Below are positions 1 to 64,000 of a stretch of 64,000 nt of DNA, piece after piece. Both the position numbers and the translations under genes were made by a program. The DNA is from Acidobacteriota bacterium (GTDB taxonomy: Bacteria; Acidobacteriota; Thermoanaerobaculia; Multivoradales; UBA5704). The stretch lies in contig JBDTZG010000028.1 of assembly GCA_040005235.1 (NCBI GenBank), positions 6,940 through 70,939 on the forward strand, in the 5' to 3' direction. Numbering within the stretch: position 1 is the stretch's first letter; each line of letters begins with the position of its first letter. The notes under the pieces were generated by a model that saw only the letters and a program-made list of their open reading frames with translations, was not told the origin of the DNA and did no database searches.

Positions 1-362
1 CGGCTGCCGGTCCCGGCGAGAAACGAGGGGGCCAAGTCGATCGCCGTCACCTCTTCGACCGCCGGTACGCGCGACAGGCGGGCGGTCGCCCAGCAGGTCC
101 CGGCGCCTAGATCCAGAACCCTACCGTGGACTCTCGGTCCGAGACGGGGATGGGCGAGCAACTGTTCGAGCTGCGGCATGCTCCCCGGCTCGTAGGCCGC
201 GATCACGTTCAGCCAGGGCTCGGCGTGCGGCCCTGGAACCGCTGCCGCCGCGCGATCCGCCGAGCCGTCCTCGTACTGCAGGTACTCGGGATACTCGGGG
301 TCGCGCGGCGTCGGGACGGTGCCGATCTCGACTTCGAGCGCTCCGGTCTGCGGTGGGGTCAT
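1..362 (-). CDS. class I SAM-dependent methyltransferase, N-terminal part only (gene runs off the window edge)
   Basis: ATG at 362. My translation MTPPQTGALEVEIG...RVLDLGAGTCWATARLSRVPAVEEVTAIDL contains SAM-binding motif I (VLDLGAGTC). Absent from the ORF track because it is truncated by the window edge. Confidence 0.6.
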   Translation of the reverse strand, partial: MTPPQTGALEVEIGTVPTPRDPEYPEYLQYEDGSADRAAAAVPGPHAEPWLNVIAAYEPGSMPQLEQLLAHPRLGPRVHGRVLDLGAGTCWATARLSRVPAVEEVTAIDLAPSFLAGTGS

Positions 363-398
363 GGTTCGTTTCTCCAGAACGGGATTCTCGGGGCTGCC

Positions 399-1559
399 TT
401 AGGGGCGCGGTCCCGCCAACCGATCGAGATGTCCGGCCAGCCGGTCCCGAAACCGGGCATATCTGAATTCCCGTTCCCAGCGGATCTTACCGGCTGCGCC
501 CATCCTGCGGCCGATCTCGGGTGACCCCAGCAACTGCGCGAGCGCCGCGGCCAGCTCTTGAACGTCCGAGGGATCGACCAACCGGCCGGTTTCGCCGTCT
601 TCCACCACCTCTGCGGCGGCGGTTCCGCGCACCGCGAGGCAGGGCCGGCCGGAGCGCATCGCCTCCAGGTAAACCAGCCCGAACCCCTCGCCCCGGCTGG
701 GCATCGCGAGCAGCGCCGCCCGCTCGTAGAGCACGGCGAGGGTCGCCTCGGAGACGAAGCCGGTGAAGAACACCCGGTCGGCGACCCCAAGTGCGGCGGC
801 TTTCGCTTCGAGCCGCGCCCGGTCGTCGCCCCCGCCCGCAATCACCAGGCGCGCATCGGCCACCTCGCGCGAGACCGCGGGGAGCGCTTCGAGCAATTCG
901 TCGTGCCCCTTGTAGCGTTCGCTCGCCGCCATCCGGCCGACGATCAGGGCGAACCCTTCGCCCGCCCGCTCGACCCGGGAAAGGTCGACTCCCCCCTCCG
1001 GCGTTCGCTCTTCGAGCGCGAGCGGCAGGATCTCGGCGTTCAACCCCGGATGGATCTCGCGCGCCCGGGCCAGGGTGTAGGCCGAGATCGAAAGCCGGAG
1101 CGCCGCGCCGGCAAGCGCCCGCTGCCGCGCCGGTTCGAGCGGGCGCCAGACCTCGATGCCATAGAGCATGACCAGGTAGGGCGTGCGGAGCGGAGCGGGG
1201 AGCAGCGCCTGGGTGCGGGCGAGGCCGAGCAAGTCGAACAGCAGCGCCGGGCGGCGAGCGGAGAGCTCGGCGCCCCAGGTGGCCGCGGCGAGCCGGCCGA
1301 AGCTCCGCCCGAAGAATCGCTTCCGCCCCGGCAGGCCATTCGGAAAGGTCGCGTTCAGAGCGTCGTCCAGCGCGGAGCCGGGAGAGCCGAGGGCCAGAAA
1401 ATCAGCGCTCACCCCGCGCGCGAGCGCCCATTCCGCCGCGGCACGCGCGATTAGCCGGCCGGCGAGCGCGCGGCCGCCGCCGTCGAGCTCGATCCCGGCG
1501 GAGACGAGCGTCAGGTCGCGCCGTCGGCCGGGCGGGAAGGGGGAGGGGCTCTCGGGCAT
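399..1559 (-). CDS. glycosyltransferase family 4 (GT-B fold)
   Basis: The C-terminal half has the typical GT4 signature (FTGFV...LYERAALLAMPSRGEGFGLVYLEAMRSGRPCLA...ETG). The ORF track starts at 1631, which overlaps divergent cls, so I prefer the ATG at 1559 (MPESPSPF). Confidence 0.8.
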   Translation of the reverse strand: MPESPSPFPPGRRRDLTLVSAGIELDGGGRALAGRLIARAAAEWALARGVSADFLALGSPGSALDDALNATFPNGLPGRKRFFGRSFGRLAAATWGAELSARRPALLFDLLGLARTQALLPAPLRTPYLVMLYGIEVWRPLEPARQRALAGAALRLSISAYTLARAREIHPGLNAEILPLALEERTPEGGVDLSRVERAGEGFALIVGRMAASERYKGHDELLEALPAVSREVADARLVIAGGGDDRARLEAKAAALGVADRVFFTGFVSEATLAVLYERAALLAMPSRGEGFGLVYLEAMRSGRPCLAVRGTAAAEVVEDGETGRLVDPSDVQELAAALAQLLGSPEIGRRMGAAGKIRWEREFRYARFRDRLAGHLDRLAGPRP

Positions 1560-1639
1560 TCTCGGGGGAGGCTGGATCGATCCGGTGGAATCCTCGCAGA
1601 TGGCGCCGGTTCGGGGAAGCCGTGCAATCATTCGGGTCT

Positions 1640-3052
1640 ATGTCCTCGCATTGGATTCTCGCGGTCATGGAGATTCTTTGGGTGTTCGGCATCGGGCTCT
1701 GGATCGTGCTCGAAAAGCGGAGCCCGGTCTCAACACTCGCCTGGGTCTTCGGTATGGCGTTTCTGCCCATTATCGGTTTCGTGGTCTATCTTTTGCTCGG
1801 CCCTCGCCGCATCGAGCGCAAGCGGAAGAAATACCTGACCGCGCGCGCCCTGCGCGGAGATGAGGCCGCGCTACGCCACCTGCCGGCGGTCTCGTCGGAC
1901 GTCATCCGTCAGGTGCGCCTGGCGGCGGCTTCCAGCGCGCCGCTTCACGTCGCGAACGAGCTTCAGATTTTCCAGGACGGTCCCCAGCTGTTCGCCGCGA
2001 TGGACCAGGCGATCGCAGCCGCGCGCCACCACGTCCACCTGGAGTACTACATCTGGGAACCCGATAACCTGGGCCGCGAGCTTCGCGATCGGTTGATCGA
2101 GCGCGCCCGGGCGGGGATCGAGGTCCGGCTGCTGGTCGATGCGCTCGGTTCGCCGCGCGCGGATCGGAAGTTTTTCGAGGAGCTGACCAAGGCCGGCGGC
2201 GAGGTCGCGTTCTTCAACCCGCCCCGCTTCTACCTGCCGAGCTTCCGCTTCCTCAATTTCCGCACCCACCGGAAAATCGTGGTCGTCGACGGCGCGGTCG
2301 CCTTTTCGGGCGGCATGAACGTCTCGGTCACCCACACCTCCGGGTCGTCCGGAGAGGTCGCCTGGCGCGACACCCACCTGCGGCTCGCCGGTCCGGCGGT
2401 CTGGGGGCTGCAGATGGCGTTCCTCGACGACTGGCAGTTCGCGGCCCACTGCTCGCCGCAGGGCGCGGCCTACTTTCCGTGCCTCGCGGTGGGGGAGGGA
2501 CCGAACACCTACGTTCAGGTGGTGGCCTCCGGCCCCGACCGCTCGACCTACCCGATCCACGAGCTGGTGGTCTCTGCGATCTCGGCGGCGGATGAGCGGG
2601 TGTGGATCGTCTCCCCCTACCTGGTCCCCGATGAGGCACTGCTAACCGCGCTCAAAACCGCCGGCCATCGCGGCGTGGATGTCCAAATCCTCGTGCCGTG
2701 CCACGGCGACAGCGGCCTGGTCACCGCCGCCATGCGCTCGTTCTTCGACGAGATGCTCGAAAGCGGCGTCAAACTCTTTGAGTACCTGCCCGGCATGCAC
2801 CACGCGAAGACCCTGATCGTCGATGACGAGCTGGCGATCGTCGGCACCGCCAACCTCGACAACCGGAGCTTCCGGCTGAACTTCGAGGTCGTGGTGGCGA
2901 TCCACGGCGGCGTTCGAACGGAGGAGCTGGCGCTCTCGTTCGAAAACGACCTCAAGAAGGCCCGCCCGATCACCGCGGAGAGCCGGTCGGCCCTGCCGTT
3001 CCCGCGGCGTCTCGCCGAGGCGAGCGCCCGGCTGTTCGCGCCGGTTCTCTGA
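1640..3052 (+). CDS. cls: cardiolipin synthase (PLD superfamily, two HKD motifs)
   Basis: N-terminal TM helices. HKD motifs HRKIVVVDG...GGMN and HHAKTLIVDDELAIVGTANLDNRSF. ATG at 1640; the ORF track starts at GTG 1622. Confidence 0.9.
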   Translation: MSSHWILAVMEILWVFGIGLWIVLEKRSPVSTLAWVFGMAFLPIIGFVVYLLLGPRRIERKRKKYLTARALRGDEAALRHLPAVSSDVIRQVRLAAASSAPLHVANELQIFQDGPQLFAAMDQAIAAARHHVHLEYYIWEPDNLGRELRDRLIERARAGIEVRLLVDALGSPRADRKFFEELTKAGGEVAFFNPPRFYLPSFRFLNFRTHRKIVVVDGAVAFSGGMNVSVTHTSGSSGEVAWRDTHLRLAGPAVWGLQMAFLDDWQFAAHCSPQGAAYFPCLAVGEGPNTYVQVVASGPDRSTYPIHELVVSAISAADERVWIVSPYLVPDEALLTALKTAGHRGVDVQILVPCHGDSGLVTAAMRSFFDEMLESGVKLFEYLPGMHHAKTLIVDDELAIVGTANLDNRSFRLNFEVVVAIHGGVRTEELALSFENDLKKARPITAESRSALPFPRRLAEASARLFAPVL

Positions 3053-3146
3053 GGGAAGCGTTTCCTCACCGATTCCTCACCGAGATTTCGCCCCTGGCGC
3101 CCGAGTGGGGAGTTAGGCTTGCCGCCAACCAACAAGGAGCCGCTCG

Positions 3147-3533
3147 ATGACCCCACCGATTCACATCACCGCCGTGGGCCAGATCGCCTGGTCGGTCAAG
3201 AATCTGGACGCCGCCACCGCGTTCTACCGCGACGTGGTCGGCCTCAAGTTTCTCTTTAGAGCGCCCCCTGGCCTGTCGTTCTTCGACTGCGGCGGCGTGC
3301 GCCTGATGCTTTCGGCCGAAGAGTCGAGCGGCGCCGCGGCGGGCGACACGTTTCTCTATTTTTCCACCGGCGACATCGAAGGGGCGACCGCGGCGCTCGA
3401 AGCGGGAGGGGCGGCGATCGTCCAAAAGCCGCACGCGGTGGCGGACCTGGGCGACCGGGTTCTCTGGCTCGCCGTCTTCCATGACTCCGAGGGGCGGGTG
3501 CAGCACCTGATGAGCGAGGTGCCGAAAGGGTAG
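3147..3533 (+). CDS. VOC/glyoxalase family protein
   Basis: 128 aa with a glyoxalase-like pattern (VGQIAWSVKNLDAATAFYRDVVGL...FHDSEGRV). Confidence 0.7.
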   Translation: MTPPIHITAVGQIAWSVKNLDAATAFYRDVVGLKFLFRAPPGLSFFDCGGVRLMLSAEESSGAAAGDTFLYFSTGDIEGATAALEAGGAAIVQKPHAVADLGDRVLWLAVFHDSEGRVQHLMSEVPKG

Positions 3534-3542
3534 GACCTGGCG

Positions 3543-4349
3543 TTAGCTTGTTTCGGCCCATTCCTTCAGGGAACGCCGGTGGACGGCATGCAGATTGGCG
3601 TTCGTAACGTCCAGCGTCGTCACCTTCGAAAGGTGAAAGCCGGTCGCCAGGAGCGTTTCGATCAGCTCCGCCAGCGGATAGACCGCGGGGTGATACTCGA
3701 TCGCCATCGAATCGATCCGGTCGAGCAGGGCGGGGTCGAGCGAGCGGAGGATCGCGAGCTCGCTCCCTTCGCAGTCGAGCTTGAGCAGCCGGATCCGCTC
3801 CAGGCCGAATTCCTCGATCACCGCGGGGAGCGAGCGGACCCGCACCTCCGTCCGCCCTGTAATCGGCAAAGTCGCGGCCAGCTCGGGATGGAGCGTGCTG
3901 GTCCCGCCGCCCAGGACCGGGCTGATCAGCAGCTCCGCGCGTCCCTCCTGTCCGGAGATCGCCTCAGGGAAAGTGCGCACCCGGTCCGCCAGGCCGTTGG
4001 CGGCGACGTTCTGCACCATCAGCTCGTAGACCTGCGGAGCGGGCTCGAAGGCGTAGACCCGCGCCCCGTGGTAGGCGAACCAGCAGGCCGCGAAACCGTG
4101 GTTCGCGCCCACGTCCAGCACCACGTCGCCAGGGCGCAAAGGGGCGGTTTCGATGTCGTAGACCCGCGAGTGGCAGATCTCGCCCAGCATCCGGTCCGCC
4201 CCGCGGAGGCACCGGAAGTGCAGCCCCGTGCGCCGGTCGATGACGGTGACCATCTCTCGGCCGAGGGCGCGTTGCGCGAGCAGGCTGAACGGCCGGCGAT
4301 AGTTGTGGACCGCCTTGGCGATGCGATACAGGCGGGCCGGGAGGCTCAT
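3543..4349 (-). CDS. FkbM family methyltransferase
   Basis: VVLDVGANHGFAACWFA...VYAFEP...GGTSTL pattern. Start trimmed to ATG 4349 (MSLPARLY), which forms an ATGA overlap with the upstream gene's stop. Confidence 0.8.
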   Translation of the reverse strand: MSLPARLYRIAKAVHNYRRPFSLLAQRALGREMVTVIDRRTGLHFRCLRGADRMLGEICHSRVYDIETAPLRPGDVVLDVGANHGFAACWFAYHGARVYAFEPAPQVYELMVQNVAANGLADRVRTFPEAISGQEGRAELLISPVLGGGTSTLHPELAATLPITGRTEVRVRSLPAVIEEFGLERIRLLKLDCEGSELAILRSLDPALLDRIDSMAIEYHPAVYPLAELIETLLATGFHLSKVTTLDVTNANLHAVHRRSLKEWAETS

Positions 4350-5596
4350 GAAAGGTCGGCGTCCGCCGCGAACAGATCCGCGAGCAGCACCACCCGGCGG
4401 GCGAGCGAGGTGAGATCGAGGAACTCTTCTCGCGTGTGCATACCGCCGCCCACCGGGCCGAGGCCGTCGAGGACCGGGACGCGGCCGGGGTCGGGGAGAA
4501 AGTTGGGAAACGAGATCCCGCCGCGGTCGTCCTCGACTTCGAGCGTCCAGCCGCGGGAGGCGGCGAGGGCGACCGCCCGGTCGCACCAGGAGCGCTGCGG
4601 GCCATGCGGATCGACCGGTGGCACGGTGTGGCCGATCGCCAGATCGAGGACGGTCCCCGTCTCCTCACCGATCTTCGTCGCGAGCGCCGCCAGATCCTCC
4701 GCGATCTTCTCTCCCTCCGCGGTGCGTAGAAAGCGAAACTCCCCCTCGGCGATCGCATGCTCGGGGACGACGTTCAAGCGCGACTCGGTGCCCAGCAGGG
4801 CGGCGTTGGCCGCCGGATCGGAGACGAATCCTGCATCGCCCGCGATCAGGCGGCCGACGTTGATCGTCGGACCTCCCCCGGGCGCCGAAAGAGCCTCGGC
4901 CTCGGCGCACCAGCGGGCCGCGGCGATCAGAGCCGAGTGCCCCTGCCAGTAGTGGAGCCCCGAGTGGGCGGGGGTGCCCGTGGCGGCGAGGCGCCAGTTG
5001 CGCATGCCACGCCGGCCGGCGACCATCGTCTCCGACCCCTCTCGCGGCTCACCCGGTTCGAGCACCCAGACCGCCCGCGCCGAGGCGCCCCAGCGGGCGG
5101 TCGCTTCGCGCGACAGCACGCCCCCCACTTCCTCGTCCGGCACCACGACCAAATGGATGTCGGCCGGCGGAGCGATGCCGCGCCGGGCGAGCAGGTCGAG
5201 CGCGCCGATCAGGGTCGCCAAGCCCCCCTTCATGTCGATCGCGCCGGTCGCGAGCAAGCGACCGTCCTGGCGCACGGGAGGAATCGCGGAGAGCACCGTA
5301 TCCATGTGGCCAAGCAGCAGCAGGCAGGGGGCGTCGTTTCGCGCCGCCGCGGGGCCGCGGGCGTGGAGCACCGGCAGCGTCGTCTCGCCCACCTGCCGCG
5401 GCTCGATCTCGACCGCCAGCCCGCGCGCTTCGAGCGCCTCGCGGAGGAACGCGGCGACCCGCTCCAGCCCCTGCTGATCGACGCTCGGCGAAGAAAGCGC
5501 CGCAAGCTCGGTGAGGAAGGCGAGGGTGGAGGCGAACAGGTCCGGCGGCAACAGCGGGTCGACGGTTTTGTCGGTCGGATCGGCCAGATCGGTCAT
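4346..5596 (-). CDS. M20 family metallopeptidase (carboxypeptidase G2/ArgE-like)
   Basis: LLLGHMDTV and AIDMKGGLA motifs. Start trimmed to ATG 5596 (MTDLADPTDK). Confidence 0.8.
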   Translation of the reverse strand: MTDLADPTDKTVDPLLPPDLFASTLAFLTELAALSSPSVDQQGLERVAAFLREALEARGLAVEIEPRQVGETTLPVLHARGPAAARNDAPCLLLLGHMDTVLSAIPPVRQDGRLLATGAIDMKGGLATLIGALDLLARRGIAPPADIHLVVVPDEEVGGVLSREATARWGASARAVWVLEPGEPREGSETMVAGRRGMRNWRLAATGTPAHSGLHYWQGHSALIAAARWCAEAEALSAPGGGPTINVGRLIAGDAGFVSDPAANAALLGTESRLNVVPEHAIAEGEFRFLRTAEGEKIAEDLAALATKIGEETGTVLDLAIGHTVPPVDPHGPQRSWCDRAVALAASRGWTLEVEDDRGGISFPNFLPDPGRVPVLDGLGPVGGGMHTREEFLDLTSLARRVVLLADLFAADADLS

Positions 5597-5600
5597 GGGG

Positions 5601-6356
5601 CTAGCGTATCGCGCCCCGGCCCTCGAACGCCCCGGTGGCGAGCACCTGGCGCCAGAGGCGACGCCAGGCGAACCAGGTGTGGCCGCCATGCGTGTGGAGC
5701 ACGCGATCGGGAGGCAGCAGCGAGGCGAGCAGGCGGTGCCCCCGGCGCAGACGGTCGGAATCGCCGAATCCAAGCAGCAGCGGAGGGCGCTCTGCTCCCG
5801 GGGTCTCAAACCCTTGGAACCACACCCAGAGCCGCCGCAGATCGCGCGGCTCGGGTGGAGCCGCGGGATGCCATTTGCGCGGGCCGCCGGCTTTCTCGAT
5901 CTCGTCCAAAATCGGATCGTCGCCCAGGTAGGGGGAAAGGAGGACCAACCCTTCTACCTCCCCGGGTCGGTCGCAGGCGTAGAGCGACGCGCCCAAACCG
6001 CCGAGCGAGATCCCGACGAGCCAGATCTTCTCGACCCCGCGGGCGCGGGCCGGCGCGATCACGTCCTGATGGAGACGCTCGACGATCGAGCCGTCGGCGA
6101 AATAACCGAAATGGCTTTCGACCGCGATCACCTCGCACGGAGATCCGCTGTCGCGGAACGCTTTCAGGAAGCCGCCCTTGTGGAAGAAGTCTTCTTTATG
6201 GTCGCCGAGACCGGGCAGGAAGACGACCAGGCATCGGCCGCCCGGCGCGCCGGGCAGGTCGGCGGTGGGGATTGGCACGGTGGTCGGCCCCGGTCGCGGT
6301 GGGCAGCCGGCGAGGATCAGCGCGGCGAGCAATCCCCAGATCGTTCGTAGGCTCAC
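5601..6356 (-). CDS. alpha/beta hydrolase lipoprotein (esterase-like)
   Basis: GTG 6356 gives VSLRTIWGLLAALILAGC, a lipobox (LAGC). Nucleophile elbow GISLGG. GTGA overlap with the upstream gene's stop. Confidence 0.7.
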   Translation of the reverse strand: MSLRTIWGLLAALILAGCPPRPGPTTVPIPTADLPGAPGGRCLVVFLPGLGDHKEDFFHKGGFLKAFRDSGSPCEVIAVESHFGYFADGSIVERLHQDVIAPARARGVEKIWLVGISLGGLGASLYACDRPGEVEGLVLLSPYLGDDPILDEIEKAGGPRKWHPAAPPEPRDLRRLWVWFQGFETPGAERPPLLLGFGDSDRLRRGHRLLASLLPPDRVLHTHGGHTWFAWRRLWRQVLATGAFEGRGAIR

Positions 6357-7762
6357 GGTCGTTCCTTTTCCGGCAAGACGTCCGGCCACCAGCCGCCCGG
6401 TTGGTTGAGCGGCAGAGGGCAGCGATCGACGATGTGCAGCTCGTGGAGCATTCTGTGGTCGGAGCGGAGCGCCAGATCCAACCCTTTCCGCCCGGCGCAG
6501 CGGTAATGGGTGGCGCCGAACGTCTGGGCGACCAGGAGCAACAGGGCGACCGGCGCCGCGACCCGGAGCGCCAGCTGGACCCGCTGTGCATGCCGGGTCC
6601 GGAGGAGCGAATTCAGCCACAAAAGCGGCGGCAGCACCGCGGCGTGGAGGATCACCAGCCCCTGCCAGTTCATCACCGTGGTCGGCGCTCCGCAGTAGAC
6701 GACCACGGCGGCGAGAAACGTCCACGCCGCGTACTCTTCGAGAAAGCGGCGGCCGCTCTTGCGAAGCACCGCGGGCGGCACCCGCCGACGCCAGCCGCGC
6801 CGGACGATCTTTTTGCCCAGGCGGAGATTCGCGATCAGCACCGCAATCATCGTCAACGCGCCGAGCGCGCCGAGCCCCTGGGCGAGCGGTGTCAGCCACG
6901 CGTCCATTCCGGGACCGAAATCGGGGGTGAAATCAAACACCGCCATCTTCCCGCCGATCGACAAGCTCGCATGGCGCAGCCAGTAGAGCAACCCGCGCAG
7001 CAGGGGGAAGACATAAATCAGCCCGCGGAACAGGAACCCCTGGTTCGCAGCGGAGATCTCCGGATGGGCCCCGAGGGCAAGAACCCAGGGGACGAGCGGC
7101 AGGGCTCCGAGAGCGATCCCGAGCACCACCCCCGGCCAGTGCGGTCGAAACGCGCGACGCAGCCAGAGCAGGCCGACAGAGCCGAGCAACAGCAGCGCCG
7201 AGGGGTGGATCTGAAACGACAGGACAATGCTTGCCGCGAGCACCAGCGACGCGAAGAACGAAGCCTTCTCGCGCTGGCGCCGGATCGACCACAGGTGGAG
7301 CGCGCCGAACAGGAACAGGTAGTTCGGATTCCACAAGAAAGCCGAGTGGTAGAGCCGCCACGGGTTCAGCCAATAGAGCAGGGCGAAAGGCAGGCGGGCG
7401 CGCGACCCCAGATCGCGATGGACGATCCGGTCGAGCAGCGCGTAGGCGGCGACGTGGAACAGCAGAATCAAGACGGTCGGCGCTCGGTGGTCGCGCCAAA
7501 GGTAGAGCGGCAGGGCGACCAGCAGGGTGGTGAATCCGCCCGCGGCATTGCCGCCGCTCGACAGCGGATTGCCGAACGGGATGAAGACCTGATCGACCAC
7601 CAGCAGCCAGCCGCGGGCGAGCAGATTTAGCTGGTCCCCTCCGACCTGACTGCGGAGCAACATAGCGATCGAGATCGCGAGCCCGGACAGAAAGCTAGCC
7701 GCGAGCAGCGCGCGTTCCCGTGGGGTCGTTTCCTGCCGAGGAGATGCTGCTTCGCGCGCCAT
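6353..7762 (-). CDS. polytopic membrane protein, GT-C-like glycosyltransferase (ArnT/PMT-like)
   Basis: ATG 7762 (MAREAASPRQ). More than 10 hydrophobic segments along 469 aa. The upstream 280 aa of the track ORF is Arg-rich read-through and was rejected. Confidence 0.55.
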   Translation of the reverse strand: MAREAASPRQETTPRERALLAASFLSGLAISIAMLLRSQVGGDQLNLLARGWLLVVDQVFIPFGNPLSSGGNAAGGFTTLLVALPLYLWRDHRAPTVLILLFHVAAYALLDRIVHRDLGSRARLPFALLYWLNPWRLYHSAFLWNPNYLFLFGALHLWSIRRQREKASFFASLVLAASIVLSFQIHPSALLLLGSVGLLWLRRAFRPHWPGVVLGIALGALPLVPWVLALGAHPEISAANQGFLFRGLIYVFPLLRGLLYWLRHASLSIGGKMAVFDFTPDFGPGMDAWLTPLAQGLGALGALTMIAVLIANLRLGKKIVRRGWRRRVPPAVLRKSGRRFLEEYAAWTFLAAVVVYCGAPTTVMNWQGLVILHAAVLPPLLWLNSLLRTRHAQRVQLALRVAAPVALLLLVAQTFGATHYRCAGRKGLDLALRSDHRMLHELHIVDRCPLPLNQPGGWWPDVLPEKERP

Positions 7763-7846
7763 GCCCGCCGAGGATAGCGCAGGCACTCGGAAGGGCACCG
7801 GACGCACAGGAGAGAGCCCCGGCGCCACGATAAGATCGAGGTAGCC

Positions 7847-9835
7847 GTGGAAAAACTCCGCCGACTCCTGCCGGGCTTCCTCGGCCTCGCGCTCTACGCC
7901 CTGCTGGCGACGCTTTTCCTCCGTCCGATCTGGCGGGTCTATTCCGATCACATCGCCCCTGGCCCGGGCGATCCGATTCTCAATATCTACTTCTTGAAGT
8001 GGGGGATGCATCAGATCGGGCTTGGTCTGCCGAACGTCTGGGATGCGAACTTCTTCTTTCCTATGAAGGGCACGCTCACGCTTTCGGACCATCTGCTCGG
8101 TCCGGCGCTCCAGCTGTTTCTGCTCCGGCCGCTCGTCCCGAGCGCGATCGTCGGTTACAACCTGTTGCTCTGGAGCTCGTTCGTGCTCACCGGAGCCTCG
8201 ACCGCCTGGGTGCTTCGGCAGACGGGCTGCTCGCGGCCGGCCGCGTTCCTGGGCGGCGCGCTGTTCGCGTTTTGCCCCTACCGCTGGAGTCAGCTCTGGC
8301 ACCTCCAGGTGTTGCTGATGCAATGGCTGCCGCTCACGCTCTGGAGCTTCGACCGGCTGCTCGCCGAACGGACGCCGCGCCGGGCGGGTCTGTTTCTGCT
8401 TTTTTACCTGCTCCACGTGACCGGCGGGGCCTATCTTGCCTACATGGTCCACGTTCCGCTCGCGGCGCTGCTGCTGGTGCGGCTCGCTCGCCCAACCGAA
8501 CGGCGCGAGTTGTTTTCGCCCCGCTCGCTGCGAATCCTGGGTGTCACGGCCGTCGCGGCGCTGCTGATGATCGGCGCGATCTTCGCCCCTTACGTGCGCT
8601 TTTCCCACGCCAACAAGCTCGAACGAAACGTGACCGACGTCGTGAGTGTCGGCGGCGCTTTCGCGAGCTATCTCTCGCCCGCGATGGGGGCCACGTACTT
8701 CGACGGCGGAACCAAGTATCTGCTGCGCAGGCGGGCTCCGAGCCTCGAAGGGGCGCTCACGCGGAATGAAAATTCACTCTTCCCCGGCTTCCTGGCCCTC
8801 GGATTCGGGCTCGCCGCGCTCCTGGCGGTGCGGGGTCGCCCGGCCGGGGAAATCCCCTGGTGGCGCCGACAGCCTCCTTCGGCGTGGACCGCGGCGGGGC
8901 TCTTGGCTGCCGCGGTCGCGGCTCTGGCGATCGGGGACCACCTTACCCTCCGCGGTCCCGGGTACGGCCCGCTTCCCGCGGAGGGTGTCTGGTGGGGCGT
9001 CGGGCTGGCCGCGTTGGCGGGGCTTGCCGGAGCGCTCTGGGTGCGGCATCGCGCGGGTGCTCCTCCTCTGCTCGATCGCTCCCGGCTGCCCCCCGAAACC
9101 GCCGACTGGTGGCTCGGCCTGGCGCTCGGCGGAGGGGTTTCGCTCCTCCTCTCGCTGCCGGCCATCTACATCCCGGCGATGCGCCTTCTGCCCGGGCTTT
9201 CCGGCATGCGGGTCTCCGCCCGGTTCGGCCTTTTCGTGGTCTTCACGCTCGCCGCCTTTGCCGCGCGCGGGGTCGATGCGGCGGCCGTCCAAATCTCGGC
9301 GGCGATCGGGAGCCAGAAAGCAAAACGACTCGCGCTTGGGGCGTTCGGGGTGCTGATCGCGATGGTCGCTTGCTTCGAGCTCGGCCCCAACGGCGTCCGC
9401 TGGATGCGGGTGCTCAAAGAGGCCGAGTTTCCTCCGGTCTACGGCTGGCTCGCGAACCGGCCCGAAGTGTTGGCGGTCGCCGAGATCCCGATGTTTGCGA
9501 CCCCGTCCGAGACCTCGTACATGTATTACTCGACCGCCCATTGGAAGCCGCTCGCGAACGGTTTTTCAGGCTACGACCCGCCGATCCATCGAGAGCTTGC
9601 GGCGCAGTTACGCACGGTACCGAGCCCCGCCGGCTTGGAACGGTTGCGCCAGTTGGGGGTCACTCACCTGGTGGTCCACGCGGGCAATCGCCGGGCGCAT
9701 CTCACCGAGGCGGATCTCGACCTTTGGACGATGCGCATGAACGGCGAGGTCGAGCGCGTGTTTTCGGCGCCGCCGGATTTCGTCTACGCGATCAAGCTCC
9801 CGAGCGACAGGAAGCCGAACCTCGCCGGTTGGTGA
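7847..9835 (+). CDS. large polytopic membrane protein, GT-C/YfhO-like (putative glycosyl- or mannosyltransferase)
   Basis: 662 aa with many TM segments and a soluble C-terminal domain. Divergent from the 6353-7762 gene. Confidence 0.5.
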   Translation: MEKLRRLLPGFLGLALYALLATLFLRPIWRVYSDHIAPGPGDPILNIYFLKWGMHQIGLGLPNVWDANFFFPMKGTLTLSDHLLGPALQLFLLRPLVPSAIVGYNLLLWSSFVLTGASTAWVLRQTGCSRPAAFLGGALFAFCPYRWSQLWHLQVLLMQWLPLTLWSFDRLLAERTPRRAGLFLLFYLLHVTGGAYLAYMVHVPLAALLLVRLARPTERRELFSPRSLRILGVTAVAALLMIGAIFAPYVRFSHANKLERNVTDVVSVGGAFASYLSPAMGATYFDGGTKYLLRRRAPSLEGALTRNENSLFPGFLALGFGLAALLAVRGRPAGEIPWWRRQPPSAWTAAGLLAAAVAALAIGDHLTLRGPGYGPLPAEGVWWGVGLAALAGLAGALWVRHRAGAPPLLDRSRLPPETADWWLGLALGGGVSLLLSLPAIYIPAMRLLPGLSGMRVSARFGLFVVFTLAAFAARGVDAAAVQISAAIGSQKAKRLALGAFGVLIAMVACFELGPNGVRWMRVLKEAEFPPVYGWLANRPEVLAVAEIPMFATPSETSYMYYSTAHWKPLANGFSGYDPPIHRELAAQLRTVPSPAGLERLRQLGVTHLVVHAGNRRAHLTEADLDLWTMRMNGEVERVFSAPPDFVYAIKLPSDRKPNLAGW

Positions 9836-10473
9836 AAATCGGGAGGATCGGCGAGGGTCGGCGACCAGGCGGAAAACTCGTGCGGAGTGTTCGGCGGGTT
9901 CGGCGGGCGTTCGATCCGATAGAAGTTCGCGCGCAGCAGCTCCGGAAGGGACTCCGGACCGATGAGCGAAGCCCACGGCAGCACCAGAACCGCCCACCAA
10001 TCCTGCTCGCCGACGCCCGTGTGAAGCAGATCGGTGCTTCCCGCGCCCCAGCGGATGTCCGGGCAGTTCCAGGCGGTCTCTACCTTTAGATCCTCGCGCC
10101 GGCCGGTCGGGTTCTCTACGCGCGCATCGAACAGCGCGCCGCGGGGGCTTACCTCGAATTCGAAGTACCGGCGCGGATCGTTGGCTCCGAAAGCCAGAAA
10201 CAGCTCGACCACCTCTTCCTGCCAGAGCGGATCGTCTCGCTCGGTGAAGGTCCCCCAGGCCGCGCGATCCGCGCAGTCAAAGCGCACGGCGAGGCCGAAC
10301 CGGTCGCGGCAGACGCGCACCGCCGTTTTCCAGATTGCGGCGCCGCCGGCGTCGGAACGGAGGAGCGGCGGCAACCGGGGAATGTGCTCCCAGGCCCAAA
10401 GGCCGACGACCGCATCGTCGTCGAGCGGTAGAGGCGCCATCGGTACGCGCCAGCGCGGCAAGGGAATCGTCAT
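9784..10473 (-). CDS. carbohydrate-binding family 9-like domain protein
   Basis: Pattern WQEEVVELFLAF...RYFEFEVSPRGALFDARV...NFYRIER...FHQPARFG matches the CBM9-like/DOMON-like layout. Confidence 0.7.
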   Translation of the reverse strand: MTIPLPRWRVPMAPLPLDDDAVVGLWAWEHIPRLPPLLRSDAGGAAIWKTAVRVCRDRFGLAVRFDCADRAAWGTFTERDDPLWQEEVVELFLAFGANDPRRYFEFEVSPRGALFDARVENPTGRREDLKVETAWNCPDIRWGAGSTDLLHTGVGEQDWWAVLVLPWASLIGPESLPELLRANFYRIERPPNPPNTPHEFSAWSPTLADPPDFHQPARFGFLSLGSLIA

Positions 10474-10558
10474 AGTGGTAGGCCCAACCTATTTGTAATA
10501 GCTTCTCACCCAATTGTCACCGCTTTTTCGTCCGTTTTCCCAAGAGGAGAGATCGGCC

Positions 10559-13369
10559 ATGAAGTTCCTTCGTACCCTCGGCCTCGTCGCGGGGCTCGCT
10601 TGGCTCGGTTCGGCAACCCTGTCGGCCCAAACCACCGGTTCGATCGTCGGCCGGGTGATCGACGAGAGCGGCGCGCCGCTGCCGGGGACCGCGGTCGAAG
10701 CGACCAGTCCGTCGCTCCAAGGAACGCGCTCTGCGACCGCCGACGCCAACGGCGACTACCGCCTGACCCTCCTGCCACCGGGCAGTTACACCGTGACCGC
10801 GAACCTCCAAGGTTTCGCACCCGAATCGCGCCAGGCTGTGGCCGTGGGGCTCGACAAAGGAACGACGATCGATCTGGCGCTCCGGGTGACGGCGTCCGAC
10901 GAGATCACCGTGACCGGCGAAGCGCCGGTGATCGACTCGACCTCGACCACCCTCGGTACCAGCCTCGACATCCGCGCCATCCAGACCCTCCCCACGGCGC
11001 GCAACTATTCGTCGGTGGTGCAGATCACCCCTGGCGCCTCCTCTGACGCTAACCCGGAAAACCAGGGGCAGACGACGATCTCGGTCTACGGCTCTTCCGG
11101 TGCCGAAAACGTCTTCTACATCGACGGCGTGAACACCACAGGGGTCGAATACGGCTTCCAGGGCAAGGAGCTGAACTTCGAGTTCATCGAGGCGATCGAC
11201 GTGAAGACCGGCGGATACCAGGCGGAGTTCGGCCGCGCGACCGGCGGGGTGATCAACGTCGTCACCAAATCGGGCGGCAACGAATTTCATGGCGATCTGT
11301 TCGGCTACCTGGATAACGACTCGCTCCAGTCGAGTCCCGACCCGATCGTCTCGACCGGTGGCACGGTCGAAGGCTTCTCGCGGAAAGACTACGGCATCGG
11401 TCTCGGCGGCTTTTTGAAGAAGGACAAGCTCTGGTTCTTCGCTGCCTACGACAAGGTGAGCAACACGCTCACCAGCGCGCTGCCGGCCGGCCCGCGGTCG
11501 GGCCAGGAGGTCGATTCCGACTCCGATCGAAAGCTCGGCGCGGCGAAGGTCACATACCGCTTGACCGAGAGCCAGTCGCTGATCGGCAGTTTCTTCCAGG
11601 ACCCGCGCGAGGACACCGGCGCGATCAACGATTCGAGCCATGCCCTGAACGGCGATCCCGACACCTACACCGGCCGGATCGAGCTGGGAGGCAAGGACTA
11701 TGCCTTGCGCTACCAGGGCATCGTCGCCTCCGAATGGGTTCTCACGGGGCAGGTCGCGCGGCACGAAGAGAAGAACTCCGTGGGTCCGTCGTCCGCCACC
11801 GGCGACACCGTGCAGTTTCGCGACGTGCAGAACGATTTCTTCCAAACCGGTGGCTTCGGCCTGATCCAGGACAAGAACTTCCAACGCGATCATGCCGGCG
11901 CCACTGCCGCGCGCTTCCTCGGCCGGCACGACCTGAAGCTCGGATTCGAGTACGAAAAGGAAAAGGCCGACGTGATCCGCCGCCAGTCGGGCGGCCAGTT
12001 GGTGGACGTCTTCCAGAATCCGTTGAACCCGAACCGGCCGATCTACCAGCACCACTACTGGACGACGCCGGACGCGACGGTCGCCAACGCACCCCTGGGC
12101 CAGCTCACGGCATCGCCGGAGCACAAGAACACCACCCTCTACTTGCAAGACGGCTGGTCGGTGCGGCCGAACCTGACGGTCAACCTCGGCGTGCGCTGGG
12201 ATCGCCAGCAGATCGTCGACGCCGAAGGCACCCAGCAGATCGACTTGAAGAAGGACTACGCGCCGCGCCTCGGCTTCGTCTGGGACCCGACCGCCGATAA
12301 CAAGAGCAAGGTATTCGGATCGTACGGGCGCTATTACGAGCAATTGCCGATGGACCTGGTGATCCGCTCGTTCTCATTCGAGCGCCAGCCGCGGATCGTC
12401 AACTTTTCGCCCACCGACATCCATCCGGATGCGGTGGCGGAAGGGATCTTGGGGACCGATTCGGCGATCCTCGGCGGATTCACCGAGCCGTCGGATCCGA
12501 ACATCAAGGGCCAGTACCTGACCGAGGTGCTGCTGGGCGGCGAGCGCGAGGTGATGCCCGACGTGGCGGTCGGCGCGAAGCTCATTTACCGCAAGTACGA
12601 CCGGGTGATCGAGGATTTCCTCTGCGCCGATGACGGCACCTACTGCATCGGCAACCCGGGAGAGGGTTTCTTCAAACAGGTGTTCACGCTCGACTATTCG
12701 CGCACCCTGCCGGCGCCGAAGCCGAAGCGGGAGTACAAAGGCGTTCAGCTCGACGTGACCAAGCGCTTCTCGAAGAATTGGCAGGCGCTCGCCTCGTACC
12801 TCTACTCGAAGCTCGACGGCAACTTCGACGGCGAATACGCGCCGTTCACCAACGTCGGCGCTGACCCGAATATCTCGGCCGCCTACGACTACTTCGACTT
12901 CTTCACCAACGGCAGCGACCTCACCCGCATCACCAACAAAGGTCCCCTGTCGAACGAACGACGTCACCAGTTCAAACTGTCGGGCATCTACCTCACCCCC
13001 TGGAATCTCCAGGTCGGCGCCTCGGCCTACTACCGCTCGGGCACTCCCCTCACCCGCTACGGCTACTCCGACGCCTATGGCCGCTACGAGTTCTTCCTCA
13101 CCCCGCGCGGCGGCGAAGGACGAGGCCCGGCGACCTACGAGGCCGATCTCCACTTCGGCTACCCGGTGAAGGCAGGACCCACGACGATCAACCTGCTGCT
13201 CGACGTTTTCAACGCCCTGAACGCCCAAAAGCCGATTCTGCTCGACCAGCGTTGGGGCTTCCAGGAGTCCGACAACACCCTGCCCAACCCGACCAATCCG
13301 GGCTACGGAAAACCGGTGCTGCGCACCGCCCCGACGTCGTTCCGAGTGGGTGTGAGGGTGAGCTTTTAA
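10559..13369 (+). CDS. TonB-dependent outer-membrane receptor with N-terminal carboxypeptidase-regulatory-like domain
   Basis: Signal peptide MKFLRTLGLVAGLAWLGSATLSAQ, then GSIVGRVIDESGAPLPGTAVEA (CarboxypepD_reg). Plug and beta-barrel follow, with a terminal aromatic (...RVGVRVSF). RBS AGGAGA lies before ATG 10559. Confidence 0.9.
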   Translation: MKFLRTLGLVAGLAWLGSATLSAQTTGSIVGRVIDESGAPLPGTAVEATSPSLQGTRSATADANGDYRLTLLPPGSYTVTANLQGFAPESRQAVAVGLDKGTTIDLALRVTASDEITVTGEAPVIDSTSTTLGTSLDIRAIQTLPTARNYSSVVQITPGASSDANPENQGQTTISVYGSSGAENVFYIDGVNTTGVEYGFQGKELNFEFIEAIDVKTGGYQAEFGRATGGVINVVTKSGGNEFHGDLFGYLDNDSLQSSPDPIVSTGGTVEGFSRKDYGIGLGGFLKKDKLWFFAAYDKVSNTLTSALPAGPRSGQEVDSDSDRKLGAAKVTYRLTESQSLIGSFFQDPREDTGAINDSSHALNGDPDTYTGRIELGGKDYALRYQGIVASEWVLTGQVARHEEKNSVGPSSATGDTVQFRDVQNDFFQTGGFGLIQDKNFQRDHAGATAARFLGRHDLKLGFEYEKEKADVIRRQSGGQLVDVFQNPLNPNRPIYQHHYWTTPDATVANAPLGQLTASPEHKNTTLYLQDGWSVRPNLTVNLGVRWDRQQIVDAEGTQQIDLKKDYAPRLGFVWDPTADNKSKVFGSYGRYYEQLPMDLVIRSFSFERQPRIVNFSPTDIHPDAVAEGILGTDSAILGGFTEPSDPNIKGQYLTEVLLGGEREVMPDVAVGAKLIYRKYDRVIEDFLCADDGTYCIGNPGEGFFKQVFTLDYSRTLPAPKPKREYKGVQLDVTKRFSKNWQALASYLYSKLDGNFDGEYAPFTNVGADPNISAAYDYFDFFTNGSDLTRITNKGPLSNERRHQFKLSGIYLTPWNLQVGASAYYRSGTPLTRYGYSDAYGRYEFFLTPRGGEGRGPATYEADLHFGYPVKAGPTTINLLLDVFNALNAQKPILLDQRWGFQESDNTLPNPTNPGYGKPVLRTAPTSFRVGVRVSF

Positions 13370-13379
13370 GATTCGAGTG

Positions 13380-13403
13380 GGGTGGGTCTTCGACGGCCCG
13401 CCC
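13380..13403 (+). terminator. GC-rich hairpin downstream of the TonB receptor gene
   Basis: GGGTGGGTC-TTCGAC-GGCCCGCCC gives a 9-bp stem including G-U pairs. There is no clear T-run. Confidence 0.3.
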
Positions 13404-13544
13404 AGTTAGTTCCGAGAACGAGATCCGCTAGTTTCCGAGGCCCAGCTCCTCGATCGAATCGACTTCCAAGATCCGATCGGCCAGTCCACCCAGGGCCGAA
13501 GCCCTCTGGCGGCATCGGAAGCCATCTGGGCTAGAATCCTTGGA

Positions 13545-13778
13545 ATGATCGGAATTCAGCCAAGCCTTGAGCCCCCGATTCGAACGGTTTCGCGCCGGCC
13601 CCCGGGCGAAAATTCCCTGCGCGACGCGGCGATCCTTCTCCGCACGGTCAACCGCCTGCGCGGTGGGGGTATCGCTCCGCGGGGCGTTTACCGGTTCGCG
13701 AGCCACGAGGAAGCCGAGACATGGATGATGAGGCAGATGGCCCTTTCTCCCGTGCGCCGGAGCTTGAAGATCTCCTGA
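13545..13778 (+). CDS. small hypothetical protein
   Basis: 77-aa ORF ending ...GVYRFASHEEAETWMMRQMA. It overlaps the next gene. Coding status is uncertain. Confidence 0.3.
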   Translation: MIGIQPSLEPPIRTVSRRPPGENSLRDAAILLRTVNRLRGGGIAPRGVYRFASHEEAETWMMRQMALSPVRRSLKIS

Positions 13779-14224
13779 AGCTTTGCGCCGACCTCAACCG
13801 TGAGGGCGCGCGCTATCTCCTGATTGGTGGCTTCGCCGTCATTCTTCACGGCTTTGTGCGCGCCACGAAGGACATCGATTTTCTCGTTGACGACTCAGTA
13901 GAGAACCTGCAGGCGATCAAGAGGGCCATGGCGTGCCTGCCGGATAATGCCGCGGCGCTTCTGGCGGACGATGAGGTTAGTCGCTACAAAGTCGTTCGAG
14001 TTGCCGATGAGTTTATCGTCGACCTGCTCGGCGCGGCCTGCGGCATCACCTATGCCGAGGCCGAGAAAGCAGGCGTAGAGCAGTTCGAGATCGAGGGAGT
14101 CAAGTTGCCGGTGGCAGGCAAAGGTCTCCTGATTCGCACGAAAGAGACAATCCGCGAGAGCGACGCGCTCGACGTAAGATTTCTCCGCATGAAAATCGCC
14201 GAGGAGGGCGGGCGGGAAGGGTAG
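13721..14224 (+). CDS. nucleotidyltransferase-fold protein (MNT/DUF-type)
   Basis: LLIGGFAVILHGFVRATKDIDFLV fits the G-G/S...DxD nucleotidyltransferase motif. Confidence 0.55.
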   Translation: MDDEADGPFSRAPELEDLLKLCADLNREGARYLLIGGFAVILHGFVRATKDIDFLVDDSVENLQAIKRAMACLPDNAAALLADDEVSRYKVVRVADEFIVDLLGAACGITYAEAEKAGVEQFEIEGVKLPVAGKGLLIRTKETIRESDALDVRFLRMKIAEEGGREG

Positions 14225-14241
14225 CAATCCATCTTTTCGCC

Positions 14242-15240
14242 CTACAGCTCGCCGGTCAGAATCCGCGCCATCACCTCGCCGTCGACGTTTCCTCCAGAGA
14301 GAATCACCCCGATCCGCGCGCCGCTCGGCGGCTCCACCGCTCCCGAAAGCAGCGCCGCCACCCCCAGCGCCCCGGAGGGTTCGACGACCAGTTTGGTGCG
14401 GGCGAAGAGGAATCGCACGGCTTCGGCGATGGCGGATTCCGAGACCGTCGCCATGTCAGCCACGTATTCGCGCACCAAGGGAAAGGTGAGCTTGCCGAGC
14501 GAGGGGGTGCGGGTGCCGTCGGCGATCGTCGGCGGGTTCTTCACCGTATGGAGCACTCCCGTGCGGAACGAGAGGGTAGCGTCGTTGGCGACCTCGGGCT
14601 CGACGCCGATCGTGCGGCAGTCGGGCGCGGTGCCTCGGGCCGCGATCGCTGAACCGGAGAGCAACCCGCCGCCGCCGCAGGGCACGAGCAGCAGAGCAAG
14701 ATCGGGCTGCTCTTCGAGCAATTCGAGCGCTGCTGTGGCCTGGCCGCTGATGATCCGCAGGTCGTCGTAGGGCGGAATCACCACGGAGCCCCGCTCGGCT
14801 TGAAGCTTGGCCGCCAGCTCTTCGCGCGCCGTCTCGTCGGGATCGTAGAGGATGATCTCGGCCCCGTATCCGGCCGTCGCCTCGCGCTTGCTCGCAGGAG
14901 AGTTAACCGGCATCACCACGGTCGCCGAGACCCCCTGCTCGCGGCAGGCGAGCGCGATCCCCTGAGCGTGGTTGCCGGAGGAGAACGTGAGCACGCCGCG
15001 CGCTTTTTCCTCGGTCGAAAGTTGTGAGACGGCGTTCCACGCGCCGCGGATCTTGAACGCCCCGACCCGCTGAAGGTTCTCGCACTTCAAAAAGACTCGC
15101 GCGCCGACCGTTTCATCCAGAGCGCGGGAGGTGGCCACGGGCGTCCGGTGGGCGATGGCCTTCACCCGCAATGCCGCGGCGCGGACCTCGGAAAACAGGG
15201 ACTCGAAGGAGGGGAGATCGGCAGAGGGGAGGGGGCTCAT
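14242..15240 (-). CDS. PLP-dependent threonine/serine dehydratase family enzyme
   Basis: ENLQRVGAFKIRGA (PLP lysine motif), SSGNHAQG and GGGGLLSG glycine loop. Confidence 0.85.
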   Translation of the reverse strand: MSPLPSADLPSFESLFSEVRAAALRVKAIAHRTPVATSRALDETVGARVFLKCENLQRVGAFKIRGAWNAVSQLSTEEKARGVLTFSSGNHAQGIALACREQGVSATVVMPVNSPASKREATAGYGAEIILYDPDETAREELAAKLQAERGSVVIPPYDDLRIISGQATAALELLEEQPDLALLLVPCGGGGLLSGSAIAARGTAPDCRTIGVEPEVANDATLSFRTGVLHTVKNPPTIADGTRTPSLGKLTFPLVREYVADMATVSESAIAEAVRFLFARTKLVVEPSGALGVAALLSGAVEPPSGARIGVILSGGNVDGEVMARILTGEL

Positions 15241-15378
15241 GGCGCCATCCTCCGCCGGAGGCGACGTGGGGTCAACCCTACCTCTAGGCTGCGGTCTAAG
15301 GGCGGTCCATCCGGAACGGGCTTTGGAGCGTAGACCCGCTTAGAGCCGCGCCGACTGCGGCTCGGGAATGGAGTTTCG

Positions 15379-15969
15379 ATGCCTCTGAGCGCACCCGCGG
15401 CCAGCCTTCCTCTCGATCCTCATCTCGCCCGGCTGGCGGCCGAGGTTGCCGAAATCAGCGCGGAGACCGAGACGCTCTGCGCCGGTCTTTCCCCGGCACA
15501 GCTCGCCTGGCGTCCGGCGCCGAACCGGTGGGGGGCGGCCGACTGCTTCATCCATCTGACGCAGGCGGCGGAGGTCTTCCACCCGCGATTCTTGAGCGCG
15601 ATCGAGCGCACCCGGGCGGCCGGTGCCAAGAGCCGTGGCGCATGGAACGGTACTTGGGCCGGGCGCCTGTTCCAGGCCGTTTCGGGTTCGAAAGTGCGCA
15701 TACCCCTTCCGGCGCCTCCAGCGCTCCGGGTGGTGGCTGCGGCGCCTCCGGACGCGCATCGACGCTTTCTCGCCCGCGAGGTCGAGCTGATGGAGATCCT
15801 TCGCCGCGCCGACGGTCTCGACCTCGGGTTCTCGACGACGGGCTCGCCGATTTCTCGCCGCTTGCGCCTGCCGCTGGGCGATGGTCTCGCGCTGGTCGTC
15901 GGCCACGCCCGGCGCCATCTGGAGCAGGCACGGCGGGTTATCCAGATGGCCAGGTTCCCGCGGAGCTGA
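15379..15969 (+). CDS. DinB-family (DinB_2) protein
   Basis: Four-helix-bundle pattern with conserved His residues (FIHLTQAAEVFHPRF ... LVVGHARRHLEQARRV). Confidence 0.6.
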   Translation: MPLSAPAASLPLDPHLARLAAEVAEISAETETLCAGLSPAQLAWRPAPNRWGAADCFIHLTQAAEVFHPRFLSAIERTRAAGAKSRGAWNGTWAGRLFQAVSGSKVRIPLPAPPALRVVAAAPPDAHRRFLAREVELMEILRRADGLDLGFSTTGSPISRRLRLPLGDGLALVVGHARRHLEQARRVIQMARFPRS

Positions 15970-16031
15970 GCGGCAGGGTCGTGGGCGCCCGGGGGGGCTC
16001 AAGCCCGGACGCCCAGTCTCCCCTGATCGAT

Positions 16032-17696
16032 CTACAGTCCGATCGGCTTCAATGTGGGTCCCACGATGTGACCGAACTCGCCGGGCTCCTCGTGGCTGAT
16101 GTCGTGGGTGAAGTGAGCGCCGTACCAGACCACGACGTCGGCGTTGTCGATCGCCTCGTGATTGACGAACCCGTCGATCCCCGCCTCGTACGGCGGACCG
16201 ATGGCCACCGAGCCGTCGTCGATCTCGTTGCCACGGTAGCGGACGAACCAGAGATCCCCCTTCGGATAGGGCCAATCGGGAGACTGGGTGGCGATCCCGT
16301 CGTGCGGCCCAGGCTGAATCTCGTAGCCGGTTCCGCTCGCGATGTTCTCGACCCGCCACTTGCGTTGGAAGATCGGTGCCCGCGCCCTCTGGGTCTCGAA
16401 CGGGACGGTCTTCCATTTGCCCGACTGGAACGGCAGCTTGTTGTACTCGCGGACCCGGTTGCCGCCCGCGGTTGCGATGTCGAGATCGAGCCGCCAATAG
16501 CAATGATGGTGATGGACGTTGCAGACGCAGGAAGAGGTGTCGACCGCGGTGAATCCGAACCGCGGGCTAATCGTGCCATCCACGTGCAACCGCCATTCGC
16601 TGACGTAGCGATACCAGCCGGCTTCCATCTCGCTCACCAGGACGACTTCGAGGCCGTCGACGTAGATGCCTACGCCGAGGTAATTGCCGAGATCCACTCC
16701 GGTGTCGAGGATCGTCTTCGCCTTAGAAGGGCAGATGCGAAAGCCGGGGGCCACGTCGTTGCCGGCCGGCGCCTGGATCATGCTCTCCTCGTTCTGCCAA
16801 TCGCGGTAGGGGCCGCAGGCGTCACCATCGTATTTGACGTTCAAGATCGGCACGTGCCCGCGATAGAGCACCCGTTTGCCCTTGTAGTCGACGTAGCGCA
16901 GCTCGATTCCAGAGCCGTTGGTGCCGGACGAGGCGGCCGGCCGGACCGCCAGAAACTTCCAGATCGTGGCCCCGCCGTATTTGACGGTGATCCAGACCTG
17001 GCCGGCAATGTTTTGTGCGGTCGCCTGGGTCGCGTGCGGCAAACCGCAGGTGCCGAACCGGGCGAGCGAGGCGGCGGGGGCCCGCTCGGGGAAACGCACG
17101 ACTTTCTTGGCTCCAAGGTTGACGCCGACGATCTCGTGCTCGCGGTTCGCGCCGCTTCCCGGGCCGAGCAGACCGACCGTGACGCCGCGCTCGCGGCTGC
17201 CGTCCTCGTGCTCGGTGATGTGCAACGGCGGCATCGGGGGATAAGCGCGAAGCTTTTGGTCTTTGAGCCGGGGGCCGATCTCCGGATCGCGCAGCAAGAT
17301 CCTCACCGCCTCGTCGAACTCCGCCGCGCTCGCCCGCGGCTGATCGCCCTTTACGCTCACATCCAGCTTGCGCGGATCGGCTAGGCTCCCGCGGGCGTTG
17401 ATCGTGCGCTCGTGGGTGTAGTCGTACCAGGTGGCGACGAATCGATCGGGGGGCGACGGGCGTGCGCTCTTGCCCGCGGCGTCCGGGTCCTCCCAGCGGA
17501 TCGAGAGCAGCCGGTTGCGCGTTCCGGCGAGCAGCTCGGCGATCTGGCGGCTCGCGATGAGGCGCTCGGCGAGCGCGGCCACCTCTTCAGGGCCCGGACC
17601 GTTGGTGCGGACCTGTACTTCAATCGCTGGGGATCTCACCGAGCGGGCGGCTCGGGCTTTCGGGGAGGACTTCTTCGGGGTTTTGCGTGTTGCCAT
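16032..17696 (-). CDS. copper amine oxidase-like catalytic domain protein (divergent)
   Basis: The layout parallels the CAO catalytic domain: IELRYVDYKGKRVLYRGHVPILNVKYD..., WYRYVSEWRLHVDGTI, the His cluster NVHHHHCYWRLDLDI, and the C-terminal VVWYGAHFTHD. Confidence 0.5.
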   Translation of the reverse strand: MATRKTPKKSSPKARAARSVRSPAIEVQVRTNGPGPEEVAALAERLIASRQIAELLAGTRNRLLSIRWEDPDAAGKSARPSPPDRFVATWYDYTHERTINARGSLADPRKLDVSVKGDQPRASAAEFDEAVRILLRDPEIGPRLKDQKLRAYPPMPPLHITEHEDGSRERGVTVGLLGPGSGANREHEIVGVNLGAKKVVRFPERAPAASLARFGTCGLPHATQATAQNIAGQVWITVKYGGATIWKFLAVRPAASSGTNGSGIELRYVDYKGKRVLYRGHVPILNVKYDGDACGPYRDWQNEESMIQAPAGNDVAPGFRICPSKAKTILDTGVDLGNYLGVGIYVDGLEVVLVSEMEAGWYRYVSEWRLHVDGTISPRFGFTAVDTSSCVCNVHHHHCYWRLDLDIATAGGNRVREYNKLPFQSGKWKTVPFETQRARAPIFQRKWRVENIASGTGYEIQPGPHDGIATQSPDWPYPKGDLWFVRYRGNEIDDGSVAIGPPYEAGIDGFVNHEAIDNADVVVWYGAHFTHDISHEEPGEFGHIVGPTLKPIGL

Positions 17697-17872
17697 GGAG
17701 AGTCAGCTCCTTTCGCGCCGAGCACGGCCGGACGGCCGCGCAGTGATGGCGTATGTGATGGGCGAAGAGGGAGAGTGGCGCGTTACAGCCGCGCCGGGTT
17801 GGAGCCCGTCCAACCTCCCGCGAGCGCCCTCGGAATCGAAACCTCCGCGCGCGATGCACGTAGTCTTCGGCT

Positions 17873-20314
17873 ATGCCAAAGACTCGCCTTTTCTACGGGC
17901 AAGACGTCCGTTACGCTTTTCGCCTCCTGGCCAAGAGCCCGCTTTCTTCGCTCCTGACGGTGGTCGTTCTCGCCGGGGGATTGAGCGTGAGCATCTTCAC
18001 TTTCTCCTTTCTCTATACGGCGATGCTCAAGCCGCTGCCGGTTCGGGAAGGGGAGGGCATCGTCAAGCTCCTCTCGGTGACGAACGGATCTTGGGGGGCG
18101 ATCGACGCCGCGGATCTTGCCGCCGTTCGGCGTCGACTGACAAGCCTCACGGACCTCGGCGCCTATTCCTCTCGGGAGTTGGTGGTCGGCACGGGAGAAG
18201 GGACTCGCGCGATCCAAGCAACCGAGACCGAGTGGAACATCTTCGAGGTGACCCGGACCTTGCCGGCGCTCGGGCGCGGCTTTCGGCGGGAGGATCAAGT
18301 GGCGGGAGCCGAGCCGACGGTGGTGTTGAGCGACGGGGTCTTCCGGAGCGTCTTCGGCGGCGACCGCGATCTCATCGACCGCCATGTCGTCCTCTCCGGC
18401 GTTTCGACCCGCTTGATCGGGGTAATGCCGCCCGGCTACGGCTTTCCCGTGGCCTCGGAAGCCTGGGTGCCGATTCGGCCCGAAATCCTCTCTGCTACCG
18501 TTCCCAATCAGCAGGCGGTCGAGGCCTACGCCCGGTTGGCGCCGGGATCGAGCCGTCGACGGGCGGCGGCCGAGCTTTCGGCGCTCTTGCTGGGGGTGCG
18601 GCGCGCGCGTCCCGCGGAGGCTACCGCGGAGGAGCGGGCCGAGCCGACCGGGATGCGGGTGGAGACCTTTCCGATCGCCCAGATCGGCGAGGTGGCTCCC
18701 CTCCTGCTCGCCGTTCTCAATACCCTCGCGACTCTGATCCTGCTACTCGCCTGCGTCAACGTCACGAATCTTCTCCTGGCGCGCGCCAACGAGCGGGCTC
18801 GCGAGACCGCCGTCCGGCTCGCCCTCGGCGCGCCCCGGCCGCGACTGATCATGCAGTGCCTTTGGGAAATCGTCCTCCTCTGTGTCGCGGGCGGATCGCT
18901 GGCGACGGGTATCGCTGCGGCGGCTCTGGGGACCCTCAACGATTGGGCTCATGCCCACCTGGCGGGAAACCTGGCGTTCTGGTGGGTCTGGGGCTTCGAC
19001 CGTACCCTCGGGTTCGCGGCCGGTGCCTTCGTCACCTTGGCGGTCGCGGTTTTGGGCGGAGTGGTCGCGGTGCGGGCTACCCGCACGGAGGTCAACTCCA
19101 TTCTTCAGGAGGGTGGTGCGCGGAGCGGCGACCGGCGCGAGGGCCGCATGGCCCGTGCCCTGGTGGTGACTCAGGTGGCGACGGTTTCGGTGTTGATGTT
19201 CGTCGGCTGCATGTCGGGCGTCATCGCCTGGCGGGTCGTCCACGTGGACTTAGGTTTCGACACCCGCAACCTCCTTGAATCCTCGGTCGAGCTTCCGGCG
19301 GAGCGGTATCCGGACGCGCCCGCCCGGGGCCGGTTCTACCAAACGCTCTACGAGCAGCTCGTTGCGCGGCCGGAGCTGCTCGGGGTGGTTTTGCGTGAAC
19401 CGCTCGCCTCGATCTCCGGCGAGGAGGGCGAGTTCGAGCTGAGGGAGCCGGGCGCCGCCTCGGCTCGTGCGCGGACTTTCGTCCAGGCGGTGCTCGGGCC
19501 GCTCACTCCGCTCGGTATCGATCTCCGCGCGGGCCGATTCTTTGACAGCCGAGACCGCGAATCCTCCGAACCGACGGTTTTGGTGAGCCGGGCCTTCGCC
19601 TCGCGGACCTGGCCGAACCAGTCGCCGATCGGACGCCAGATCCGGCTCGTGGGCCTTGAAGAAAAGCGATGGCGGACGGTGGTCGGCGTAGTGGACGACG
19701 CAATGTTGGGCAACCCGCTCTCCCGCGATCGGAGCACGATCGCGGCCTACCTCCCGCTGCGGCAAACCGGGGCGGAAGAGGCAATGGTCCTATTTCGCCA
19801 CCGCGGCAGCCGCCCCGCGGGCCAGTCGGCGTTCCACCAGACGCTCGCCGGACTTGATCCGCTGCTCACTCCGGCCGGCGTCCAGAGCTTCGAAGAGGTC
19901 TTGGCCAAGACTACGATGATCGCCCGATCGGTGGCCGGGCTGTTCGGAATTTGCTTCGGCTTCGCGCTCCTGCTAGCGGCGAGCGGCACTTTCGGGCTGA
20001 TGGCCCGCTCGATCGGCCGGCGCACGCGCGAAATCGGCGTCCGGCGCGCCCTGGGCGCTTCGGAGCGAAACATCCTCCGAATGCTCTTGGGTCAGGGCGG
20101 CCGGCAGCTGGGCATAGGCGCGCTCTTCGCGTTGCCGCTCACCGTGCTCGCGGGGTTCGGGTTCTCGCATTTCTTTCCTGTCTCGTTCGGTCTGTCGGTC
20201 GGTGTCGCACTCCTGGTCGCCGCCTCGGTCGGTGCGATGGTGCTCGCCGCGACCTGGGTGCCAGGTCGCCAGGCGGTCGCGGTCGAGCCGCGAGACGCCC
20301 TCTGGCGGGAGTGA
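17873..20314 (+). CDS. duplicated MacB/FtsX-like ABC permease (ADOP-type, no adjacent ATPase)
   Basis: 813 aa. Typical N-terminus (DVRYAFRLLAKSPLSSLLTVVVLAGGLSVSIFTFSFLY) and two MacB_PCD+FtsX halves. No ABC ATPase is next to it. Confidence 0.85.
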   Translation: MPKTRLFYGQDVRYAFRLLAKSPLSSLLTVVVLAGGLSVSIFTFSFLYTAMLKPLPVREGEGIVKLLSVTNGSWGAIDAADLAAVRRRLTSLTDLGAYSSRELVVGTGEGTRAIQATETEWNIFEVTRTLPALGRGFRREDQVAGAEPTVVLSDGVFRSVFGGDRDLIDRHVVLSGVSTRLIGVMPPGYGFPVASEAWVPIRPEILSATVPNQQAVEAYARLAPGSSRRRAAAELSALLLGVRRARPAEATAEERAEPTGMRVETFPIAQIGEVAPLLLAVLNTLATLILLLACVNVTNLLLARANERARETAVRLALGAPRPRLIMQCLWEIVLLCVAGGSLATGIAAAALGTLNDWAHAHLAGNLAFWWVWGFDRTLGFAAGAFVTLAVAVLGGVVAVRATRTEVNSILQEGGARSGDRREGRMARALVVTQVATVSVLMFVGCMSGVIAWRVVHVDLGFDTRNLLESSVELPAERYPDAPARGRFYQTLYEQLVARPELLGVVLREPLASISGEEGEFELREPGAASARARTFVQAVLGPLTPLGIDLRAGRFFDSRDRESSEPTVLVSRAFASRTWPNQSPIGRQIRLVGLEEKRWRTVVGVVDDAMLGNPLSRDRSTIAAYLPLRQTGAEEAMVLFRHRGSRPAGQSAFHQTLAGLDPLLTPAGVQSFEEVLAKTTMIARSVAGLFGICFGFALLLAASGTFGLMARSIGRRTREIGVRRALGASERNILRMLLGQGGRQLGIGALFALPLTVLAGFGFSHFFPVSFGLSVGVALLVAASVGAMVLAATWVPGRQAVAVEPRDALWRE

Positions 20315-20427
20315 ACCGCAGTGGGGGCTGAACGCCCGCCGACCTACCCGGCGGGTCGTTGCCTCGCCCTGGGCTTGCCTTTATCCTGTGCCTTCCGATC
20401 CGCCGAACCGACCTTCGAGGAGGCCGC

Positions 20428-22362
<1,935 letters not shown>

Positions 22363-22384
22363 GGGAAGGACCCCCTCCAGTATG

Positions 22385-23209
22385 CTACTCATTCGGGTGA
22401 ATGACAGGGAAGGTGATGCCGAACACGCTGTAAGCAACCTCCTGTTCGGTAGTCCATAGGCGATGGTCGATGCCTCGGTATTCGATAACGAACGGAATTC
22501 GTAGAGACCTCGGGCCCTGCGACGGCATGGGTACCTCTAATAGCGCGCGCTGGAGCGATGCGTTAAAGTTGCTGACGTTTTCATGAATGAACTCGCCAGG
22601 CTGGAGGCTTTGGAAAGGTCCTCTCACCAATGAGCTGCGGTCGCCGATACTGATCTTGGGTATATTGATGTTAACTGCTGACGCGAGACCAAGATTCACA
22701 ATGCGGACTCTCTCCACGGTGTACTCTTGGCCGGTCTCTTCGTGCTCGACTGCTTCGCGAAAATATTCGTCTATAACTACCCAGGGCCTCTGAGGCATCG
22801 TGACTATCGTTCCAGGAGCTCGGCTATCCAGTTCGCTGAGTGCAGTTTCCTCAGCTAATTGTTTCCAGGAGCGTAGGATAGTTTCGGGAAACCGATTTAC
22901 ATCAGAATCGATGAGTTTTGCGCAGGTTTGGCAAAGCCAAATCGCATTTTCTGCAGACTTTCTCTGTGACGCTGTAATTTCTGGATGGTAGCGAGGTCCG
23001 CCTGGAGAAGCGGAAGTGATATGAGCTGCCACGCCAACATTGATCACACCGTTCCCAAGGAGAGCTGGGCCGCAGGTTTGTTTTCGGCACTTTTCATTCG
23101 AACAGTGGTTGGCAACGCGGTGAGCCAGTTCTGCTTTGATTTTTGCGCTGAAGTCGTCTCTCATCCGTAGAGCCTCTAGTTCTTTTGTTGATCGAGAGAT
23201 CAGATACAT
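22385..23209 (-). CDS. HNH-nuclease-motif protein with unknown C-terminal domain
   Basis: CSNEKCRKQTC...AAHITSASPGGPRY...NAIWLCQTCAKLID shows a Cys pair, a His and an N...LC..C layout. It lies in visibly lower-GC DNA. Confidence 0.55.
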   Translation of the reverse strand: MYLISRSTKELEALRMRDDFSAKIKAELAHRVANHCSNEKCRKQTCGPALLGNGVINVGVAAHITSASPGGPRYHPEITASQRKSAENAIWLCQTCAKLIDSDVNRFPETILRSWKQLAEETALSELDSRAPGTIVTMPQRPWVVIDEYFREAVEHEETGQEYTVERVRIVNLGLASAVNINIPKISIGDRSSLVRGPFQSLQPGEFIHENVSNFNASLQRALLEVPMPSQGPRSLRIPFVIEYRGIDHRLWTTEQEVAYSVFGITFPVIHPNE

Positions 23210-23249
23210 CCACGGGCTCCTGGTTTAATTCTTGAAGGGCGAATTTCAA

Positions 23250-23331
23250 GGGCCGAAGGCCCATCCAATAATAGCCTAGGGCAACGCCCTAGGTTCCCGG
23301 TTCGCGCCCACCCCAAAAGGGCTGAAGGCCC
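23250..23331. repeat. REP-like hairpin cluster (3' side of the RAYT gene)
   Basis: GGGCCGAAGGCCC (23250-23262), CCTAGGGCAACGCCCTAGG (23275-23293), GGGCTGAAGGCCC (23319-23331). Confidence 0.65.
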
Positions 23332-23344
23332 GCACCATCCACCC

Positions 23345-23797
23345 TTAATCCCACACATACCGCTCATCGTAAGCCACTTTATATTTCGCCAGGAACGCCC
23401 GATATTCCTCCTGGAACGTGCGCGTTCGATGGTGCTCCTCCTGGTTGTCAATGTAGGCCACCAAAGCCTCCAGATCGCCGGGGCCGACAGAGAACACGCC
23501 GTAGCCGCGTTGCCACGCAAAGTTCTGAAGATCGGGCGACTGGGTCTTGAGCCATTTTGAGGAGGAAGTCTTGAGCTCTTCGACGAGGGCGGCAATCGTG
23601 ATCGTTCGAGAAAAGCGAATCGCCATGTGAACATGATCGGCCACGCCTCCGGCGCGATCGCAGAGGCAGCCCGCGTTGCGGGCGACGGTGGCCAAGTAGG
23701 CGTGTAGCGGTGTGCGGATCGTCGGTCCTATATATGCATAACGGTCCTTCGTGCTAAAGATCAGGTGAAGGACGACGTTGGCTAGCGATTGTGGCAT
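23345..23797 (-). CDS. IS200/IS605 family Y1 (HUH) transposase, REP-associated tyrosine transposase-like
   Basis: HUH motif (DHVHMAI), WQRGYGVFSV, and the Tyr region LVAYIDNQEEHH. 150 aa. Confidence 0.85.
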   Translation of the reverse strand: MPQSLANVVLHLIFSTKDRYAYIGPTIRTPLHAYLATVARNAGCLCDRAGGVADHVHMAIRFSRTITIAALVEELKTSSSKWLKTQSPDLQNFAWQRGYGVFSVGPGDLEALVAYIDNQEEHHRTRTFQEEYRAFLAKYKVAYDERYVWD

Positions 23798-23810
23798 GGT
23801 GAGTTAGGGC

Positions 23811-23893
23811 GGACTTTCAGTCCTTGGTGGGGTGCCAAACGGTCCTGTCCTGGGGCGTTGCCCCAGGCTTTTATAGGTTCGCGCCTTTGGCGC
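23811..23893. repeat. REP-like hairpin cluster (5' side of the RAYT gene)
   Basis: GGACTTTCAGTCC (23811-23823), CCTGGGGCGTTGCCCCAGG (23849-23867), GCGCCTTTGGCGC (23881-23893). Confidence 0.65.
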
Positions 23894-24046
23894 TGGCGGG
23901 ATCGTACACCTCGCCGACGGGTGGCGGCGACTCAGCTTCCTTAGCGTGTAATCCCCCTTACCGTTGGTGCCAAAGGGTAGACTGTGCTGAATCGGCACTG
24001 AGCACGGCCAGGAACCGCCGCAATCACCCTTCGATCTAAGCCAGGC

Positions 24047-24592
24047 ATGATCAACGTGAAGCCTTGGTTCCGCCGCACGGTCTTGATTCTCGGTAGCGCG
24101 ATTCCTGTCAGTTTCGCCATTGGCTTTCTCGGCCATGGCGAATTTCCCGTGACGCATGTTGCGGTCCAGGCACTGGTAGTTGGTGGGTTCGTCTTTCTGG
24201 TCGTTGGCGGCGTGCTTCCCGCTACGCTGGCACGAGGGAAGAGCAGTGTCCTTCGATCGGGGCTGGTGTGTCTCGTCGCCGCGTTGCTCGTTTTTCCGGC
24301 GGCGCGGCTCGCCTGGCGCATCGACCTCTTCCGGTTCGACCGCTACGTTCGCCGCGAGCTGACTACGAAGCTCGAATCGACCCGCGCCGCACGGGGCGAA
24401 TATCCGGAAAGTTTATCCGCCCTCGGCTTACCCTCCGCAGCGAGTCCCTGGCTCTTGAAGCGAAGCGGTTTTGTACCGAAAGGAGGAGGCTTCACGATCT
24501 CGGTAATGGACCCGGGGGTTTGCGGACACCTACTGACCTACGATTCCGTTAGCACTCGTTGGGCCGAGTCGTGGGAGTCGTGCTGGTTCTGA
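24047..24592 (+). CDS. hypothetical membrane protein
   Basis: 181 aa with about 3 hydrophobic helices at the N-terminus. No recognisable motif. Confidence 0.45.
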   Translation: MINVKPWFRRTVLILGSAIPVSFAIGFLGHGEFPVTHVAVQALVVGGFVFLVVGGVLPATLARGKSSVLRSGLVCLVAALLVFPAARLAWRIDLFRFDRYVRRELTTKLESTRAARGEYPESLSALGLPSAASPWLLKRSGFVPKGGGFTISVMDPGVCGHLLTYDSVSTRWAESWESCWF

Positions 24593-24711
24593 GGACCGGG
24601 TCTGCCCGTCCCATGGGATCCGGGATTCGGACCGGACACCACGGGCTGAGAGCTCGCGAGAGATAGGATCTCTTCTCCTGAGAGAGCACACAGGAAAGGG
24701 AAGCCTCACAG

Positions 24712-26853
24712 ATGAGCCCGTTTTCGAAGTCTGGCGCGGTGATCGCCGCTTTTGCGGTGGCCGCGGTCACGGCCACCCACGCGCAGGCGTCCTCACCCGC
24801 TGCCGCTGCCCCCACCCCCTTCGCCGCCCTCTACCAGGCGATCGGGAATCCCAAGATCGACGCCTCCATGCCCGCCCCGGCGCGCCTGATGATCGGCCGG
24901 GCGGAGATTCGTCCCGCGGCAGGCGCCCAACTCTGGCGGATGGTGGCGAATGGCCGTCCTTGCGGGGTGATGCTGGACGGTCCGGCGGTTTGGAGCTACC
25001 GGGTGGAGGATCGGTTCTCGCAGCCGATCGCCAAGCGGAATGCTCGGCGGGGATCGAAGTTGGAGGCAAAGGACGAGGACGGCGTGCTGGTGTTGAGCGG
25101 GAACCTTCGCGGGGTGGCGATCTGGAGTTGGTCGATCGCTTCGGAGTTGAGCTCGGCGGGGGCGACGGAGTGGCATGCTGGAGAGTCTCGGAAGCTCCCC
25201 GAGTGGGCGACGGATCGGTTGTCGCATCGCCTGTCGGCGAATCCCGCGCGCGACCTTCTTTTGAGCGACGGCAACGGCGATCCGCGGTATGCCTGGACAC
25301 TGCTTCATGGCGACAAGGTCGACTACGTGCTCGATTGGGATGCTCGGACGACCGTGGCGAGCGAATCGTTGTCGCGGGCGGAAACCGAGCCGCTCGCCAG
25401 CGAATACCGCGGGCGGTGGAGTGACGTCGAGATCGCAGCCCAGCCGATCGGCCGCTCTTGGTGGGATGCGCCCGGCGCGCTCGAATGGGTGAGCGTCGCG
25501 ACCGACCTCGACGTGAAGGAGCAGCCGGGAGACCGGGCGCGAGTGGCGAGCCGGGTGCGGATGGAGGCGAAGGCGCCGGGGCTCAAGGTGCTCGCCCTGG
25601 CGCTTCTCTCCGAGACGGCGAACAGCGCGGGCTCGCTCCGTCCGGCGACGCTCGAAAAGGTGACGATCGCCGGCCAGCCGGCCGACTACGTGATGGACCG
25701 CAACCACCTGTTGATCGCTCTGCCGCAGCCGGTGGCCAAGGGGGGAACCGTCGAGGTCGAGACGGTCTGGTCGGGCGAGTTGCTCGCCCGGCCGAACGGC
25801 GATAGCTATTGGCGGGTGGGCGGCATTCCTTGGTACCCCATGCCGGTCGGGGCGGGGAGCGCGCCGGCTTCGAGCTTTCACGTCGCGCTCGAAGTGCGGA
25901 AGCCGTTCGTCCCCTTCGCGCCCGGCAAGACCCTCGAACGGACCGAGACGGCGGAGACGAACAAGGTTGTCACCGAGCTGGCGGGGCCGATGTCGATCGC
26001 CTACATCGGCGCCGGAAAATACGCGACCGGCACCACGACCGAGGGGGATTTCAAGATCGGGATCTCGACCTACGGCGCCCGATTGCCGGGCGAGCTGGAG
26101 CACGCGGGCGAGATCGTCCTGGGCTCTCGACGGTGCCTGACCGACCTGTTGGCCGAGCCCTATCCGTTCGCCGAGCTGCACGTGCTCGAAGTGAACGAGT
26201 GGGGCTGGGGCCAGGCGCCCCCGGGGATGATCTTCATCACCAAAGAGGCTTTCTTGAGCAAGGCGCGGCTGCGGGCGATGAAGACCCAGCAGGGTCTCGC
26301 GCGCGCCATGGTCGCGAACGTCGATGCCCGAATCACCCACGAGGTGGCGCACGGTTGGTTTCCCCACGTGGCGCAGATCAACGATTCCGAGGACGCCTGG
26401 CTGTCGGAGAGCTTCGCGGAGTACGTCTCCTCCGTCTGCGTCAGCCTGCTCGCCTCGGGAGCGCGCGAGCGCGACGCCGCCTGGCAGTTCCAGCTCACGC
26501 AGTGGAAAGAGCTGGTCCGCTCGCTCGGCGATGAGCCCGCGGCGAGCGTCTTCTCCGCGAATCGCATCCCCATCGCCTCGGGCGAAGATTTCGCGATGCG
26601 CCGGGCACTCCTCTACGGCAAGGGGCCGCTCGTCCTCCACGCCTTGCGGCAAGAGCTGGAACGCCAGGCCGGCAACCAGGCCGACGGCGATCGCTTGTTC
26701 TTCAACTGGTTGCGCCGCATCCTCCACGACCACCGGTTCGCGATCACCCACACCCAGGACATCGTTGCGATTCTCGAAGAGATGACCGGCAAGCCATGGC
26801 GCCCGTGGTTCGAGAAATATATTTACAACAGCGACATCCCCAAAATCGACTGA
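24712..26853 (+). CDS. secreted M1-family (gluzincin) metallopeptidase
   Basis: Signal peptide. HEVAH followed exactly 18 residues later by E (THEVAHGWFPHVAQINDSEDAWLSESFAEY), i.e. HEXXH-X18-E. Confidence 0.8.
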   Translation: MSPFSKSGAVIAAFAVAAVTATHAQASSPAAAAPTPFAALYQAIGNPKIDASMPAPARLMIGRAEIRPAAGAQLWRMVANGRPCGVMLDGPAVWSYRVEDRFSQPIAKRNARRGSKLEAKDEDGVLVLSGNLRGVAIWSWSIASELSSAGATEWHAGESRKLPEWATDRLSHRLSANPARDLLLSDGNGDPRYAWTLLHGDKVDYVLDWDARTTVASESLSRAETEPLASEYRGRWSDVEIAAQPIGRSWWDAPGALEWVSVATDLDVKEQPGDRARVASRVRMEAKAPGLKVLALALLSETANSAGSLRPATLEKVTIAGQPADYVMDRNHLLIALPQPVAKGGTVEVETVWSGELLARPNGDSYWRVGGIPWYPMPVGAGSAPASSFHVALEVRKPFVPFAPGKTLERTETAETNKVVTELAGPMSIAYIGAGKYATGTTTEGDFKIGISTYGARLPGELEHAGEIVLGSRRCLTDLLAEPYPFAELHVLEVNEWGWGQAPPGMIFITKEAFLSKARLRAMKTQQGLARAMVANVDARITHEVAHGWFPHVAQINDSEDAWLSESFAEYVSSVCVSLLASGARERDAAWQFQLTQWKELVRSLGDEPAASVFSANRIPIASGEDFAMRRALLYGKGPLVLHALRQELERQAGNQADGDRLFFNWLRRILHDHRFAITHTQDIVAILEEMTGKPWRPWFEKYIYNSDIPKID

Positions 26854-26870
26854 GAGGAGAATCGAAAGCG

Positions 26871-27356
26871 ATGACCTCGACCCTGCGCACCGGTGCGATT
26901 GGCGCCATGCTTGACGAATACGATCGAGCTGCGGCGGAGCTGTACCGCCTGATCGAAAGCCTTCCGGAAGCGGACTATCTGCGGATTGACCCCAAGGTCA
27001 CCGACGAAGACGGCCGGTCCGTCCAGACGATCATGTCTCACGTCGTGGGCGCCGGATACAGCTACGCCTTCTACATCCGCCAAGCGCTCGGGATGGAAGC
27101 CGCGCGGCCCGCCCGCCCGCTGTTGTCTCAAACCGAGGTGCTCTCCGGTTTCCAGGCGATGCTCGCCCACACCGCCCAATCGTTGGAGGGTCGGTGGGAG
27201 ATGCCCTACGAAGAAATGGAGAGCATCGCGATCCAATCCCGGTGGGGGCCGACCTACAACCTCGAACAGATGCTGGAGCACGCGATCGTCCACATCCTGC
27301 GGCACCGCCGGCAGATCGAGAAGATGGGGTTGGGGGCGGCGGCGCCAAAGGCGTGA
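26871..27356 (+). CDS. DinB-family protein
   Basis: RBS GAGGAGA lies before ATG 26871. SHVVGAGYSY...LEHAIVHILRHRRQIEKM. Confidence 0.65.
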   Translation: MTSTLRTGAIGAMLDEYDRAAAELYRLIESLPEADYLRIDPKVTDEDGRSVQTIMSHVVGAGYSYAFYIRQALGMEAARPARPLLSQTEVLSGFQAMLAHTAQSLEGRWEMPYEEMESIAIQSRWGPTYNLEQMLEHAIVHILRHRRQIEKMGLGAAAPKA

Positions 27357-27393
27357 AGACGCCTGAGCTTTGCAGGCATCGGGTTCGAATTTC

Positions 27394-28071
27394 ATGTCAC
27401 CGTCCAACTTCCCTGCCACCGGTTTCGCACTCGTTCCGGAGGTCTTCTCCGCTGCGGAGTGCGAAACGCTCGCCGCGCTTGCACAGCCCTCGGATGGCGC
27501 TTCCCGAGGAACCCGCAGCCTCCTCCAGCAGCCGTGGTGCGCAGCGCTGGCGGAGCGCCTCCGGGCGCACCCGGTGCTGTCGGCTCTGATCCCGGCTGAT
27601 CTCGCGGCCGTTCAGTGTACATACTTCGAGAAATCGGCCGCGCGCAATTGGCTGGTTCCGTTCCACCAAGACTTGAGTATTCCGGTGGCCGAACGGGTCG
27701 AGGCTCCAGGGCTTCGGGGCTGGTCTAAGAAGGAGGGTGGCCTGTTCGTTCAGCCGCCTGTTACGCTTCTGGAGCAGATGCTCGCGGTTCGGCTCCATCT
27801 CGATGCGTGCTCGGAGAACGATGGTCCGCTGCGGGTCGTTCCGGGTTCTCACCTGGAGGGTCGCCTCGAACCGGAAGGGGCTGCGCGCGCACGGGCGCAC
27901 GGAACGGAAGTCGCGTGTATCGCGGACGCGGGCGCGGCGGTCGTTCTCCGGCCTCTTCTCCTACACGCATCCTCGAAGGCCACCGGCGAGAGTCGTCGTC
28001 GCGTGCTGCATTTCGTCTTTGGCCCCCGCGAGCTGCCGTTTGGCCTCCGTTGGCCGATTTCCACGCCGTAA
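27394..28071 (+). CDS. phytanoyl-CoA dioxygenase (PhyH) family Fe(II)/2OG oxygenase
   Basis: WLVPFHQDLSIPV (HxD), LRVVPGSHLEG and VLRPLLLHASS. Confidence 0.75.
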   Translation: MSPSNFPATGFALVPEVFSAAECETLAALAQPSDGASRGTRSLLQQPWCAALAERLRAHPVLSALIPADLAAVQCTYFEKSAARNWLVPFHQDLSIPVAERVEAPGLRGWSKKEGGLFVQPPVTLLEQMLAVRLHLDACSENDGPLRVVPGSHLEGRLEPEGAARARAHGTEVACIADAGAAVVLRPLLLHASSKATGESRRRVLHFVFGPRELPFGLRWPISTP

Positions 28072-28149
28072 CGTCGCTCTCGGCGACCGCAGTTGCTGAT
28101 GGCTCGGCGCGCTGCAAACTCCGGCGCGGATAGCGGCTATTCGGCGTTT

Positions 28150-28452
28150 TTACGCGGCTCCGCGCTCCAAAGCGGGAGAACAGCTAACGTCAACTCTGAC
28201 TCCGGCGCGAGCGAGCATGTCGACCAGGGAGTCGCTGCTAAAGAGATCGACTCGTCCTCGCACCAGGTCGCTGATCCGAGGTTGGGTGACGCCGAACAAC
28301 TGCGCGGCCTTGATCTGCGTCAGCTTGCGATCCTGCATCAGCTTGCGAATCGTGAACATCAACGACGAGCGTAATTCGAGATGCGCCGCTTCCTCCGCTC
28401 CGAAGCCTAGATCCAAGAAAACGTTGCCGCTCGAAGGTGTGATTTCACTCAT
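28150..28452 (-). CDS. XRE-family HTH protein, HigA/COG5606-like antitoxin (orphan)
   Basis: SSGNVFLDLGF...KLTQIKAAQLFGVTQPRISDLVRGRVDLFSSDSLVDMLARAGVRVDV. No toxin-sized ORF lies upstream. Confidence 0.7.
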   Translation of the reverse strand: MSEITPSSGNVFLDLGFGAEEAAHLELRSSLMFTIRKLMQDRKLTQIKAAQLFGVTQPRISDLVRGRVDLFSSDSLVDMLARAGVRVDVSCSPALERGAA

Positions 28453-28737
28453 GCGGAGCGGCTTCATTGGCAGAGAACTATACAAGCTTCAGTATGCCGC
28501 ACCAAGCGAGGCGCCACGCGCGCTTCAAAGATAACCGGCAAGTCCACATCCTGCGGCACCGTCGGCAGGTCGAGAAGATAGCCGCTGTCTCCACGCCGTA
28601 ACGTCGCTCTCGGCGACCGCAGTTGCTGATGCCTCGGCGGGCTGCGAAATCCGGTGCGGAAAGCGGCTATCCGGCGCGTAAAGCCGATTGCGGAGCCCGA
28701 TTGCCGGATTCGGGAGTTGAACCGCGTGTTTTGCGAC

Positions 28738-28997
28738 GGCAAGCCGCGTTTCGGGACCGCATTCGCGGTTCTGGGACCGCAAGCCGCTTCCTGAGACGGA
28801 TAGCCGCTTCCTGGGACTTCTCGCCGCTTTCTGGGACGGATAGCCGCTTCCTGGGACTTCTCGCCGCTTCCTGGGACGGATAGCCGCTTCCTGGGACCTC
28901 TCTCCGCTTCCTGGGACGGATAGCCGCTTCCTGGGACTTCAAGCCGCTTCCTGGGACGGATAGCGACTTCCTGGGACAGATCGCGGAGTTTCGGGAC
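28738..28997. repeat. tandem 20-bp minisatellite, about 13 units, with a 40-bp super-period
   Basis: The units keep an exact 20-bp phase. A 15-bp core GCCGCTTCCTGGGAC is preceded by alternating 5-mers GGATA / TTCTC (for example 28798, 28818, 28838, 28858, 28878). Confidence 0.9.
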
Positions 28998-29059
28998 GGC
29001 TACGCGCTTTCCGCGGCGCGGAGCCGACTGCGGCGACTTTTCTCCGTGATTCCTGACCG

Positions 29060-30850
29060 TTAACTCGCCACGGCCAATTCTGCAGGCCGGGGGAGCGCGG
29101 GAACCATCGTCGGCCGCCGTTCGCCGATCTGCTGGCGCCACATGGCGAAGTAGAGACCTTTCAAGGCGAGCAGCTCGTCATGGCGGCCCGATTCGACGAT
29201 CCGGCCGTGTTCCAGGACGTGGATGCGGTCGGCGTGCATGATGGTCGAAAGCCGGTGGGCGATCAGGATCGTGATGACCTGGCTCGACGCCACCTCGCGG
29301 ATCGTGTCGGTGATCTCTTCCTCGGTCAGCGAATCGAGCGACGAGGTCGCCTCGTCGAACACCAGCAGGCGCGGTCGGCGGAGAAGAGCGCGAGCGATCG
29401 ACAGCCGCTGCTTTTCGCCGCCGGAGACTTTGACGCCCCCTTCGCCGATCACCGTGTCGAGACCGCGGTCGGCGCGCGCGAGCAGGCTTTCGCAGGCCGC
29501 TTTGTGGAGGACTTCCAGGCACTCGTCGTCGGTCGCATCCGGATTCACGAACAGCAGATTCTCGCGGATCGATCCGGAGAACAGCTGGGTGTCCTGGGTG
29601 ACGAAGCCGATCTGTACCCGCAGTTCGTCGAGGTCGATCTCTTCGCCCGACTTGCCGTTGTAGAGGACCCGTCCCCGGCCCGGGGAGTAGAGACCGACCA
29701 GCAGCTTGACCAGCGTCGTCTTGCCCGAGCCGGAAGGGCCGACGAATGCAGCGGTCTCTCCCCGGTGCAGCGAGAACGAGATGTCGGAGAGCGCCGGGGC
29801 GGACGCGGTCTGGTGGGTGAAGCCGACGTTTTCGAAGTCGAGAGTGGTGAGCTGGCCCAAAGGAAGCGGATTCACCGGCTTCGCCTCGATCGGGGTGGCG
29901 AGCACGGTCTGGAACATCTCGAGCGACGCTTCCGTCTCGCGGTAGGTGTTGATCACCGTCCCCAGCTCCTGGAGCGGGCCGAAGATGAAGAAGGAGTAGA
30001 TGAACAGCGAGAAGAACTGCCCGACCGTGATCTGCTGGGTAAAGATCAGGTAGAGCATCAAGAACAGGATTGAGGTCCGCATCGCGTTGACCAGCGTCCC
30101 CTGGATGAAGCTCAACAGGCGGAGCGATTTAACCTTCTTGAGCTCCAGCTGGAGGATCTTCGCGGTCGTCGCATTCAGCCGGCCGATCTCTTGCCGCGCG
30201 AGGCCCAGGCTTTTGACCAGCTCGATGTTGCGCAGCGATTCGGTGGTCGCCCCGGCGAGCGCCGTAGTCTCGGCGACGATCACCTTCTGGATCTTCTTGA
30301 TCCGTTTCGACAGCACCGAACTCAAGATCCCGATCAACGGCACGGTGAGCAGATAGACCGGCGCGATGATCCAGTGCACGCTCGCGGCGTAGATCATCAC
30401 GAAGACCACGCCGACTAGCGTCGTGAACAACAGGTTGACCGCGATCGCGATCAGCTTTTCCACGTCCGACCGCACCTTCTGGAGACGTCCGAGCGTCTCG
30501 CCGCTCCGCTGGTCTTCAAACAGCGAGTAAGGCAGCTCCAGCGAATGGCGGACGCCGTCCGAATAGAGATCGGCACCGACCCGCTGAGTGACGACGTTGA
30601 CGAAATAGTCCTGGAAGTTCTTGGCCACGCGCGACACGAACGCCACACCGACCGCCGCGGCGAGCAGGAGCGACACGCCGCGGAAGAACTGCTCGGTGGT
30701 GTACTCGGAGTAACGAGTGGCGTATTCGTCGATGACGTGACGAAAAATCAGGGGATCGAGCAGAGAGAAGACCTGATTGATCGCCGCCAGCACCAGGGCG
30801 AGCACCACCAGACCCCAGTAGCGACGGAGGTAGGAGTAGAGAAGTTTCAT
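29060..30850 (-). CDS. ABC exporter, fused TMD-NBD (MsbA/type I exporter-like)
   Basis: Six-helix TMD, Walker A GPSGSGKTT, signature VSGGEKQRLSIARAL and Walker B LLVFDEATSSLD. Confidence 0.9.
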   Translation of the reverse strand: MKLLYSYLRRYWGLVVLALVLAAINQVFSLLDPLIFRHVIDEYATRYSEYTTEQFFRGVSLLLAAAVGVAFVSRVAKNFQDYFVNVVTQRVGADLYSDGVRHSLELPYSLFEDQRSGETLGRLQKVRSDVEKLIAIAVNLLFTTLVGVVFVMIYAASVHWIIAPVYLLTVPLIGILSSVLSKRIKKIQKVIVAETTALAGATTESLRNIELVKSLGLARQEIGRLNATTAKILQLELKKVKSLRLLSFIQGTLVNAMRTSILFLMLYLIFTQQITVGQFFSLFIYSFFIFGPLQELGTVINTYRETEASLEMFQTVLATPIEAKPVNPLPLGQLTTLDFENVGFTHQTASAPALSDISFSLHRGETAAFVGPSGSGKTTLVKLLVGLYSPGRGRVLYNGKSGEEIDLDELRVQIGFVTQDTQLFSGSIRENLLFVNPDATDDECLEVLHKAACESLLARADRGLDTVIGEGGVKVSGGEKQRLSIARALLRRPRLLVFDEATSSLDSLTEEEITDTIREVASSQVITILIAHRLSTIMHADRIHVLEHGRIVESGRHDELLALKGLYFAMWRQQIGERRPTMVPALPRPAELAVAS

Positions 30851-30952
30851 AGGCGAACTATATAGGATGTGGGGGCCTTGGGCCGATGCCCGCCGGCCTC
30901 AGGTGCTACGTTGGCTCAGGGGGAAGTGCCAGTGCGTGGACGCCGTTCGAGC

Positions 30953-31561
30953 TCAGGCGAGGTCATTCTCGCCTCCGATCACGAAGAGCTTCAGCTGGGA
31001 GGCGATGCGCGCGACAAAGGAGTCGTTGCGGGCGCGCTTGCCGCGCCATTCCGCGCGCGTCATCACGGTGGGATGGACCGGCCGGGAGAGGTGAGCCTCC
31101 GTAGGTTCGAGGGCGGCAAAGACATCGGCGTATTCTAGGTCGTCGCTCAATACCAGAAGGTCGAGATCGCTGTGAGCCCGGTCGCTCCCCTTCGCGAGTG
31201 AGCCATAGACGAAGGCTGCCGCAATGCGACGGCTGAGCGGTTCGAGGGCGGCGCGGATCGGCTCGACGATTCCGACGGTCTTTTCGACCAAGCCACGCAG
31301 CTCCGGGAAGATCGGCGACTTCGGGTCGGCCTGGTAGTACTTTTGATTTCCCGCGTGGGTGGCGAGGACGAGGCCGCTCGCTTCGAGTCTTTGGAGCTGA
31401 CGATGCACGGCGCCGGTGCCGCTGTCGGCGAGGCGAATCAGCTCGGCGCTCTGGAATCGCCTTTCGGGTTGTCCGAAGAGAAGGCCCAACACCCGCTGTT
31501 GAACCGGGGTGAACAGCGCTGCGGCGAGCCCGCTATCGGTGTTTTCTACGACCGTTCCCAT
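30953..31561 (-). CDS. winged-helix (ArsR-like) + nucleotidyltransferase (MNT-like) fusion protein
   Basis: ATG 31561 (MGTVVENTD). wHTH region FQSAELIRLADSGTGAVHRQLQRLEASGLV, then FVYGSLAKGSDRAHSDLDLLVL (GS...DxD). Confidence 0.65.
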   Translation of the reverse strand: MGTVVENTDSGLAAALFTPVQQRVLGLLFGQPERRFQSAELIRLADSGTGAVHRQLQRLEASGLVLATHAGNQKYYQADPKSPIFPELRGLVEKTVGIVEPIRAALEPLSRRIAAAFVYGSLAKGSDRAHSDLDLLVLSDDLEYADVFAALEPTEAHLSRPVHPTVMTRAEWRGKRARNDSFVARIASQLKLFVIGGENDLA

Positions 31562-31700
31562 AATGGGAATGATCCTACCCGAATTGGGAACGATTGTCGT
31601 CCCGCGACTCAACAACCGACACCCGCCCGCTTCCGGCCCCAAGGGGGTTAAGGCCGGGGGGCGGACGGGTGTCGCACTGCGGAACCTACGTTTCCTGCGG

Positions 31701-32975
31701 TCAGTCCATCTGCTTGCGCAGCACGGTCGGGATGTCGTAGTCGTCGACGTTCGACCAGTTCGGGCCGAAGCCGCCCGGATCTTCGCCGCGGCCTTGGGCG
31801 ATCACCTTGCGGTAGAACGGCACGTCCATCTCCGGCTCGGGCTCCGAACGGTCGAAGACCGGCGCTGCGGCGAGGCTCTGGACCGGCGAAATCGGCGAGA
31901 GGTTCTGCGGCGGCACCGCCATCGGCCGGTGGACGCCGAGGACGGGATTGGCCCGGGCGCGCAGGCCCTCGACCCGGTCGAAGCCGGTCGCGATCACGGT
32001 GACCTTCATCGCGTCGTCGAGCGTCGGGTCGATCACCATGCCGGTGATGATGTTGGCGTCCGGATCGACCGCTTCCTGAATGATCCGGGCCGCTTCGTTC
32101 ACCTCGTGGAGGGTGAGGTCGTGGCCGCCGGAGATGTTGATCAACACCCCCTTGGCCCCCTGGATCGAGGTCTCTTCGAGCAGCGGCGACGAGACCGCGC
32201 GCTGCGCCGCCTCGATCGCCCGGCTCTCGCCGCGGGCGATGCCGGTGCCCATCAACGCCATTCCCATGCCGGTCATGATCGTCCGTACGTCGGCGAAATC
32301 GACGTTGATCTCGCCCGGCACCGTGATCAAGTCGCTGATGCCCTGCACCGCCTGGCGCAGCACGTCGTCGGCGATCCGGAACGCCTCGGTGAGCGGCGTA
32401 CCGCGCTCGACGAAGTTGAGCAGGCGCTCGTTCGGAATCGTGATCAGCGTGTCGACCGACGCGCGCAGCTCTTCCACCCCCCGCTCGGCGAGCTGCATCC
32501 GGCGGCGTCCTTCGAAGCCGAAGGGCTTGGTGACGATCGCCACCGTCAGCGCACCGATTTGCGCCGCGAGCGAGGCGAGGATCGGCACCGCGCCGGTTCC
32601 CGTGCCGCCGCCCAGGCCGGCGGTCAGGAACACCATGTCCGCGCCGTCGAGCACTTCCAAAATCCGCTCGGAGTCTTCCAGAGCGGACTTCCTGCCCACC
32701 TCCGGATCTGCGCCCGCGCCGAGGCCTTTGGTCAACAGGGTGCCGAGCTGGATTTTGGTCCGTGCCCGGCACTTGGCGAGAGCTTGGAGGTCGGTGTTGG
32801 CGGCCACAAATTCGATGCCGCGCAAATTGGCATCGATCATCCGGTTGACCGCGTTACCGCCCCCGCCACCCACGCCGATGACCTTGATCCGAGCGGGAAC
32901 GATGTCGAGGCTCTGCATCACGATCGTGTGCTCGAGCTCCTCGTTCGCTGCATCCTGGTCGTCGAAGAGAATCAT
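31701..32975 (-). CDS. ftsZ: cell division GTPase FtsZ
   Basis: Tubulin signature [10 protein letters not shown] and conserved C-terminal peptide [11 protein letters not shown]. Confidence 0.97.
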
Positions 32976-33034
32976 GCGTTACCCCCTTGGTTCGATTTTC
33001 CGCTGCGTTTCATTCTTCGATTCCGAGTCAATTC

Positions 33035-34279
33035 CTAGAGCAGATCCGAGAACATGCCGCGCAGGCTCCCCATCACGCCGCGCACGCTAAAGCCTGCCTT
33101 CTTCTTCTGAGCTTTGCCCTGCCGCGATTCTTCCGCCGCGAGGCCGTAGAGCAAGAGTCCCGAGGCGGTCGACCAGCTCGGGTTGCTGATCACGTCGACC
33201 AGGCCGCCGAGCCCGCGCGGCAGGCCGTAGCGGACACCGGCGTCGAACATCTGCTCGGTCAGTTCGAGCAAACCGTCGAGCTGCGCGCCGCCTCCCGTCA
33301 AGACCACGCCGCCGCGCAGGGAGTCCTCCGAGGCGTGGCGCATCAGATCCTCGCGCAGCAGGCCGAAAAGCTCCTCGGCGCGCGGCTGAAGGATCTCGCA
33401 CAGCTCGCGGCGCGGCACCACGCGCGAGGAGCCTCCGGCGACCGTGGGGACCGAGATCCCTTCGTCGTCGGTGACCATGCTCGCCATGCAGCAGCCGTGT
33501 TTGGTCTTGATCTTTTCGGCTTCGGCAAACGGCGTGCGCAGCACCATCGCGATGTCGTTGGTGAAATGGCCCGCGCCGATCGGCGCCACCGCGCTGTATT
33601 GGATCTCGCCGTCGGCGAACAGGGCGTATTCGGTGGTGCCGGCGCCCACGTCGATCAACAGCGAGCCGAGCTCTCGCTCGTCCGGCGTCAGCACCGCCTC
33701 GGCGGTCGCGAGCGGCTCGAAGACCATCTCGATCACCTCGATGCCCGCGCGGTTGACGCAGGTGAGCAAGGTTTTCGAGCGGGTGATGTTGCCGGTCACG
33801 AGGTGGACCATCACCTCCAGGCGGCTGCCCAGCATGCCGAGCGGATCGCCAATTCCCCCCTGCTCGTCGACCAGGAACTCCTGCGGGATGGCGTGCAGGA
33901 TCTCGCGGTCGGAGGGGAGCGCCGCGGACTTTGCCGCGTCGAGCACGCGTTGGATGTCCGGCCGCGCGATTTCGCGATCCTTGCGCGCCACGGAGACCAT
34001 GCCGCGCGAGTTGACGCTCCGGATGTCGGCGCCCGAGATGCCCACGTAGGCGCGCGAGATCTCCTGGCCGGCCATCACCTCGGCCTCCTCGCTCGCCGCC
34101 TTGAGCGCCTCGACGGTCGCCTCGACGTTGACGATGTTGCCCTTGCGCGTGCCGCGATTGGGCGCAAGGCCCTTGCCCACGACCTCCAGGCCGCCTTTGG
34201 CGTCCCTTTGGCCGATGAGCACGCCCACTTTGGACGACCCGATGTCGATCGCTACGAAATACGGTTCCGGTTTCGCCAT
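33035..34279 (-). CDS. ftsA: cell division protein FtsA
   Basis: Actin-like ATPase pattern (VAIDIGSSKV...DVGAGTTE...) positioned between ftsQ and ftsZ. Confidence 0.95.
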   Translation of the reverse strand: MAKPEPYFVAIDIGSSKVGVLIGQRDAKGGLEVVGKGLAPNRGTRKGNIVNVEATVEALKAASEEAEVMAGQEISRAYVGISGADIRSVNSRGMVSVARKDREIARPDIQRVLDAAKSAALPSDREILHAIPQEFLVDEQGGIGDPLGMLGSRLEVMVHLVTGNITRSKTLLTCVNRAGIEVIEMVFEPLATAEAVLTPDERELGSLLIDVGAGTTEYALFADGEIQYSAVAPIGAGHFTNDIAMVLRTPFAEAEKIKTKHGCCMASMVTDDEGISVPTVAGGSSRVVPRRELCEILQPRAEELFGLLREDLMRHASEDSLRGGVVLTGGGAQLDGLLELTEQMFDAGVRYGLPRGLGGLVDVISNPSWSTASGLLLYGLAAEESRQGKAQKKKAGFSVRGVMGSLRGMFSDLL

Positions 34280-34290
34280 AGGCTCGACCC

Positions 34291-35238
34291 TCAGCTTGCC
34301 AATCTCGAAGCGGCTTCTTCCGAGCGCGCGCCGGCCGACGCGCCTTCAGCCGCAGGTTGCACCACGATCCGGTGGGAGAAGCGCAGATCCACGGCCGCGA
34401 GGGTGGGATACCGCTCGGCGAGCCGGGGGAGCAACGTCTCCAACCGGTGGACTTTGTCGATCACATCGCCGTCGCGGACCAGCAGCGGAAAAGGCAAAAC
34501 GCCGATCCGCAGACGGAAATCTTCCTCGCCCAACACCTCGATCTCAGCCAGGCGCGCGGCCCAGTCGGGATTTGCCTTGCCCAGCTCGGCGGCGACGCCG
34601 AGCGCACGGGCCACGCCATTGGGAACCGGCGTGGCGAAACTGACCACCAGAAAGCCACCCGCCGCCCTCGGCGCCCCCGGGCCCCCCGGCCCGACACTCG
34701 ATTCGGCCAAAGCGCGCTCGCGGGCGATCTCCTGCGCCGCCTCCGCCGCGGAAAGCGGCGCGATCGCCTTGCCGGCAGCATCGGCCCAGAACAGGCGACC
34801 GCCGCTGCGCAAGAAGACCGCGGGCTTCTTCTCGGACACCCGGACCACCAGCCGGCCCGGCAATTCCTTGGCGATCTCCAACGAATCGACCCAGGGGTGG
34901 ACCGACAGACGTTCCGCCGCCGCCGACAGCGGCAGCAACGGCAGATTGCGGCCGAGGAGAGGCGCGAGGCGGGCGCGAATCCAGCTCTCGCCCACCCGGC
35001 CGGCCCCTTCGATCTTGATCTCGGAGAGGGCGAACTGCGGCGCGGTAGCCACCCAGAATCCCCCCGCAAGCGGCACCCCGAGGATCGCGAGAGCGGAGCC
35101 CAAGGGGCGCATCAGCTTGCGCCATAGGCTCCGGCGCTTCCGCTTCGGCGGACCCTGGGAGCGGCGGAACGGGATCACGTTGCCGCCCGGGCCGTCCCCT
35201 TCCGCATGGCCTGCGGCTCCGAAGCCGTCGTGCTTCAT
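34291..35238 (-). CDS. ftsQ: cell division protein FtsQ (POTRA domain)
   Basis: Basic N-terminus, a single TM, and a POTRA-like region (FALSEIKIEGAGRV...). Its position fits. ATGA overlap with the murC stop. Confidence 0.8.
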   Translation of the reverse strand: MKHDGFGAAGHAEGDGPGGNVIPFRRSQGPPKRKRRSLWRKLMRPLGSALAILGVPLAGGFWVATAPQFALSEIKIEGAGRVGESWIRARLAPLLGRNLPLLPLSAAAERLSVHPWVDSLEIAKELPGRLVVRVSEKKPAVFLRSGGRLFWADAAGKAIAPLSAAEAAQEIARERALAESSVGPGGPGAPRAAGGFLVVSFATPVPNGVARALGVAAELGKANPDWAARLAEIEVLGEEDFRLRIGVLPFPLLVRDGDVIDKVHRLETLLPRLAERYPTLAAVDLRFSHRIVVQPAAEGASAGARSEEAASRLAS

Positions 35239-36656
35239 GACGCGGCCTCCACTTCCGCTGGAACCGTTTCCGCCACCAGCTCGCGGCCCAGTTTGTAGAT
35301 GTCGCCGGCTCCGAGCGTGAGCACCAGATCGCCCGGCGCGACCTCCGCGGCGAGCACTCCATGGGCGTCGTGCCAGGAGGGGCAGTAGACGACGTTGCGG
35401 TGACCGCTCTTCGTCGCCTCTTCGACCACCCGCTCGCCGGTGACTCCCGGGATCGGCTGCTCGCGCGAGGCGTAGACGTCGGTGACCACCGCGCGGTCGG
35501 CGCCCAGGAGCGCGCGGCCGAACGCCTCAGCCTGGTCCTGGGTGCGCGAATAGAGATGCGGCTGGAACACGGCGTGGACCTTGCCGCGCGGGAAGCTCTG
35601 GCGTGCCGCTTCGAGGGTGGCCGTCACCTCCGTCGGGTGGTGCGCGTAGTCGTCGACCACGGTAGCGCCGCGCCAGGTGCCGATCGTCTCGAACCGGCGG
35701 TGCACCCCTTTGAACGTCGCGATCGCCGCTGCGATCGCGGCGAATTCAAGCCCCAGCACAAGGCCGATGCCGATCGCGGCGAGCGCGTTTCGGACGTTGT
35801 GGCGGCCGGGCATCGGCAGCTCGATCGAACCCAGCAGGCCGCGCTCCCGGCTGCGCACGCCGAAGCGGACGCCGCCCGAGGCTCCGAAGGTCGGCTCCAT
35901 ATCGACCGCCGCGAGATCGGCCTGCGGCGCGAAGCCGTAGGTGATGATTCGGCGCTCGGCGATCCGCGGCAGGATGGTCTGGACGTTCGCGTCATCCAGG
36001 CAGACCAGCACCCGGCCGAAGAACGGCACCCGGTTGGCGAACGCCACGAACGCGTCGAGGATCGCCTCCATCGTGCCGTAGGTGTCCAGGTGGTCGCGGT
36101 CGATGTTGGTGAGCACCGCGACGATCGGCGCGAGGGTCAAGAAGCTGCGATCGAACTCGTCGGCCTCGGCCACCAGGTACTGGCTGTGGCCCAGGCGGGC
36201 CCCGGTGCCGAGTACCCGGACTCTGCCGCCGACGATGACCGTCGGGTCGAGCCCCGCCTCGGTGAGCACGTGGCCGACCAGCGAGGTGGTGGTCGTCTTG
36301 CCGTGGGTGCCGGCGATCGCGAGGCCGTATTTGAGGCGCATCAGCTCGGCGAGCATCTCGGCGCGGCGGACCACCGGAATGCCGCGTCGCCGCGCCTCGC
36401 GGATCTCCGGGTTCTCTTCCGGCACGGCCGAGGAGACCACCACCACGTCGGCGCGGTCGACGTTTTCGGTCGCGTGGCCGATCTGGATCGTCGCGCCGAG
36501 CGAGGCGAGCCGCTCGGTCGCTTCGCCTCCGGCCTGATCGCTGCCCGAGACCTCCAGGTCGTATTCGAGCAGGATCTCGGCGATGCTGCTCATCCCGGCG
36601 CCGCCGATGCCGACGAAATGAATGCGCGAGAGGTCGGCGAATTGGGCGAAGCTCAT
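35235..36656 (-). CDS. murC: UDP-N-acetylmuramate--L-alanine ligase
   Basis: IHFVGIGGAGMS N-terminus and the Mur ligase motif GTHGKTTT. Confidence 0.95.
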   Translation of the reverse strand: MSFAQFADLSRIHFVGIGGAGMSSIAEILLEYDLEVSGSDQAGGEATERLASLGATIQIGHATENVDRADVVVVSSAVPEENPEIREARRRGIPVVRRAEMLAELMRLKYGLAIAGTHGKTTTTSLVGHVLTEAGLDPTVIVGGRVRVLGTGARLGHSQYLVAEADEFDRSFLTLAPIVAVLTNIDRDHLDTYGTMEAILDAFVAFANRVPFFGRVLVCLDDANVQTILPRIAERRIITYGFAPQADLAAVDMEPTFGASGGVRFGVRSRERGLLGSIELPMPGRHNVRNALAAIGIGLVLGLEFAAIAAAIATFKGVHRRFETIGTWRGATVVDDYAHHPTEVTATLEAARQSFPRGKVHAVFQPHLYSRTQDQAEAFGRALLGADRAVVTDVYASREQPIPGVTGERVVEEATKSGHRNVVYCPSWHDAHGVLAAEVAPGDLVLTLGAGDIYKLGRELVAETVPAEVEAAS

Positions 36657-37828
36657 CGCGACCCTCCCGATCCGGTGGCTGCGGCGGGCCGCGCCACGGC
36701 TTCCAGCGCGTCGGCGATCGCCGCGACGGCGCGCGGCTTGGAGAGCGACCGGGCAGCCGCCGCCCGGCGCGCCAGGCCTTCCCGATCCGCCAACAGGTCG
36801 ATCAATTTATTTGCGAGCCGGGCGGCCAAGCGCTCGGCGAACGGCTCTCCCGACTCGCTGGAATCGCCTTCGACCAGCACCTCCGCCGCTCCCGCCCGTT
36901 CGAGCAGACGAGCGTTTTCGATCTGGTGCCCCTTGGCGATCGTAAGCGGCAGGAACAGCGCCGGCCGACCCGCGGCGCAGATCTCGGCGACCGTCACCGC
37001 CCCGGCGCGCGAAACGATCAGATGGCTCTGGGAGAGTGCCGAGGCGACGTCCTCGATGAACGGCACGACGGAGACCCGCGCGAGCAACGCGTCGTCGAGC
37101 CCCGCCGCGCGATAGGCGGCGAGCGTCTCGTCGACGTTCTTGCCCCCGGCCTGGTGGCGGATCGAAAGATCGGGGATCTCGGTCAGCAGCCGGCGGGCGG
37201 CCTCCGGCATCGCCCGGTTGACCTGGCGCGCCCCCTGGCTGCCGCCGAGCACCAGCAGCCGCGGCGGTCCGGCCGGCAGGTCGGCCGCAATCTCGAAGAA
37301 CGCTTCGCGCACCGGCACGCCGGTCACCGTGGAGCGGCAGGCGAGATCGCGGCGGGTGTCTTCGAAAGCGACGGCCGCCGCGGTGGCACAGCGCGCGAGC
37401 ATCCGATTTGCCACTCCGGCTCGGGCGTTCAGCTCCAGCAGCAGGATCGGCCGTCCGGCGAGGCGCGCGCCGACCACCGCGGGCGCCGAGGCGTAGCCGC
37501 CGGTTCCAAGCACCGCGTCGACGTCGAGCCGCTTTACCAATGCGCGCGCCGCCACACTCGACCGGACCAGTGTGGCGAGGGCGCCGATCTTCGCGCCGAC
37601 GCCCCGGCCGAGGAACGCTTTGGCCGGCAACGGATGAAACGGCCAGCCCTCCTGCGGCACCAGGCGCGCTTCGAGGCCCGCGGCCGAACCGGCGTAGCTG
37701 ATGGTCCAGCCGCGCGACGCCAGCTCCCGGCCGACGGCGATCGCCGGGAAGACGTGGCCCCCCGTGCCGCCCCCTGCGAGCAGGGCGTGGCGGGGGCGCG
37801 CGGCGGAGGCGGAGGTCGCTTCGCTCAT
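36653..37828 (-). CDS. murG: undecaprenyldiphospho-muramoylpentapeptide beta-N-acetylglucosaminyltransferase
   Basis: LLAGGGTGGHVFPA motif. Start trimmed to ATG 37828, an ATGA overlap with the ftsW stop. The longer track ORF is read-through. Confidence 0.93.
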   Translation of the reverse strand: MSEATSASAARPRHALLAGGGTGGHVFPAIAVGRELASRGWTISYAGSAAGLEARLVPQEGWPFHPLPAKAFLGRGVGAKIGALATLVRSSVAARALVKRLDVDAVLGTGGYASAPAVVGARLAGRPILLLELNARAGVANRMLARCATAAAVAFEDTRRDLACRSTVTGVPVREAFFEIAADLPAGPPRLLVLGGSQGARQVNRAMPEAARRLLTEIPDLSIRHQAGGKNVDETLAAYRAAGLDDALLARVSVVPFIEDVASALSQSHLIVSRAGAVTVAEICAAGRPALFLPLTIAKGHQIENARLLERAGAAEVLVEGDSSESGEPFAERLAARLANKLIDLLADREGLARRAAAARSLSKPRAVAAIADALEAVARPAAATGSGGSR

Positions 37829-38910
37829 CCGTGTTGCGACAGGTTGAGCAGCACGCCGCAGGCGGTCATCGTGACCACCAGAGACGAGCCGCCGTAAGAG
37901 ATGAACGGCAGCGGAATGCCCTTGGTCGGCAGAAGCGCGAGCGCCACGCTGATGTTCAAGAGCGCCTGGAGCACGAGGACGATCGTGAAGCCCCAGGCGA
38001 GATAGCGGCCGAAGGCGTCCGGCGCCTTGGCCCCCGCGACATAGCCGCGCCAAGCGACGATCCCGAACAGGCCGATCACGAACAGCGCGCCGGCCATCCC
38101 CAGCTCTTCGCAGACGATCGCGTAGACGAAATCCGATTCCGGATGCGGCAGGAACCACAATTTCTGCAGGCTCTGCCCGGCGCCGAGCCCGAATGCGCCG
38201 CCCGAGCCGATCGCGATCAGCGATTGGAGCGCCTGGAAGCCCGAGCCGAGCGGATCGCGCTCGGGATCGAGAAAGGCGAAGAAGCGCTCTCTGCGATAGG
38301 GCACCGCGATCACCAGCGCGTAGAGGAGCGGCACCGCGAGCGCGAAGCCGCCGACCACGTAGCGCCAGGAGAGCCCGGCGAGGAAAAGCAGGAAGAAGAC
38401 CGTGCTGCCGAGCAGCACCGCGGTGCCGAAGTCCGGCTGGATCAAGATCAGACCGCAGACCAGGCCGCAGCCGAGCGCGATCGGCAGCAGCAGGTCGCGC
38501 TGGTTCACCCGATCGAGCTTCCGCGAGATCTGGTAGGCGGCGAACGGGATCAGCGCGAGCTTCGCGATCTCCGACGGCTGGATCGAGATCGGCCCGAGCA
38601 GGAACCAGCGTTGGGTGCCGTTCAGATGGCCGGAGAAGAGGACGGCGACCAGCAGTAACGTGATGCTCGCGAGCAGGCCATAGACCACCTCCGCCCGGCG
38701 CAGCACCCGGTAGTCGATGTGCATCACGACTGCCATCGCGACCAGACCGATGATCCCGGCGATCGACTGCTTGAGCAGGAACGGATTGATCCCCGCGGCG
38801 CGGTCGCGGGCGATCGCCGCGCTCGCCGAATAGACCATCACCAGGCCGAAGCCCGCGAGCAGGGCGACCGCGCCGAACAGCAGCTTGTCGTAGGCGAGCT
38901 TTTTGGCCAT
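37825..38910 (-). CDS. ftsW: SEDS-family lipid II flippase/peptidoglycan polymerase FtsW
   Basis: [18 protein letters not shown]..., 10-TM SEDS pattern, and ...LPTKGIPLPFISYGGSS. Confidence 0.93.
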   Translation of the reverse strand: MAKKLAYDKLLFGAVALLAGFGLVMVYSASAAIARDRAAGINPFLLKQSIAGIIGLVAMAVVMHIDYRVLRRAEVVYGLLASITLLLVAVLFSGHLNGTQRWFLLGPISIQPSEIAKLALIPFAAYQISRKLDRVNQRDLLLPIALGCGLVCGLILIQPDFGTAVLLGSTVFFLLFLAGLSWRYVVGGFALAVPLLYALVIAVPYRRERFFAFLDPERDPLGSGFQALQSLIAIGSGGAFGLGAGQSLQKLWFLPHPESDFVYAIVCEELGMAGALFVIGLFGIVAWRGYVAGAKAPDAFGRYLAWGFTIVLVLQALLNISVALALLPTKGIPLPFISYGGSSLVVTMTACGVLLNLSQHG

Positions 38911-40343
38911 CAGGCGTTCCCTCCGGCCTCGCCGAGCACCCGCGTGCGCACCAGCTCCTGGAACACCTGCCCCCGGTGCTCGAAGTTCTTGAATTGGTCG
39001 AAGCTCGCGCAGGCCGGCGAAAGCACCACGACATCGCCCGCCCGGGCGTGCCGGGTCGCCGCCTCGACCGCCCGGTCGAGCGTTCCGACGTTTTCGATCG
39101 GCGCGGCACGGCCAAGCGCCTGATCGAAATCCTCGGCCGATTCGCCGATCAGATAGACCCGGCGCGCCTTCACGGCGACCAGCGGCGCGAGCACCGAAAG
39201 GTCGGCGCCTTTGTTGCGGCCGCCGAGAATCAGATGGACGGTGCCGTCGGCGAACCCTTCGATCGACTTGCATGTCGCCGCCGGGTTGGTGCCTTTGGAG
39301 TCGTCGTACCAGGCAACACCCTCGTGCTCGCAGACCCGTTCCAGCCGGTGGGGGAGGCCGCGGAACGCCCGGATCGCTTCGCGGATCGCGCCCGCGCCGG
39401 CTCCGATTGCGCGAGCGAGCAGGGCGGCGGCCATCGCGTTTTCGACGTTCTGCACCCCGGCGAGCGGAACGTCGGCGGCCTCGAACAGGGGAGTCTTTCG
39501 ACCGTCCGGCTCTACCTCTACCACCCAGCCGTCTTCAAGCTGGCAGCCGTCGGTGACCGGCGCCAGACGCGAAAACACCCGCCGCCGCGCCGCGGTCGCC
39601 AATTCGAGCGTCCACGGGTCGTCGGCGTTCAGCACCGCGATGCCATCGGGCCGCATGCGGGCAAACAGCCGCTTCTTTGCGTGGGCATACGCCGCGAGGC
39701 TCGGATAGCGGTCGAGGTGATCCTCCGAGAGGTTGAGCAGCGCCGCGGCGTCCGGCCGGAAACGGTCGAGCCCTTCGATCTGGAAGCTCGACACCTCGAC
39801 CACGAACGCCCGGCCGGGCGCGGCCCCCGGCTCCGCATCGGCCCGTTCGGTGAGGGGAGTGCCGATGTTGCCGCAGACCTCCACCCGGCGGCCCGCGACG
39901 CGGAGGATCGCGCCGAGCATTTCGGTCACCGTGCTCTTGCCGTTGCTGCCGGTGATCGCGGCGATATTGGCGCCCTCCGCTTCGAGCGCGGGAAACGCCA
40001 GCTCGACCTCGGCGATGACGGGCAAGCCCTCGGCCCGCGCTTCATGGATCAGCGGCTGGTCCATCGGCACGCCGGGGGAGACGACGACCGCGTCGAGTCG
40101 ATCCAGCAGGCCCAACCGCGTGGCCGAGTCGGCGCCCAGGCGCAGCTCAACGCCGGGATCGTGGGCCAGCTCTTCGAGATGGAGGTCCTCGGCGAGCTTC
40201 TTGTCGACCCCGACCACGGCGACGCCTCGCTTCCTTAAAAAGCGCGCGGCCGAGATCCCCGACACTTTAAGCCCATAGACCAGCACCCGCTCGAAGCGGC
40301 CGGTGCCCCAAGGGGCGAACAGGGATGGATTCGTGCCGCTCAT
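38910..40343 (-). CDS. murD: UDP-N-acetylmuramoylalanine--D-glutamate ligase
   Basis: GSNGKSTV motif. Start at ATG 40343, an ATGA overlap with the mraY stop. Confidence 0.93.
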
Positions 40344-41416
40344 CGCAGTTTCAACGTCGAGATGGAAAGCAGCGCGAACAGGATCGAGAGAATCCAGAAG
40401 CGCACGATCACCTTGGGTTCGGCCCAGCCCGACAGCTCGAAATGGTGGTGGAGGGGCGCCATGCGGAACACTCTCTTTCCGCGCAGCTTGAACGAGGCGA
40501 CCTGGATGATCACCGACAGGGCTTCCATCACGAACACGCCGCCGACCACCACGAGTAGGATTTCCTGCTTCGCGAGCACGGCGACGCTGCCGATCGCCGC
40601 GCCGAGCGACAGCGAGCCGACATCGCCCATGAACACTTCGGCCGGATGGGAGTTGAACCAGAGGAATCCCAGGCCCGCGCCCACCAGGGCGGAGCAGAAC
40701 ACCGCCACCTCGCCGACACCGGGAACGTAGGAGATCTGGAGGTAGTTGGCGATCACCTTGTTGCCACCGACGTAGGTGAACAGGGCGTAGGTTCCCGCGG
40801 CGACCGTGGTGGCGCCGATCGCCAGGCCGTCGAGCCCGTCGGTCAGGTTGACCGCGTTCGAGGCGCCGACCAGCACCAGGACCACGAACGGCACGTAGGC
40901 GAGGCCGAGCGGAATCACCAGGCGCTTGAAGAACGGAAACGCCAGGGTCGAATCGAATTCCGGAATCGCCCACAAGGCGAGCCCCAGCCCGAGGCCGGCC
41001 ACGACCTGCAACAAAAACTTGGTGCGCGCGGTGAGCCCTAGGTTCTGCCGCCGCTTCACCTTCAGATAGTCGTCGAGGAAGCCGACGGCGCCGAAGGCGA
41101 CGGTCACCCCCATCGCGAGCCAGAGGTATCGGTTGCGTAGGTTGCCCCAAAGGAGCGTCGGCACGATCAGGGCGAACAGGATCAGCAGTCCCCCCATCGT
41201 GGGGGTGCCGGCTTTCACCTGATGCGCCTGCGGTCCCAGCTCGCGGATGTTCTGGCCGACCGACAGGCGCCGGAGAGTGCGGATGAACCAGGGACCGAGC
41301 AGCCAGGAGAGCAGCAGCGCGGTGACGATCGCCGCCGCCGCCCGGAACGTGATGTAGCGGAAGACGTTGAAGACCGCGAACCGCTCGTGGAGCGGATAGA
41401 GCAGCTCGTAGAGCAT
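40340..41416 (-). CDS. mraY: phospho-N-acetylmuramoyl-pentapeptide transferase
   Basis: Typical MraY sequence ([25 protein letters not shown]...[13 protein letters not shown]...HHHFE). Confidence 0.97.
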
Positions 41417-42927
41417 CAGGCCCTTTCCTCTCCGCGCATCCGATCAACCACCCGATCGAGATGCACCCCGCGCGAGCCCTTCACCAGCACGACGTCTCCC
41501 GGCACGACATGGCTTGCCGCCCACTCCGCCGCCGCATTGGCTTCGGAAAAGTGAATCGCTTCGGCGCCGCCCGCCGCGGCGCCGGCCACCAGCTCGCGCG
41601 CCAGCTCGCCCACTCCCACGACCGGGGAAAAGCCGAGCGCCGCGGCTTGTTTTCCGGCTTCGCGATGAAACGCCGGACCGCTGGCCCCCAGCTCCAGCAT
41701 GTCGCCGAGGATCGCCACCCGGCGATGGCTGCAGCCAACCCGGCCGTTTGGCCGGTTGCTTGAAACAAGACCCGCAGCTCCGGCGAGAGCCTTGCCCACC
41801 GCATCGGGATTCGAGTTGTAGGAGTCGTCGATCAAAACCGCGATCCCGCCTTCCAGCTCCAGGCGATGGACCTCGCCGCGCCCTTTGGCGCTCGGCATCT
41901 CGGCGGCGACTTCGAGGATCTCTTCGAGCGGCACGCCGATCGACCAGGCGGCCGCGGCGGCGGCGAGGAAGTTCTCGACGTTGTAGGCGCCGTGGAGAGC
42001 CAGGTGAACCGGCCGGCGCTCCCCCTCGACTTCGAGGGTGAAGCGGCTGCCGAGGCCGTCCGGATCGGCGAGGACGTCCAGCGCGCGAAGGTCGAGGCGA
42101 TCCTCGCCGTCGGCGAAACCGTCCACCGGCTCGCCCAAGGCGTACCAGATGATTCGTCCCCCTTGCTGCTCATCGCGCTCATCGCGCTCGTCGCGATGCC
42201 GGCGGACGATCCGGACGATCTCCGGGTCGCAGGCGTTGGCGACCACCCAGCCATCGCTCGCCAGACCGGCGAGCAGCTCGGCCTTCGCCTCGGCGATCGC
42301 CCGCACCGAATCGAAGAATTCGAGGTGCGCCGGCCGGACGACCGTAAACACCGCGAGGTCCGGCCGGGCCAGCAAGGAGAGCTCGCGCAGCTCGCCGGCC
42401 GACGACATGCCCATCTCGGCGACCATCCATTCGGTGTCGTCGGGGACGTTGAGCAGCGAGACCGGCAGGCCGATCCGGTTGTTGAAGTTGCCCACCGTGC
42501 GCCCGACCCGGAAGCGGCGGGCGAGCATCGCGGCCAGCAGCTCCTTGGTCGTCGTCTTGCCCGCCGAGCCGGTGATCCCCGCCAGCTGCTCCGGCGCCCG
42601 GTCCCGCAGGCTGCGAGCCAGCTCGACCAGCGCGTCGCCGACGTCGCCGACCTCGATTAGGAATCCATCGGAACCGGCCGGCAGGCGCGCCGCCGGATCG
42701 CCAGCCCCGCTCTCGGCGCTTTCAACGACCGCTCCCGCGGCGCCTCGGGCAAACGCATCGGCCACGAACGAGCGACCGTCGACCCGCTCGCCGCGGAAGG
42801 CGAAGAACAGCTCGCCGCCGCGGATCGTTCGCGAATCGATCGCCGCGCCGCCGAAACGCGCGGCGGGATCGCCCGCGGCGAGCCGGCCGGCCATCGCGAG
42901 CACCGCTTCAGCAGCCGAGGCGTGCAC
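41416..42927 (-). CDS. murF: UDP-N-acetylmuramoyl-tripeptide--D-alanyl-D-alanine ligase
   Basis: [12 protein letters not shown] motif. GTG 42927 overlaps the murE end by 20 nt; an alternative start is ATG 42894. Confidence 0.9.
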
Positions 42928-44437
42928 CGAATCTCTCCGTGAGCGCGCGCTCGATCTCTTCGAAATCCGAAAACGGCAGCTTGCGGTCGCCGATCGTCTG
43001 GTCGCGTTCGTGCCCTTTGCCGGCGATCAGCACGGCCGACCCCTCTTCGGCGGCGGCGATCGCGGTGCGGATCGCATCGCGCCGGTCGGGGATCAATAGA
43101 TAGTTGTTGCGCCCGGTCGAGCGCAGACCCTCTTCCACCGCGGCGAGGATCGCGTGCGGATCTTCGCTGCGCGGGTTGTCGGAGGTGGCGATCGCGAGAT
43201 CTGCCAGCTCGCCCGCGACCCGGCCCATCACCGGCCGCTTGCCCGGATCGCGGTCGCCGCCGCAACCGAAGACGACGATCGTCCGGCCCGGCGCGATCTC
43301 GCGCACCGAGGCGATCGCGGCGGAAAGGGCCGCGTCGGTATGGGCGTAATCGACGATCGCGGCAAACGGCTGGCCGCATTCGACCGGCTCCAGGCGGCCG
43401 GGAACCGGCTGCTGCGCCGCGGCGGCTGCGACCACGGCCGAGACCGGAATTGCCGCCGTCTGGAGCGCCAGGGCGCCCGCGATCGCGGCGGTCAGATTCG
43501 ACAGGTTGTAGCGGCCGAGCAGCGCCGAGGCGATCTCGAATTCATCCAGATTTCCGGAGTCGGAATCGGCCACGACGATCGTCGCGGAGAGCCCATGGCG
43601 ATCGAGCTTCGCGTCGCGCGCCGAGACGGTGGCCGCGTTCCCTTCGACGCTGTAGGTCCAGGCCCCGGGCAGCTCGGCTGCCAGCCGTCGGCCGTACTCG
43701 TCGTCGACGTTGATCACCGCCCGGCCGTTCGGCTTCAAGCGCGTAAACAGCCGGCGCTTCGCGGCGAAGTAGCTCTCCATGTCGCCGTGCAGATCGAGAT
43801 GGTCGCGCGACAGGTTGGTGAACAGAGCGAGATCGAATTCCGCGCCGTCGGCCCGGCCCTGTTCGAGGGCGTGCGACGACACCTCCATGGCCACCGCCGC
43901 CGCCCCGGCGTCGCGCATGGCGCGCAGGGTGCGGAACAGGTCGCTCGCCTCAGGCGTCGTCCGCTCGCCGGGAAAGCTCTTCCCGCGCAGGCGATAGCCG
44001 AGCGTGCCGATGAATCCCGCCGGCTGCCCGGCCTTTTCGAAGATCGCAGCGAGCAGCGTCGCGACGGTCGATTTGCCGTTCGTGCCGGTCACCCCGGCGA
44101 GGATCAGCTCGCGATCCGGATGGCCGTAGATCCGCGCCGCGAGCGGCGGGAGCAGCGCGCGGGGATTCGCCGCCGAAAGCCAGGGGATTTCGGTCCCGAG
44201 CCCCGCCGGACGGTTCCCCGGTGCGACCACCGCGACGGCGCCCCGCTCGACCGCCTGGGGCGCGAACTCCCGGCCGTCGAACCGTCCGCCGGACCAGGCG
44301 ACGAACAGGTCGCCGGGCCGGACCGCGCGCGAGTCGTGGCAAACGCCGGAAATCGTCGGGTCGCCCGGCAGACCGCCGTCGGCTTCCACCGCTAGCCTGA
44401 GCCCGTCGATCAGCTCCGAGAGGGGGAGCGCGCTCAT
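42908..44437 (-). CDS. murE: UDP-N-acetylmuramoyl-L-alanyl-D-glutamate--2,6-diaminopimelate ligase
   Basis: VTGTNGKSTV motif. Start trimmed to ATG 44437, an ATGA overlap with the ftsI stop. The 1134-aa track ORF is read-through. Confidence 0.93.
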   Translation of the reverse strand: MSALPLSELIDGLRLAVEADGGLPGDPTISGVCHDSRAVRPGDLFVAWSGGRFDGREFAPQAVERGAVAVVAPGNRPAGLGTEIPWLSAANPRALLPPLAARIYGHPDRELILAGVTGTNGKSTVATLLAAIFEKAGQPAGFIGTLGYRLRGKSFPGERTTPEASDLFRTLRAMRDAGAAAVAMEVSSHALEQGRADGAEFDLALFTNLSRDHLDLHGDMESYFAAKRRLFTRLKPNGRAVINVDDEYGRRLAAELPGAWTYSVEGNAATVSARDAKLDRHGLSATIVVADSDSGNLDEFEIASALLGRYNLSNLTAAIAGALALQTAAIPVSAVVAAAAAQQPVPGRLEPVECGQPFAAIVDYAHTDAALSAAIASVREIAPGRTIVVFGCGGDRDPGKRPVMGRVAGELADLAIATSDNPRSEDPHAILAAVEEGLRSTGRNNYLLIPDRRDAIRTAIAAAEEGSAVLIAGKGHERDQTIGDRKLPFSDFEEIERALTERFGARLGC

Positions 44438-46353
44438 CCTTCGCCTCCCGGAGTTACGGGCGTTGCCGCCGGGGTAATGCTGAGGGTGCTCGCCGGGATC
44501 GGCCGAACCGCCGGCCGGCCGGTCGGCTGGGTCGCCGGCTGGGCGGCCGGTGTGGCGCGGGCCTTGGGAGCCGCCGGAGGTCCCGGAGCGGCCCCCTCCG
44601 GTGCCGGAGTCAACCCCGCCGTCACCATTTTCGGCATCGCCTGGCCGTCCGGCCAGTCGGGCCGGGCCCGCTCCGGGCGGACGCCGAGGTAGAGCAGGAC
44701 CTGGCGGGCGATCGCGCCGAACACCGGCGCCGCGACCTGTCCGCCGTGATATTCGAAACCCTGCGGCGCGTCGATCGCGACGACGCCGACGATCTGCGGC
44801 CGGTCGCCCGGCGCGAAACCGACGAAGCTCGGCACGTAGTGGTTCCGATCGTAGCCGCCGTCGAGTGGAATCTGCGCCGTCCCGGTCTTGCCGGCCACGT
44901 TGTACCCCTCGACCGCGGCGGACTTGCCCGTTCCTCCGGTCACCACCCCTTCGAGCAGGCGCGTCACTTCGGCGGCGGTGGCCACCGACATGGCGCGCCC
45001 GACCGGCAGCGCCGCGGCATGAAGCGGCTCGATCTGCCCGGCGGCGCCGGTCGCGGCGACCATGTAAGGCCGAAGGCGGACGCCGCCATTGGCGACGGTC
45101 GCCGCCGCCACCGCGAGCTGGAGAGGCGTCACCGACACCCCCTGGCCGAACGAGATGTACGCCTTGCTGAGCGGAAAGCGGCGCCACTCGGACAGGGGGT
45201 GGAGGATGCCCGAGGCCTCGCCGGGCAGGTCGATGCCGCTCTTCCGGCCGAAGCCGAGCGCGCTCGCCATCCCGTACAGCCGCTCGTCGCCGAGCAGCAG
45301 GGCGGTCTTGATCATGCCGACGTTGCTCGATTTGGCGATCGCCTCGGCGAAGGTCAGGAGCCCGAACGGCTTGTGGTCGCGAATCCGGATGCCGGCCAGG
45401 GTGATGCCACCCATGCCGCAGTCGAAGGTGTCGCTCGCCTTGACCACGCCGCTTTCGAGCGCCGCCGAGGCGGTGACGAGCTTGAACGTCGAGCCCGGCT
45501 CGTAGGAATCGGTAACCGCCCGATTGCGCGCCCGGTTGCGCAACAGGTCTTTCGACGTCTCGCCGTACTGGTTCGGATCGAAGCTCGGGTAGCTCGCGAG
45601 AGCCAAAATGCCGCCGGTTCGCGGGTCGAGAAACACCGCCATCCCTTTGCGCGCGCCCCGCTCGTCGACCGTCTGGGCCAGCTCGCGCTCGACGATGTGC
45701 TGGATCGTCGCGTCGAGCGTCAGGTGCAGATCGCGCCCCGGCTCCGGATCGGTGAACGACAGCTCGGGGTCCATCACGGTCCCCTTGCGCGCATCGCGAA
45801 GGACGGTTCGGCGGCCCGGTTTGCCGGCGACGGTCGAGTCGTAGAGCTTCTCCAGCCCTTCCAGGCCATGGTTCTCGGTGCCGACGAACCCGAGCACTTG
45901 GGCGGCCAGCTCGCGCATCGGGTAGTAGCGCTTGCTCTCGGTGACGAACCGTAGTCCTTTGACCTGGAGCGCGCGAATCTGATCGGCGAACTGTGGATCG
46001 AGCTTCCTTTTGATCCAAACGAAGTCGCGGCTCTTGTCGCCCAACTGCTTGGCGAGCTTCTCCGGCTCTTTGTCGACGAGCTTCGAAAGCTGGCGCGCCA
46101 CCGCGGCCGGGTCGGCGATCTCCGAGGGGATGGCGTAGACCGAATCGACCTCGATCGAGACCGCGAGCTCCCTTCCCCGCGCGTCGTAGATCGTGCCGCG
46201 CGGGGCATCGAGCTCGACCACCCGCTGCTGCTGATTGCCGGCGCGCTGGGTGTAGTGCGCGTGGCGGATGACCTGGAGGTAGTAGAGCCGTCCGGTGATC
46301 AGCGCCACCCAAGCGAGGCCGAGGCCGGCGACCACCCGGAGCCGCGTCTTCAC
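44434..46353 (-). CDS. ftsI: class B penicillin-binding protein (division transpeptidase, FtsI/PBP3-like)
   Basis: N-terminal TM anchor. Motifs STFK, SSN and KTGT. Pro/Ala-rich C-terminal tail. Confidence 0.92.
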   Translation of the reverse strand: MKTRLRVVAGLGLAWVALITGRLYYLQVIRHAHYTQRAGNQQQRVVELDAPRGTIYDARGRELAVSIEVDSVYAIPSEIADPAAVARQLSKLVDKEPEKLAKQLGDKSRDFVWIKRKLDPQFADQIRALQVKGLRFVTESKRYYPMRELAAQVLGFVGTENHGLEGLEKLYDSTVAGKPGRRTVLRDARKGTVMDPELSFTDPEPGRDLHLTLDATIQHIVERELAQTVDERGARKGMAVFLDPRTGGILALASYPSFDPNQYGETSKDLLRNRARNRAVTDSYEPGSTFKLVTASAALESGVVKASDTFDCGMGGITLAGIRIRDHKPFGLLTFAEAIAKSSNVGMIKTALLLGDERLYGMASALGFGRKSGIDLPGEASGILHPLSEWRRFPLSKAYISFGQGVSVTPLQLAVAAATVANGGVRLRPYMVAATGAAGQIEPLHAAALPVGRAMSVATAAEVTRLLEGVVTGGTGKSAAVEGYNVAGKTGTAQIPLDGGYDRNHYVPSFVGFAPGDRPQIVGVVAIDAPQGFEYHGGQVAAPVFGAIARQVLLYLGVRPERARPDWPDGQAMPKMVTAGLTPAPEGAAPGPPAAPKARATPAAQPATQPTGRPAVRPIPASTLSITPAATPVTPGGEG

Positions 46354-46694
46354 GGCAGCTCCTCCCAGAAGATCACGCGATTGAGCGCGGGCGGTTCGAG
46401 CCCCAGCTCGTGCCGGGCGCGCTCCTCGATCCGCTGCGGGCTCGCCAGGTAGGCCGCTTCGAGCGACAGTTGCCGTTCGGTGCGGGTCATCTCCCGAAGT
46501 TGGGTTTCGAGTTTGTCGATCTTGTAGCCGGTCGACAGCACTTCGAGATGGATCCAGGTGTACGACAGCAAGCCGACGCCCAGAGCGCCGACCGCCGCCA
46601 GCACCAGACCCAGCTCGCGGAAGCGCTTGCGATCGCGCTCCCGAACCAGGTAGGCGTTGGCGACCGGCCGCGTGAAGGCGTAGGCATTCCTCAC
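46350..46694 (-). CDS. ftsL: cell division protein FtsL
   Basis: 114 aa, a single TM plus a coiled-coil-like region, positioned between rsmH and ftsI. GTGA overlaps at both ends. Confidence 0.8.
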   Translation of the reverse strand: MRNAYAFTRPVANAYLVRERDRKRFRELGLVLAAVGALGVGLLSYTWIHLEVLSTGYKIDKLETQLREMTRTERQLSLEAAYLASPQRIEERARHELGLEPPALNRVIFWEELP

Positions 46695-47635
46695 CGCGTC
46701 TCCAGTCTCCGACCCGCGCGCAGGCGCGCCGAGCGCGACCGGGGGTTGATCGCGATTTCTTCCTCGGTCGGGCGCACCGACCGCTTTGTCAGCAGCTCGA
46801 TCGCCTGGCTCTCCGAGCGGGGACGGCCGGTGACGAGATCGATCTCGCCGCGGTGCAGATCGCGCAGCGTGTTCTTGACGATCCGATCCTCCAGGCTGTG
46901 GTACGAGATGATCACCAGACGCCCTTCGGCGTCGAGCTGGTCGACTGCTTGGTCGAGAAAGCTAAGGAGTCCGGAAAGCTCCTCGTTGACCTCGATGCGC
47001 AGCGCCTGGAACACGCGGGTCGCCGGATCGACCCGCCCTTCGCGATTACGGTGTCCGGCCTCATGCCCCTTGCCGCGGTCGATCGCGCGGCGCAGCTCCG
47101 AGGTGGTCTCGATCGGTTTCTCGCGGCGCGCCGCGACGATCGCGCGCGCGATCCGCCGCGATTGCCGCTCCTCGCCGTACTCCCAGAAGATCTTGGCCAA
47201 TTCTTCCTCCGAGCTTTCGTTCACGATGTCCGCCGCGGTAAGGCCTTCGTGGCCCATCCGCATGTCGAGCGGTCCGCCGAACCGGAAACTGAAGCCCCGT
47301 TCCGGCGAATCGATTTGCAACGACGAAACGCCGAGGTCGGCGAGAATCCCCGCCACCCGGCCGATCCCTTCCGCCCCGAGCAGCTCACCCAGGTCGGCAA
47401 AATTCCCCTCGACCAGCCGCACCCGGGGGCCGAAACGCGCCAACCGTTCGCGCGCGAGCCCGAGCGCTTGGCGGTCGCGATCGATCCCCACCAGCTCGAC
47501 CCCGGGGCCGGCCTCGAGGATCGCTTCCGCGTGACCGCCGAGCCCAAGCGTCGCGTCGACGAACACGCCGCCCCGCTCTGGCGCGAGAAGCTCGACGACC
47601 TCGCGGAGCAGGACGGGGACGTGACGTGCGGCCAC
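46691..47635 (-). CDS. rsmH: 16S rRNA (cytosine1402-N4)-methyltransferase
   Basis: GTG 47635 gives VAARHVPVLLREVVELL...DATLGLGGHAEAIL, the typical RsmH/MraW N-terminus. The longer track ORF is rejected. Confidence 0.92.
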   Translation of the reverse strand: MAARHVPVLLREVVELLAPERGGVFVDATLGLGGHAEAILEAGPGVELVGIDRDRQALGLARERLARFGPRVRLVEGNFADLGELLGAEGIGRVAGILADLGVSSLQIDSPERGFSFRFGGPLDMRMGHEGLTAADIVNESSEEELAKIFWEYGEERQSRRIARAIVAARREKPIETTSELRRAIDRGKGHEAGHRNREGRVDPATRVFQALRIEVNEELSGLLSFLDQAVDQLDAEGRLVIISYHSLEDRIVKNTLRDLHRGEIDLVTGRPRSESQAIELLTKRSVRPTEEEIAINPRSRSARLRAGRRLETR

Positions 47636-47670
47636 GGGCTCTCGATCTCGGCGCGCGGAAGTCGCACGGA

Positions 47671-48114
47671 CTAGATTCCGCCGCGCTCCGCCAGGGCGCG
47701 GGAGTCGTCCTCGGTGAACGGCTGCTCGGCCATCCGCGCGACCAGGCGCTCGTGGTTCCAGACGATCAGGTGGTCGATCTGCGCCATCACCACCACGTCG
47801 CCGCTCATCCCGGCGCTCTCCCGCAGGATCTGCGGAATCACCAACCGCCCCTGGTCGTCCAACCGCACCTGCTGGCCGTAGTAGCTCGCGCGCTCCAGGA
47901 ACCGCTGCTTCGAGGGATCGGCCGAGGGCATCGCTTGGAGCTTCCCCTCGATCTCTTCCCAGACCGGCAGCGGGTAGAGCCGTGCGCAATCGCCGTGGAC
48001 CGAGGTCACGAACAGCTCGCGCCCATACCTCTCCTCAACGAACCGGCGGAAATCCGTCGGCACCTTGAGGCGGCCCTTCTCGTCGATCTTCGCTGGTGAG
48101 CTACCCCGGAACAT
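47671..48114 (-). CDS. mraZ: division/cell wall cluster transcriptional regulator MraZ
   Basis: MFRGSSPAKIDEKGRLKVP and a second DxxxR-type repeat DDQGRLVIP. First gene of the dcw cluster. Confidence 0.95.
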   Translation of the reverse strand: MFRGSSPAKIDEKGRLKVPTDFRRFVEERYGRELFVTSVHGDCARLYPLPVWEEIEGKLQAMPSADPSKQRFLERASYYGQQVRLDDQGRLVIPQILRESAGMSGDVVVMAQIDHLIVWNHERLVARMAEQPFTEDDSRALAERGGI

Positions 48115-48165
48115 GACCCCCGCCTTTGGGTCCAGCTATTTGGAGGGTGATTCTAGTCTGGTTGC

Positions 48166-48190
48166 TCCACTTCTGTCCAATTTTATCCAC
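48166..48190 (-). promoter_or_regulatory. putative MraZ operator: three direct pentamer boxes at 10-bp phase, overlapping a candidate -35
   Basis: The minus strand reads GTGGA-N5-TTGGA-N5-GTGGA (plus-strand tccac 48166, tccaa 48176, tccac 48186). A candidate -10 TAGAAT lies at 48150-48155. Confidence 0.5.
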
Positions 48191-48427
48191 TAGGGGCCAC
48201 CAGGACCCCGCGGTGGGCTCTGAAACCTCTTTCCGCAGGGTCGGCGCGGGCGGCAGAGTCGGCACGGGTGTTGAGTACCCGGTCCGGGCACGAGGCGTAC
48301 CTCAGGGGCTGTCGGCGCAAAAATTTGCGAAATTTGCCGCCCAGGGGTCCCGCTGTCTCGCATTGACGCGCCGAAGCACCGTAACATTGCAGAGACCACA
48401 CAATTGATTCGACCGAGGAGACCCCCC

Positions 48428-49888
48428 GTGTCGCAAAATCCTGTGCCGCTGCTTGCCGTGGTGTTGCGGAATCTCCGCGAGCGAGCCGGCTGGACCCAAG
48501 TCCGGCTCGAACGCGAGGCTCGCCTCAGCAAGGGATCGCTCTGCCGGCTGGAGAAGGGCAGCCAGACGGTCGATCGTTTCCTGCTCAATCGGCTGGCGAA
48601 GGTGATGAGAATCGCCGAGGGTGACGTGGAACAGGCGCTCGCAGTGCTGGAGCAGCTCCCGGCGGAGACCGGCGCCGGTTCGTCCGCGGACCTGCCGGTT
48701 CGCGACCGGCAGACGATCGAAACCGTCAGCGCGCGCTTTTCCCGCATGGTTCGCGAGAAGGCCCAGAACCGAATCGGGGGGAAGGTCCGCGCCCGGCGCT
48801 GGCGTCTCGACCGCGCGGCGGCCGCCGTGGCGTGGCAGCGGCTGCGCAAAATGCCCTCCGAGGATCGCCGGCTGATCGTTAAAGCGGTTGAGGCCTTTCA
48901 CACCTGGGCGGTGGTGGAACGGCTTTGCGAGGAGAGCGTAAGGGCGGCGGCCAGCGATATGGAGGAGGCCCGTAGGCTGGCGCAGCTTGCCCGGCAGGCC
49001 TCGACGGCCGCGAGCGGTGCCGAGCGAAGATATAAGTCGCTCGAAAATTACGCGGCGGCCTTCGAAGCGAACGCCTGGTGCGCTGCCGGCGAATTTCGGA
49101 AAGCCGAGCAGATTTTTGCCGAGGTCGATGCGCTCCATGGAGAAGGGCTGGACATCGCGGCAGTACCGGTCGATTGGGCCAGGCCACTGATCTTTCGAGC
49201 GGTGCTTATGATTTATCGGGCGAACCTCGATCCGGCATTGGAATGGCTGAACGAGGCGCTTTCGCTCACTCGCTCGCCGACCGTCAAGACTTGGGCGTTA
49301 ATCTGGCGAGCCGCTGTGCTCAAGCGGAAGCTCCAATTTCCCGCGGCGCTTGAGGAGCTGGAAAAGGCTCGGCCGTACGCCGAGCTTGCAGGCGATGCCC
49401 GGCTTCGATGGGCCATCGCCTTCAATGAAGCGGGTTATTTATGCGAAGCCGGCCATTTGGCGGAGGCTGCCGCCCGCCTTCCAGCCCTGAAGCTGGCAGC
49501 GTTGGAGCTCGGAGGAGCTCTGGATCGCCTGCGGCTCCGCTGGTTGACCGCGAGAGTGGCTGCTGCTTCAGGCCTGTTCCAGGAAGCCGCGACGAACCTC
49601 TCCGAGGTTTGGAATGCCTTTGCCGACCGGAACCTCTGGCTCGACGCGGCGATCGCGGTTCTCGAGCTGGCCAGCATCAACCTGGAGATGGGTCTGTCTG
49701 CCCAGGTCAAGAAGCTCGCCACGGCATCTGCTCACGTCTTCGCGGCGCAGACCCTGCCCGACCACCTTCTCGCGGCGGTTCGACTATTCTGGCAGGCCGC
49801 CCTTCAGGAAGCGGCCACTTCACAAATGGCGCGACAGCTGGTTGGGGACCTTCGCCGCGCCATGGTGGCAAACGCCGAAGCCTCCTGA
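48428..49888 (+). CDS. long XRE-HTH regulator with helical-repeat (TPR-like) C-terminal domain (R1)
   Basis: HTH LRNLRERAGWTQVRLEREARLSKGSLCRLEKG. Family signature FHTWAVVERLCEESV. About 300 aa of helical repeats. GTG 48428 has RBS GAGGAG; the track start is TTG 48404. Confidence 0.75.
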   Translation: MSQNPVPLLAVVLRNLRERAGWTQVRLEREARLSKGSLCRLEKGSQTVDRFLLNRLAKVMRIAEGDVEQALAVLEQLPAETGAGSSADLPVRDRQTIETVSARFSRMVREKAQNRIGGKVRARRWRLDRAAAAVAWQRLRKMPSEDRRLIVKAVEAFHTWAVVERLCEESVRAAASDMEEARRLAQLARQASTAASGAERRYKSLENYAAAFEANAWCAAGEFRKAEQIFAEVDALHGEGLDIAAVPVDWARPLIFRAVLMIYRANLDPALEWLNEALSLTRSPTVKTWALIWRAAVLKRKLQFPAALEELEKARPYAELAGDARLRWAIAFNEAGYLCEAGHLAEAAARLPALKLAALELGGALDRLRLRWLTARVAAASGLFQEAATNLSEVWNAFADRNLWLDAAIAVLELASINLEMGLSAQVKKLATASAHVFAAQTLPDHLLAAVRLFWQAALQEAATSQMARQLVGDLRRAMVANAEAS

Positions 49889-49907
49889 AGTCGTCGTCTC
49901 GCTTGGG

Positions 49908-50195
49908 CTAGGTCCCACACAGACCGTTCGGGTTGATCTCGCAGCCGACTTCGCCGAGAGGAGGCTTACTTCTCGGGCGACCGGAGTCGGAAGCACTGCG
50001 TCCGTCTGGGCTTGCGCCGCGGCGCCCGCTGGGCTCGATCTCGCAACCGCTCGGCGCCCACAGCGCGGAAAAGAATCTCCCGGCTTTGGCGAGCAGGTTC
50101 CCGAGATCCCACGGTGCGGCGGAGGCCTGGGTCGGGAAGGCGAGGACCACGACGAGAAGCAAGAGCGGCAGACGGCGGGGCGACGAAGCGGACAT
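49908..50195 (-). CDS. small secreted Cys-loop repeat peptide (pepA, 95 aa)
   Basis: Signal peptide MSASSPRRLPLLLLVVVLAFPTQASA, then FFSALW, module GCEIEPSGRRGAS and the terminal GCEINPNGLCGT. Paralogous to 58620-58952. Confidence 0.65.
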   Translation of the reverse strand: MSASSPRRLPLLLLVVVLAFPTQASAAPWDLGNLLAKAGRFFSALWAPSGCEIEPSGRRGASPDGRSASDSGRPRSKPPLGEVGCEINPNGLCGT

Positions 50196-50395
50196 GACCG
50201 ACTCCTATTCCGAGGGGACCGGCGCCGCGGCCTCCATGGCCGAACGGGCACCCTGCGAGTTCTTCCAGGCGCGCCTGGGCGAAGCTTGGACGCAAAATTT
50301 TGTGCTGCCAGGCGTACGGTGGGGTCTATCTTAGGAGCAAGCCCCGCCCTGCACGCTCTTTCGATACGATTCCCTCCAGAAACTCGGGAGGTGAC

Positions 50396-51220
50396 ATGAA
50401 CGACGCCTTGGATCGCCGCGCGGCAGGCTTGGTGATGCAGTTGTTTCGCTTCATGGCCGGCCGCCACCAGCACGACCTGAGCGAACGGACCGGGATCGAC
50501 ATAAAGCGGATTTCGCGTTACGAGCAGGGAAAAGTTCTGCCTCTTCGGCCGACGCTCGAACGACTCGCTGCGGGCGTCGGCGTCTCCGCGACCCGGCTCG
50601 ATCAGCTTCTCGCGTTGATTCGCACCGTGTGCGCCGAGGGCGAGGCGGCGACCGCCCAAAAGGAGCACGCCACAGCAGACCCCGACGAGTCCGATTGGCC
50701 GGACGATCTCGCCGAGCTGGCGGCGGAGATCGCCGAAGACCTACAGCCCGAGATTTACCAAGCCCTGAAGGAATTGAACGCCGAGCTGAACGCGCCGCCT
50801 CCGCCACTCGCCCCGGAAGCGGCGCGCGCCCAGGCTCGGGAGCTATGGGGAAGGTTCGAACCCTTGCCGGATCGCGTTCGCCGCCTGGTGATCGAACATG
50901 GCAAGGAGTACCAAACCTGGGCCTTTTGCGAACGGCTCTGCGAAGCAAGCCTCGACGCCGGATCGCGCGCGCCGGAGGACGGTCAGGCCTTGGCCGACCT
51001 GGCGCTCTCGGTCGCCGAGGCCGCCCAAGGGTCCGACGTGCTGCGCCAGCGCCTGACCGCCTTCGCCCTCGCCTGCGCCGCCCACGCGGATGTCCTCGCC
51101 GGGGACTCGGAAGAGGCCGCCGAGAAGCTGGGCCGGGCCAAGGCGCTCTGGACGGCCGGGGACGGCACCGACGATCTCGACCTCGGCCAGATCGCCGATC
51201 TGGTGCCCGCCGACTCGTAA
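50396..51220 (+). CDS. short XRE-HTH regulator paralog (R2)
   Basis: RBS GGGAGG lies before ATG 50396. HTH HQHDLSERTGIDIKRISRYEQG. Signature YQTWAFCERLCEASL. It lacks the long C-terminal repeat domain. Confidence 0.7.
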   Translation: MNDALDRRAAGLVMQLFRFMAGRHQHDLSERTGIDIKRISRYEQGKVLPLRPTLERLAAGVGVSATRLDQLLALIRTVCAEGEAATAQKEHATADPDESDWPDDLAELAAEIAEDLQPEIYQALKELNAELNAPPPPLAPEAARAQARELWGRFEPLPDRVRRLVIEHGKEYQTWAFCERLCEASLDAGSRAPEDGQALADLALSVAEAAQGSDVLRQRLTAFALACAAHADVLAGDSEEAAEKLGRAKALWTAGDGTDDLDLGQIADLVPADS

Positions 51221-51229
51221 GGAGTCCCC

Positions 51230-51631
51230 TCAGTTCGGCGCCCGCCGACTTGCGTCCGGCGGAAGCTCCGGCGGCGGCGGGCCGAGACGGCGCTCCAGGT
51301 CGGCGATCTTCTGTTCGAGATCTTCCGCCAGGATTTCGAGAGCCTGACAGAGCCGGTCCTCTTCCTCGGTCACCGTCGAGAGCCGCCGGGTCGCGGCGAG
51401 CCCGGCGAACGCCTGCTTTGTATGCCAGAGGTCGTCGATGCCGGCGCGCGTTCCCGCCTTGAGCCACGGTTCTCCGAACCCCGAGCCGTCTTCCAGCTCC
51501 AGCGCTTCCTCGGCGATCTTTTCGCAGGCATCCTGGACGCGTTGGCGCAAACCCGGCCGGGTGAAATGGACCAGGACCGACTCGCGGAACGGCGCCATCT
51601 CTCTCCAGCGGCGCTTGATCGGGTTGGTCAT
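51230..51631 (-). CDS. hypothetical cytoplasmic protein (S1)
   Basis: 133 aa, with a 4-nt overlap with the upstream S2 gene. No recognisable motif. Confidence 0.5.
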   Translation of the reverse strand: MTNPIKRRWREMAPFRESVLVHFTRPGLRQRVQDACEKIAEEALELEDGSGFGEPWLKAGTRAGIDDLWHTKQAFAGLAATRRLSTVTEEEDRLCQALEILAEDLEQKIADLERRLGPPPPELPPDASRRAPN

Positions 51632-52062
51632 CCTGGGGATGCCCGTCGCTCAGTCCGCACGGCGGCCCGGTGCCGGCCCAGGCGTCTCTCCTGCACCAGA
51701 CCCAGGAATGCGTCCCGATTCGCGGCCCCATGGGTCATCAGCGCCGCGAAGACCCGAAGGTTCAGACGGGCACCTTCCGGGGGCGGTGTACCTTCCAAGA
51801 GGGCGAGCAGTCGGGCGGCCAGCTCCGGCAAGATGCCCCCTCGCCCCTGGCGCAACAATACGGTTCCCAGCTCGATGTAGGCGTCCGCCGCTGCCATCAC
51901 CTCGCCCGATGCGCGCCAGGTTCCCGCGGCGCGGCCGAACAGTCGCGCCGCCTCTTCGAGGTTCCCATCGTCCCGCTCGCGCTCGGCCCGGTCGAAGATC
52001 TCTCCGGCGGCCCGCCGCAACTCGCCGGGTGCGAGGGGAGAGGCCGGACTTACAGAGGCCAT
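51628..52062 (-). CDS. hypothetical helical protein (S2), resembles the C-terminal module of R1/R3
   Basis: 144 aa. ...DDGNLEEAARLFGRAAG...AADAYIELGTVLLRQG...LAARLLALL... parallels the R1 and R3 C-termini and paralog S3. Confidence 0.55.
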   Translation of the reverse strand: MASVSPASPLAPGELRRAAGEIFDRAERERDDGNLEEAARLFGRAAGTWRASGEVMAAADAYIELGTVLLRQGRGGILPELAARLLALLEGTPPPEGARLNLRVFAALMTHGAANRDAFLGLVQERRLGRHRAAVRTERRASPG

Positions 52063-52499
52063 TCCATTCCTTTTCTGTGCTTCCGGACGTCCGCGAGCAA
52101 CTCGCCTAGTAACGGCGAGCTCGGCGGGGTGATCTCGAGCAAGAGCAAAAGGTTGGAAAAAAGCTCGATTTCCGGCGGCGCCACGGCGAGCGTCGCCGGC
52201 TTGGCGGCGAGCCAGTCCGGCAGGTCGACACGTTCAAGGCGATAGACCGCGGCCAGCGAGAGCGCCGCTAGCCCTTCGAGCCAGGGTTGCTCCGCTTTGC
52301 CGAAGGCATGGACGGCGAGAATAAAACTCTCTTCTGCCTGGGACAGGTTGCCCGCCGCCGCGGCGCGCTCGGCAAAATCCATCGAGCGCCAAGCCAACCG
52401 GAAAAAAGCCGGATGCGCCGGTTCCTTAGCCGGCGCATCCGCGGGCCCTGCGAGCGCGAGAGGGGGTGCGGGTCGCCCGCAGGGGAAAAAGGAGTCCAT
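52050..52499 (-). CDS. hypothetical helical protein (S3), paralog of S2
   Basis: 149 aa. ...AAGNLSQAEESFILAVHAF...LAALSLAAVYRLE... has the same layout as S2. 13-nt overlap with S2. Confidence 0.5.
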   Translation of the reverse strand: MDSFFPCGRPAPPLALAGPADAPAKEPAHPAFFRLAWRSMDFAERAAAAGNLSQAEESFILAVHAFGKAEQPWLEGLAALSLAAVYRLERVDLPDWLAAKPATLAVAPPEIELFSNLLLLLEITPPSSPLLGELLADVRKHRKGMEWPL

Positions 52500-52694
52500 G
52501 CGTGCGAGGGTAGGTCCAGGGATTCAGCTTTCGCGCTAGCCTGCCGCTCGTGGATGGCGTAGTTATCCATTTCGATAACATTTCTTGGGATGCCGGGGAA
52601 CTTTCCCAGCTCGTCATGCCGAGCGAGAGCTCTGCACACTCCAGCGGAGGCGGGGGGGAGTTCCGGCACTACATTCAATATTGCAGGAACCACC

Positions 52695-53810
52695 CTAGGG
52701 CTGCAGGCCGCCGTTCCACGAAGTGTCCTTGAGCAGATCGGCCCAATTCACGTCGGCGCTCAGCACATTGAATTCGTCGCTGCCGTCCGAGAAGACGTTG
52801 AGGTGTGCCGCCCGCCGAAAGACCTCCTCGCCTTGAATTTCGAAGCCGGGCCGTAGCGGCGGCAAGATGTAGAGGCCCATCCACGGACTACCGGTTGGGT
52901 TACAGCCCGTCTGGCCGGAAGCGGTGCAGAAGGGGAGCGCCGTGATTTCGCCCGTCGTCAAGCGTCCCTGGGTATCGGTGTGCAGGCGCAGCAGGAAGGG
53001 GATTTCCAGGTCACTGTAGACACACACTCCGTCGTCATCGCAGGAAAGGGCAGAGTCATAGGCGTCAATCCGGTAAGTCAGCGGCTCCTCCGCCCGGTAG
53101 AGAGCGGTCTTGTAGGAAATAAAGGCGCAGAACGGATTGGGAATGGGTTCCGCCAGGCAGCCTGTCGGCCGAACCGTCCGCGCGAGGATCGAGTAGACCT
53201 TGAGGTCAAAGTCGGTCACTTCGGTATGGCAGGGAGAGAGTAGGTCGTCGACGGTCAAACCGCGTCCCGCGGTGTCCGCGTGGTCCGCCTGCGCGTCCTG
53301 GAGAGTGGTGATCCGAATCGAATTCTTCGGCTGAAAAGGGTCTGGCGGCTCCCGGGACAGGATGAGATCCACGAGCATCGAGAACCGGGTCGTCCCCTCG
53401 AGATTCGAAGACGCATCCCGCCGAACCAAGGTGGCCTGGGGCCGGCGATCCCTTCGGGGGTTCAAGAAGTCCTCGTCCTCGCGAAGGATCAGGTCGAACG
53501 CCAGCTGTTTCTCCTGTCGCTCGCGGTCGCCTTGAACCGTGGTGTGTCGCAACTGGCTGGTGCTGGCCAATCCTCTGTAGGTGCCGCCATTGGCGCTCGA
53601 CCGCCAGAGGAGGAGGCTCGACTCCCCGTAGGAAACCCCCATGCGGTGCAGCAACCTCCCCATTTGCCGCTCTTCGCAGGCGACCTGCTCGGACGTGAGG
53701 GGGCGGCCGAAGGGCTGGGCCACAGCATTGCGTACCGCACATGCGCCGAAGACCAGGGCCACGGCCCAAGCCGGCACCCGCCACCCTACGGCTGCAGGCC
53801 GCCGTTCCAC
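52695..53810 (-). CDS. secreted Cys-containing protein of unknown function (P1), tandem paralog of P2
   Basis: Collinear with P2 over the full length (QPFG.PLTSEQVACEERQMGRLLHRMGVSYGE ... NWADLLKDTSWNGGLQP). GTG start at 53810; an alternative is GTG 53777. Confidence 0.7.
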   Translation of the reverse strand: MERRPAAVGWRVPAWAVALVFGACAVRNAVAQPFGRPLTSEQVACEERQMGRLLHRMGVSYGESSLLLWRSSANGGTYRGLASTSQLRHTTVQGDRERQEKQLAFDLILREDEDFLNPRRDRRPQATLVRRDASSNLEGTTRFSMLVDLILSREPPDPFQPKNSIRITTLQDAQADHADTAGRGLTVDDLLSPCHTEVTDFDLKVYSILARTVRPTGCLAEPIPNPFCAFISYKTALYRAEEPLTYRIDAYDSALSCDDDGVCVYSDLEIPFLLRLHTDTQGRLTTGEITALPFCTASGQTGCNPTGSPWMGLYILPPLRPGFEIQGEEVFRRAAHLNVFSDGSDEFNVLSADVNWADLLKDTSWNGGLQP

Positions 53811-54889
53811 GAGGTGTCCTTGAGCAGGTCCGCCCAGTTGACGTCGGCACGTAGAATGTTCAAGTCAGGAAAGGCAACCGAGAAAAGGTTCAGGTGGGCC
53901 GCACGCCGAAAGACTTCCTCTCCCTGAACCTCGATGCCGGGTCTCAGGGGAGGTAAGACGTAAAGGCCCATCCAAGGACTGTCCTCCGGGCTGCATCCGG
54001 TTTGGCCCGACGCTGTGCAAAACGGCAGCAGCGAGACCTCCCCGGATGCCAACCGGCCTTGGGCGTCGGCTTGGATGCGAAACAGCAGTGAATTCTGCTC
54101 GTCGCTGTAAACGCACACGCCGTCTTCGTCGCAGGACAACGAGGAGAGATATACGTCGGCCCGATAGGTCAGCGGCTCCTCCGCGCGGTAGAACGCGGTT
54201 TTAAAGGAAATGAATCCGCAGACCGGGTTGGGAATGGGTTCCGCCAGGCAGCCCGTCGGCCGCACCGTCCGGGCGAGGATCGAGTAGACCTTTAGGTCGA
54301 AATCGGTCACCTCAGTATGGCAGGTATTCAAAAGGTCGTCGACGGTCAGACCGCGTCCGGCGGTGTCCGCGTGGTCCTCCGGCGCTTCCTGGAGGGTGGT
54401 GATCCGGATCGAATTCTTTGGGTGGAAAGGGTCGGGCGGCTCCGGGGACAGGATGAGATCTACGAGCATCGAGAACCGGGTCGTTCCCATCGGGTCGAGG
54501 TTCGACGCCGCGTCCCGCCGGACCAGCGTCGCCTGCGGGCGGCGTTCCCGCCGGGGGTTCAAGAAGTCTTCATCGGCGCGGAGAATCAGGTCAAACGCCA
54601 GCTGTTTCTCATCGCGCATCCGGATGTCTACGGTCGTCGTAGGATCGAAATAAAGGTGGTCCGTACTGGCCAAGCCTCTGTAGCTGCCGCCGTTGGCCGC
54701 CGATCGCCAAAGGTAGAGGCCAGCCTCGCCATATGAGACCCCCATACGATGAAGCAATCGCCCCATCTGGCGCTCCTCGCAGGCGACCTGCTCGGACGTG
54801 AGGGGGCTGCCGAAGGGCTGGGCCGCCATAATTCCCGGGGCGATGATTACCAGGAAGAGAATCGCGAACAACGCGCTTTTGGGTTTCAT
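53786..54889 (-). CDS. secreted Cys-containing protein of unknown function (P2)
   Basis: ATG 54889 with signal peptide MKPKSALFAILFLVIIAPGIMAAQ. The track ORF's N-terminal extension is rejected. Confidence 0.75.
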   Translation of the reverse strand: MKPKSALFAILFLVIIAPGIMAAQPFGSPLTSEQVACEERQMGRLLHRMGVSYGEAGLYLWRSAANGGSYRGLASTDHLYFDPTTTVDIRMRDEKQLAFDLILRADEDFLNPRRERRPQATLVRRDAASNLDPMGTTRFSMLVDLILSPEPPDPFHPKNSIRITTLQEAPEDHADTAGRGLTVDDLLNTCHTEVTDFDLKVYSILARTVRPTGCLAEPIPNPVCGFISFKTAFYRAEEPLTYRADVYLSSLSCDEDGVCVYSDEQNSLLFRIQADAQGRLASGEVSLLPFCTASGQTGCSPEDSPWMGLYVLPPLRPGIEVQGEEVFRRAAHLNLFSVAFPDLNILRADVNWADLLKDTSWNGGLQP

Positions 54890-55098
54890 AGCTTCCCCGC
54901 TGAACCTGTCTTCTGTTGGACCTGGAGAACGATGTCGAAGGAATAGAACGGCGAAACGATCTCGCAACTTCCCCCGTTGCAGGTTTTGTGGATGGGATCC
55001 CAATTGATGGTCTGGACTGCCGTCATGGTTCCCGTTGCCGGCGTGACCCACTGGACCTCGAACCGATCGGCCGTCGGTCCGAGGTTCAAGAGCGTCAA
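54886..55098 (-). CDS. small protein X, translationally coupled to P2; the true N-terminus is probably further upstream
   Basis: ATGA overlap with the P2 start. The frame stays open and protein-like up to about 55320, but the first ATG/GTG/TTG in frame is TTG 55098. Confidence 0.5.
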   Translation of the reverse strand: MTLLNLGPTADRFEVQWVTPATGTMTAVQTINWDPIHKTCNGGSCEIVSPFYSFDIVLQVQQKTGSAGKL

Positions 55099-55321
55099 GC
55101 GGTCTTGGTATTTCTGCGCCAGCCAGATCCGCGCGTCGAAAGCGTTGCGCGGGAGAAATATCGGTTTGGCGCTCGGAGACGTGGACTCTTTGGGGCATCC
55201 GTTCGCAGTGAACTCCGCCTCGGGCGCGTTCGATGCCGTGCTGGCCGCGCAGCGGATCGTGCTGTGGTGTAGATAGAGCAGGAAAAGCCGGTTCGGCTCC
55301 GGTCTCCGACCTGGATCGGCA

Positions 55322-56821
55322 TCAATCGGTATCCGTCGGAGATTGAGGGCCTTGATGTAGGTCGGGTCTCGCAGCGCTATTGGGCAGCCCTCCAGACCAA
55401 GCTGACCGGGACGAGGTGAGGCGCCCGAGCGGCAGCGCGTTGACGAATTTCTTGAGTACGCCGAGTTGGCGCCGAATGGTCGCGGGGGTGTTCGGGTCGC
55501 CTCCGGAGAGATATCCGAAATGGTCGTAGGTGGCGCCCTGGTCGAACAGAAACTCCCAGGCTTCGGCGCGCGCCGGTTCGGCGAGCTTTTCTGTCAGGGC
55601 GCCGTTGGTATGGGCGCGGGTGCCGCTCTTGCCTCCGACATCTGGGTTGCCGATGAACTGACCGGCGCCTTTGGTCGTAAACGGCTGTACCGCCACCAAA
55701 TGCCCGCCGGCGGCCAAGCGCGGGTATTTCGCTTCCTGAAAGGTGACCTGGGCAATCATGTCGCGCTGCCACTTGGCGACCTCGAGGGGATCGACGGTCT
55801 GGGCCTCCGGCTCGTTGGCGATCTCCCAATAGACGGTGTCGAAGCACCAGAGTTCTTGGACCGTCCACTCGATCACTTTGGCCTGGGCCACGCGCATGCG
55901 CTCGTTCGTCAGGGCCTCCTGGGTGCCTCGCGTGTCGTGGGTCACGAAGTACTCGGGCTTTGAGAACTTCACCGTCTCGAACGTCCCGTCCGACTTCGGC
56001 ATCATCCCCTTGCCGCCCCAGGGACCCTGGGAGAAGAAATCTCCCTCGAACGGCGCGAAGATGGTCACTTCGACGATCATCTTCCTCGGGTCCTGGGCGT
56101 AGGCCACGACATCGCGCAAGCGTTGGAAATACCGCGTGTTCGGCTTGTCCAGGCGCCAGAACGGGTAGGCGTTGGCCGGGAAGTTGGCGCAGTCGGGGCT
56201 CGCCACGGCGCTCGGGCAATAGAGGAACGGGACGTTGTTCGGGTTTTTCTCTCCGGCCAGGGCGATCCAGAGGCGGAGCTTGTTCAGGCCCGCTTCGAAG
56301 GCGGCTTGGATCGTCGTGGGGTAGTTGGTCCAGTTGCATTTGTCGGAGGAGAGTTCGAGGTGGCAGCCGTTGTCAGCCGAGACGCCGACGAGGGTCTGGA
56401 TCGTGTTGCGGTACGAAAAGTAGCGCGAGGCGAAAGGCAGGGCGGCGGTCGTTTTGCCGATCTTGATCGGGGTGATCGTCTGCGTGATGTTGCCGCAACC
56501 GGTGGCGGAAATCGTGGGATCGGCCGGAACGTCGGGGTCGGTGCCCAGCAGCTCGGGCGGATAGAGATCCTCCGAGTCGAGCGAATTCGGGTCGCCGTCG
56601 TAGGGGAGCAAGTCGTCGCCGAGGGTCCACAGCTCGGCGGGCAAGCTGGGGTCGGTGGTCGAGCCACCGTCGCCGAAGACGGAAGAGAGGGGTGGCTCTT
56701 CTTCGGGTCCGGGTGGGGGTTGGGCGGGAAGGGGGGCACCGACCGAGAGGAACGAAAGAAAGATGAAGGCGAGGGTCGCACGGTGGCAGAGGGATAAGAG
56801 TAGCGAGCGAGTTCGGTCCAC
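55322..56821 (-). CDS. secreted glycoside hydrolase clan GH-A (GH5-like) candidate
   Basis: Signal peptide, a Pro/Asp-rich linker and a TIM-barrel-like domain with YWEIANEPE (the NEP acid/base motif). GTG start at 56821 with RBS AAAGGA. Confidence 0.5.
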   Translation of the reverse strand: MDRTRSLLLSLCHRATLAFIFLSFLSVGAPLPAQPPPGPEEEPPLSSVFGDGGSTTDPSLPAELWTLGDDLLPYDGDPNSLDSEDLYPPELLGTDPDVPADPTISATGCGNITQTITPIKIGKTTAALPFASRYFSYRNTIQTLVGVSADNGCHLELSSDKCNWTNYPTTIQAAFEAGLNKLRLWIALAGEKNPNNVPFLYCPSAVASPDCANFPANAYPFWRLDKPNTRYFQRLRDVVAYAQDPRKMIVEVTIFAPFEGDFFSQGPWGGKGMMPKSDGTFETVKFSKPEYFVTHDTRGTQEALTNERMRVAQAKVIEWTVQELWCFDTVYWEIANEPEAQTVDPLEVAKWQRDMIAQVTFQEAKYPRLAAGGHLVAVQPFTTKGAGQFIGNPDVGGKSGTRAHTNGALTEKLAEPARAEAWEFLFDQGATYDHFGYLSGGDPNTPATIRRQLGVLKKFVNALPLGRLTSSRSAWSGGLPNSAARPDLHQGPQSPTDTD

Positions 56822-57041
56822 GGCGCTGTCCTTTCAAGGTTTCCGCGTTACGCGGAAGACTGCTGGAACGGTAGCAGCGCCGACGATATTTTCGCAAACA
56901 ATTTCATCACATTCGGTATGGCTTTCAGATTTCTGCGGCTCTGGGGTGACCTGGGAACTGAGACGGATGGGAGCGGGCGTTTTCTGCCCGCGGGGCGATG
57001 ACGATGAACGGTGAGGACCCTAAGAGCCAAATGCTCCCAAT

Positions 57042-57060
57042 GAGGAAACCAGGTTTCCTC
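57042..57060. promoter_or_regulatory. perfect 19-bp palindrome in the divergent GH5-like/R3 intergenic region
   Basis: GAGGAAACC-A-GGTTTCCTC, about 100 bp upstream of the R3 start. Confidence 0.4.
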
Positions 57061-57158
57061 TCTGTGCGGCGGGCAGGCGTCCCAATTTATTTGTTGTCAC
57101 GAAAAGTGCCTCAGCGGCAACAAGATGTATTAAAGACACCAGACCCCGGAGAACCGCG

Positions 57159-58613
57159 ATGCCCAAGGTGGACCTGCCGCCGACGAATGCGGCGCTATTG
57201 ATTTTGCGCATCCTGTGTCGCCTGACACAGGATGAGTTCGGCGAGCTGACCGGCATGAAGAGCCGGATCGTCGAGATCGAGAATGGCCGGTATGTCCTTA
57301 AGCGCGCCGAGCTCGAAGATCTGGTGGAGGAGCTCAAGGTGTCGGCCTACGCGGTGCCGGTCGCCCTCGGCCTATCGGAGCTGGTGTTGCCGTCGACCGA
57401 CAAGACCCCCCACCCCTGGGAGGCGACGCCCGACGCGCGGTTTCAGGCCGAGCGCGCGACCCTCGAATCGTCCGCCATCGTGCGCCGTCTGTTCCTCGCC
57501 GAAGCGCGCGCGGAGCGCTACGCGGCGGACCGCGAGGAGGCCGAGCGCCTCTGGAAGCTGCTTGCGCCGCTCAATCGCGACCGGCGGCGGGTGATGGCCC
57601 GGATCGTCGATTTCTCGACCTGGGCGGTGGTCGAGCGCCTCTGCATCGAGAGCCTCAGGGGAGCGCCTCGGGATCCCGGGGCCGCCCGCTCGCTCGCCGA
57701 GCTGGCCGTTGAGGTGGCCCAGAGGATTCCGCCGCTGCCCAGGTTCAGCGATCGGGTGGAAGGGTACGCCCAGGCCCACTTGGGCAACGCCTTTCGAGTC
57801 GGGAACGACTTTGACGAGGCGGTTCGCGCTTTCGCGCTCGTCGCGAAACTTTGGATCGAGTTCCTGCCGGGCGAGGCCTGCCCGTTTGACGTGACGCTGA
57901 TCCCCGACCTAGAAGCTTCTCTGCGCCGCGATCAGCGTCAATTCTCCTTAGCGTTCGCTGGGCACGACCGGGCTCTTTCCTTCGCTGTCGAGGATGCGAT
58001 CCGCGGGCGCATCCTCCTCAATAAGGCAGTGACATTCGAGCATTCCGGCGATCCAGTTGGTGCGGTTGCAACTCTCAGCGCTGCTCAGCCTCTTATCGAC
58101 ACGAGCAACGAAACCCGGCTGGGTTGTGTCGCGCGTTTCAACTTGGCGGTCAACCTCCTCCATCTTGGAAACGCCTTAGATGCCGAGCCGCTGATCGCCG
58201 AGGTGCGGGCGCTTGCGATCGAACAGCGAAACGAGCTTGACCTGATCCGGGTCCTTTGGCTCTCCGGCCGCCTTGCCGCCGCGCAAGGAGATCGGGCGAA
58301 GGCGATGGTCTCGATCGATGACGCGGCCTGTCGCTTCGCCGAACAGGGCCTCGGATATGACGCCGCACTGGCGGTGCTCGACCTCGCGGGGCTGCTCTTG
58401 GAAGAAGGCAACCCGAGAGAGGCAGCCCGGAGGGTGGCCGAGGTGCAACCCACTTTCCACGTGCGAAACATTCACCGGGAGGAACTGGCGAGCCTGGTTC
58501 TGTTCCTCCAAGCCGTCGAAACCGAAGCGGCGACCGCCGCGCTGGCGCGCGCGGCGGCCGAGGCCTGGAGGTTGTTCGGCACGCCCGTTCCTTTCGGAAG
58601 TCTGGCCGACTGA
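57159..58613 (+). CDS. long XRE-HTH regulator with helical-repeat (TPR-like) C-terminal domain (R3)
   Basis: HTH LTQDEFGELTGMKSRIVEIENG. Signature FSTWAVVERLCIESL. The C-terminal repeats are collinear with R1. Confidence 0.75.
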   Translation: MPKVDLPPTNAALLILRILCRLTQDEFGELTGMKSRIVEIENGRYVLKRAELEDLVEELKVSAYAVPVALGLSELVLPSTDKTPHPWEATPDARFQAERATLESSAIVRRLFLAEARAERYAADREEAERLWKLLAPLNRDRRRVMARIVDFSTWAVVERLCIESLRGAPRDPGAARSLAELAVEVAQRIPPLPRFSDRVEGYAQAHLGNAFRVGNDFDEAVRAFALVAKLWIEFLPGEACPFDVTLIPDLEASLRRDQRQFSLAFAGHDRALSFAVEDAIRGRILLNKAVTFEHSGDPVGAVATLSAAQPLIDTSNETRLGCVARFNLAVNLLHLGNALDAEPLIAEVRALAIEQRNELDLIRVLWLSGRLAAAQGDRAKAMVSIDDAACRFAEQGLGYDAALAVLDLAGLLLEEGNPREAARRVAEVQPTFHVRNIHREELASLVLFLQAVETEAATAALARAAAEAWRLFGTPVPFGSLAD

Positions 58614-58619
58614 AATGAA

Positions 58620-58952
58620 CTACTGGCCGCAGCGACCCTCTGGGTCGACGACGCAACCCGCGTCGCGAAGGATCGGCGCCGGGGCACTCGACGAACCGCA
58701 GCGGCCGTAGGGATCGAGGCTGCAGCCCACGTCGCTGAGGATCGGCACCGGGGCGCTCGACGGGCCGCGGCCGCCGTGGGGGTCGAGGCTGCAGCCCTCC
58801 TCCTCCCAGAGGGCCGAAAGAAACGACCAGCCGCGGGCGAACAGGTCGGGGAGGGTGCGATCGAGCGGCAAGGCGCCGGCCGGGAAGGCACTGAGGAGGA
58901 AGAGGGCTAGCAGAGCGACGGCGAGGGCGAGGTGACGCTTCGGTTGGGGCAT
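58620..58952 (-). CDS. small secreted Cys-loop repeat peptide (pepB, 110 aa)
   Basis: Signal peptide MPQPKRHLALAVALLALFLLSAFPAGA, then FLSALW and three modules: GCSLDPHGGRGPSS, GCSLDPYGRCGSS and the terminal GCVVDPEGRCGQ. The modules are encoded by 69-bp tandem DNA repeats. Confidence 0.7.
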   Translation of the reverse strand: MPQPKRHLALAVALLALFLLSAFPAGALPLDRTLPDLFARGWSFLSALWEEEGCSLDPHGGRGPSSAPVPILSDVGCSLDPYGRCGSSSAPAPILRDAGCVVDPEGRCGQ

Positions 58953-59028
58953 GGCGGTGGGCTCCTGGTCAGCCCGGGAACCTCCGGCCGGGATGGCCGG
59001 CGGCCCGGTACGAAGGGGTTCAGAGGGT

Positions 59029-59046
59029 AACCCAAGTTTTTGGGTT
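59029..59046. promoter_or_regulatory. AT-rich inverted repeat between pepB and R4
   Basis: AACCCAA-GTTT-TTGGGTT, with perfect 7-bp arms, 22 bp upstream of the R4 ATG. Confidence 0.4.
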
Positions 59047-59067
59047 CATTTTTCTCTTGGAGGGATC

Positions 59068-59955
59068 ATGGAACGGAAATCCGGCAGAACGCGAGACGTT
59101 CGCTCAGGACTCAGTGCGGCACCCACCCCTGGCGCCGCCGCGAAGGGGGGAAGGGCCGCGGCCAAAGCGCGGGACGCCGAGTACTCGGCTCTGTTGGTCC
59201 GGTATATGGATGCGACGGTCGGCCCGCGGCACGACCAGTTCGCGGAGTTGGTCGAGATCAGCGCGGCGCGGGCGAGCCTCTACCGCTACGGCTACAAGGT
59301 GCCCCGGCCCGAGACGAAGGCCCGTTTCTCCGGCCGGGTCGGGCTGCCGATCGAATGGTTCGAGGCGATGACCGCCGACTCGTTGTTTCTCCGCGGCAAA
59401 AGCTCAAAGCCGGCGGGAAGTACTCCCGCAGCCCTGGCGGAAGACCTCTCCCGCCGGCTCGCGGGCCAGCTCGCCCCGCGGTTCGCGGCGTTGCGCAGCG
59501 TAGCCCCCGCCGCCCCTCCTCCTCCTCCTCCTTCGCTCGAACGGGCGGCGGCCGATCGAGCCGAGGCGGACCGGCATTGGACCGAAATCGAGCCGCTCAC
59601 CGCCGCCGAGCGCGCCCTCGCGGTGCCGGAGATCCCGAGGTTCCACTCCTGGGCGCTGGTCGAGCTGCTCTGCGGAAAAAGTGTAGAGGCCGCGCCCGTG
59701 TCGCCGGCCGAAGCGCTCGCCCTCGCCAAGCTGGCCATACGACTGGCCCGCCGGGTCCAAGCAAGCCAAGGATTTCGCGACCGCCTGATGGGCTACGCCC
59801 TCCTCCACTCGGCCGCCGCACTCAAGAGCCTGAACGACCTGCCGCGAGCCCGGGAAGCCCGCGCGCGCGGGCTACGGCTTTTCGCGGCGGGGCGGAAGGA
59901 GGATCCGGGGTTGCTGGATGAAGCGATCGCCGAGGGACTCGCGTCGTCGTCGTAG
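59068..59955 (+). CDS. short XRE-HTH regulator paralog (R4)
   Basis: RBS GGAGGG lies before ATG 59068. HTH-like HDQFAELVEISAARASLYRYG. Signature FHSWALVELLCGKSV. Confidence 0.65.
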   Translation: MERKSGRTRDVRSGLSAAPTPGAAAKGGRAAAKARDAEYSALLVRYMDATVGPRHDQFAELVEISAARASLYRYGYKVPRPETKARFSGRVGLPIEWFEAMTADSLFLRGKSSKPAGSTPAALAEDLSRRLAGQLAPRFAALRSVAPAAPPPPPPSLERAAADRAEADRHWTEIEPLTAAERALAVPEIPRFHSWALVELLCGKSVEAAPVSPAEALALAKLAIRLARRVQASQGFRDRLMGYALLHSAAALKSLNDLPRAREARARGLRLFAAGRKEDPGLLDEAIAEGLASSS

Positions 59956-59985
59956 GGCCGGCGGCATTCTGGGAAAGGGGAGCGC

Positions 59986-60013
59986 GGGCGCCGTCGAGGA
60001 GCGGGCGGCGCCC
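59986..60013. terminator. GC hairpin between convergent R4 and Q1 (bidirectional terminator candidate)
   Basis: GGGCGCCG-N12-CGGCGCCC. An identical copy lies 722 bp away. Confidence 0.45.
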
Positions 60014-60023
60014 GGGAATGCAT

Positions 60024-60584
60024 TCAGGGTGTGGATGCCTGAGCGAGGAAGGCACCAAAGACATCAGTAGGCACGTGGTCGATCTGGGCGCCGGGGCTGT
60101 TTGCGGCTTCAGAGAAGAAGTCCTCTATCGCTTGGACCGACCGAGCGAACGCATCGCTGCAAATTGTTGGAAATGCAGCGCCGAAGCCGAAGGTTTTTGT
60201 CACTTTGCTCGTGCCTTTCCTACCGAACCAAGTGACCGCGGAGACGAAGACTTCGCCTTGTCCTGGAACGTCCCGATAAGCGCAGTGGCCACGCTCGGAA
60301 CCGAATCGGTTCTCGGACAGGGCCTGCTGTAGCCGGCGGACGGCATCCGAAGTACCCCGGGCTCGAATCAGGGTCGTTTGGCCGGGCGACCGCTGGGTGC
60401 TGATCAACAGGCCATCGCGAAAGATGACGTAGTCGATATTTGTCTTGAAGCCGGTCACCTCGTCGTCGACGTGGGCCGTGCGACGAACGAGGTAGCTTTC
60501 GGGTGCCGGCGTCTGAGCCAGCGCCAGCGTGGGCAGGATCAGTGCCAGGGCATAGAGCCAGAAAACGGGTCTAGTTGCTCTCAT
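60024..60584 (-). CDS. secreted protein of unknown function (Q1), tandem paralog of Q2
   Basis: ATG 60584 with RBS GGAGG. Signal peptide ...LALILPTLALAQ. Near-identical to Q2 over 186 aa. Confidence 0.7.
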   Translation of the reverse strand: MRATRPVFWLYALALILPTLALAQTPAPESYLVRRTAHVDDEVTGFKTNIDYVIFRDGLLISTQRSPGQTTLIRARGTSDAVRRLQQALSENRFGSERGHCAYRDVPGQGEVFVSAVTWFGRKGTSKVTKTFGFGAAFPTICSDAFARSVQAIEDFFSEAANSPGAQIDHVPTDVFGAFLAQASTP

Positions 60585-60707
60585 ACGACACCTCCGGGGC
60601 GAGTATTCCACGGAACTACACGAACAATACCGGTTTGCCGGTTACAGCTTGTCAGTGGAGCGAGACATCCGGTTGTCGCCCAGGATTCTTACGGCGAAGG
60701 GACAAGC

Positions 60708-60735
60708 GGGCGCCGTCGAGGAGCGGGCGGCGCCC
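60708..60735. terminator. GC hairpin downstream of Q2 (duplicate of 59986-60013)
   Basis: The same GGGCGCCG-N12-CGGCGCCC hairpin at a +722 bp offset. Confidence 0.4.
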
Positions 60736-60745
60736 GGGCATGCAT

Positions 60746-61306
60746 TCAGGGTATGGATGCCTGAGCGAGGAAGGCACCAAAGACATCTGTAGGCACGTGG
60801 TCGATCTGGGCGCCGGGACTGTTCGCGGCCTCAAAGAAGAAATCCGCGATCGCTCGGACCGAGCGAGCAAATGACTCGCTGCATTGGGACGGGAATGCGG
60901 CGCCAACGCCGAAAGTTTTCGTCACCTGGCTGGTTCCCGTTCTTCCGAACCAAGTTACCGCTGAGACAAAGACTTCGCCTTGCCCCGGGAAGTCGCGATA
61001 CGAGCAGCGATTACCCGCGGTGCCGAACCGGTTCTGGGAAAGCACCTGCTGCAGCCTTCGGACGGCATCTGCCGTGCCCCGGGCTCGAATCAGGGTCGTT
61101 TGGCCCGGCGACCGTTGGGTGCTGATCAATAGGCCGTCTCGAAAGATGACGTAGTCGATATTTGTCTTGAAGCCGGTCACCTCGTCATCGACGTGGGCCG
61201 TCCTCCGGACGAGGTAGCTCTCGGCTGCCGGTGTTTGTGCCAGGGCCAACGTTGGCGGGTTCAGCCCCAGGGTACAGATCCAGAAAAGGTAACTTCTCGC
61301 TCTCAT
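60746..61306 (-). CDS. secreted protein of unknown function (Q2)
   Basis: ATG 61306 with RBS GGAGG. Signal peptide and the same sequence family as Q1. Confidence 0.7.
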   Translation of the reverse strand: MRARSYLFWICTLGLNPPTLALAQTPAAESYLVRRTAHVDDEVTGFKTNIDYVIFRDGLLISTQRSPGQTTLIRARGTADAVRRLQQVLSQNRFGTAGNRCSYRDFPGQGEVFVSAVTWFGRTGTSQVTKTFGVGAAFPSQCSESFARSVRAIADFFFEAANSPGAQIDHVPTDVFGAFLAQASIP

Positions 61307-61332
61307 TCGCCACCTCCAAGCCACAAAGTGCT

Positions 61333-62958
61333 CTAAGGTACTACCTGAACGATACCAGTTTGCCAGTTACAGCTCGCACCCGCAGGGCCAAAGTTCTCAC
61401 CGGCAAGCCACAGGCTCCCGCCAGATGGATCAGCCTGCGCACCTGAGTAGTCGCCCGTTTTGCCTGAGCTTCCCCCTCTTGAGCAGGTTCCCGGCCGCAG
61501 GACGTTCAGGGGTGAGAAAGCCGCAGAGCCCGAGACCCTCGTGAGCCAGCCCGAACCGTGATGCAAGCTAGCCGACCCCATGTGCAGCGCCAGCCCTATT
61601 CGGCCGCTGTTCGTCACAGCGATCGAGGGCATCCAGAGGAAGTTATTAGCCGACAAGCCAACGGTGGTTTGCTCGGCGAGGGGCGCCAGAAATCCGCTGG
61701 TCGTAGGTGCAAGGTTGAAGCGGAGGACCCGGAAGCAAGCTTCATTGTTTCCAGCGGCGATCTGGCATCCGGTAGTCTGAACAGCCCAGATGGAATCACC
61801 GATTCCCGCGACTTGGAGGATTCGGGAATCCCCCGTCTCCAGAGAGATTCCGGCCGGTTGGGGGGCGTCGGGAGGCGTCGTATACATCCGCAGGCCCAGA
61901 ACTTCGGTCATCTCTAGGCGCGGAGCCGTCGTTGCGCCATCGCGAATCCTCCAGACCCGATAACCCTTCGCGGGCGATCCCTTCGCGCTGATCAGATATC
62001 CGGAGGTGCCGCCGGTGGCGCTGGGGAGCGTGTAGTGCTGCACGGGCTGGAGAGTTTGGGCGTTCGCGGCTTCAAACGCGGCAAGCGGGAGAGGGCGGAA
62101 GGTCACAGCGGCAGGAAGTGCCGGGCAAGTTGCGACGTTATTGACCAAAGCTGCCTTGGCTAGTATCCGGAGAAGTGGATATCCACGCGATACATTGGCG
62201 TTATCCACCACGAACTGATTCGTCGTCACCATCACCACGTCTCGCCCCACGCCCAGGCTCGGGTAGTCGGCAATCGCCTTGTCGGCCGTGGTGATGTCCG
62301 TTCGGGCCTCCGTGGAATACCGGCACCACTGTGCGGCATCCAGGCCTGTCGGGTTGGCGCTCCGCGACACGGCGAGAAACAGCTTTTGCGGGTCGCCGTT
62401 GACCACCTTCTCCAGGACGACGACAAAGAAACGCTGGGAGTTGCGATCGTAGAAGACCTTGGGGTCGAAGACCCCCGGCGACTCGGGGATTCCGAAGAAT
62501 GCCGCGGTGGTCCGTGTCACACGGATCGTTCCGTCCGTATTGAACAGCCGCAGGGCGGCGTTGACCGCTTCGAGGACTCGATCGGTGCTGCGGGCGATGC
62601 CGACGTCTGGAGGCGTCTTCTGGCCGCCGGCCAGGTAGTCGAGCCCCGGAAAGCTCGCCGCGAGTGTCGCCGTGCCGGAGCGCGACGCAAGAGCCAGCAC
62701 CACATCGGGCGGCTCGGCGTTGGGATCTATGAGCGCCGCTTCCTGCGCCTTCGTTAGTTCCTCAGGCGTCAAGCCGAAGGGTTCCGGCATCTCTTCGGCC
62801 ACCGAATCGCCGGGGGCCGGGTCGGGGTAGTCCACCTCGGGCAGCGGCTCGACCGGCGCTTCCATCTCCGGTTCGAAGATTTCAACGTCCTGGCTGCGCC
62901 CGGGCCAGGCGGCGAGGACGATTGCGACGCAGAAAATACCGAGCACTCTCGAATACAT
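61333..62958 (-). CDS. large secreted protein of unknown function (Y)
   Basis: Signal peptide MYSRVLGIFCVAIVLAAWPGRSQ and an acidic Pro-rich linker. The body is beta-rich and has no motif I can name. Confidence 0.65.
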   Translation of the reverse strand: MYSRVLGIFCVAIVLAAWPGRSQDVEIFEPEMEAPVEPLPEVDYPDPAPGDSVAEEMPEPFGLTPEELTKAQEAALIDPNAEPPDVVLALASRSGTATLAASFPGLDYLAGGQKTPPDVGIARSTDRVLEAVNAALRLFNTDGTIRVTRTTAAFFGIPESPGVFDPKVFYDRNSQRFFVVVLEKVVNGDPQKLFLAVSRSANPTGLDAAQWCRYSTEARTDITTADKAIADYPSLGVGRDVVMVTTNQFVVDNANVSRGYPLLRILAKAALVNNVATCPALPAAVTFRPLPLAAFEAANAQTLQPVQHYTLPSATGGTSGYLISAKGSPAKGYRVWRIRDGATTAPRLEMTEVLGLRMYTTPPDAPQPAGISLETGDSRILQVAGIGDSIWAVQTTGCQIAAGNNEACFRVLRFNLAPTTSGFLAPLAEQTTVGLSANNFLWMPSIAVTNSGRIGLALHMGSASLHHGSGWLTRVSGSAAFSPLNVLRPGTCSRGGSSGKTGDYSGAQADPSGGSLWLAGENFGPAGASCNWQTGIVQVVP

Positions 62959-63129
62959 GATCCCTCCGTAGGCAAAAAATGACGTTTCTGTGGTCCTGTA
63001 TAAAAGAGAGAGTGCAAACCGAAAAAGAAGCGAGACAGCCGAAGTGTGGATTGGTACGAAACACCCTGCCGGCCCGCCGTGTCCGCCTCCGCCAGGGATC
63101 GGCGAAAAGAGAGGCCTTCATGGCGGCGA

Positions 63130-63891
63130 TCACCCCCGGTGACGTTGCAGCAATGAGAACAGGTAGCGGATGCGGGTGAGAAGGTCGTCGGCCGCCCGCT
63201 CGAAGGCGGTTTCCCGCTCCTTGTCGGTGCCTTCGACGCCGGAAGGGTCGGGGATGCTCCAATGGATCCGGTTACGCGCACCGGGGAAGATGGGGCAGGA
63301 CTCGCGGGCGTTGTCGCAGACCGAAATCACATAGTCGAACGGTTGGTCGATAAATTCGTCCAGGGGCTTGGACCTCTGGCCGCCGATGTCGATGCCCCGG
63401 GCTGCCATGGTCTTGATCGCCAGCGGGTGCACACGGGTGACCTCGGTGCCGGCGCTCCGCACTTCGACCTGGTCGCCGGCCATGTGGCGCAAGATCCCCT
63501 CGGCCATCTGAGATCGCGCGCTGTTGTGGGTACAAAGGAAGAGCACCCGGCCCCGCCTTCCTGCCTCGGTCAGCGGCAGCTCCCGGGTGTCGGGCTCACT
63601 CCCAAGACCTGGATGCAAAATTTCACCTGTGCTCATGAGCATCCCCTTCAGTCGGTCCAGATCCAAGCTGTAGTAGACATCCCGTCGATCCGCGGCGCTG
63701 CGCCGCTCCTTGACCAGAGCGAATTCCCGCAGCTTCCGAAGGTGGTAGGAGACGAGGTTCTGCGGTTGCTGGAGCACCCCGACCAGCTCCTGCACGCGCC
63801 GATCGCTGTACGCCAGAGCTTCGAGAAGCTTCCAGCGTTGCTCATCGGCAAGGAGCTTGAGGAACGGGGGAAAGGCCGAGGTTGCGTCCAT
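63130..63891 (-). CDS. ArsR-family HTH fused to LMW-PTP-type arsenate reductase
   Basis: N-terminal ArsR wHTH (RVQELVGVLQQPQNLVSYHLRKLREFALV). C-terminal ArsC/LMW-PTP P-loop VLFLCTHNSARSQMAEG (CX5R) and ...DYVISVCD... Confidence 0.85.
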   Translation of the reverse strand: MDATSAFPPFLKLLADEQRWKLLEALAYSDRRVQELVGVLQQPQNLVSYHLRKLREFALVKERRSAADRRDVYYSLDLDRLKGMLMSTGEILHPGLGSEPDTRELPLTEAGRRGRVLFLCTHNSARSQMAEGILRHMAGDQVEVRSAGTEVTRVHPLAIKTMAARGIDIGGQRSKPLDEFIDQPFDYVISVCDNARESCPIFPGARNRIHWSIPDPSGVEGTDKERETAFERAADDLLTRIRYLFSLLQRHRG

Positions 63892-64000
63892 GGCCCATCA
63901 ATATAGATTGATGCAGTTTGGGTTGCAAGAGCCTCGCCGCCGGGGCGCACATTCCTGCGCAGCGGGGTGACTGGCACTGAAAATGCCCGGAAGGTCGGCG

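Follow-up and report, generated by a model that had tools for sequence, protein, structure and literature searches.

The three genes at positions 57159-59955 of the DNA analyzed here form one copy of an ancient three-gene cassette, which has been widely multiplied in the Thermoanaerobaculia and Holophagales of the phylum Acidobacteriota. The window, as we call the whole stretch of 64,000 nucleotides, contains a further copy; the two are referred to as module 2 and module 1. Each consists of a gene for a full-length regulator (R3 and R1; R in general), a convergent gene for a predicted exported pro-peptide (pepB and pepA; pep) and a gene for a second regulator, which is divergent from pep (R4 and R2; R'). 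By analogy with known systems we read the cassette as an RRNPP-like peptide-signaling unit in a diderm phylum, and we give this reading a probability of about 0.45.

In module 2 the gene R3 (57159-58613, + strand, 484 aa) ends with its stop codon at 58613, according to both the ORF list and the raw sequence. The pepB gene (58620-58952, - strand, 110 aa) has its stop codon at 58620-58622, which leaves 6 nt (58614-58619) between the converging stop codons. R4 (59068-59955, + strand, 295 aa) lies beyond a divergent control region of 115 bp (58953-59067) and starts with an ATG at 59068 behind a GGAGGG ribosome-binding site. The ORF list also contains an alternative R4 start, an ATG at 58951. The start at 59068 is preferred because the R4 ortholog in another genome, L001, is called as a protein of 296 aa. 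An earlier note on this DNA had described the R3 stop, the 6-nt gap and the convergence, all of which are exact to the base; the divergence of pepB and R4 over 115 bp, with R4 starting at 59068, was confirmed in the raw sequence. The 6-nt gap is too small for terminators, so the transcripts of R3 and pepB must overlap. A scan of 56800-60100 found no sigma-70 promoter, and terminator-like sites were not enriched in the same region (4 versus 2.3 expected). No RNA family was found in an Rfam scan of 48000-60200 at E≤1. Module 1 has the same layout. It comprises R1 (48404-49888, + strand, 494 aa, start codon uncertain), a full-length HTH+TPR regulator; the pro-peptide gene pepA (49908-50195, - strand, 95 aa), which converges with R1 at a distance of 19 nt; and the truncated second regulator R2 (50396-51220, + strand, 274 aa).

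The modules are homologous and strongly diverged, as the earlier note had proposed. In BLASTP comparisons with composition-based statistics R1 and R3 were 31% identical over 351 aa (E 6e-36), R2 and R4 28% over 214 aa (E 6e-11) and pepA and pepB 35% (E 8e-12); with these values the objection that the likeness is compositional only fails. For each of the six genes GC3 was higher than GC2 in the frame proposed, and their dN/dS relative to the L001 orthologs was 0.19-0.39, which indicates that all six are coding and under purifying selection. The duplication is old and module 2 is not a recent copy, since each module has its own orthologs in L001 (the R4 ortholog is 85% identical) and since R1 and R3 sit on different branches of a large regulator family, for which 254 regulator homologs were found.

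The synteny survey covered the top 80 related loci and the window, with 81 peptide genes in total. All of the related loci are from MAGs of Thermoanaerobaculia, Holophagales or unclassified Acidobacteriota, and at least four genomes provide four loci each within the top 80. The peptide gene is convergent with a full-length XRE-HTH+TPR regulator in 79 of the 81 cases. The stop-to-stop distance is between -6 and +125 nt in 78 loci, with 4 nt as the commonest value, and in 10 loci the stop codons of R and pep overlap. A divergent second regulator is present in 67 of 81, and 66 have both regulators. Most R' proteins (43 of 53) are nearest to another R', which indicates that the three genes came together long ago and not by repeated chance. 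The claim that gene order is conserved under selection is strongly supported by these counts, and the 66 full triads answer the objection that the triad might be absent elsewhere. A metagenome scan for further orthologs of module 2 resulted in one distant locus.

The pepB product is a predicted exported pro-peptide. A Sec-type signal occupies aa 1-27 and a Trp-rich helix aa 34-49; then come three repeats of the form GC-x-[LV]-D-P-x-G-x-(C), which are connected by linkers of the type SSAPxPIL(S/R)D. In the signal, the n-region MPQPKRH is followed by a hydrophobic core of 16 residues and a PAGA site; the corresponding site in pepA is ASA. Loop 1 of pepB (58767-58793, - strand) is CSLDPHGGR and has lost its closing Cys. 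Loop 2 (58698-58724, - strand) is CSLDPYGRC and the C-terminal loop 3 (58629-58655, - strand) is CVVDPEGRC, both with C-x7-C spacing; just GQ follows, so that the protein ends 2 residues past the last Cys. The loops of pepA are CEIEPSGRR and CEINPNGLC. An AF2 model of pepB contains helices at 4-22 and 34-49 and repeats that are disordered save for small hairpins, at a confidence (pLDDT 55) too low for a fold search. The non-globular prediction and the C-terminal position of the last loop would suit a processed precursor.

The same plan, i.e. a Sec signal, a Trp-rich helix and 2-5 repeats of GC-x-[IL]-D-P-x-G-x-C, is found throughout the family, which has a median length of 98 aa. A signal peptide was recognized by a simple rule in 59 of 81 members, and the failures are mostly start-codon miscalls. 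In 46 of 77 members the last loop is followed by 2 residues to the protein end. The likeness of loops at the variable positions is 0.48 within a precursor versus 0.29 between precursors, more than 10 sd above the shuffled mean. Scans of pepA and pepB against Pfam, NCBIfam, PADLOC and PHROGs were all empty, while a profile search gave 1146 clusters at 50% identity; the peptide family is large and unannotated, with more than 1100 clusters and without a dedicated Pfam or NCBIfam model.

The R proteins are cytoplasmic transcription factors that combine an XRE HTH with a C-terminal TPR superhelix. In the predicted fold of R3 the XRE-type HTH is at about aa 16-65 (nt 57204-57353, + strand) and the TPR-like superhelix at about aa 196-473 (nt 57744-58577, + strand); a long linker helix and a conserved 'WAVVERLC' helix lie between them. 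The structures closest to R3 are TPRs that bind peptides, LGN, Rap and NprR among them, a match that is generic to TPRs, as eukaryotic LGN and APC subunits score level with Rap and NprR. A profile search against PDB sequences matched the HTH to ClgR, HipB and the 434 repressor and gave generic matches to the RapH TPR (E 8.5e-4) and the PlcR HTH (E 0.005). RRNPP-specific models of Pfam and NCBIfam gave no match at E≤1. With Pfam, R1 and R2 were assigned to HTH_31 (35.8 and 33.0 bits; cut-off 27), and R3 matched HTH_19 with 25.9 bits, below the cut-off of 30.2.

The second XRE regulator, R', belongs to a sister lineage; its gene is divergent from pep, and the protein usually breaks off ahead of the TPR array. 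R4 begins with a basic tail, followed by a divergent HTH of the XRE type, a linker and a 'WALVELLC' helical subdomain; it ends where the main TPR array of R3 starts, and the family HMM matches it over positions 6-253. It has no match in Pfam or NCBIfam, and its HTH was seen through the family profile and a faint PHROG repressor match. R2 and R4 are not equivalent to R1 and R3; they belong to a truncated paralogous lineage, which is devoid of most of the TPR domain. PADLOC and PHROG searches with the six proteins found no family beyond weak generic HTH matches; taking Pfam and NCBIfam as well, the matches of R1, R2 and R3 were limited to generic HTH and TPR models.

The control regions contain conserved palindromes, which differ between modules 1 and 2. 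Positions 58969-59068 are 98% identical to L001, compared with 70-89% for the adjoining coding DNA. Within this stretch lies a candidate operator (59029-59046), the palindrome AACCCAA-GTTT-TTGGGTT with the core CCCAA-N4-TTGGG; it is the sole exact match in the window, and the CCCAA..TTGGG core is kept in the orthologs from L001, L002 and L003. Alternatively, these positions may represent a weak hairpin of the terminator or attenuator type, followed by a T-rich tail on the + strand. A further candidate operator, about 100 nt upstream of R3, is the perfect 9-bp inverted repeat GAGGAAACC-A-GGTTTCCTC at 57042-57060, whose core GAAACC-A-GGTTTC is unique in the window and kept in L001 and L002. In module 1 the palindromic motif GCAAAATTTTGTGC occurs in the pepA/R2 intergenic region (50292-50305), and related motifs are located near the R1 start (48315-48328 and 48433-48446). 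Motifs of this type have 4 matches versus 0.41 expected, three of the four in module 1 control regions; GCAAAATTTTGTGC is kept in L001 as GCAAAATTTCGTGC.

In an RRNPP-like unit of this kind the pro-peptide would be exported and its signal peptide removed, and at least one short loop peptide would be released outside the cell. The loop peptides would build up with cell density, and the TPR domain of R would sense them. The palindromes of each module, upstream of R and between pep and R', would be the targets of R and R', giving rise to an autoregulatory loop. Expression of R and pep would be mutually antagonistic, because the genes converge with no room for a terminator and their transcripts overlap. 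Modules 1 and 2 would serve as separate channels with different peptides and operators.

A computational signature with five criteria has been described for RRNPP systems (PMC10075063), and the cassette displays all five. The peptides are near the size range of 10-100 aa, with pepA (95 aa) inside it and pepB (110 aa) slightly above; many family members exceed the usual size. Both peptides have predicted Sec-type signals, R3 (484 aa) and R1 (494 aa) fall within the 250-500 aa of a receptor, a TPR domain is present in the predicted structure, and receptor and peptide genes are direct neighbors (gaps of 6 nt and 19 nt; 79 of 81 in the family). The source is an Acidobacteriota MAG and not a Firmicute or a mobile element. 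Neither RRNPP systems of Acidobacteria or other diderms nor the loop sequences were encountered in the literature searched.

We then consider how the cassettes diverge. In a comparison of one genome pair, in which the flanking dcw genes of the relative are 96-99% identical, identity was 50-69% for the TPR domain of R1, for pepA, for the intergenic region of these two genes and for the HTH of R2, 63-79% for R3 aa 238-340 and 70-74% for pepB loops 2-3. The most diverged parts of the cassettes between these near-identical genomes are the TPR segments of R and the peptide loops (50-79%). Raised dS in the most diverged segments indicates that the alleles are mosaic. A mirror-tree analysis of 58 triads gave rho values of 0.31-0.38 with the peptide loops for TPR, HTH and R' alike, and a partial rho of 0.07. 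Across 8 ortholog pairs the divergence of R3 aa 238-340 was uncorrelated with that of the pepB loops (rho -0.05). In 28 close pairs conservation of structured segments was lowest at profile positions 300-350, a variability that is not diagnostic because the segment includes an inter-repeat loop. The earlier note had suggested two orthogonal regulator/peptide specificities. In favor of this idea are the differences in loops and palindromes between the modules, the greater likeness of loops within a precursor and the hypervariability of TPR segments and loops. Against it, TPR-specific coupling did not appear in either of the two covariation tests, and R2 and R4 are not equivalent to R1 and R3. 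Two such specificities are a plausible hypothesis. A more far-reaching proposal, which we make tentatively, is that the cassettes may constitute the first RRNPP-type QS family outside the Firmicutes, with parallel channels, disulfide-cyclized nonapeptides from multi-copy Sec-exported precursors, sensing by TPR domains, tuning by a truncated paralog and pherotype-like allelic exchange of TPR segment and loops.

The peptide could also be a regulated secreted or envelope product and not a signal, an explanation that is the main rival of the signaling reading and that we regard as rather unlikely. Disulfide-closed beta-hairpin loops would then be made under the control of an R/R' switch, for example as an antimicrobial or defensin-like, a metal- or Ca-binding or an adhesive mini-protein, and the TPR domain would sense a metabolite, another protein or R'. 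XRE regulators often control a neighboring gene, and the 4-kb flanks of 79 loci contained no recurrent importer, processing protease or other transport gene, which agrees with a product, as does the lack of a TPR-specific signal in the covariation tests. The loop core I-D-P-x-G is almost invariant across paralogs (more than 150 loops), as expected if the C-x-I-D-P-x-G-x-C motif had a common target; this leaves about three positions for specificity and may reflect a common structural or enzymatic constraint. Family members also had weak, sub-threshold matches to the Pfam model of the fungal defensin Copsin, and one distant member, P0145, scored above the gathering threshold for DUF6799 (31.1 versus 26.8 bits). 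However, a secreted product leaves unexplained why a TPR regulator abuts the pep stop codon in 79 of 81 cases and why TPR segment and loops are hypervariable between near-identical genomes. Furthermore, the peptide is predicted to be non-globular with its last loop near the C-terminus, and the flanks of the 79 loci share no immunity or export gene of the kind that accompanies bacteriocins.

Less probable still, R may be one half of a regulator/anti-regulator pair and contact R' or the unexported pre-peptide through its TPR domain; the cassette would then report its own synthesis or the secretion load instead of cell density. R' would compete for the same operators without sensing a ligand, or would be a partner in heterodimers. 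R' does keep the HTH, the linker and the first helical subdomain, the helix 'W-A-x-V-E-R-L-C' is common to R and R', and TPR domains often bind proteins. Moreover, R' was cut at the same boundary many times independently: 32 are of a 'mid' form that ends at about profile position 258. The remaining R' proteins, however, include 14 with little beyond the HTH and 21 of full length, so that no single R-R' interface is conserved, and the Sec signal argues for peptide action outside the cytoplasm.

We also looked at whether pepB is a RiPP precursor, a lanthipeptide or other thioether peptide whose Cys residues are cross-linked by a tailoring enzyme, with R and R' as pathway regulators. Its multi-core, Cys-rich architecture would fit, and in L001 genes for LanC-like, luciferase-like and MacB-type transporter proteins adjoin the R4 ortholog. 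This L001 cluster, however, has its own Cys-rich precursor of 57 aa and is absent from the window and the other loci; no modifying enzyme is near either module or recurs in the 79 loci, a cleavable Sec signal is atypical of RiPP leaders, and the C-x7-C spacing suits simple disulfides. The explanation is very improbable and was rejected. Finally, the genome has about 66% GC and many long spurious ORFs on all strands, but the notion that the homology and the small ORF are compositional artefacts is refuted by the composition-corrected E-values (6e-36, 6e-11 and 8e-12), the fit of GC3 to the frames, the dN/dS values, the size of the families (1146 peptide clusters, 254 regulator homologs) and the conserved synteny.

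Returning to the peptide-signaling reading, the closest known systems are the HTH+TPR receptors of the RRNPP(A) group, namely NprR-NprX and PlcR-PapR and, at a greater distance, Rgg-SHP, PrgX and AimR-AimP. Reports of RRNPPA genes are confined to Firmicutes and to mobile elements of these (PMC9765709, PMC10075063), whereas the host of the cassette is from a diderm Acidobacteriota lineage. Sequence homology with these systems is limited to generic HTH and TPR. The peptide of the cassette is longer and Cys-rich with tandem disulfide-type loops; the cassette has a third gene, R', its receptor and peptide genes converge with near-zero spacing, and no Opp-type importer is linked to it. The signaling reading is favored by the conserved synteny, the several cassettes per genome, the separate R' lineage, the five-criteria signature, the precursor-like features of the pro-peptide, the likeness of loops within a precursor, the hypervariable segments and the palindromes that differ between modules. 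Points against it are the diderm host, the covariation results, the nearly invariant loop core, the flanks devoid of a recurrent importer or processing protease, the generic nature of the TPR match, the lack of matches to RRNPP family models and the length of pepB and many family members.

The prgX/prgQ system of the Enterococcus plasmid pCF10 is a bistable switch with a peptide-responsive HTH regulator and antisense-overlapping transcripts. The cassette resembles it in that a regulator and a peptide gene have predicted overlapping antisense transcripts. However, prgQ and prgX start at closely spaced opposing promoters, whereas the genes of the cassette collide at their 3' ends and the divergent promoter region is common to pep and R'. 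A different parallel is provided by the Phr propeptides of phages phi3T and phi105, in which the pheromone is tandemly duplicated (PMC11343458); here too, one exported precursor contains several copies or variants of a candidate mature peptide. Rap structures from these systems with bound pheromone are among the fold matches of R3. Phr pheromones are linear 5-7-mers without cysteines, in contrast to the 9-residue, Cys-bracketed unit of the cassette with its conserved linkers and 2-5 copies. As for LGN/Pins, whose TPR is the best structural match of R3, these are eukaryotic scaffolds without a DNA-binding domain, and the likeness is in the fold alone (15-18% identity).

Pherotype loci such as agrBDC, comCD and comQXP have hypervariable receptor and peptide segments, and their receptors are membrane histidine kinases. 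In the cassettes, too, divergence in the one genome pair is centered on the putative ligand-binding part of the receptor and on the mature part of the peptide. The raised dS in the hypervariable segments indicates old alleles that were moved by recombination. In contrast to pherotype loci, covariation was not detected across the 8 cassette orthologs.

Cytoplasmic TPR receptors for peptide signals are considered a peculiarity of Gram-positive bacteria. The Acidobacteria abound in soil, are for the most part uncultured, and their cell communication is almost unstudied. The cassette is a testable candidate, with three short genes, defined peptides and palindromes, several copies per genome and a class-wide distribution. 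The convergent, terminator-less pair of R and pep would be a natural case of built-in transcriptional interference. Should the signaling reading be wrong, the peptide family and the linked HTH+TPR family would remain a large, uncharacterized type of regulon.

The window (GC ~66%) comes from an Acidobacteriota metagenome-assembled genome. In module 2, the regulator gene R3 (57159-58613, plus strand, 484 aa; NCBI tag ABJC13_14675) and the peptide gene pepB (58620-58952, minus strand, 110 aa) converge with 6 nt between their stop codons. A divergent region of 115 bp separates pepB from the second regulator gene R4 (plus strand, ATG 59068 to 59955), whose start is preceded by a GGAGGG ribosome-binding site. 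The earlier note had placed these genes, the gap, the R4 start and the divergent region exactly. Module 1, which has the same layout, comes right after mraZ and the dcw cluster; it consists of R1 (48404-49888, plus strand), pepA (49908-50195, minus strand) and R2 (50396-51220, plus strand). All six ORFs exhibit the GC3-over-GC2 pattern of real genes and have dN/dS values of 0.19-0.39 against orthologs in another genome. The proposed homology of the modules is statistically solid: identities are 31% over 351 aa for R3/R1 (E 6e-36), 28% for R4/R2 (E 6e-11) and 35% for pepB/pepA (E 8e-12). R3 and R4 also have a central 'W-A-x-V-E-R-L-C' helix region in common (38% identity, E 4e-9).

A genome scan returned 264 regulator relatives, and 79 of these loci were kept and searched for triads with regulator and peptide profiles. 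All kept loci belong to Thermoanaerobaculia, Holophagales or unclassified Acidobacteriota MAGs; among the top 80, at least four genomes carry four loci apiece. The survey found 81 peptide genes, of which 79 converge with a full-length regulator (R). In 78 of these 79 pairs the stop codons lie -6 to +125 nt apart, most commonly 4 nt; they overlap in 10 loci. A divergent second regulator (R') lies beside 67 of the 81 peptide genes, and both regulators are present in 66 cases. The triad is thus clearly conserved elsewhere, which supports the interpretation that its gene order is under selection. R' occurs as a full-length protein (21), cut at profile position ~258 like R2 and R4 (32), or with little beyond the helix-turn-helix (HTH; 14). 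The nearest relative of an R' is usually another R' and not its own partner R (43/53), and the mid-length and full-length forms are interleaved; this argues that R and R' are old sister lineages and that truncation of R' was repeated.

Other genes accompany some of these loci. In 22 loci a small acidic protein ('TEIRSVIECVLxDxIxPAIxDL') is encoded on the opposite strand, ~100-700 nt upstream of and divergent from R (e.g. L010 3478-3951, L036 3521-3958). Some of these proteins have an N-terminal H-x3-C-x2-C segment resembling an anti-sigma zinc finger. A TPR-only ORF (355-733 aa; regulator profile ~87-152 to ~436-488) sometimes comes after this gene, and such an upstream minus-strand ORF occurs in ~14 loci overall. 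The window contains neither of the two.

R1 and R3 are XRE-type HTH proteins whose C-terminal part is long and helical. For R3, AlphaFold gives a confident model (pLDDT 86, pTM 0.77), which comprises, from N to C terminus, the HTH, a flexible segment, a linker helix of 30 residues and ~8 TPR-like helix pairs. Its fold matches include RapI (score 18.5), a phage Rap with its pheromone (18.1), NprR with NprX (17.9), RapH (17.8), MalT domain III (15.4), PlcR (15.3) and AimR (13.8). Because APC subunits score as high, this likeness is consistent with an RRNPP-like receptor and not diagnostic of one. At the sequence level, R3 matched solved structures convincingly in the HTH only, and Pfam/NCBIfam scans and a PDB profile search did not identify the cassette as an RRNPP family member. 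R2 and R4, from the same family, cover profile positions 6-257; they retain the HTH, linker and first helical subdomain and lack the main TPR array.

The two peptides of the window consist of a Sec-type signal peptide, a Trp-rich amphipathic helix (LFARGWSFLSALW) and GC-x-[ILV]-[DEN]-P-x-G-x-C repeats, three in pepB and two in pepA. AlphaFold predicts only two helices and tiny hairpins for pepB (pLDDT 55), which points to a non-globular precursor. A word-index search gave 20 pepB and 254 R3 homologs, often on the same contigs; an exhaustive profile search gave 1146 peptide clusters (50% identity) at E<=1e-3 and 383 at E<=1e-10, all alike in architecture with 2-5 loops each. The peptide family is new. 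Its members are annotated at source as 'hypothetical protein' only, pepA and pepB match no Pfam or NCBIfam model, and one distant member passes the DUF6799 threshold. The consensus of 156 closed loops is C1-x2-[I/L]3-D4-P5-x6-G7-x8-C9, with D, P and G almost invariant and positions 2, 6 and 8 variable. At the variable positions, loops sharing a precursor resemble each other more than those of different precursors do (0.48 vs 0.29 in shuffles, >10 sd), most of all at position 2 (0.50 vs 0.135). The last loop is C-terminal, with exactly two residues after it in 46 of 77 proteins.

Over 58969-59068, the pepB/R4 intergenic region is 98% identical to its ortholog in the close relative L001 (GCA_038250865.1), whereas the identity of flanking coding DNA falls to 70-89%. 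It contains the palindrome AACCCAA-GTTT-TTGGGTT (59029-59046), whose CCCAA..TTGGG core is kept in three orthologs; an alternative reading of the site is a weak plus-strand hairpin with a T-tract. A conserved perfect inverted repeat, GAGGAAACC-A-GGTTTCCTC, is found upstream of R3 (57042-57060). Module 1 has a different motif, GCAAAATTTTGTGC (50292), and related copies of it are found at 48315 and 48433; the window contains four matches, compared to 0.41 expected, and three are in module 1 control regions. The candidate operators thus differ between the two modules. In L001 the region upstream of R1 (48202-48350), including the palindrome copy at 48315-48328, is missing or cannot be aligned (19% identity). 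The pepB/R4 region also has a GC-rich dyad, CCTCCGGCC-N5-GGCCGGCGG (58981-59003), whose CCGGCC/GGCCGG stem is kept with a different loop in another related locus, L002; it could form an RNA hairpin in the 5' leader of pepB or be a second site for protein binding.

L001 has both modules beside mraZ, and its dcw genes are 96-99% identical to those of the window at the nucleotide level. In module 1 a single block of 50-69% identity (48950-50600) takes in the TPR domain of R1, then pepA and the intergenic region, and reaches into the HTH of R2; the rest of R2 is back at 93-95%. Since the breakpoints are inside R1 (~aa 180) and R2 (~aa 110), both are probably chimeric regulators produced by recombination. 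Module 2 has two separate troughs, at R3 aa 238-340 (63-79%) and pepB loops 2-3 (70-74%). In the diverged segments dS is up 3- to 10-fold (1.3 and 2.9 in the TPR segments of the two regulators, 0.7 and 1.1 in the loop regions of the peptides), with dN/dS <=0.5. In this one genome pair the segments look like old alleles shifted by recombination, unlike point-wise positive selection, a pattern similar to that of pherotype loci. The covariation test proposed in the earlier note was run on 58 triads: peptide-loop distance correlated equally with every regulator segment (rho 0.31-0.38), and the partial correlation between TPR domain and loops was 0.07. In eight orthologs of module 2, R3 aa 238-340 and the pepB loops did not diverge in parallel (rho -0.05). 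The least conserved structured regulator segment is profile positions 300-350 (28 close pairs). All three results are compatible with a receptor-ligand relation and also with its absence. Orthogonal regulator/peptide specificities of the two modules, a possibility raised in the earlier note, are a plausible hypothesis.

The flanks differ as well. Between the modules, ~4.9 kb of the window (52050-56980) is absent from L001, where only two small genes separate R2 and R3. This DNA includes a 149-aa ORF, two paralogous ORFs (52695-53810 and 53786-55198) that share 79% identity and score above cut-off for no Pfam family, and an ORF of 499 aa (55322-56821, no Pfam match). Three small minus-strand genes (133, 144 and 149 aa; 51230-52499) follow R2; the first two are kept in L001 and L002, where they immediately precede the R3 ortholog in divergent orientation. 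The proteins of 144 and 149 aa faintly resemble the regulator family in its TPR part (E 0.005 and 0.035); their genes may belong to an extended module. R4 is followed by tandem duplicates of 195 aa (60024-60611) and 192 aa (60746-61324; 83% identical, no Pfam match) and a 541-aa orphan (61333-62958). At this place L001 has a separate candidate RiPP cluster (3995-8871, beside the R4 ortholog), missing from the window. Its genes encode a Cys-rich peptide of 57 aa (C-terminus ...SNCCCEPTSNQGGNGCYPKI) and, besides a LanC-like protein, a MacB/FtsX transporter and a luciferase-like oxidoreductase. A 253-aa ORF (63130-63891) fuses an ArsR-type HTH to a low-molecular-weight phosphatase/arsenate-reductase domain; the phosphatase part shares 86% identity with a 125-aa gene that stands alone in L001.

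The cassette shows all points of the five-point computational signature of RRNPP systems (PMC10075063), and its R has the HTH+TPR receptor architecture of NprR and PlcR. These features favor RRNPP-like signalling, to which we assign a probability of about 0.45. R would sense the loop peptides, R' would tune the promoter shared with pep, and the head-on arrangement of R and pep could bring in control by antisense or collision. The precursor, built of a signal, a pro-region and tandem candidate mature units, parallels the tandemly duplicated Phr propeptides (PMC11343458). The main alternative, that the peptide is a regulated secreted product, is favored by the near-invariant loop core and by the lack of any linked importer or protease; we consider it somewhat less likely. 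A RiPP reading found no support in the flanks of related loci or the LanC-like cluster of L001, nor did defence and phage readings in PADLOC and PHROG scans. Known RRNPPA systems are confined to Firmicutes (PMC9765709). Our literature search turned up neither a report of RRNPP systems from Acidobacteria or another diderm nor a paper with the loop sequences. If the RRNPP-like reading is right, the cassette would extend a known type of system to an unexpected phylum, in a new variant with peptides of a new family.

Follow-up and report, generated by a model that had tools for sequence, protein, structure and literature searches.

Textbook tandem amplifications are young, near-identical, unstable and often multi-copy. 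Tandem duplications and amplifications that arise in bacteria by unequal or illegitimate recombination have been reviewed for resistance genes (PMC11721125), and IS-independent and non-canonical forms of amplification were also described (PMC13423834). Partial or chimeric duplicates, which leave gene fragments at their boundaries, have been treated in general (PMC3449122), as have concerted evolution and gene conversion between prokaryotic paralogs (PMC6053082). In this study, we analysed a tandem pair of small genes, Q1 and Q2, in a window of 64 kb (the whole stretch of DNA under analysis). Like the bacterial tandem amplifications (PMC11721125; PMC13423834), the pair forms a short chromosomal head-to-tail repeat with a novel distal-to-proximal junction, and its breakpoints lie within flanking genes, so that a partial gene copy is found at the joint. 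Unlike textbook amplifications, the locus holds two copies that are 17% diverged, with saturated synonymous sites outside the converted tracts, and it has been fixed long enough for one copy to have an ortholog in another population. Q1 and Q2 are tandem paralogs of an unremarkable kind, old and retained, whose junction is neat and whose mosaicism is in part unexplained, and we propose, with a probability of roughly 0.6, that they go back to a single in-situ 722-bp head-to-tail duplication that is old, was retained and was later partly converted. Orthologous Y-Q loci for comparison were taken from other Thermoanaerobaculia/Holophagales MAGs and carry L numbers below. The features of the locus are as follows.

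58951-59955, plus strand: H2, a convergent XRE-HTH/TPR-type regulator paralog, conserved downstream neighbour of Q, which bounds the duplication
59984-60095, minus strand: 3' homogenised tract within the Q1 unit, comprising gene nt 490-561 and the hairpin (partner in the Q2 unit, 60706-60817)
59986-60013, minus strand: GC hairpin copy 1, between the Q1 stop (60024) and the convergent H2 stop (59955)
60024-60584, minus strand: Q1, a 186-aa paralog (annotated ABJC13_14690; RBS GGAGGT at 60591-60596)
60355-60479, minus strand: mid-gene homogenised tract of Q1 (gene nt 106-230; partner in Q2, 61077-61201)
60608-60649, minus strand: relic of the 3' end of Y, 13 codons and the former stop, upstream of Q1, translating to SCNRQTGIVRVVPW
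60650-60707, minus strand: 3' flank of Q2, 56-58 nt, distal end of the repeat unit, recognised by homology to L005
60708-60735, minus strand: GC hairpin copy 2 (stem of 9-10 bp), terminator-like and located 10 nt downstream of the Q2 stop, recognised as an exact 28-nt repeat and by folding
60746-61306, minus strand: Q2, a 186-aa small secreted protein directly downstream of intact Y (annotated ABJC13_14695; RBS GGAGGT at 61313-61318)
61333-62958, minus strand: gene Y, intact, a 541-aa secreted protein modelled as a 7-bladed beta-propeller

Window positions 59984-60649 and 60706-61374 are direct repeats of about 84% identity (556 of 662 aligned positions match in a local alignment), and the 722-bp tandem duplication described in an earlier note on this DNA is a real head-to-tail repeat. 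As that note had stated, the starts, stops and RBSs of Q1 and Q2 and the 28-nt GC hairpin are all shifted by 722 bp, on which local alignment and repeat search agree. The repeat search returned D1 (59975-60274/60697-60996, 84%, spacing 722) and D2 (60602-60649/61327-61374, 79%, spacing 725). The single offset given earlier thus holds for Q, its RBS and the hairpin, but not for the relic, where it is 725 because of a 3-nt indel. The copies are adjacent, in the same orientation and at a constant offset, that is, in tandem head to tail, and 666 of the 722 nt of the unit align between them. The flank that ends copy 2 (56 nt) scores no better than chance against 59928-59983, the stretch below the copy 1 hairpin, and has no detectable homolog there, so that the homology seen between the copies stops short of the full unit. 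The duplicated unit also includes this 56-nt 3' flank (60650-60707), which runs from hairpin copy 2 to the relic and had not been part of the earlier description. The junction therefore lies at 60649/60650, between CCACTGACA and AGCTGTAACCGG, which together span 60641-60661. Here the Y-tail relic abuts the Q 3' flank without foreign filler, as a distal-to-proximal joint, and neither an IS element nor a long flanking repeat was visible at the breakpoints in the repeat search.

The flank of Q2 is about 80% identical to the sequence that follows the Q hairpin in L005, a distant locus (score 58 compared with a null maximum of 35), and this homology shows the flank at the copy 2 junction to be a genuine Q 3' flank. 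It gave no significant match to the sequence upstream in Y or to the stretch below the hairpin of Q1. Among the fetched loci its 16-nt core motif is present in L005 (L010 is the same contig), and a blastn search with relaxed settings turned up no additional copy, either in the window or in other loci. A dispersed repeat was considered for flank and hairpin and rejected, since the window has no more than two hairpins and, among the fetched loci, the flank core was seen beyond the window only in L005. An origin of the flank as a copy of the 3' end of H2 was likewise discarded; compared directly, the two match no better than by chance, and by way of L005 the similarity reaches only p = 0.05. Amino-acid resemblances between flank and H2 are too weak for use.

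The relic corresponds to the last 13 codons and stop of Y (61333-61374). The C-terminus of Y reads SCNWQTGIVQVVP before its stop, compared with SCNRQTGIVRVVPW in the relic, and 38 of 49 nt match in register (binomial p about 1e-12). In 10 orthologous loci, Y always ends in SCNWQTGI[VI][RQK][VL]VP and a stop, about 20-27 nt before Q. All orthologous Y genes end with this peptide, and the relic therefore truly derives from Y. Two proposals of the earlier note, that the spacer upstream of Q1 is a diverged copy of the last codons of Y and that the duplicated unit took in the tail of Y, are borne out by these matches. The Trp of the tail, invariant in a 24-sequence family alignment, is replaced by Arg in the relic (TGG to CGG), and the stop TAG became TGG. 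The frame has an in-frame stop 18 codons upstream and no start codon from there to the end of the relic; read through without an initiator, it terminates in a TGA that overlaps the ATG of Q1. With its coding integrity lost and its source in a conserved coding part of Y (the 13-residue end seen in 10 loci), the relic is a pseudogene fragment. No other remnant of Y was detectable, and an extension of the relic further into Y was not significant (junction against Y upstream, p = 0.06-0.14). As in boundary-fragment duplicates (PMC3449122), the 3' fragment of a neighbouring gene was co-duplicated and then decayed; here, it is tiny (13 codons), lacks a start codon and shows no sign of new-gene recruitment.

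In favour of the explanation preferred here, the relic keeps ACC, CGT and CCG like most orthologs, whereas the Y of the window and that of L007 share the derived ACT, CAR and CCT. On the other side, its identity is 34/42 to the tail of the neighbouring Y and 30-35/42 to distant orthologs, so that it is no closer to the former, and only two of its bases are not seen in functional Y tails. More changes would be expected in neutral DNA if its age were that of the saturated parts of Q. A conserved RNA structure across the Y tail and the start of Q was considered as an explanation for the preservation of the relic and rejected, as only a 4-bp stem without covariation was found.

The 64 kb contain exactly two copies of the hairpin GGGCGCCGCCCGCTCCTCGACGGCGCCC, identical to each other, and its stem is conserved in the corresponding position of 8 Q loci, about 7-25 nt past the stop codon. 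Like intrinsic (Rho-independent) terminators, it is a stable GC-rich stem-loop just past a stop, and the Q1 copy lies between convergent genes. Unlike them, it has no U-rich tract 3' of the stem on either strand (the stem is followed by GCGCUCCCCUUUCCC or GCUUGUCCCUUCG), and a terminator consensus scan did not call it. Of the "terminator hairpin" in the earlier note, the duplication of a GC hairpin along with the unit stands, but the missing U tract and the silent scan leave its function as a terminator a possibility: the hairpin may act as one. A sigma-70 promoter scan of 59.8-63.2 kb found none, and an Rfam scan of 57-64 kb at E <= 1 gave zero matches. Q1 might have its own promoter or be transcribed by read-through.

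The model of Y shows an all-beta fold of seven blades, and Y is predicted to be a secreted 7-bladed beta-propeller. Y had no match in Pfam, NCBIfam or PADLOC, no known propeller family (WD40 etc.) could be assigned, and it belongs to no known family. The same is true of Q. The Q1 and Q2 proteins are identical at 154 of 186 residues, and both genes retain the RBS, the signal peptide and two invariant cysteines. Their coding sequences differ at 97 of 558 sites (17%), distributed 20/16/61 over the three codon positions, with a dS of 0.62, a dN of 0.095 and an overall dN/dS of 0.15. Both copies have been under purifying selection for a long time. In the Tajima relative-rate test, 27 changes were specific to Q1 and 48-49 to Q2 (p about 0.012-0.015); Q1 is the slower-evolving copy, and the rate of Q2 is about 1.8 times that of Q1.

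In codons outside the homogenised tracts, pS between Q1 and Q2 is 0.566 and dS about 1.05 (saturated), the plateau that Y also reaches between lineages (pS 0.57-0.62). The Q of L007, an independent metagenome, is the ortholog of Q2: the two group in 100% of bootstraps, for the whole gene and the unconverted part alike, to the exclusion of Q1. The duplication therefore predates that split. Wherever the contig permits the check (L001, L003, L008, L009, L013 and L017), a single Q was found, and single copy is therefore the common state; the contigs L006 (848 bp, ENA ERZ926170) and L007 (823 bp, ENA ERZ27256657, ending inside Q) are too short for this check. Scans of genome and metagenome collections for more Q loci returned single-copy or dispersed ones only and no second tandem pair. 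The order Y-Q, followed by H2 and H1 on the opposite strand, is conserved in L003, L008, L009 and L017, and the C-terminus of H2 matches the convergent gene after Q in L017. The gene downstream of Q in L005 was examined as a hidden Q paralog and rejected, since its homology is to another of the conserved neighbours.

The divergence of Q1 and Q2 is a mosaic. In the 3' tract, 2/66 coding sites differ between Q1 and Q2 as against 9/66 between Q2 and the Q of L007 (gene nt 490-555; 3.0% vs 13.6%), and in the mid-gene tract (nt 106-230) 6/125 as against 15/125 (4.8% vs 12%). Both tracts are 95-97% identical between Q1 and Q2, closer than Q2 to its ortholog, with a dS of 0.18 compared with 0.38. Concordant polymorphic sites are clustered, the longest run comprising 17 sites in the 3' tract (Sawyer-type test, permutation p = 0.004) and 13 in the mid-gene tract. 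Moreover, both Q1 and Q2 end in LAQAS[TI]P, a derived C-terminus, as against AAPAPM in L007. The greater similarity of the tracts between Q1 and Q2 than between Q2 and its ortholog argues for gene conversion later than the duplication, and indicates that the two tracts were probably homogenised between the copies after the L007 split. This resembles conversion between other prokaryotic paralogs (PMC6053082) in that the tracts are more alike than orthologs (3-5% vs 12-14%) and concordant sites cluster. It differs in that only about one third of the gene and the hairpin are homogenised while the rest diverged freely; the pair is therefore a mosaic and does not evolve in concert as a whole.

The earlier note took the repeat as direct evidence of ongoing gene amplification, that is, of an unstable tandem array expanding under dosage selection. 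Tandem direct repeats are a substrate for more amplification, and the two nearly identical tracts would permit unequal crossing-over. However, the units of this repeat are not near-identical (84% identity, dN/dS 0.15, and a dS of 0.62 that rises to 1.05 when only unconverted codons are counted), there are only two of them, and the orthology of Q2 with L007 leaves out Q1. Gene conversion between the copies is the only activity seemingly younger than the duplication. A copy that is ancient, kept by selection and patched by conversion is therefore not a sign of ongoing amplification, a reading with next to no probability. Collapse or expansion during assembly is implausible because the copies are so different, and this also speaks against a chimera in which the assembler concatenated variants of the Y-Q locus from two strains or species that occur together. 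Such a chimera is conceivable for a MAG contig from which alone each Q protein is known, and the close Q contigs that might hold a second copy are the two very short ones. The relic, however, cannot be a functional allele, as both its stop and the invariant Trp are gone, and it is preceded by the Q 3' flank and not by Y, so that a chimera needs a junction k-mer found in neither parent; we consider it very improbable.

A larger duplication of Y and Q, followed by deletion of all but the last 13 codons of the second Y, would turn 60649/60650 into a deletion scar. Two complete Y-Q loci do occur in one MAG (L012 and L013), as in some related MAGs, and the 56-nt flank has no partner in copy 1. Yet this needs two events where one suffices, and the Q 3' flank runs uninterrupted up to the relic with no further trace of Y, which makes it improbable. 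A possible, if unlikely, alternative is that the Q1 unit (Y tail, Q1 and hairpin) is DNA of a related lineage that recombined beside the resident Q and was partly homogenised with Q2, for example anchored by homology in the hairpin and the conserved 3' end of Q and joined illegitimately at 60649/60650. The relic has only two degenerative substitutions, which might suggest that it was still a functional end of Y not long ago. Relic and spacer best match L006 (35/42 and 19/26, compared with 34/42 and 15/26 for the adjacent Y/Q2), the unconverted dS of Q1 and L006 (0.86) is at or below that of Q1 and Q2 (1.05), and the L005-like flank of Q2, together with discordant divergence patterns of Y and Q across loci, hints at inter-lineage exchange. 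No sampled lineage is clearly the donor, however, and these differences rest on stretches of 42 and 26 nt and on saturated dS. Neighbour joining keeps Q1 with Q2 and L007 in 99% of bootstraps for the whole gene and 60% for the unconverted part, in which Q2 does not stand out clearly from L006 and L001 as the nearest sequence to Q1. In-situ duplication with early conversion from the Y tail fits the same facts.

Under the preferred single in-situ duplication, the ancestor would have carried Y, Q and the GC hairpin, followed by the convergent H2. One head-to-tail duplication of 722 bp, with breakpoints 13 codons before the Y stop and about 56 nt past the hairpin, presumably by illegitimate or unequal recombination, would have produced Y-Q2-hairpin-flank joined to Y-tail relic-Q1-hairpin-H2. 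Y would have been left intact, while the copied tail became a dead fragment without the invariant Trp and the stop. Both Q copies would then have been held by purifying selection, with Q2 evolving about 1.8 times faster, and after the split from the L007 lineage conversion would have homogenised the middle of the gene as well as its 3' end and hairpin. Potentially, the copies were retained because they diversify a secreted partner of Y or serve its dosage.

The general view of genome evolution is unchanged by this locus. It is chiefly valuable as a clear case study of an old tandem duplication in a bacterium, and it corrects the idea of a locus that is currently amplifying. The old junction is still legible because the co-duplicated scrap of Y matches a strictly conserved C-terminal beta-strand, and comparison with the orthologs places the event in time against a lineage split and tells conversion tracts apart from freely diverging sequence. 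The locus also draws attention to a small conserved gene pair in Thermoanaerobaculia/Holophagales, a secreted propeller and a small secreted protein, as a putative module. It is tempting to speculate, although we regard this as doubtful, that Y-Q is a clade-restricted module of a secreted 7-bladed propeller and a small disulfide-bonded secreted partner, always beside XRE-HTH/TPR regulators, into which the second Q was inserted in tandem as an allele of a related lineage and then partly homogenised. If true, this would mean that inter-lineage recombination diversifies the alleles of a secreted protein that acts in specificity or as a partner.

Sequence reading of positions 59700-61700 of the window, which belongs to an Acidobacteriota MAG, repeat finding and local alignment revealed two direct copies, 59984-60649 and 60706-61374, identical at 556 of 662 aligned positions. 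Each copy carries one of the tandem small secreted-protein genes Q1 and Q2. The order on the minus strand is Y (a secreted-protein gene), Q2 and Q1, followed by the convergent plus-strand gene H2.

Features of the repeat and its neighbours
62958 to 61333, minus strand: Y, 541 aa
61306 to 60746, minus strand: Q2, 186 aa, annotated ABJC13_14695
60650-60707, minus strand: flank of the Q2 hairpin, 56-58 nt, between hairpin copy 2 and the relic
60608-60649, minus strand: relic of the Y 3' end, 14 codons, reads SCNRQTGIVRVVPW; the end of Y is SCNWQTGIVQVVP*
60584 to 60024, minus strand: Q1, 186 aa, annotated ABJC13_14690
58951-59955, plus strand: H2, convergent gene, XRE-HTH/TPR-type paralog
57159-58613, about 48780-49835 and about 50435-51055, plus strand: further XRE-HTH/TPR-type paralogs

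The Q1 and Q2 proteins share 154 of 186 residues. Both genes have the RBS GGAGGT 6 nt ahead of the ATG and a 28-nt GC hairpin 10 nt past the stop, which has no third occurrence in the 64 kb and, unlike a canonical intrinsic terminator, lacks a U tract. With this shared RBS and hairpin, and Y-like codons between Q2 and Q1, the duplication proposed in the earlier note is borne out. Its offset of 722 bp holds across hairpin, gene and RBS, but a 3-nt indel raises it to 725 bp over the final 49 nt.

The relic matches the end of Y in register at 38 of 49 bases (chance probability near 1e-12); an extension further into Y was apparent only and not significant. Among the loci fetched from related MAGs and metagenome contigs, Y is directly followed by Q in ten (L001, L003, L005, L006, L007, L008, L009, L012, L013 and L017). 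In all nine where the end of Y was read, it is ...SCNWQTGI[VI][RQK][VL]VP*, with Q starting ~20-27 nt further on. The proposed origin of the relic in the 3' end of Y is thus confirmed by this common peptide and the in-register identity. In the relic, Arg replaces the invariant Trp and Trp replaces the stop. It lacks a start codon, and 18 codons upstream its frame is closed by a stop. What remains is a dead copy of a coding end that is conserved in functional Y genes. Nothing suggests a regulatory element merely resembling the Y end: an Rfam search gave no match, and no conserved RNA structure spanning this region was found. Having lost its stop, the relic frame (60585-60649, minus strand) runs to a TGA overlapping the Q1 start (ATGA), as is typical of translationally coupled genes. 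Since this frame contains no in-frame ATG, GTG or TTG, the overlap is probably coincidental.

The 56 nt past hairpin copy 2 are ~80% identical to the sequence that follows the hairpin of Q in L005 (score 58, null maximum 35), so that we rejected their interpretation as filler. One end of the unit therefore lay ~56 nt beyond the hairpin and the other 13 codons inside Y, with the duplication joint at 60649|60650. The stretch below the Q1 hairpin is now the H2 3' end, matching the H2 ortholog in L017, and no similarity between it and the copy-2 flank could be detected. The matching flanks are at 60650-60707 in the window and 975-1030 in L005; Q protein identity between the two loci is only 59%, with dS at saturation. 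A relaxed blastn search of the other fetched loci and the rest of the window gave no further copy of the 56 nt. Constraint on a 3' UTR or promoter element could explain the match, as could past exchange between lineages.

Q1 and Q2 differ at 97 of 558 sites (20/16/61 by codon position), with dS 0.62, dN 0.095 and dN/dS 0.15 (Nei-Gojobori), and the divergence is strongly mosaic along the gene.

Q1-Q2 difference along the gene
nt 1-105: 25%
nt 106-230: 4.8%
nt 231-489: 24%
nt 490-555: 3%

Past the gene end, the hairpins of the two copies agree at 28/28 positions. The diverged parts (pS 0.566, dS 1.05) lie at the saturation plateau that Y reaches in comparisons of the window with all lineages (pS 0.57-0.62) but L007 (pS 0.28). 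In neighbour-joining trees with codon bootstrap, Q2 grouped with the L007 Q in 100% of replicates, for all sites and diverged parts alike; (Q1, (Q2, L007)) was recovered in 99% for the whole gene, but in only 60% for the diverged parts. Grouping and saturation together indicate that the duplication predates the split of the window organism from the L007 organism; its age may be close to that of the splits from L001 and L006. The Y-tail codons give the same ordering: the relic retains ACC, CGT (Arg) and CCG, as do most orthologs, and the functional Y tails of window and L007 share derived ACT, CAR (Gln) and CCT. The ongoing amplification put forward previously is ruled out by synonymous saturation and by these two orderings. 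Outside the low-divergence tracts, Q2 has ~1.8 times the changes of Q1 (27 in Q1 vs 48-49 in Q2; p about 0.012-0.015). In the L007 ortholog of Q2, an A-run at about 466-485 is longer by one A (CCAAAACG vs CCAAACG), which shifts the frame and reflects either an error of assembly or a pseudogene in the L007 population. The first ~100 nt of L007 are unlike Y.

Within both low-divergence tracts, Q1 differs less from Q2 than the L007 ortholog of Q2 does (3.0% vs 13.6% and 4.8% vs 12%; pooled dS 0.18 vs 0.38). Both carry a derived C-terminal LAQAS[TI]P, whereas L007 has the AAPAPM-type end of L006 and L001, and the longest concordant run comprises 17 polymorphic sites (run test, p = 0.004). The defining features of gene conversion are present in this pair, which resembles known conversion between paralogs (PMC6053082). 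In the 3' tract, Q1-L007 divergence is at ortholog level (15%), which suggests Q2 as the donor.

Several observations stand out as unusual. Conservation of the copy-2 flank with distant L005 is far above that predicted from coding sequence. Only two relic bases are absent from working Y tails, and the neighbouring tail (34/42) is no closer to the relic than distant ones (30-35/42); the relic's spacer is most similar to that of L006. Y is about equally far from all orthologs and Q is not, so that the two are discordant in tempo or history. Amino acid identity to the orthologs is 75-80% throughout for Y (dS plateau about 1.1), and 56-83% across the same loci for Q. Conversion from the Y tail at an early stage would fit the flank, relic and Y/Q distances. 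If the Q1 unit had instead come in from a related lineage, this would likewise account for the flank's likeness to L005, the relic and spacer affinities and the Y-Q discordance; we keep this as a rival of low probability. An assembly chimera is unlikely, as the relic no longer functions and neither parental arrangement contains the junction sequence.

Relatives are few in a large protein collection (13 for Q, 26 for Y), and no Pfam domain is present in any of them. Y, modelled as a secreted propeller, has no family assignment; strict adjacency in ~10 loci suggests at most that Q is its co-transcribed small secreted companion. Wherever a contig reaches beyond Q, a single Q is found (L001, L003, L008, L009, L013 and L017), and among the loci fetched only the window has a tandem pair; one copy is the usual state. 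A matching GC stem follows Q in L001, L003, L009, L013 and L017, and convergent orthologs of H2 and of H1, its companion regulator gene, come next in L001, L003, L008, L009 and L017. Some MAGs hold two separate Y-Q loci, as SMAG_U11143 does with L012 and L013. La3_concoct.109 has one such locus, L010, and in L014 a partial match to Q that may be frameshifted. The family has therefore been duplicated in dispersed form too.

Several H1/H2-type genes lie in the last 16 kb of the window, and most related loci keep H2 and H1 next to Y-Q in convergent orientation. Homologs of two small genes, which follow the H genes in related loci and directly follow Q in L005, lie ~8 kb from Q1 (51422-52143, minus strand), so the wider module is conserved but rearranged. 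Immediately upstream of Y is a fused ArsR-type HTH and low-molecular-weight phosphotyrosine phosphatase/arsenate-reductase-like gene (63130-63891, minus strand). In L001 and L003 this place is taken by sucCD, peptidase S51 and ndk; the module's left flank therefore differs in the window. Large CHAT-protease/TPR proteins are encoded near the module in L003 (11010-12498) and L005 (4440-6936).

The Q1/Q2 repeat shows defining features of bacterial tandem duplications (PMC11721125, PMC13423834) and lacks those of recent amplification, and partial-gene relics at duplication joints (PMC3449122) are among the closest known cases to the Y-tail relic. The locus is a fresh example of a known phenomenon, well preserved and instructive, but unsurprising.
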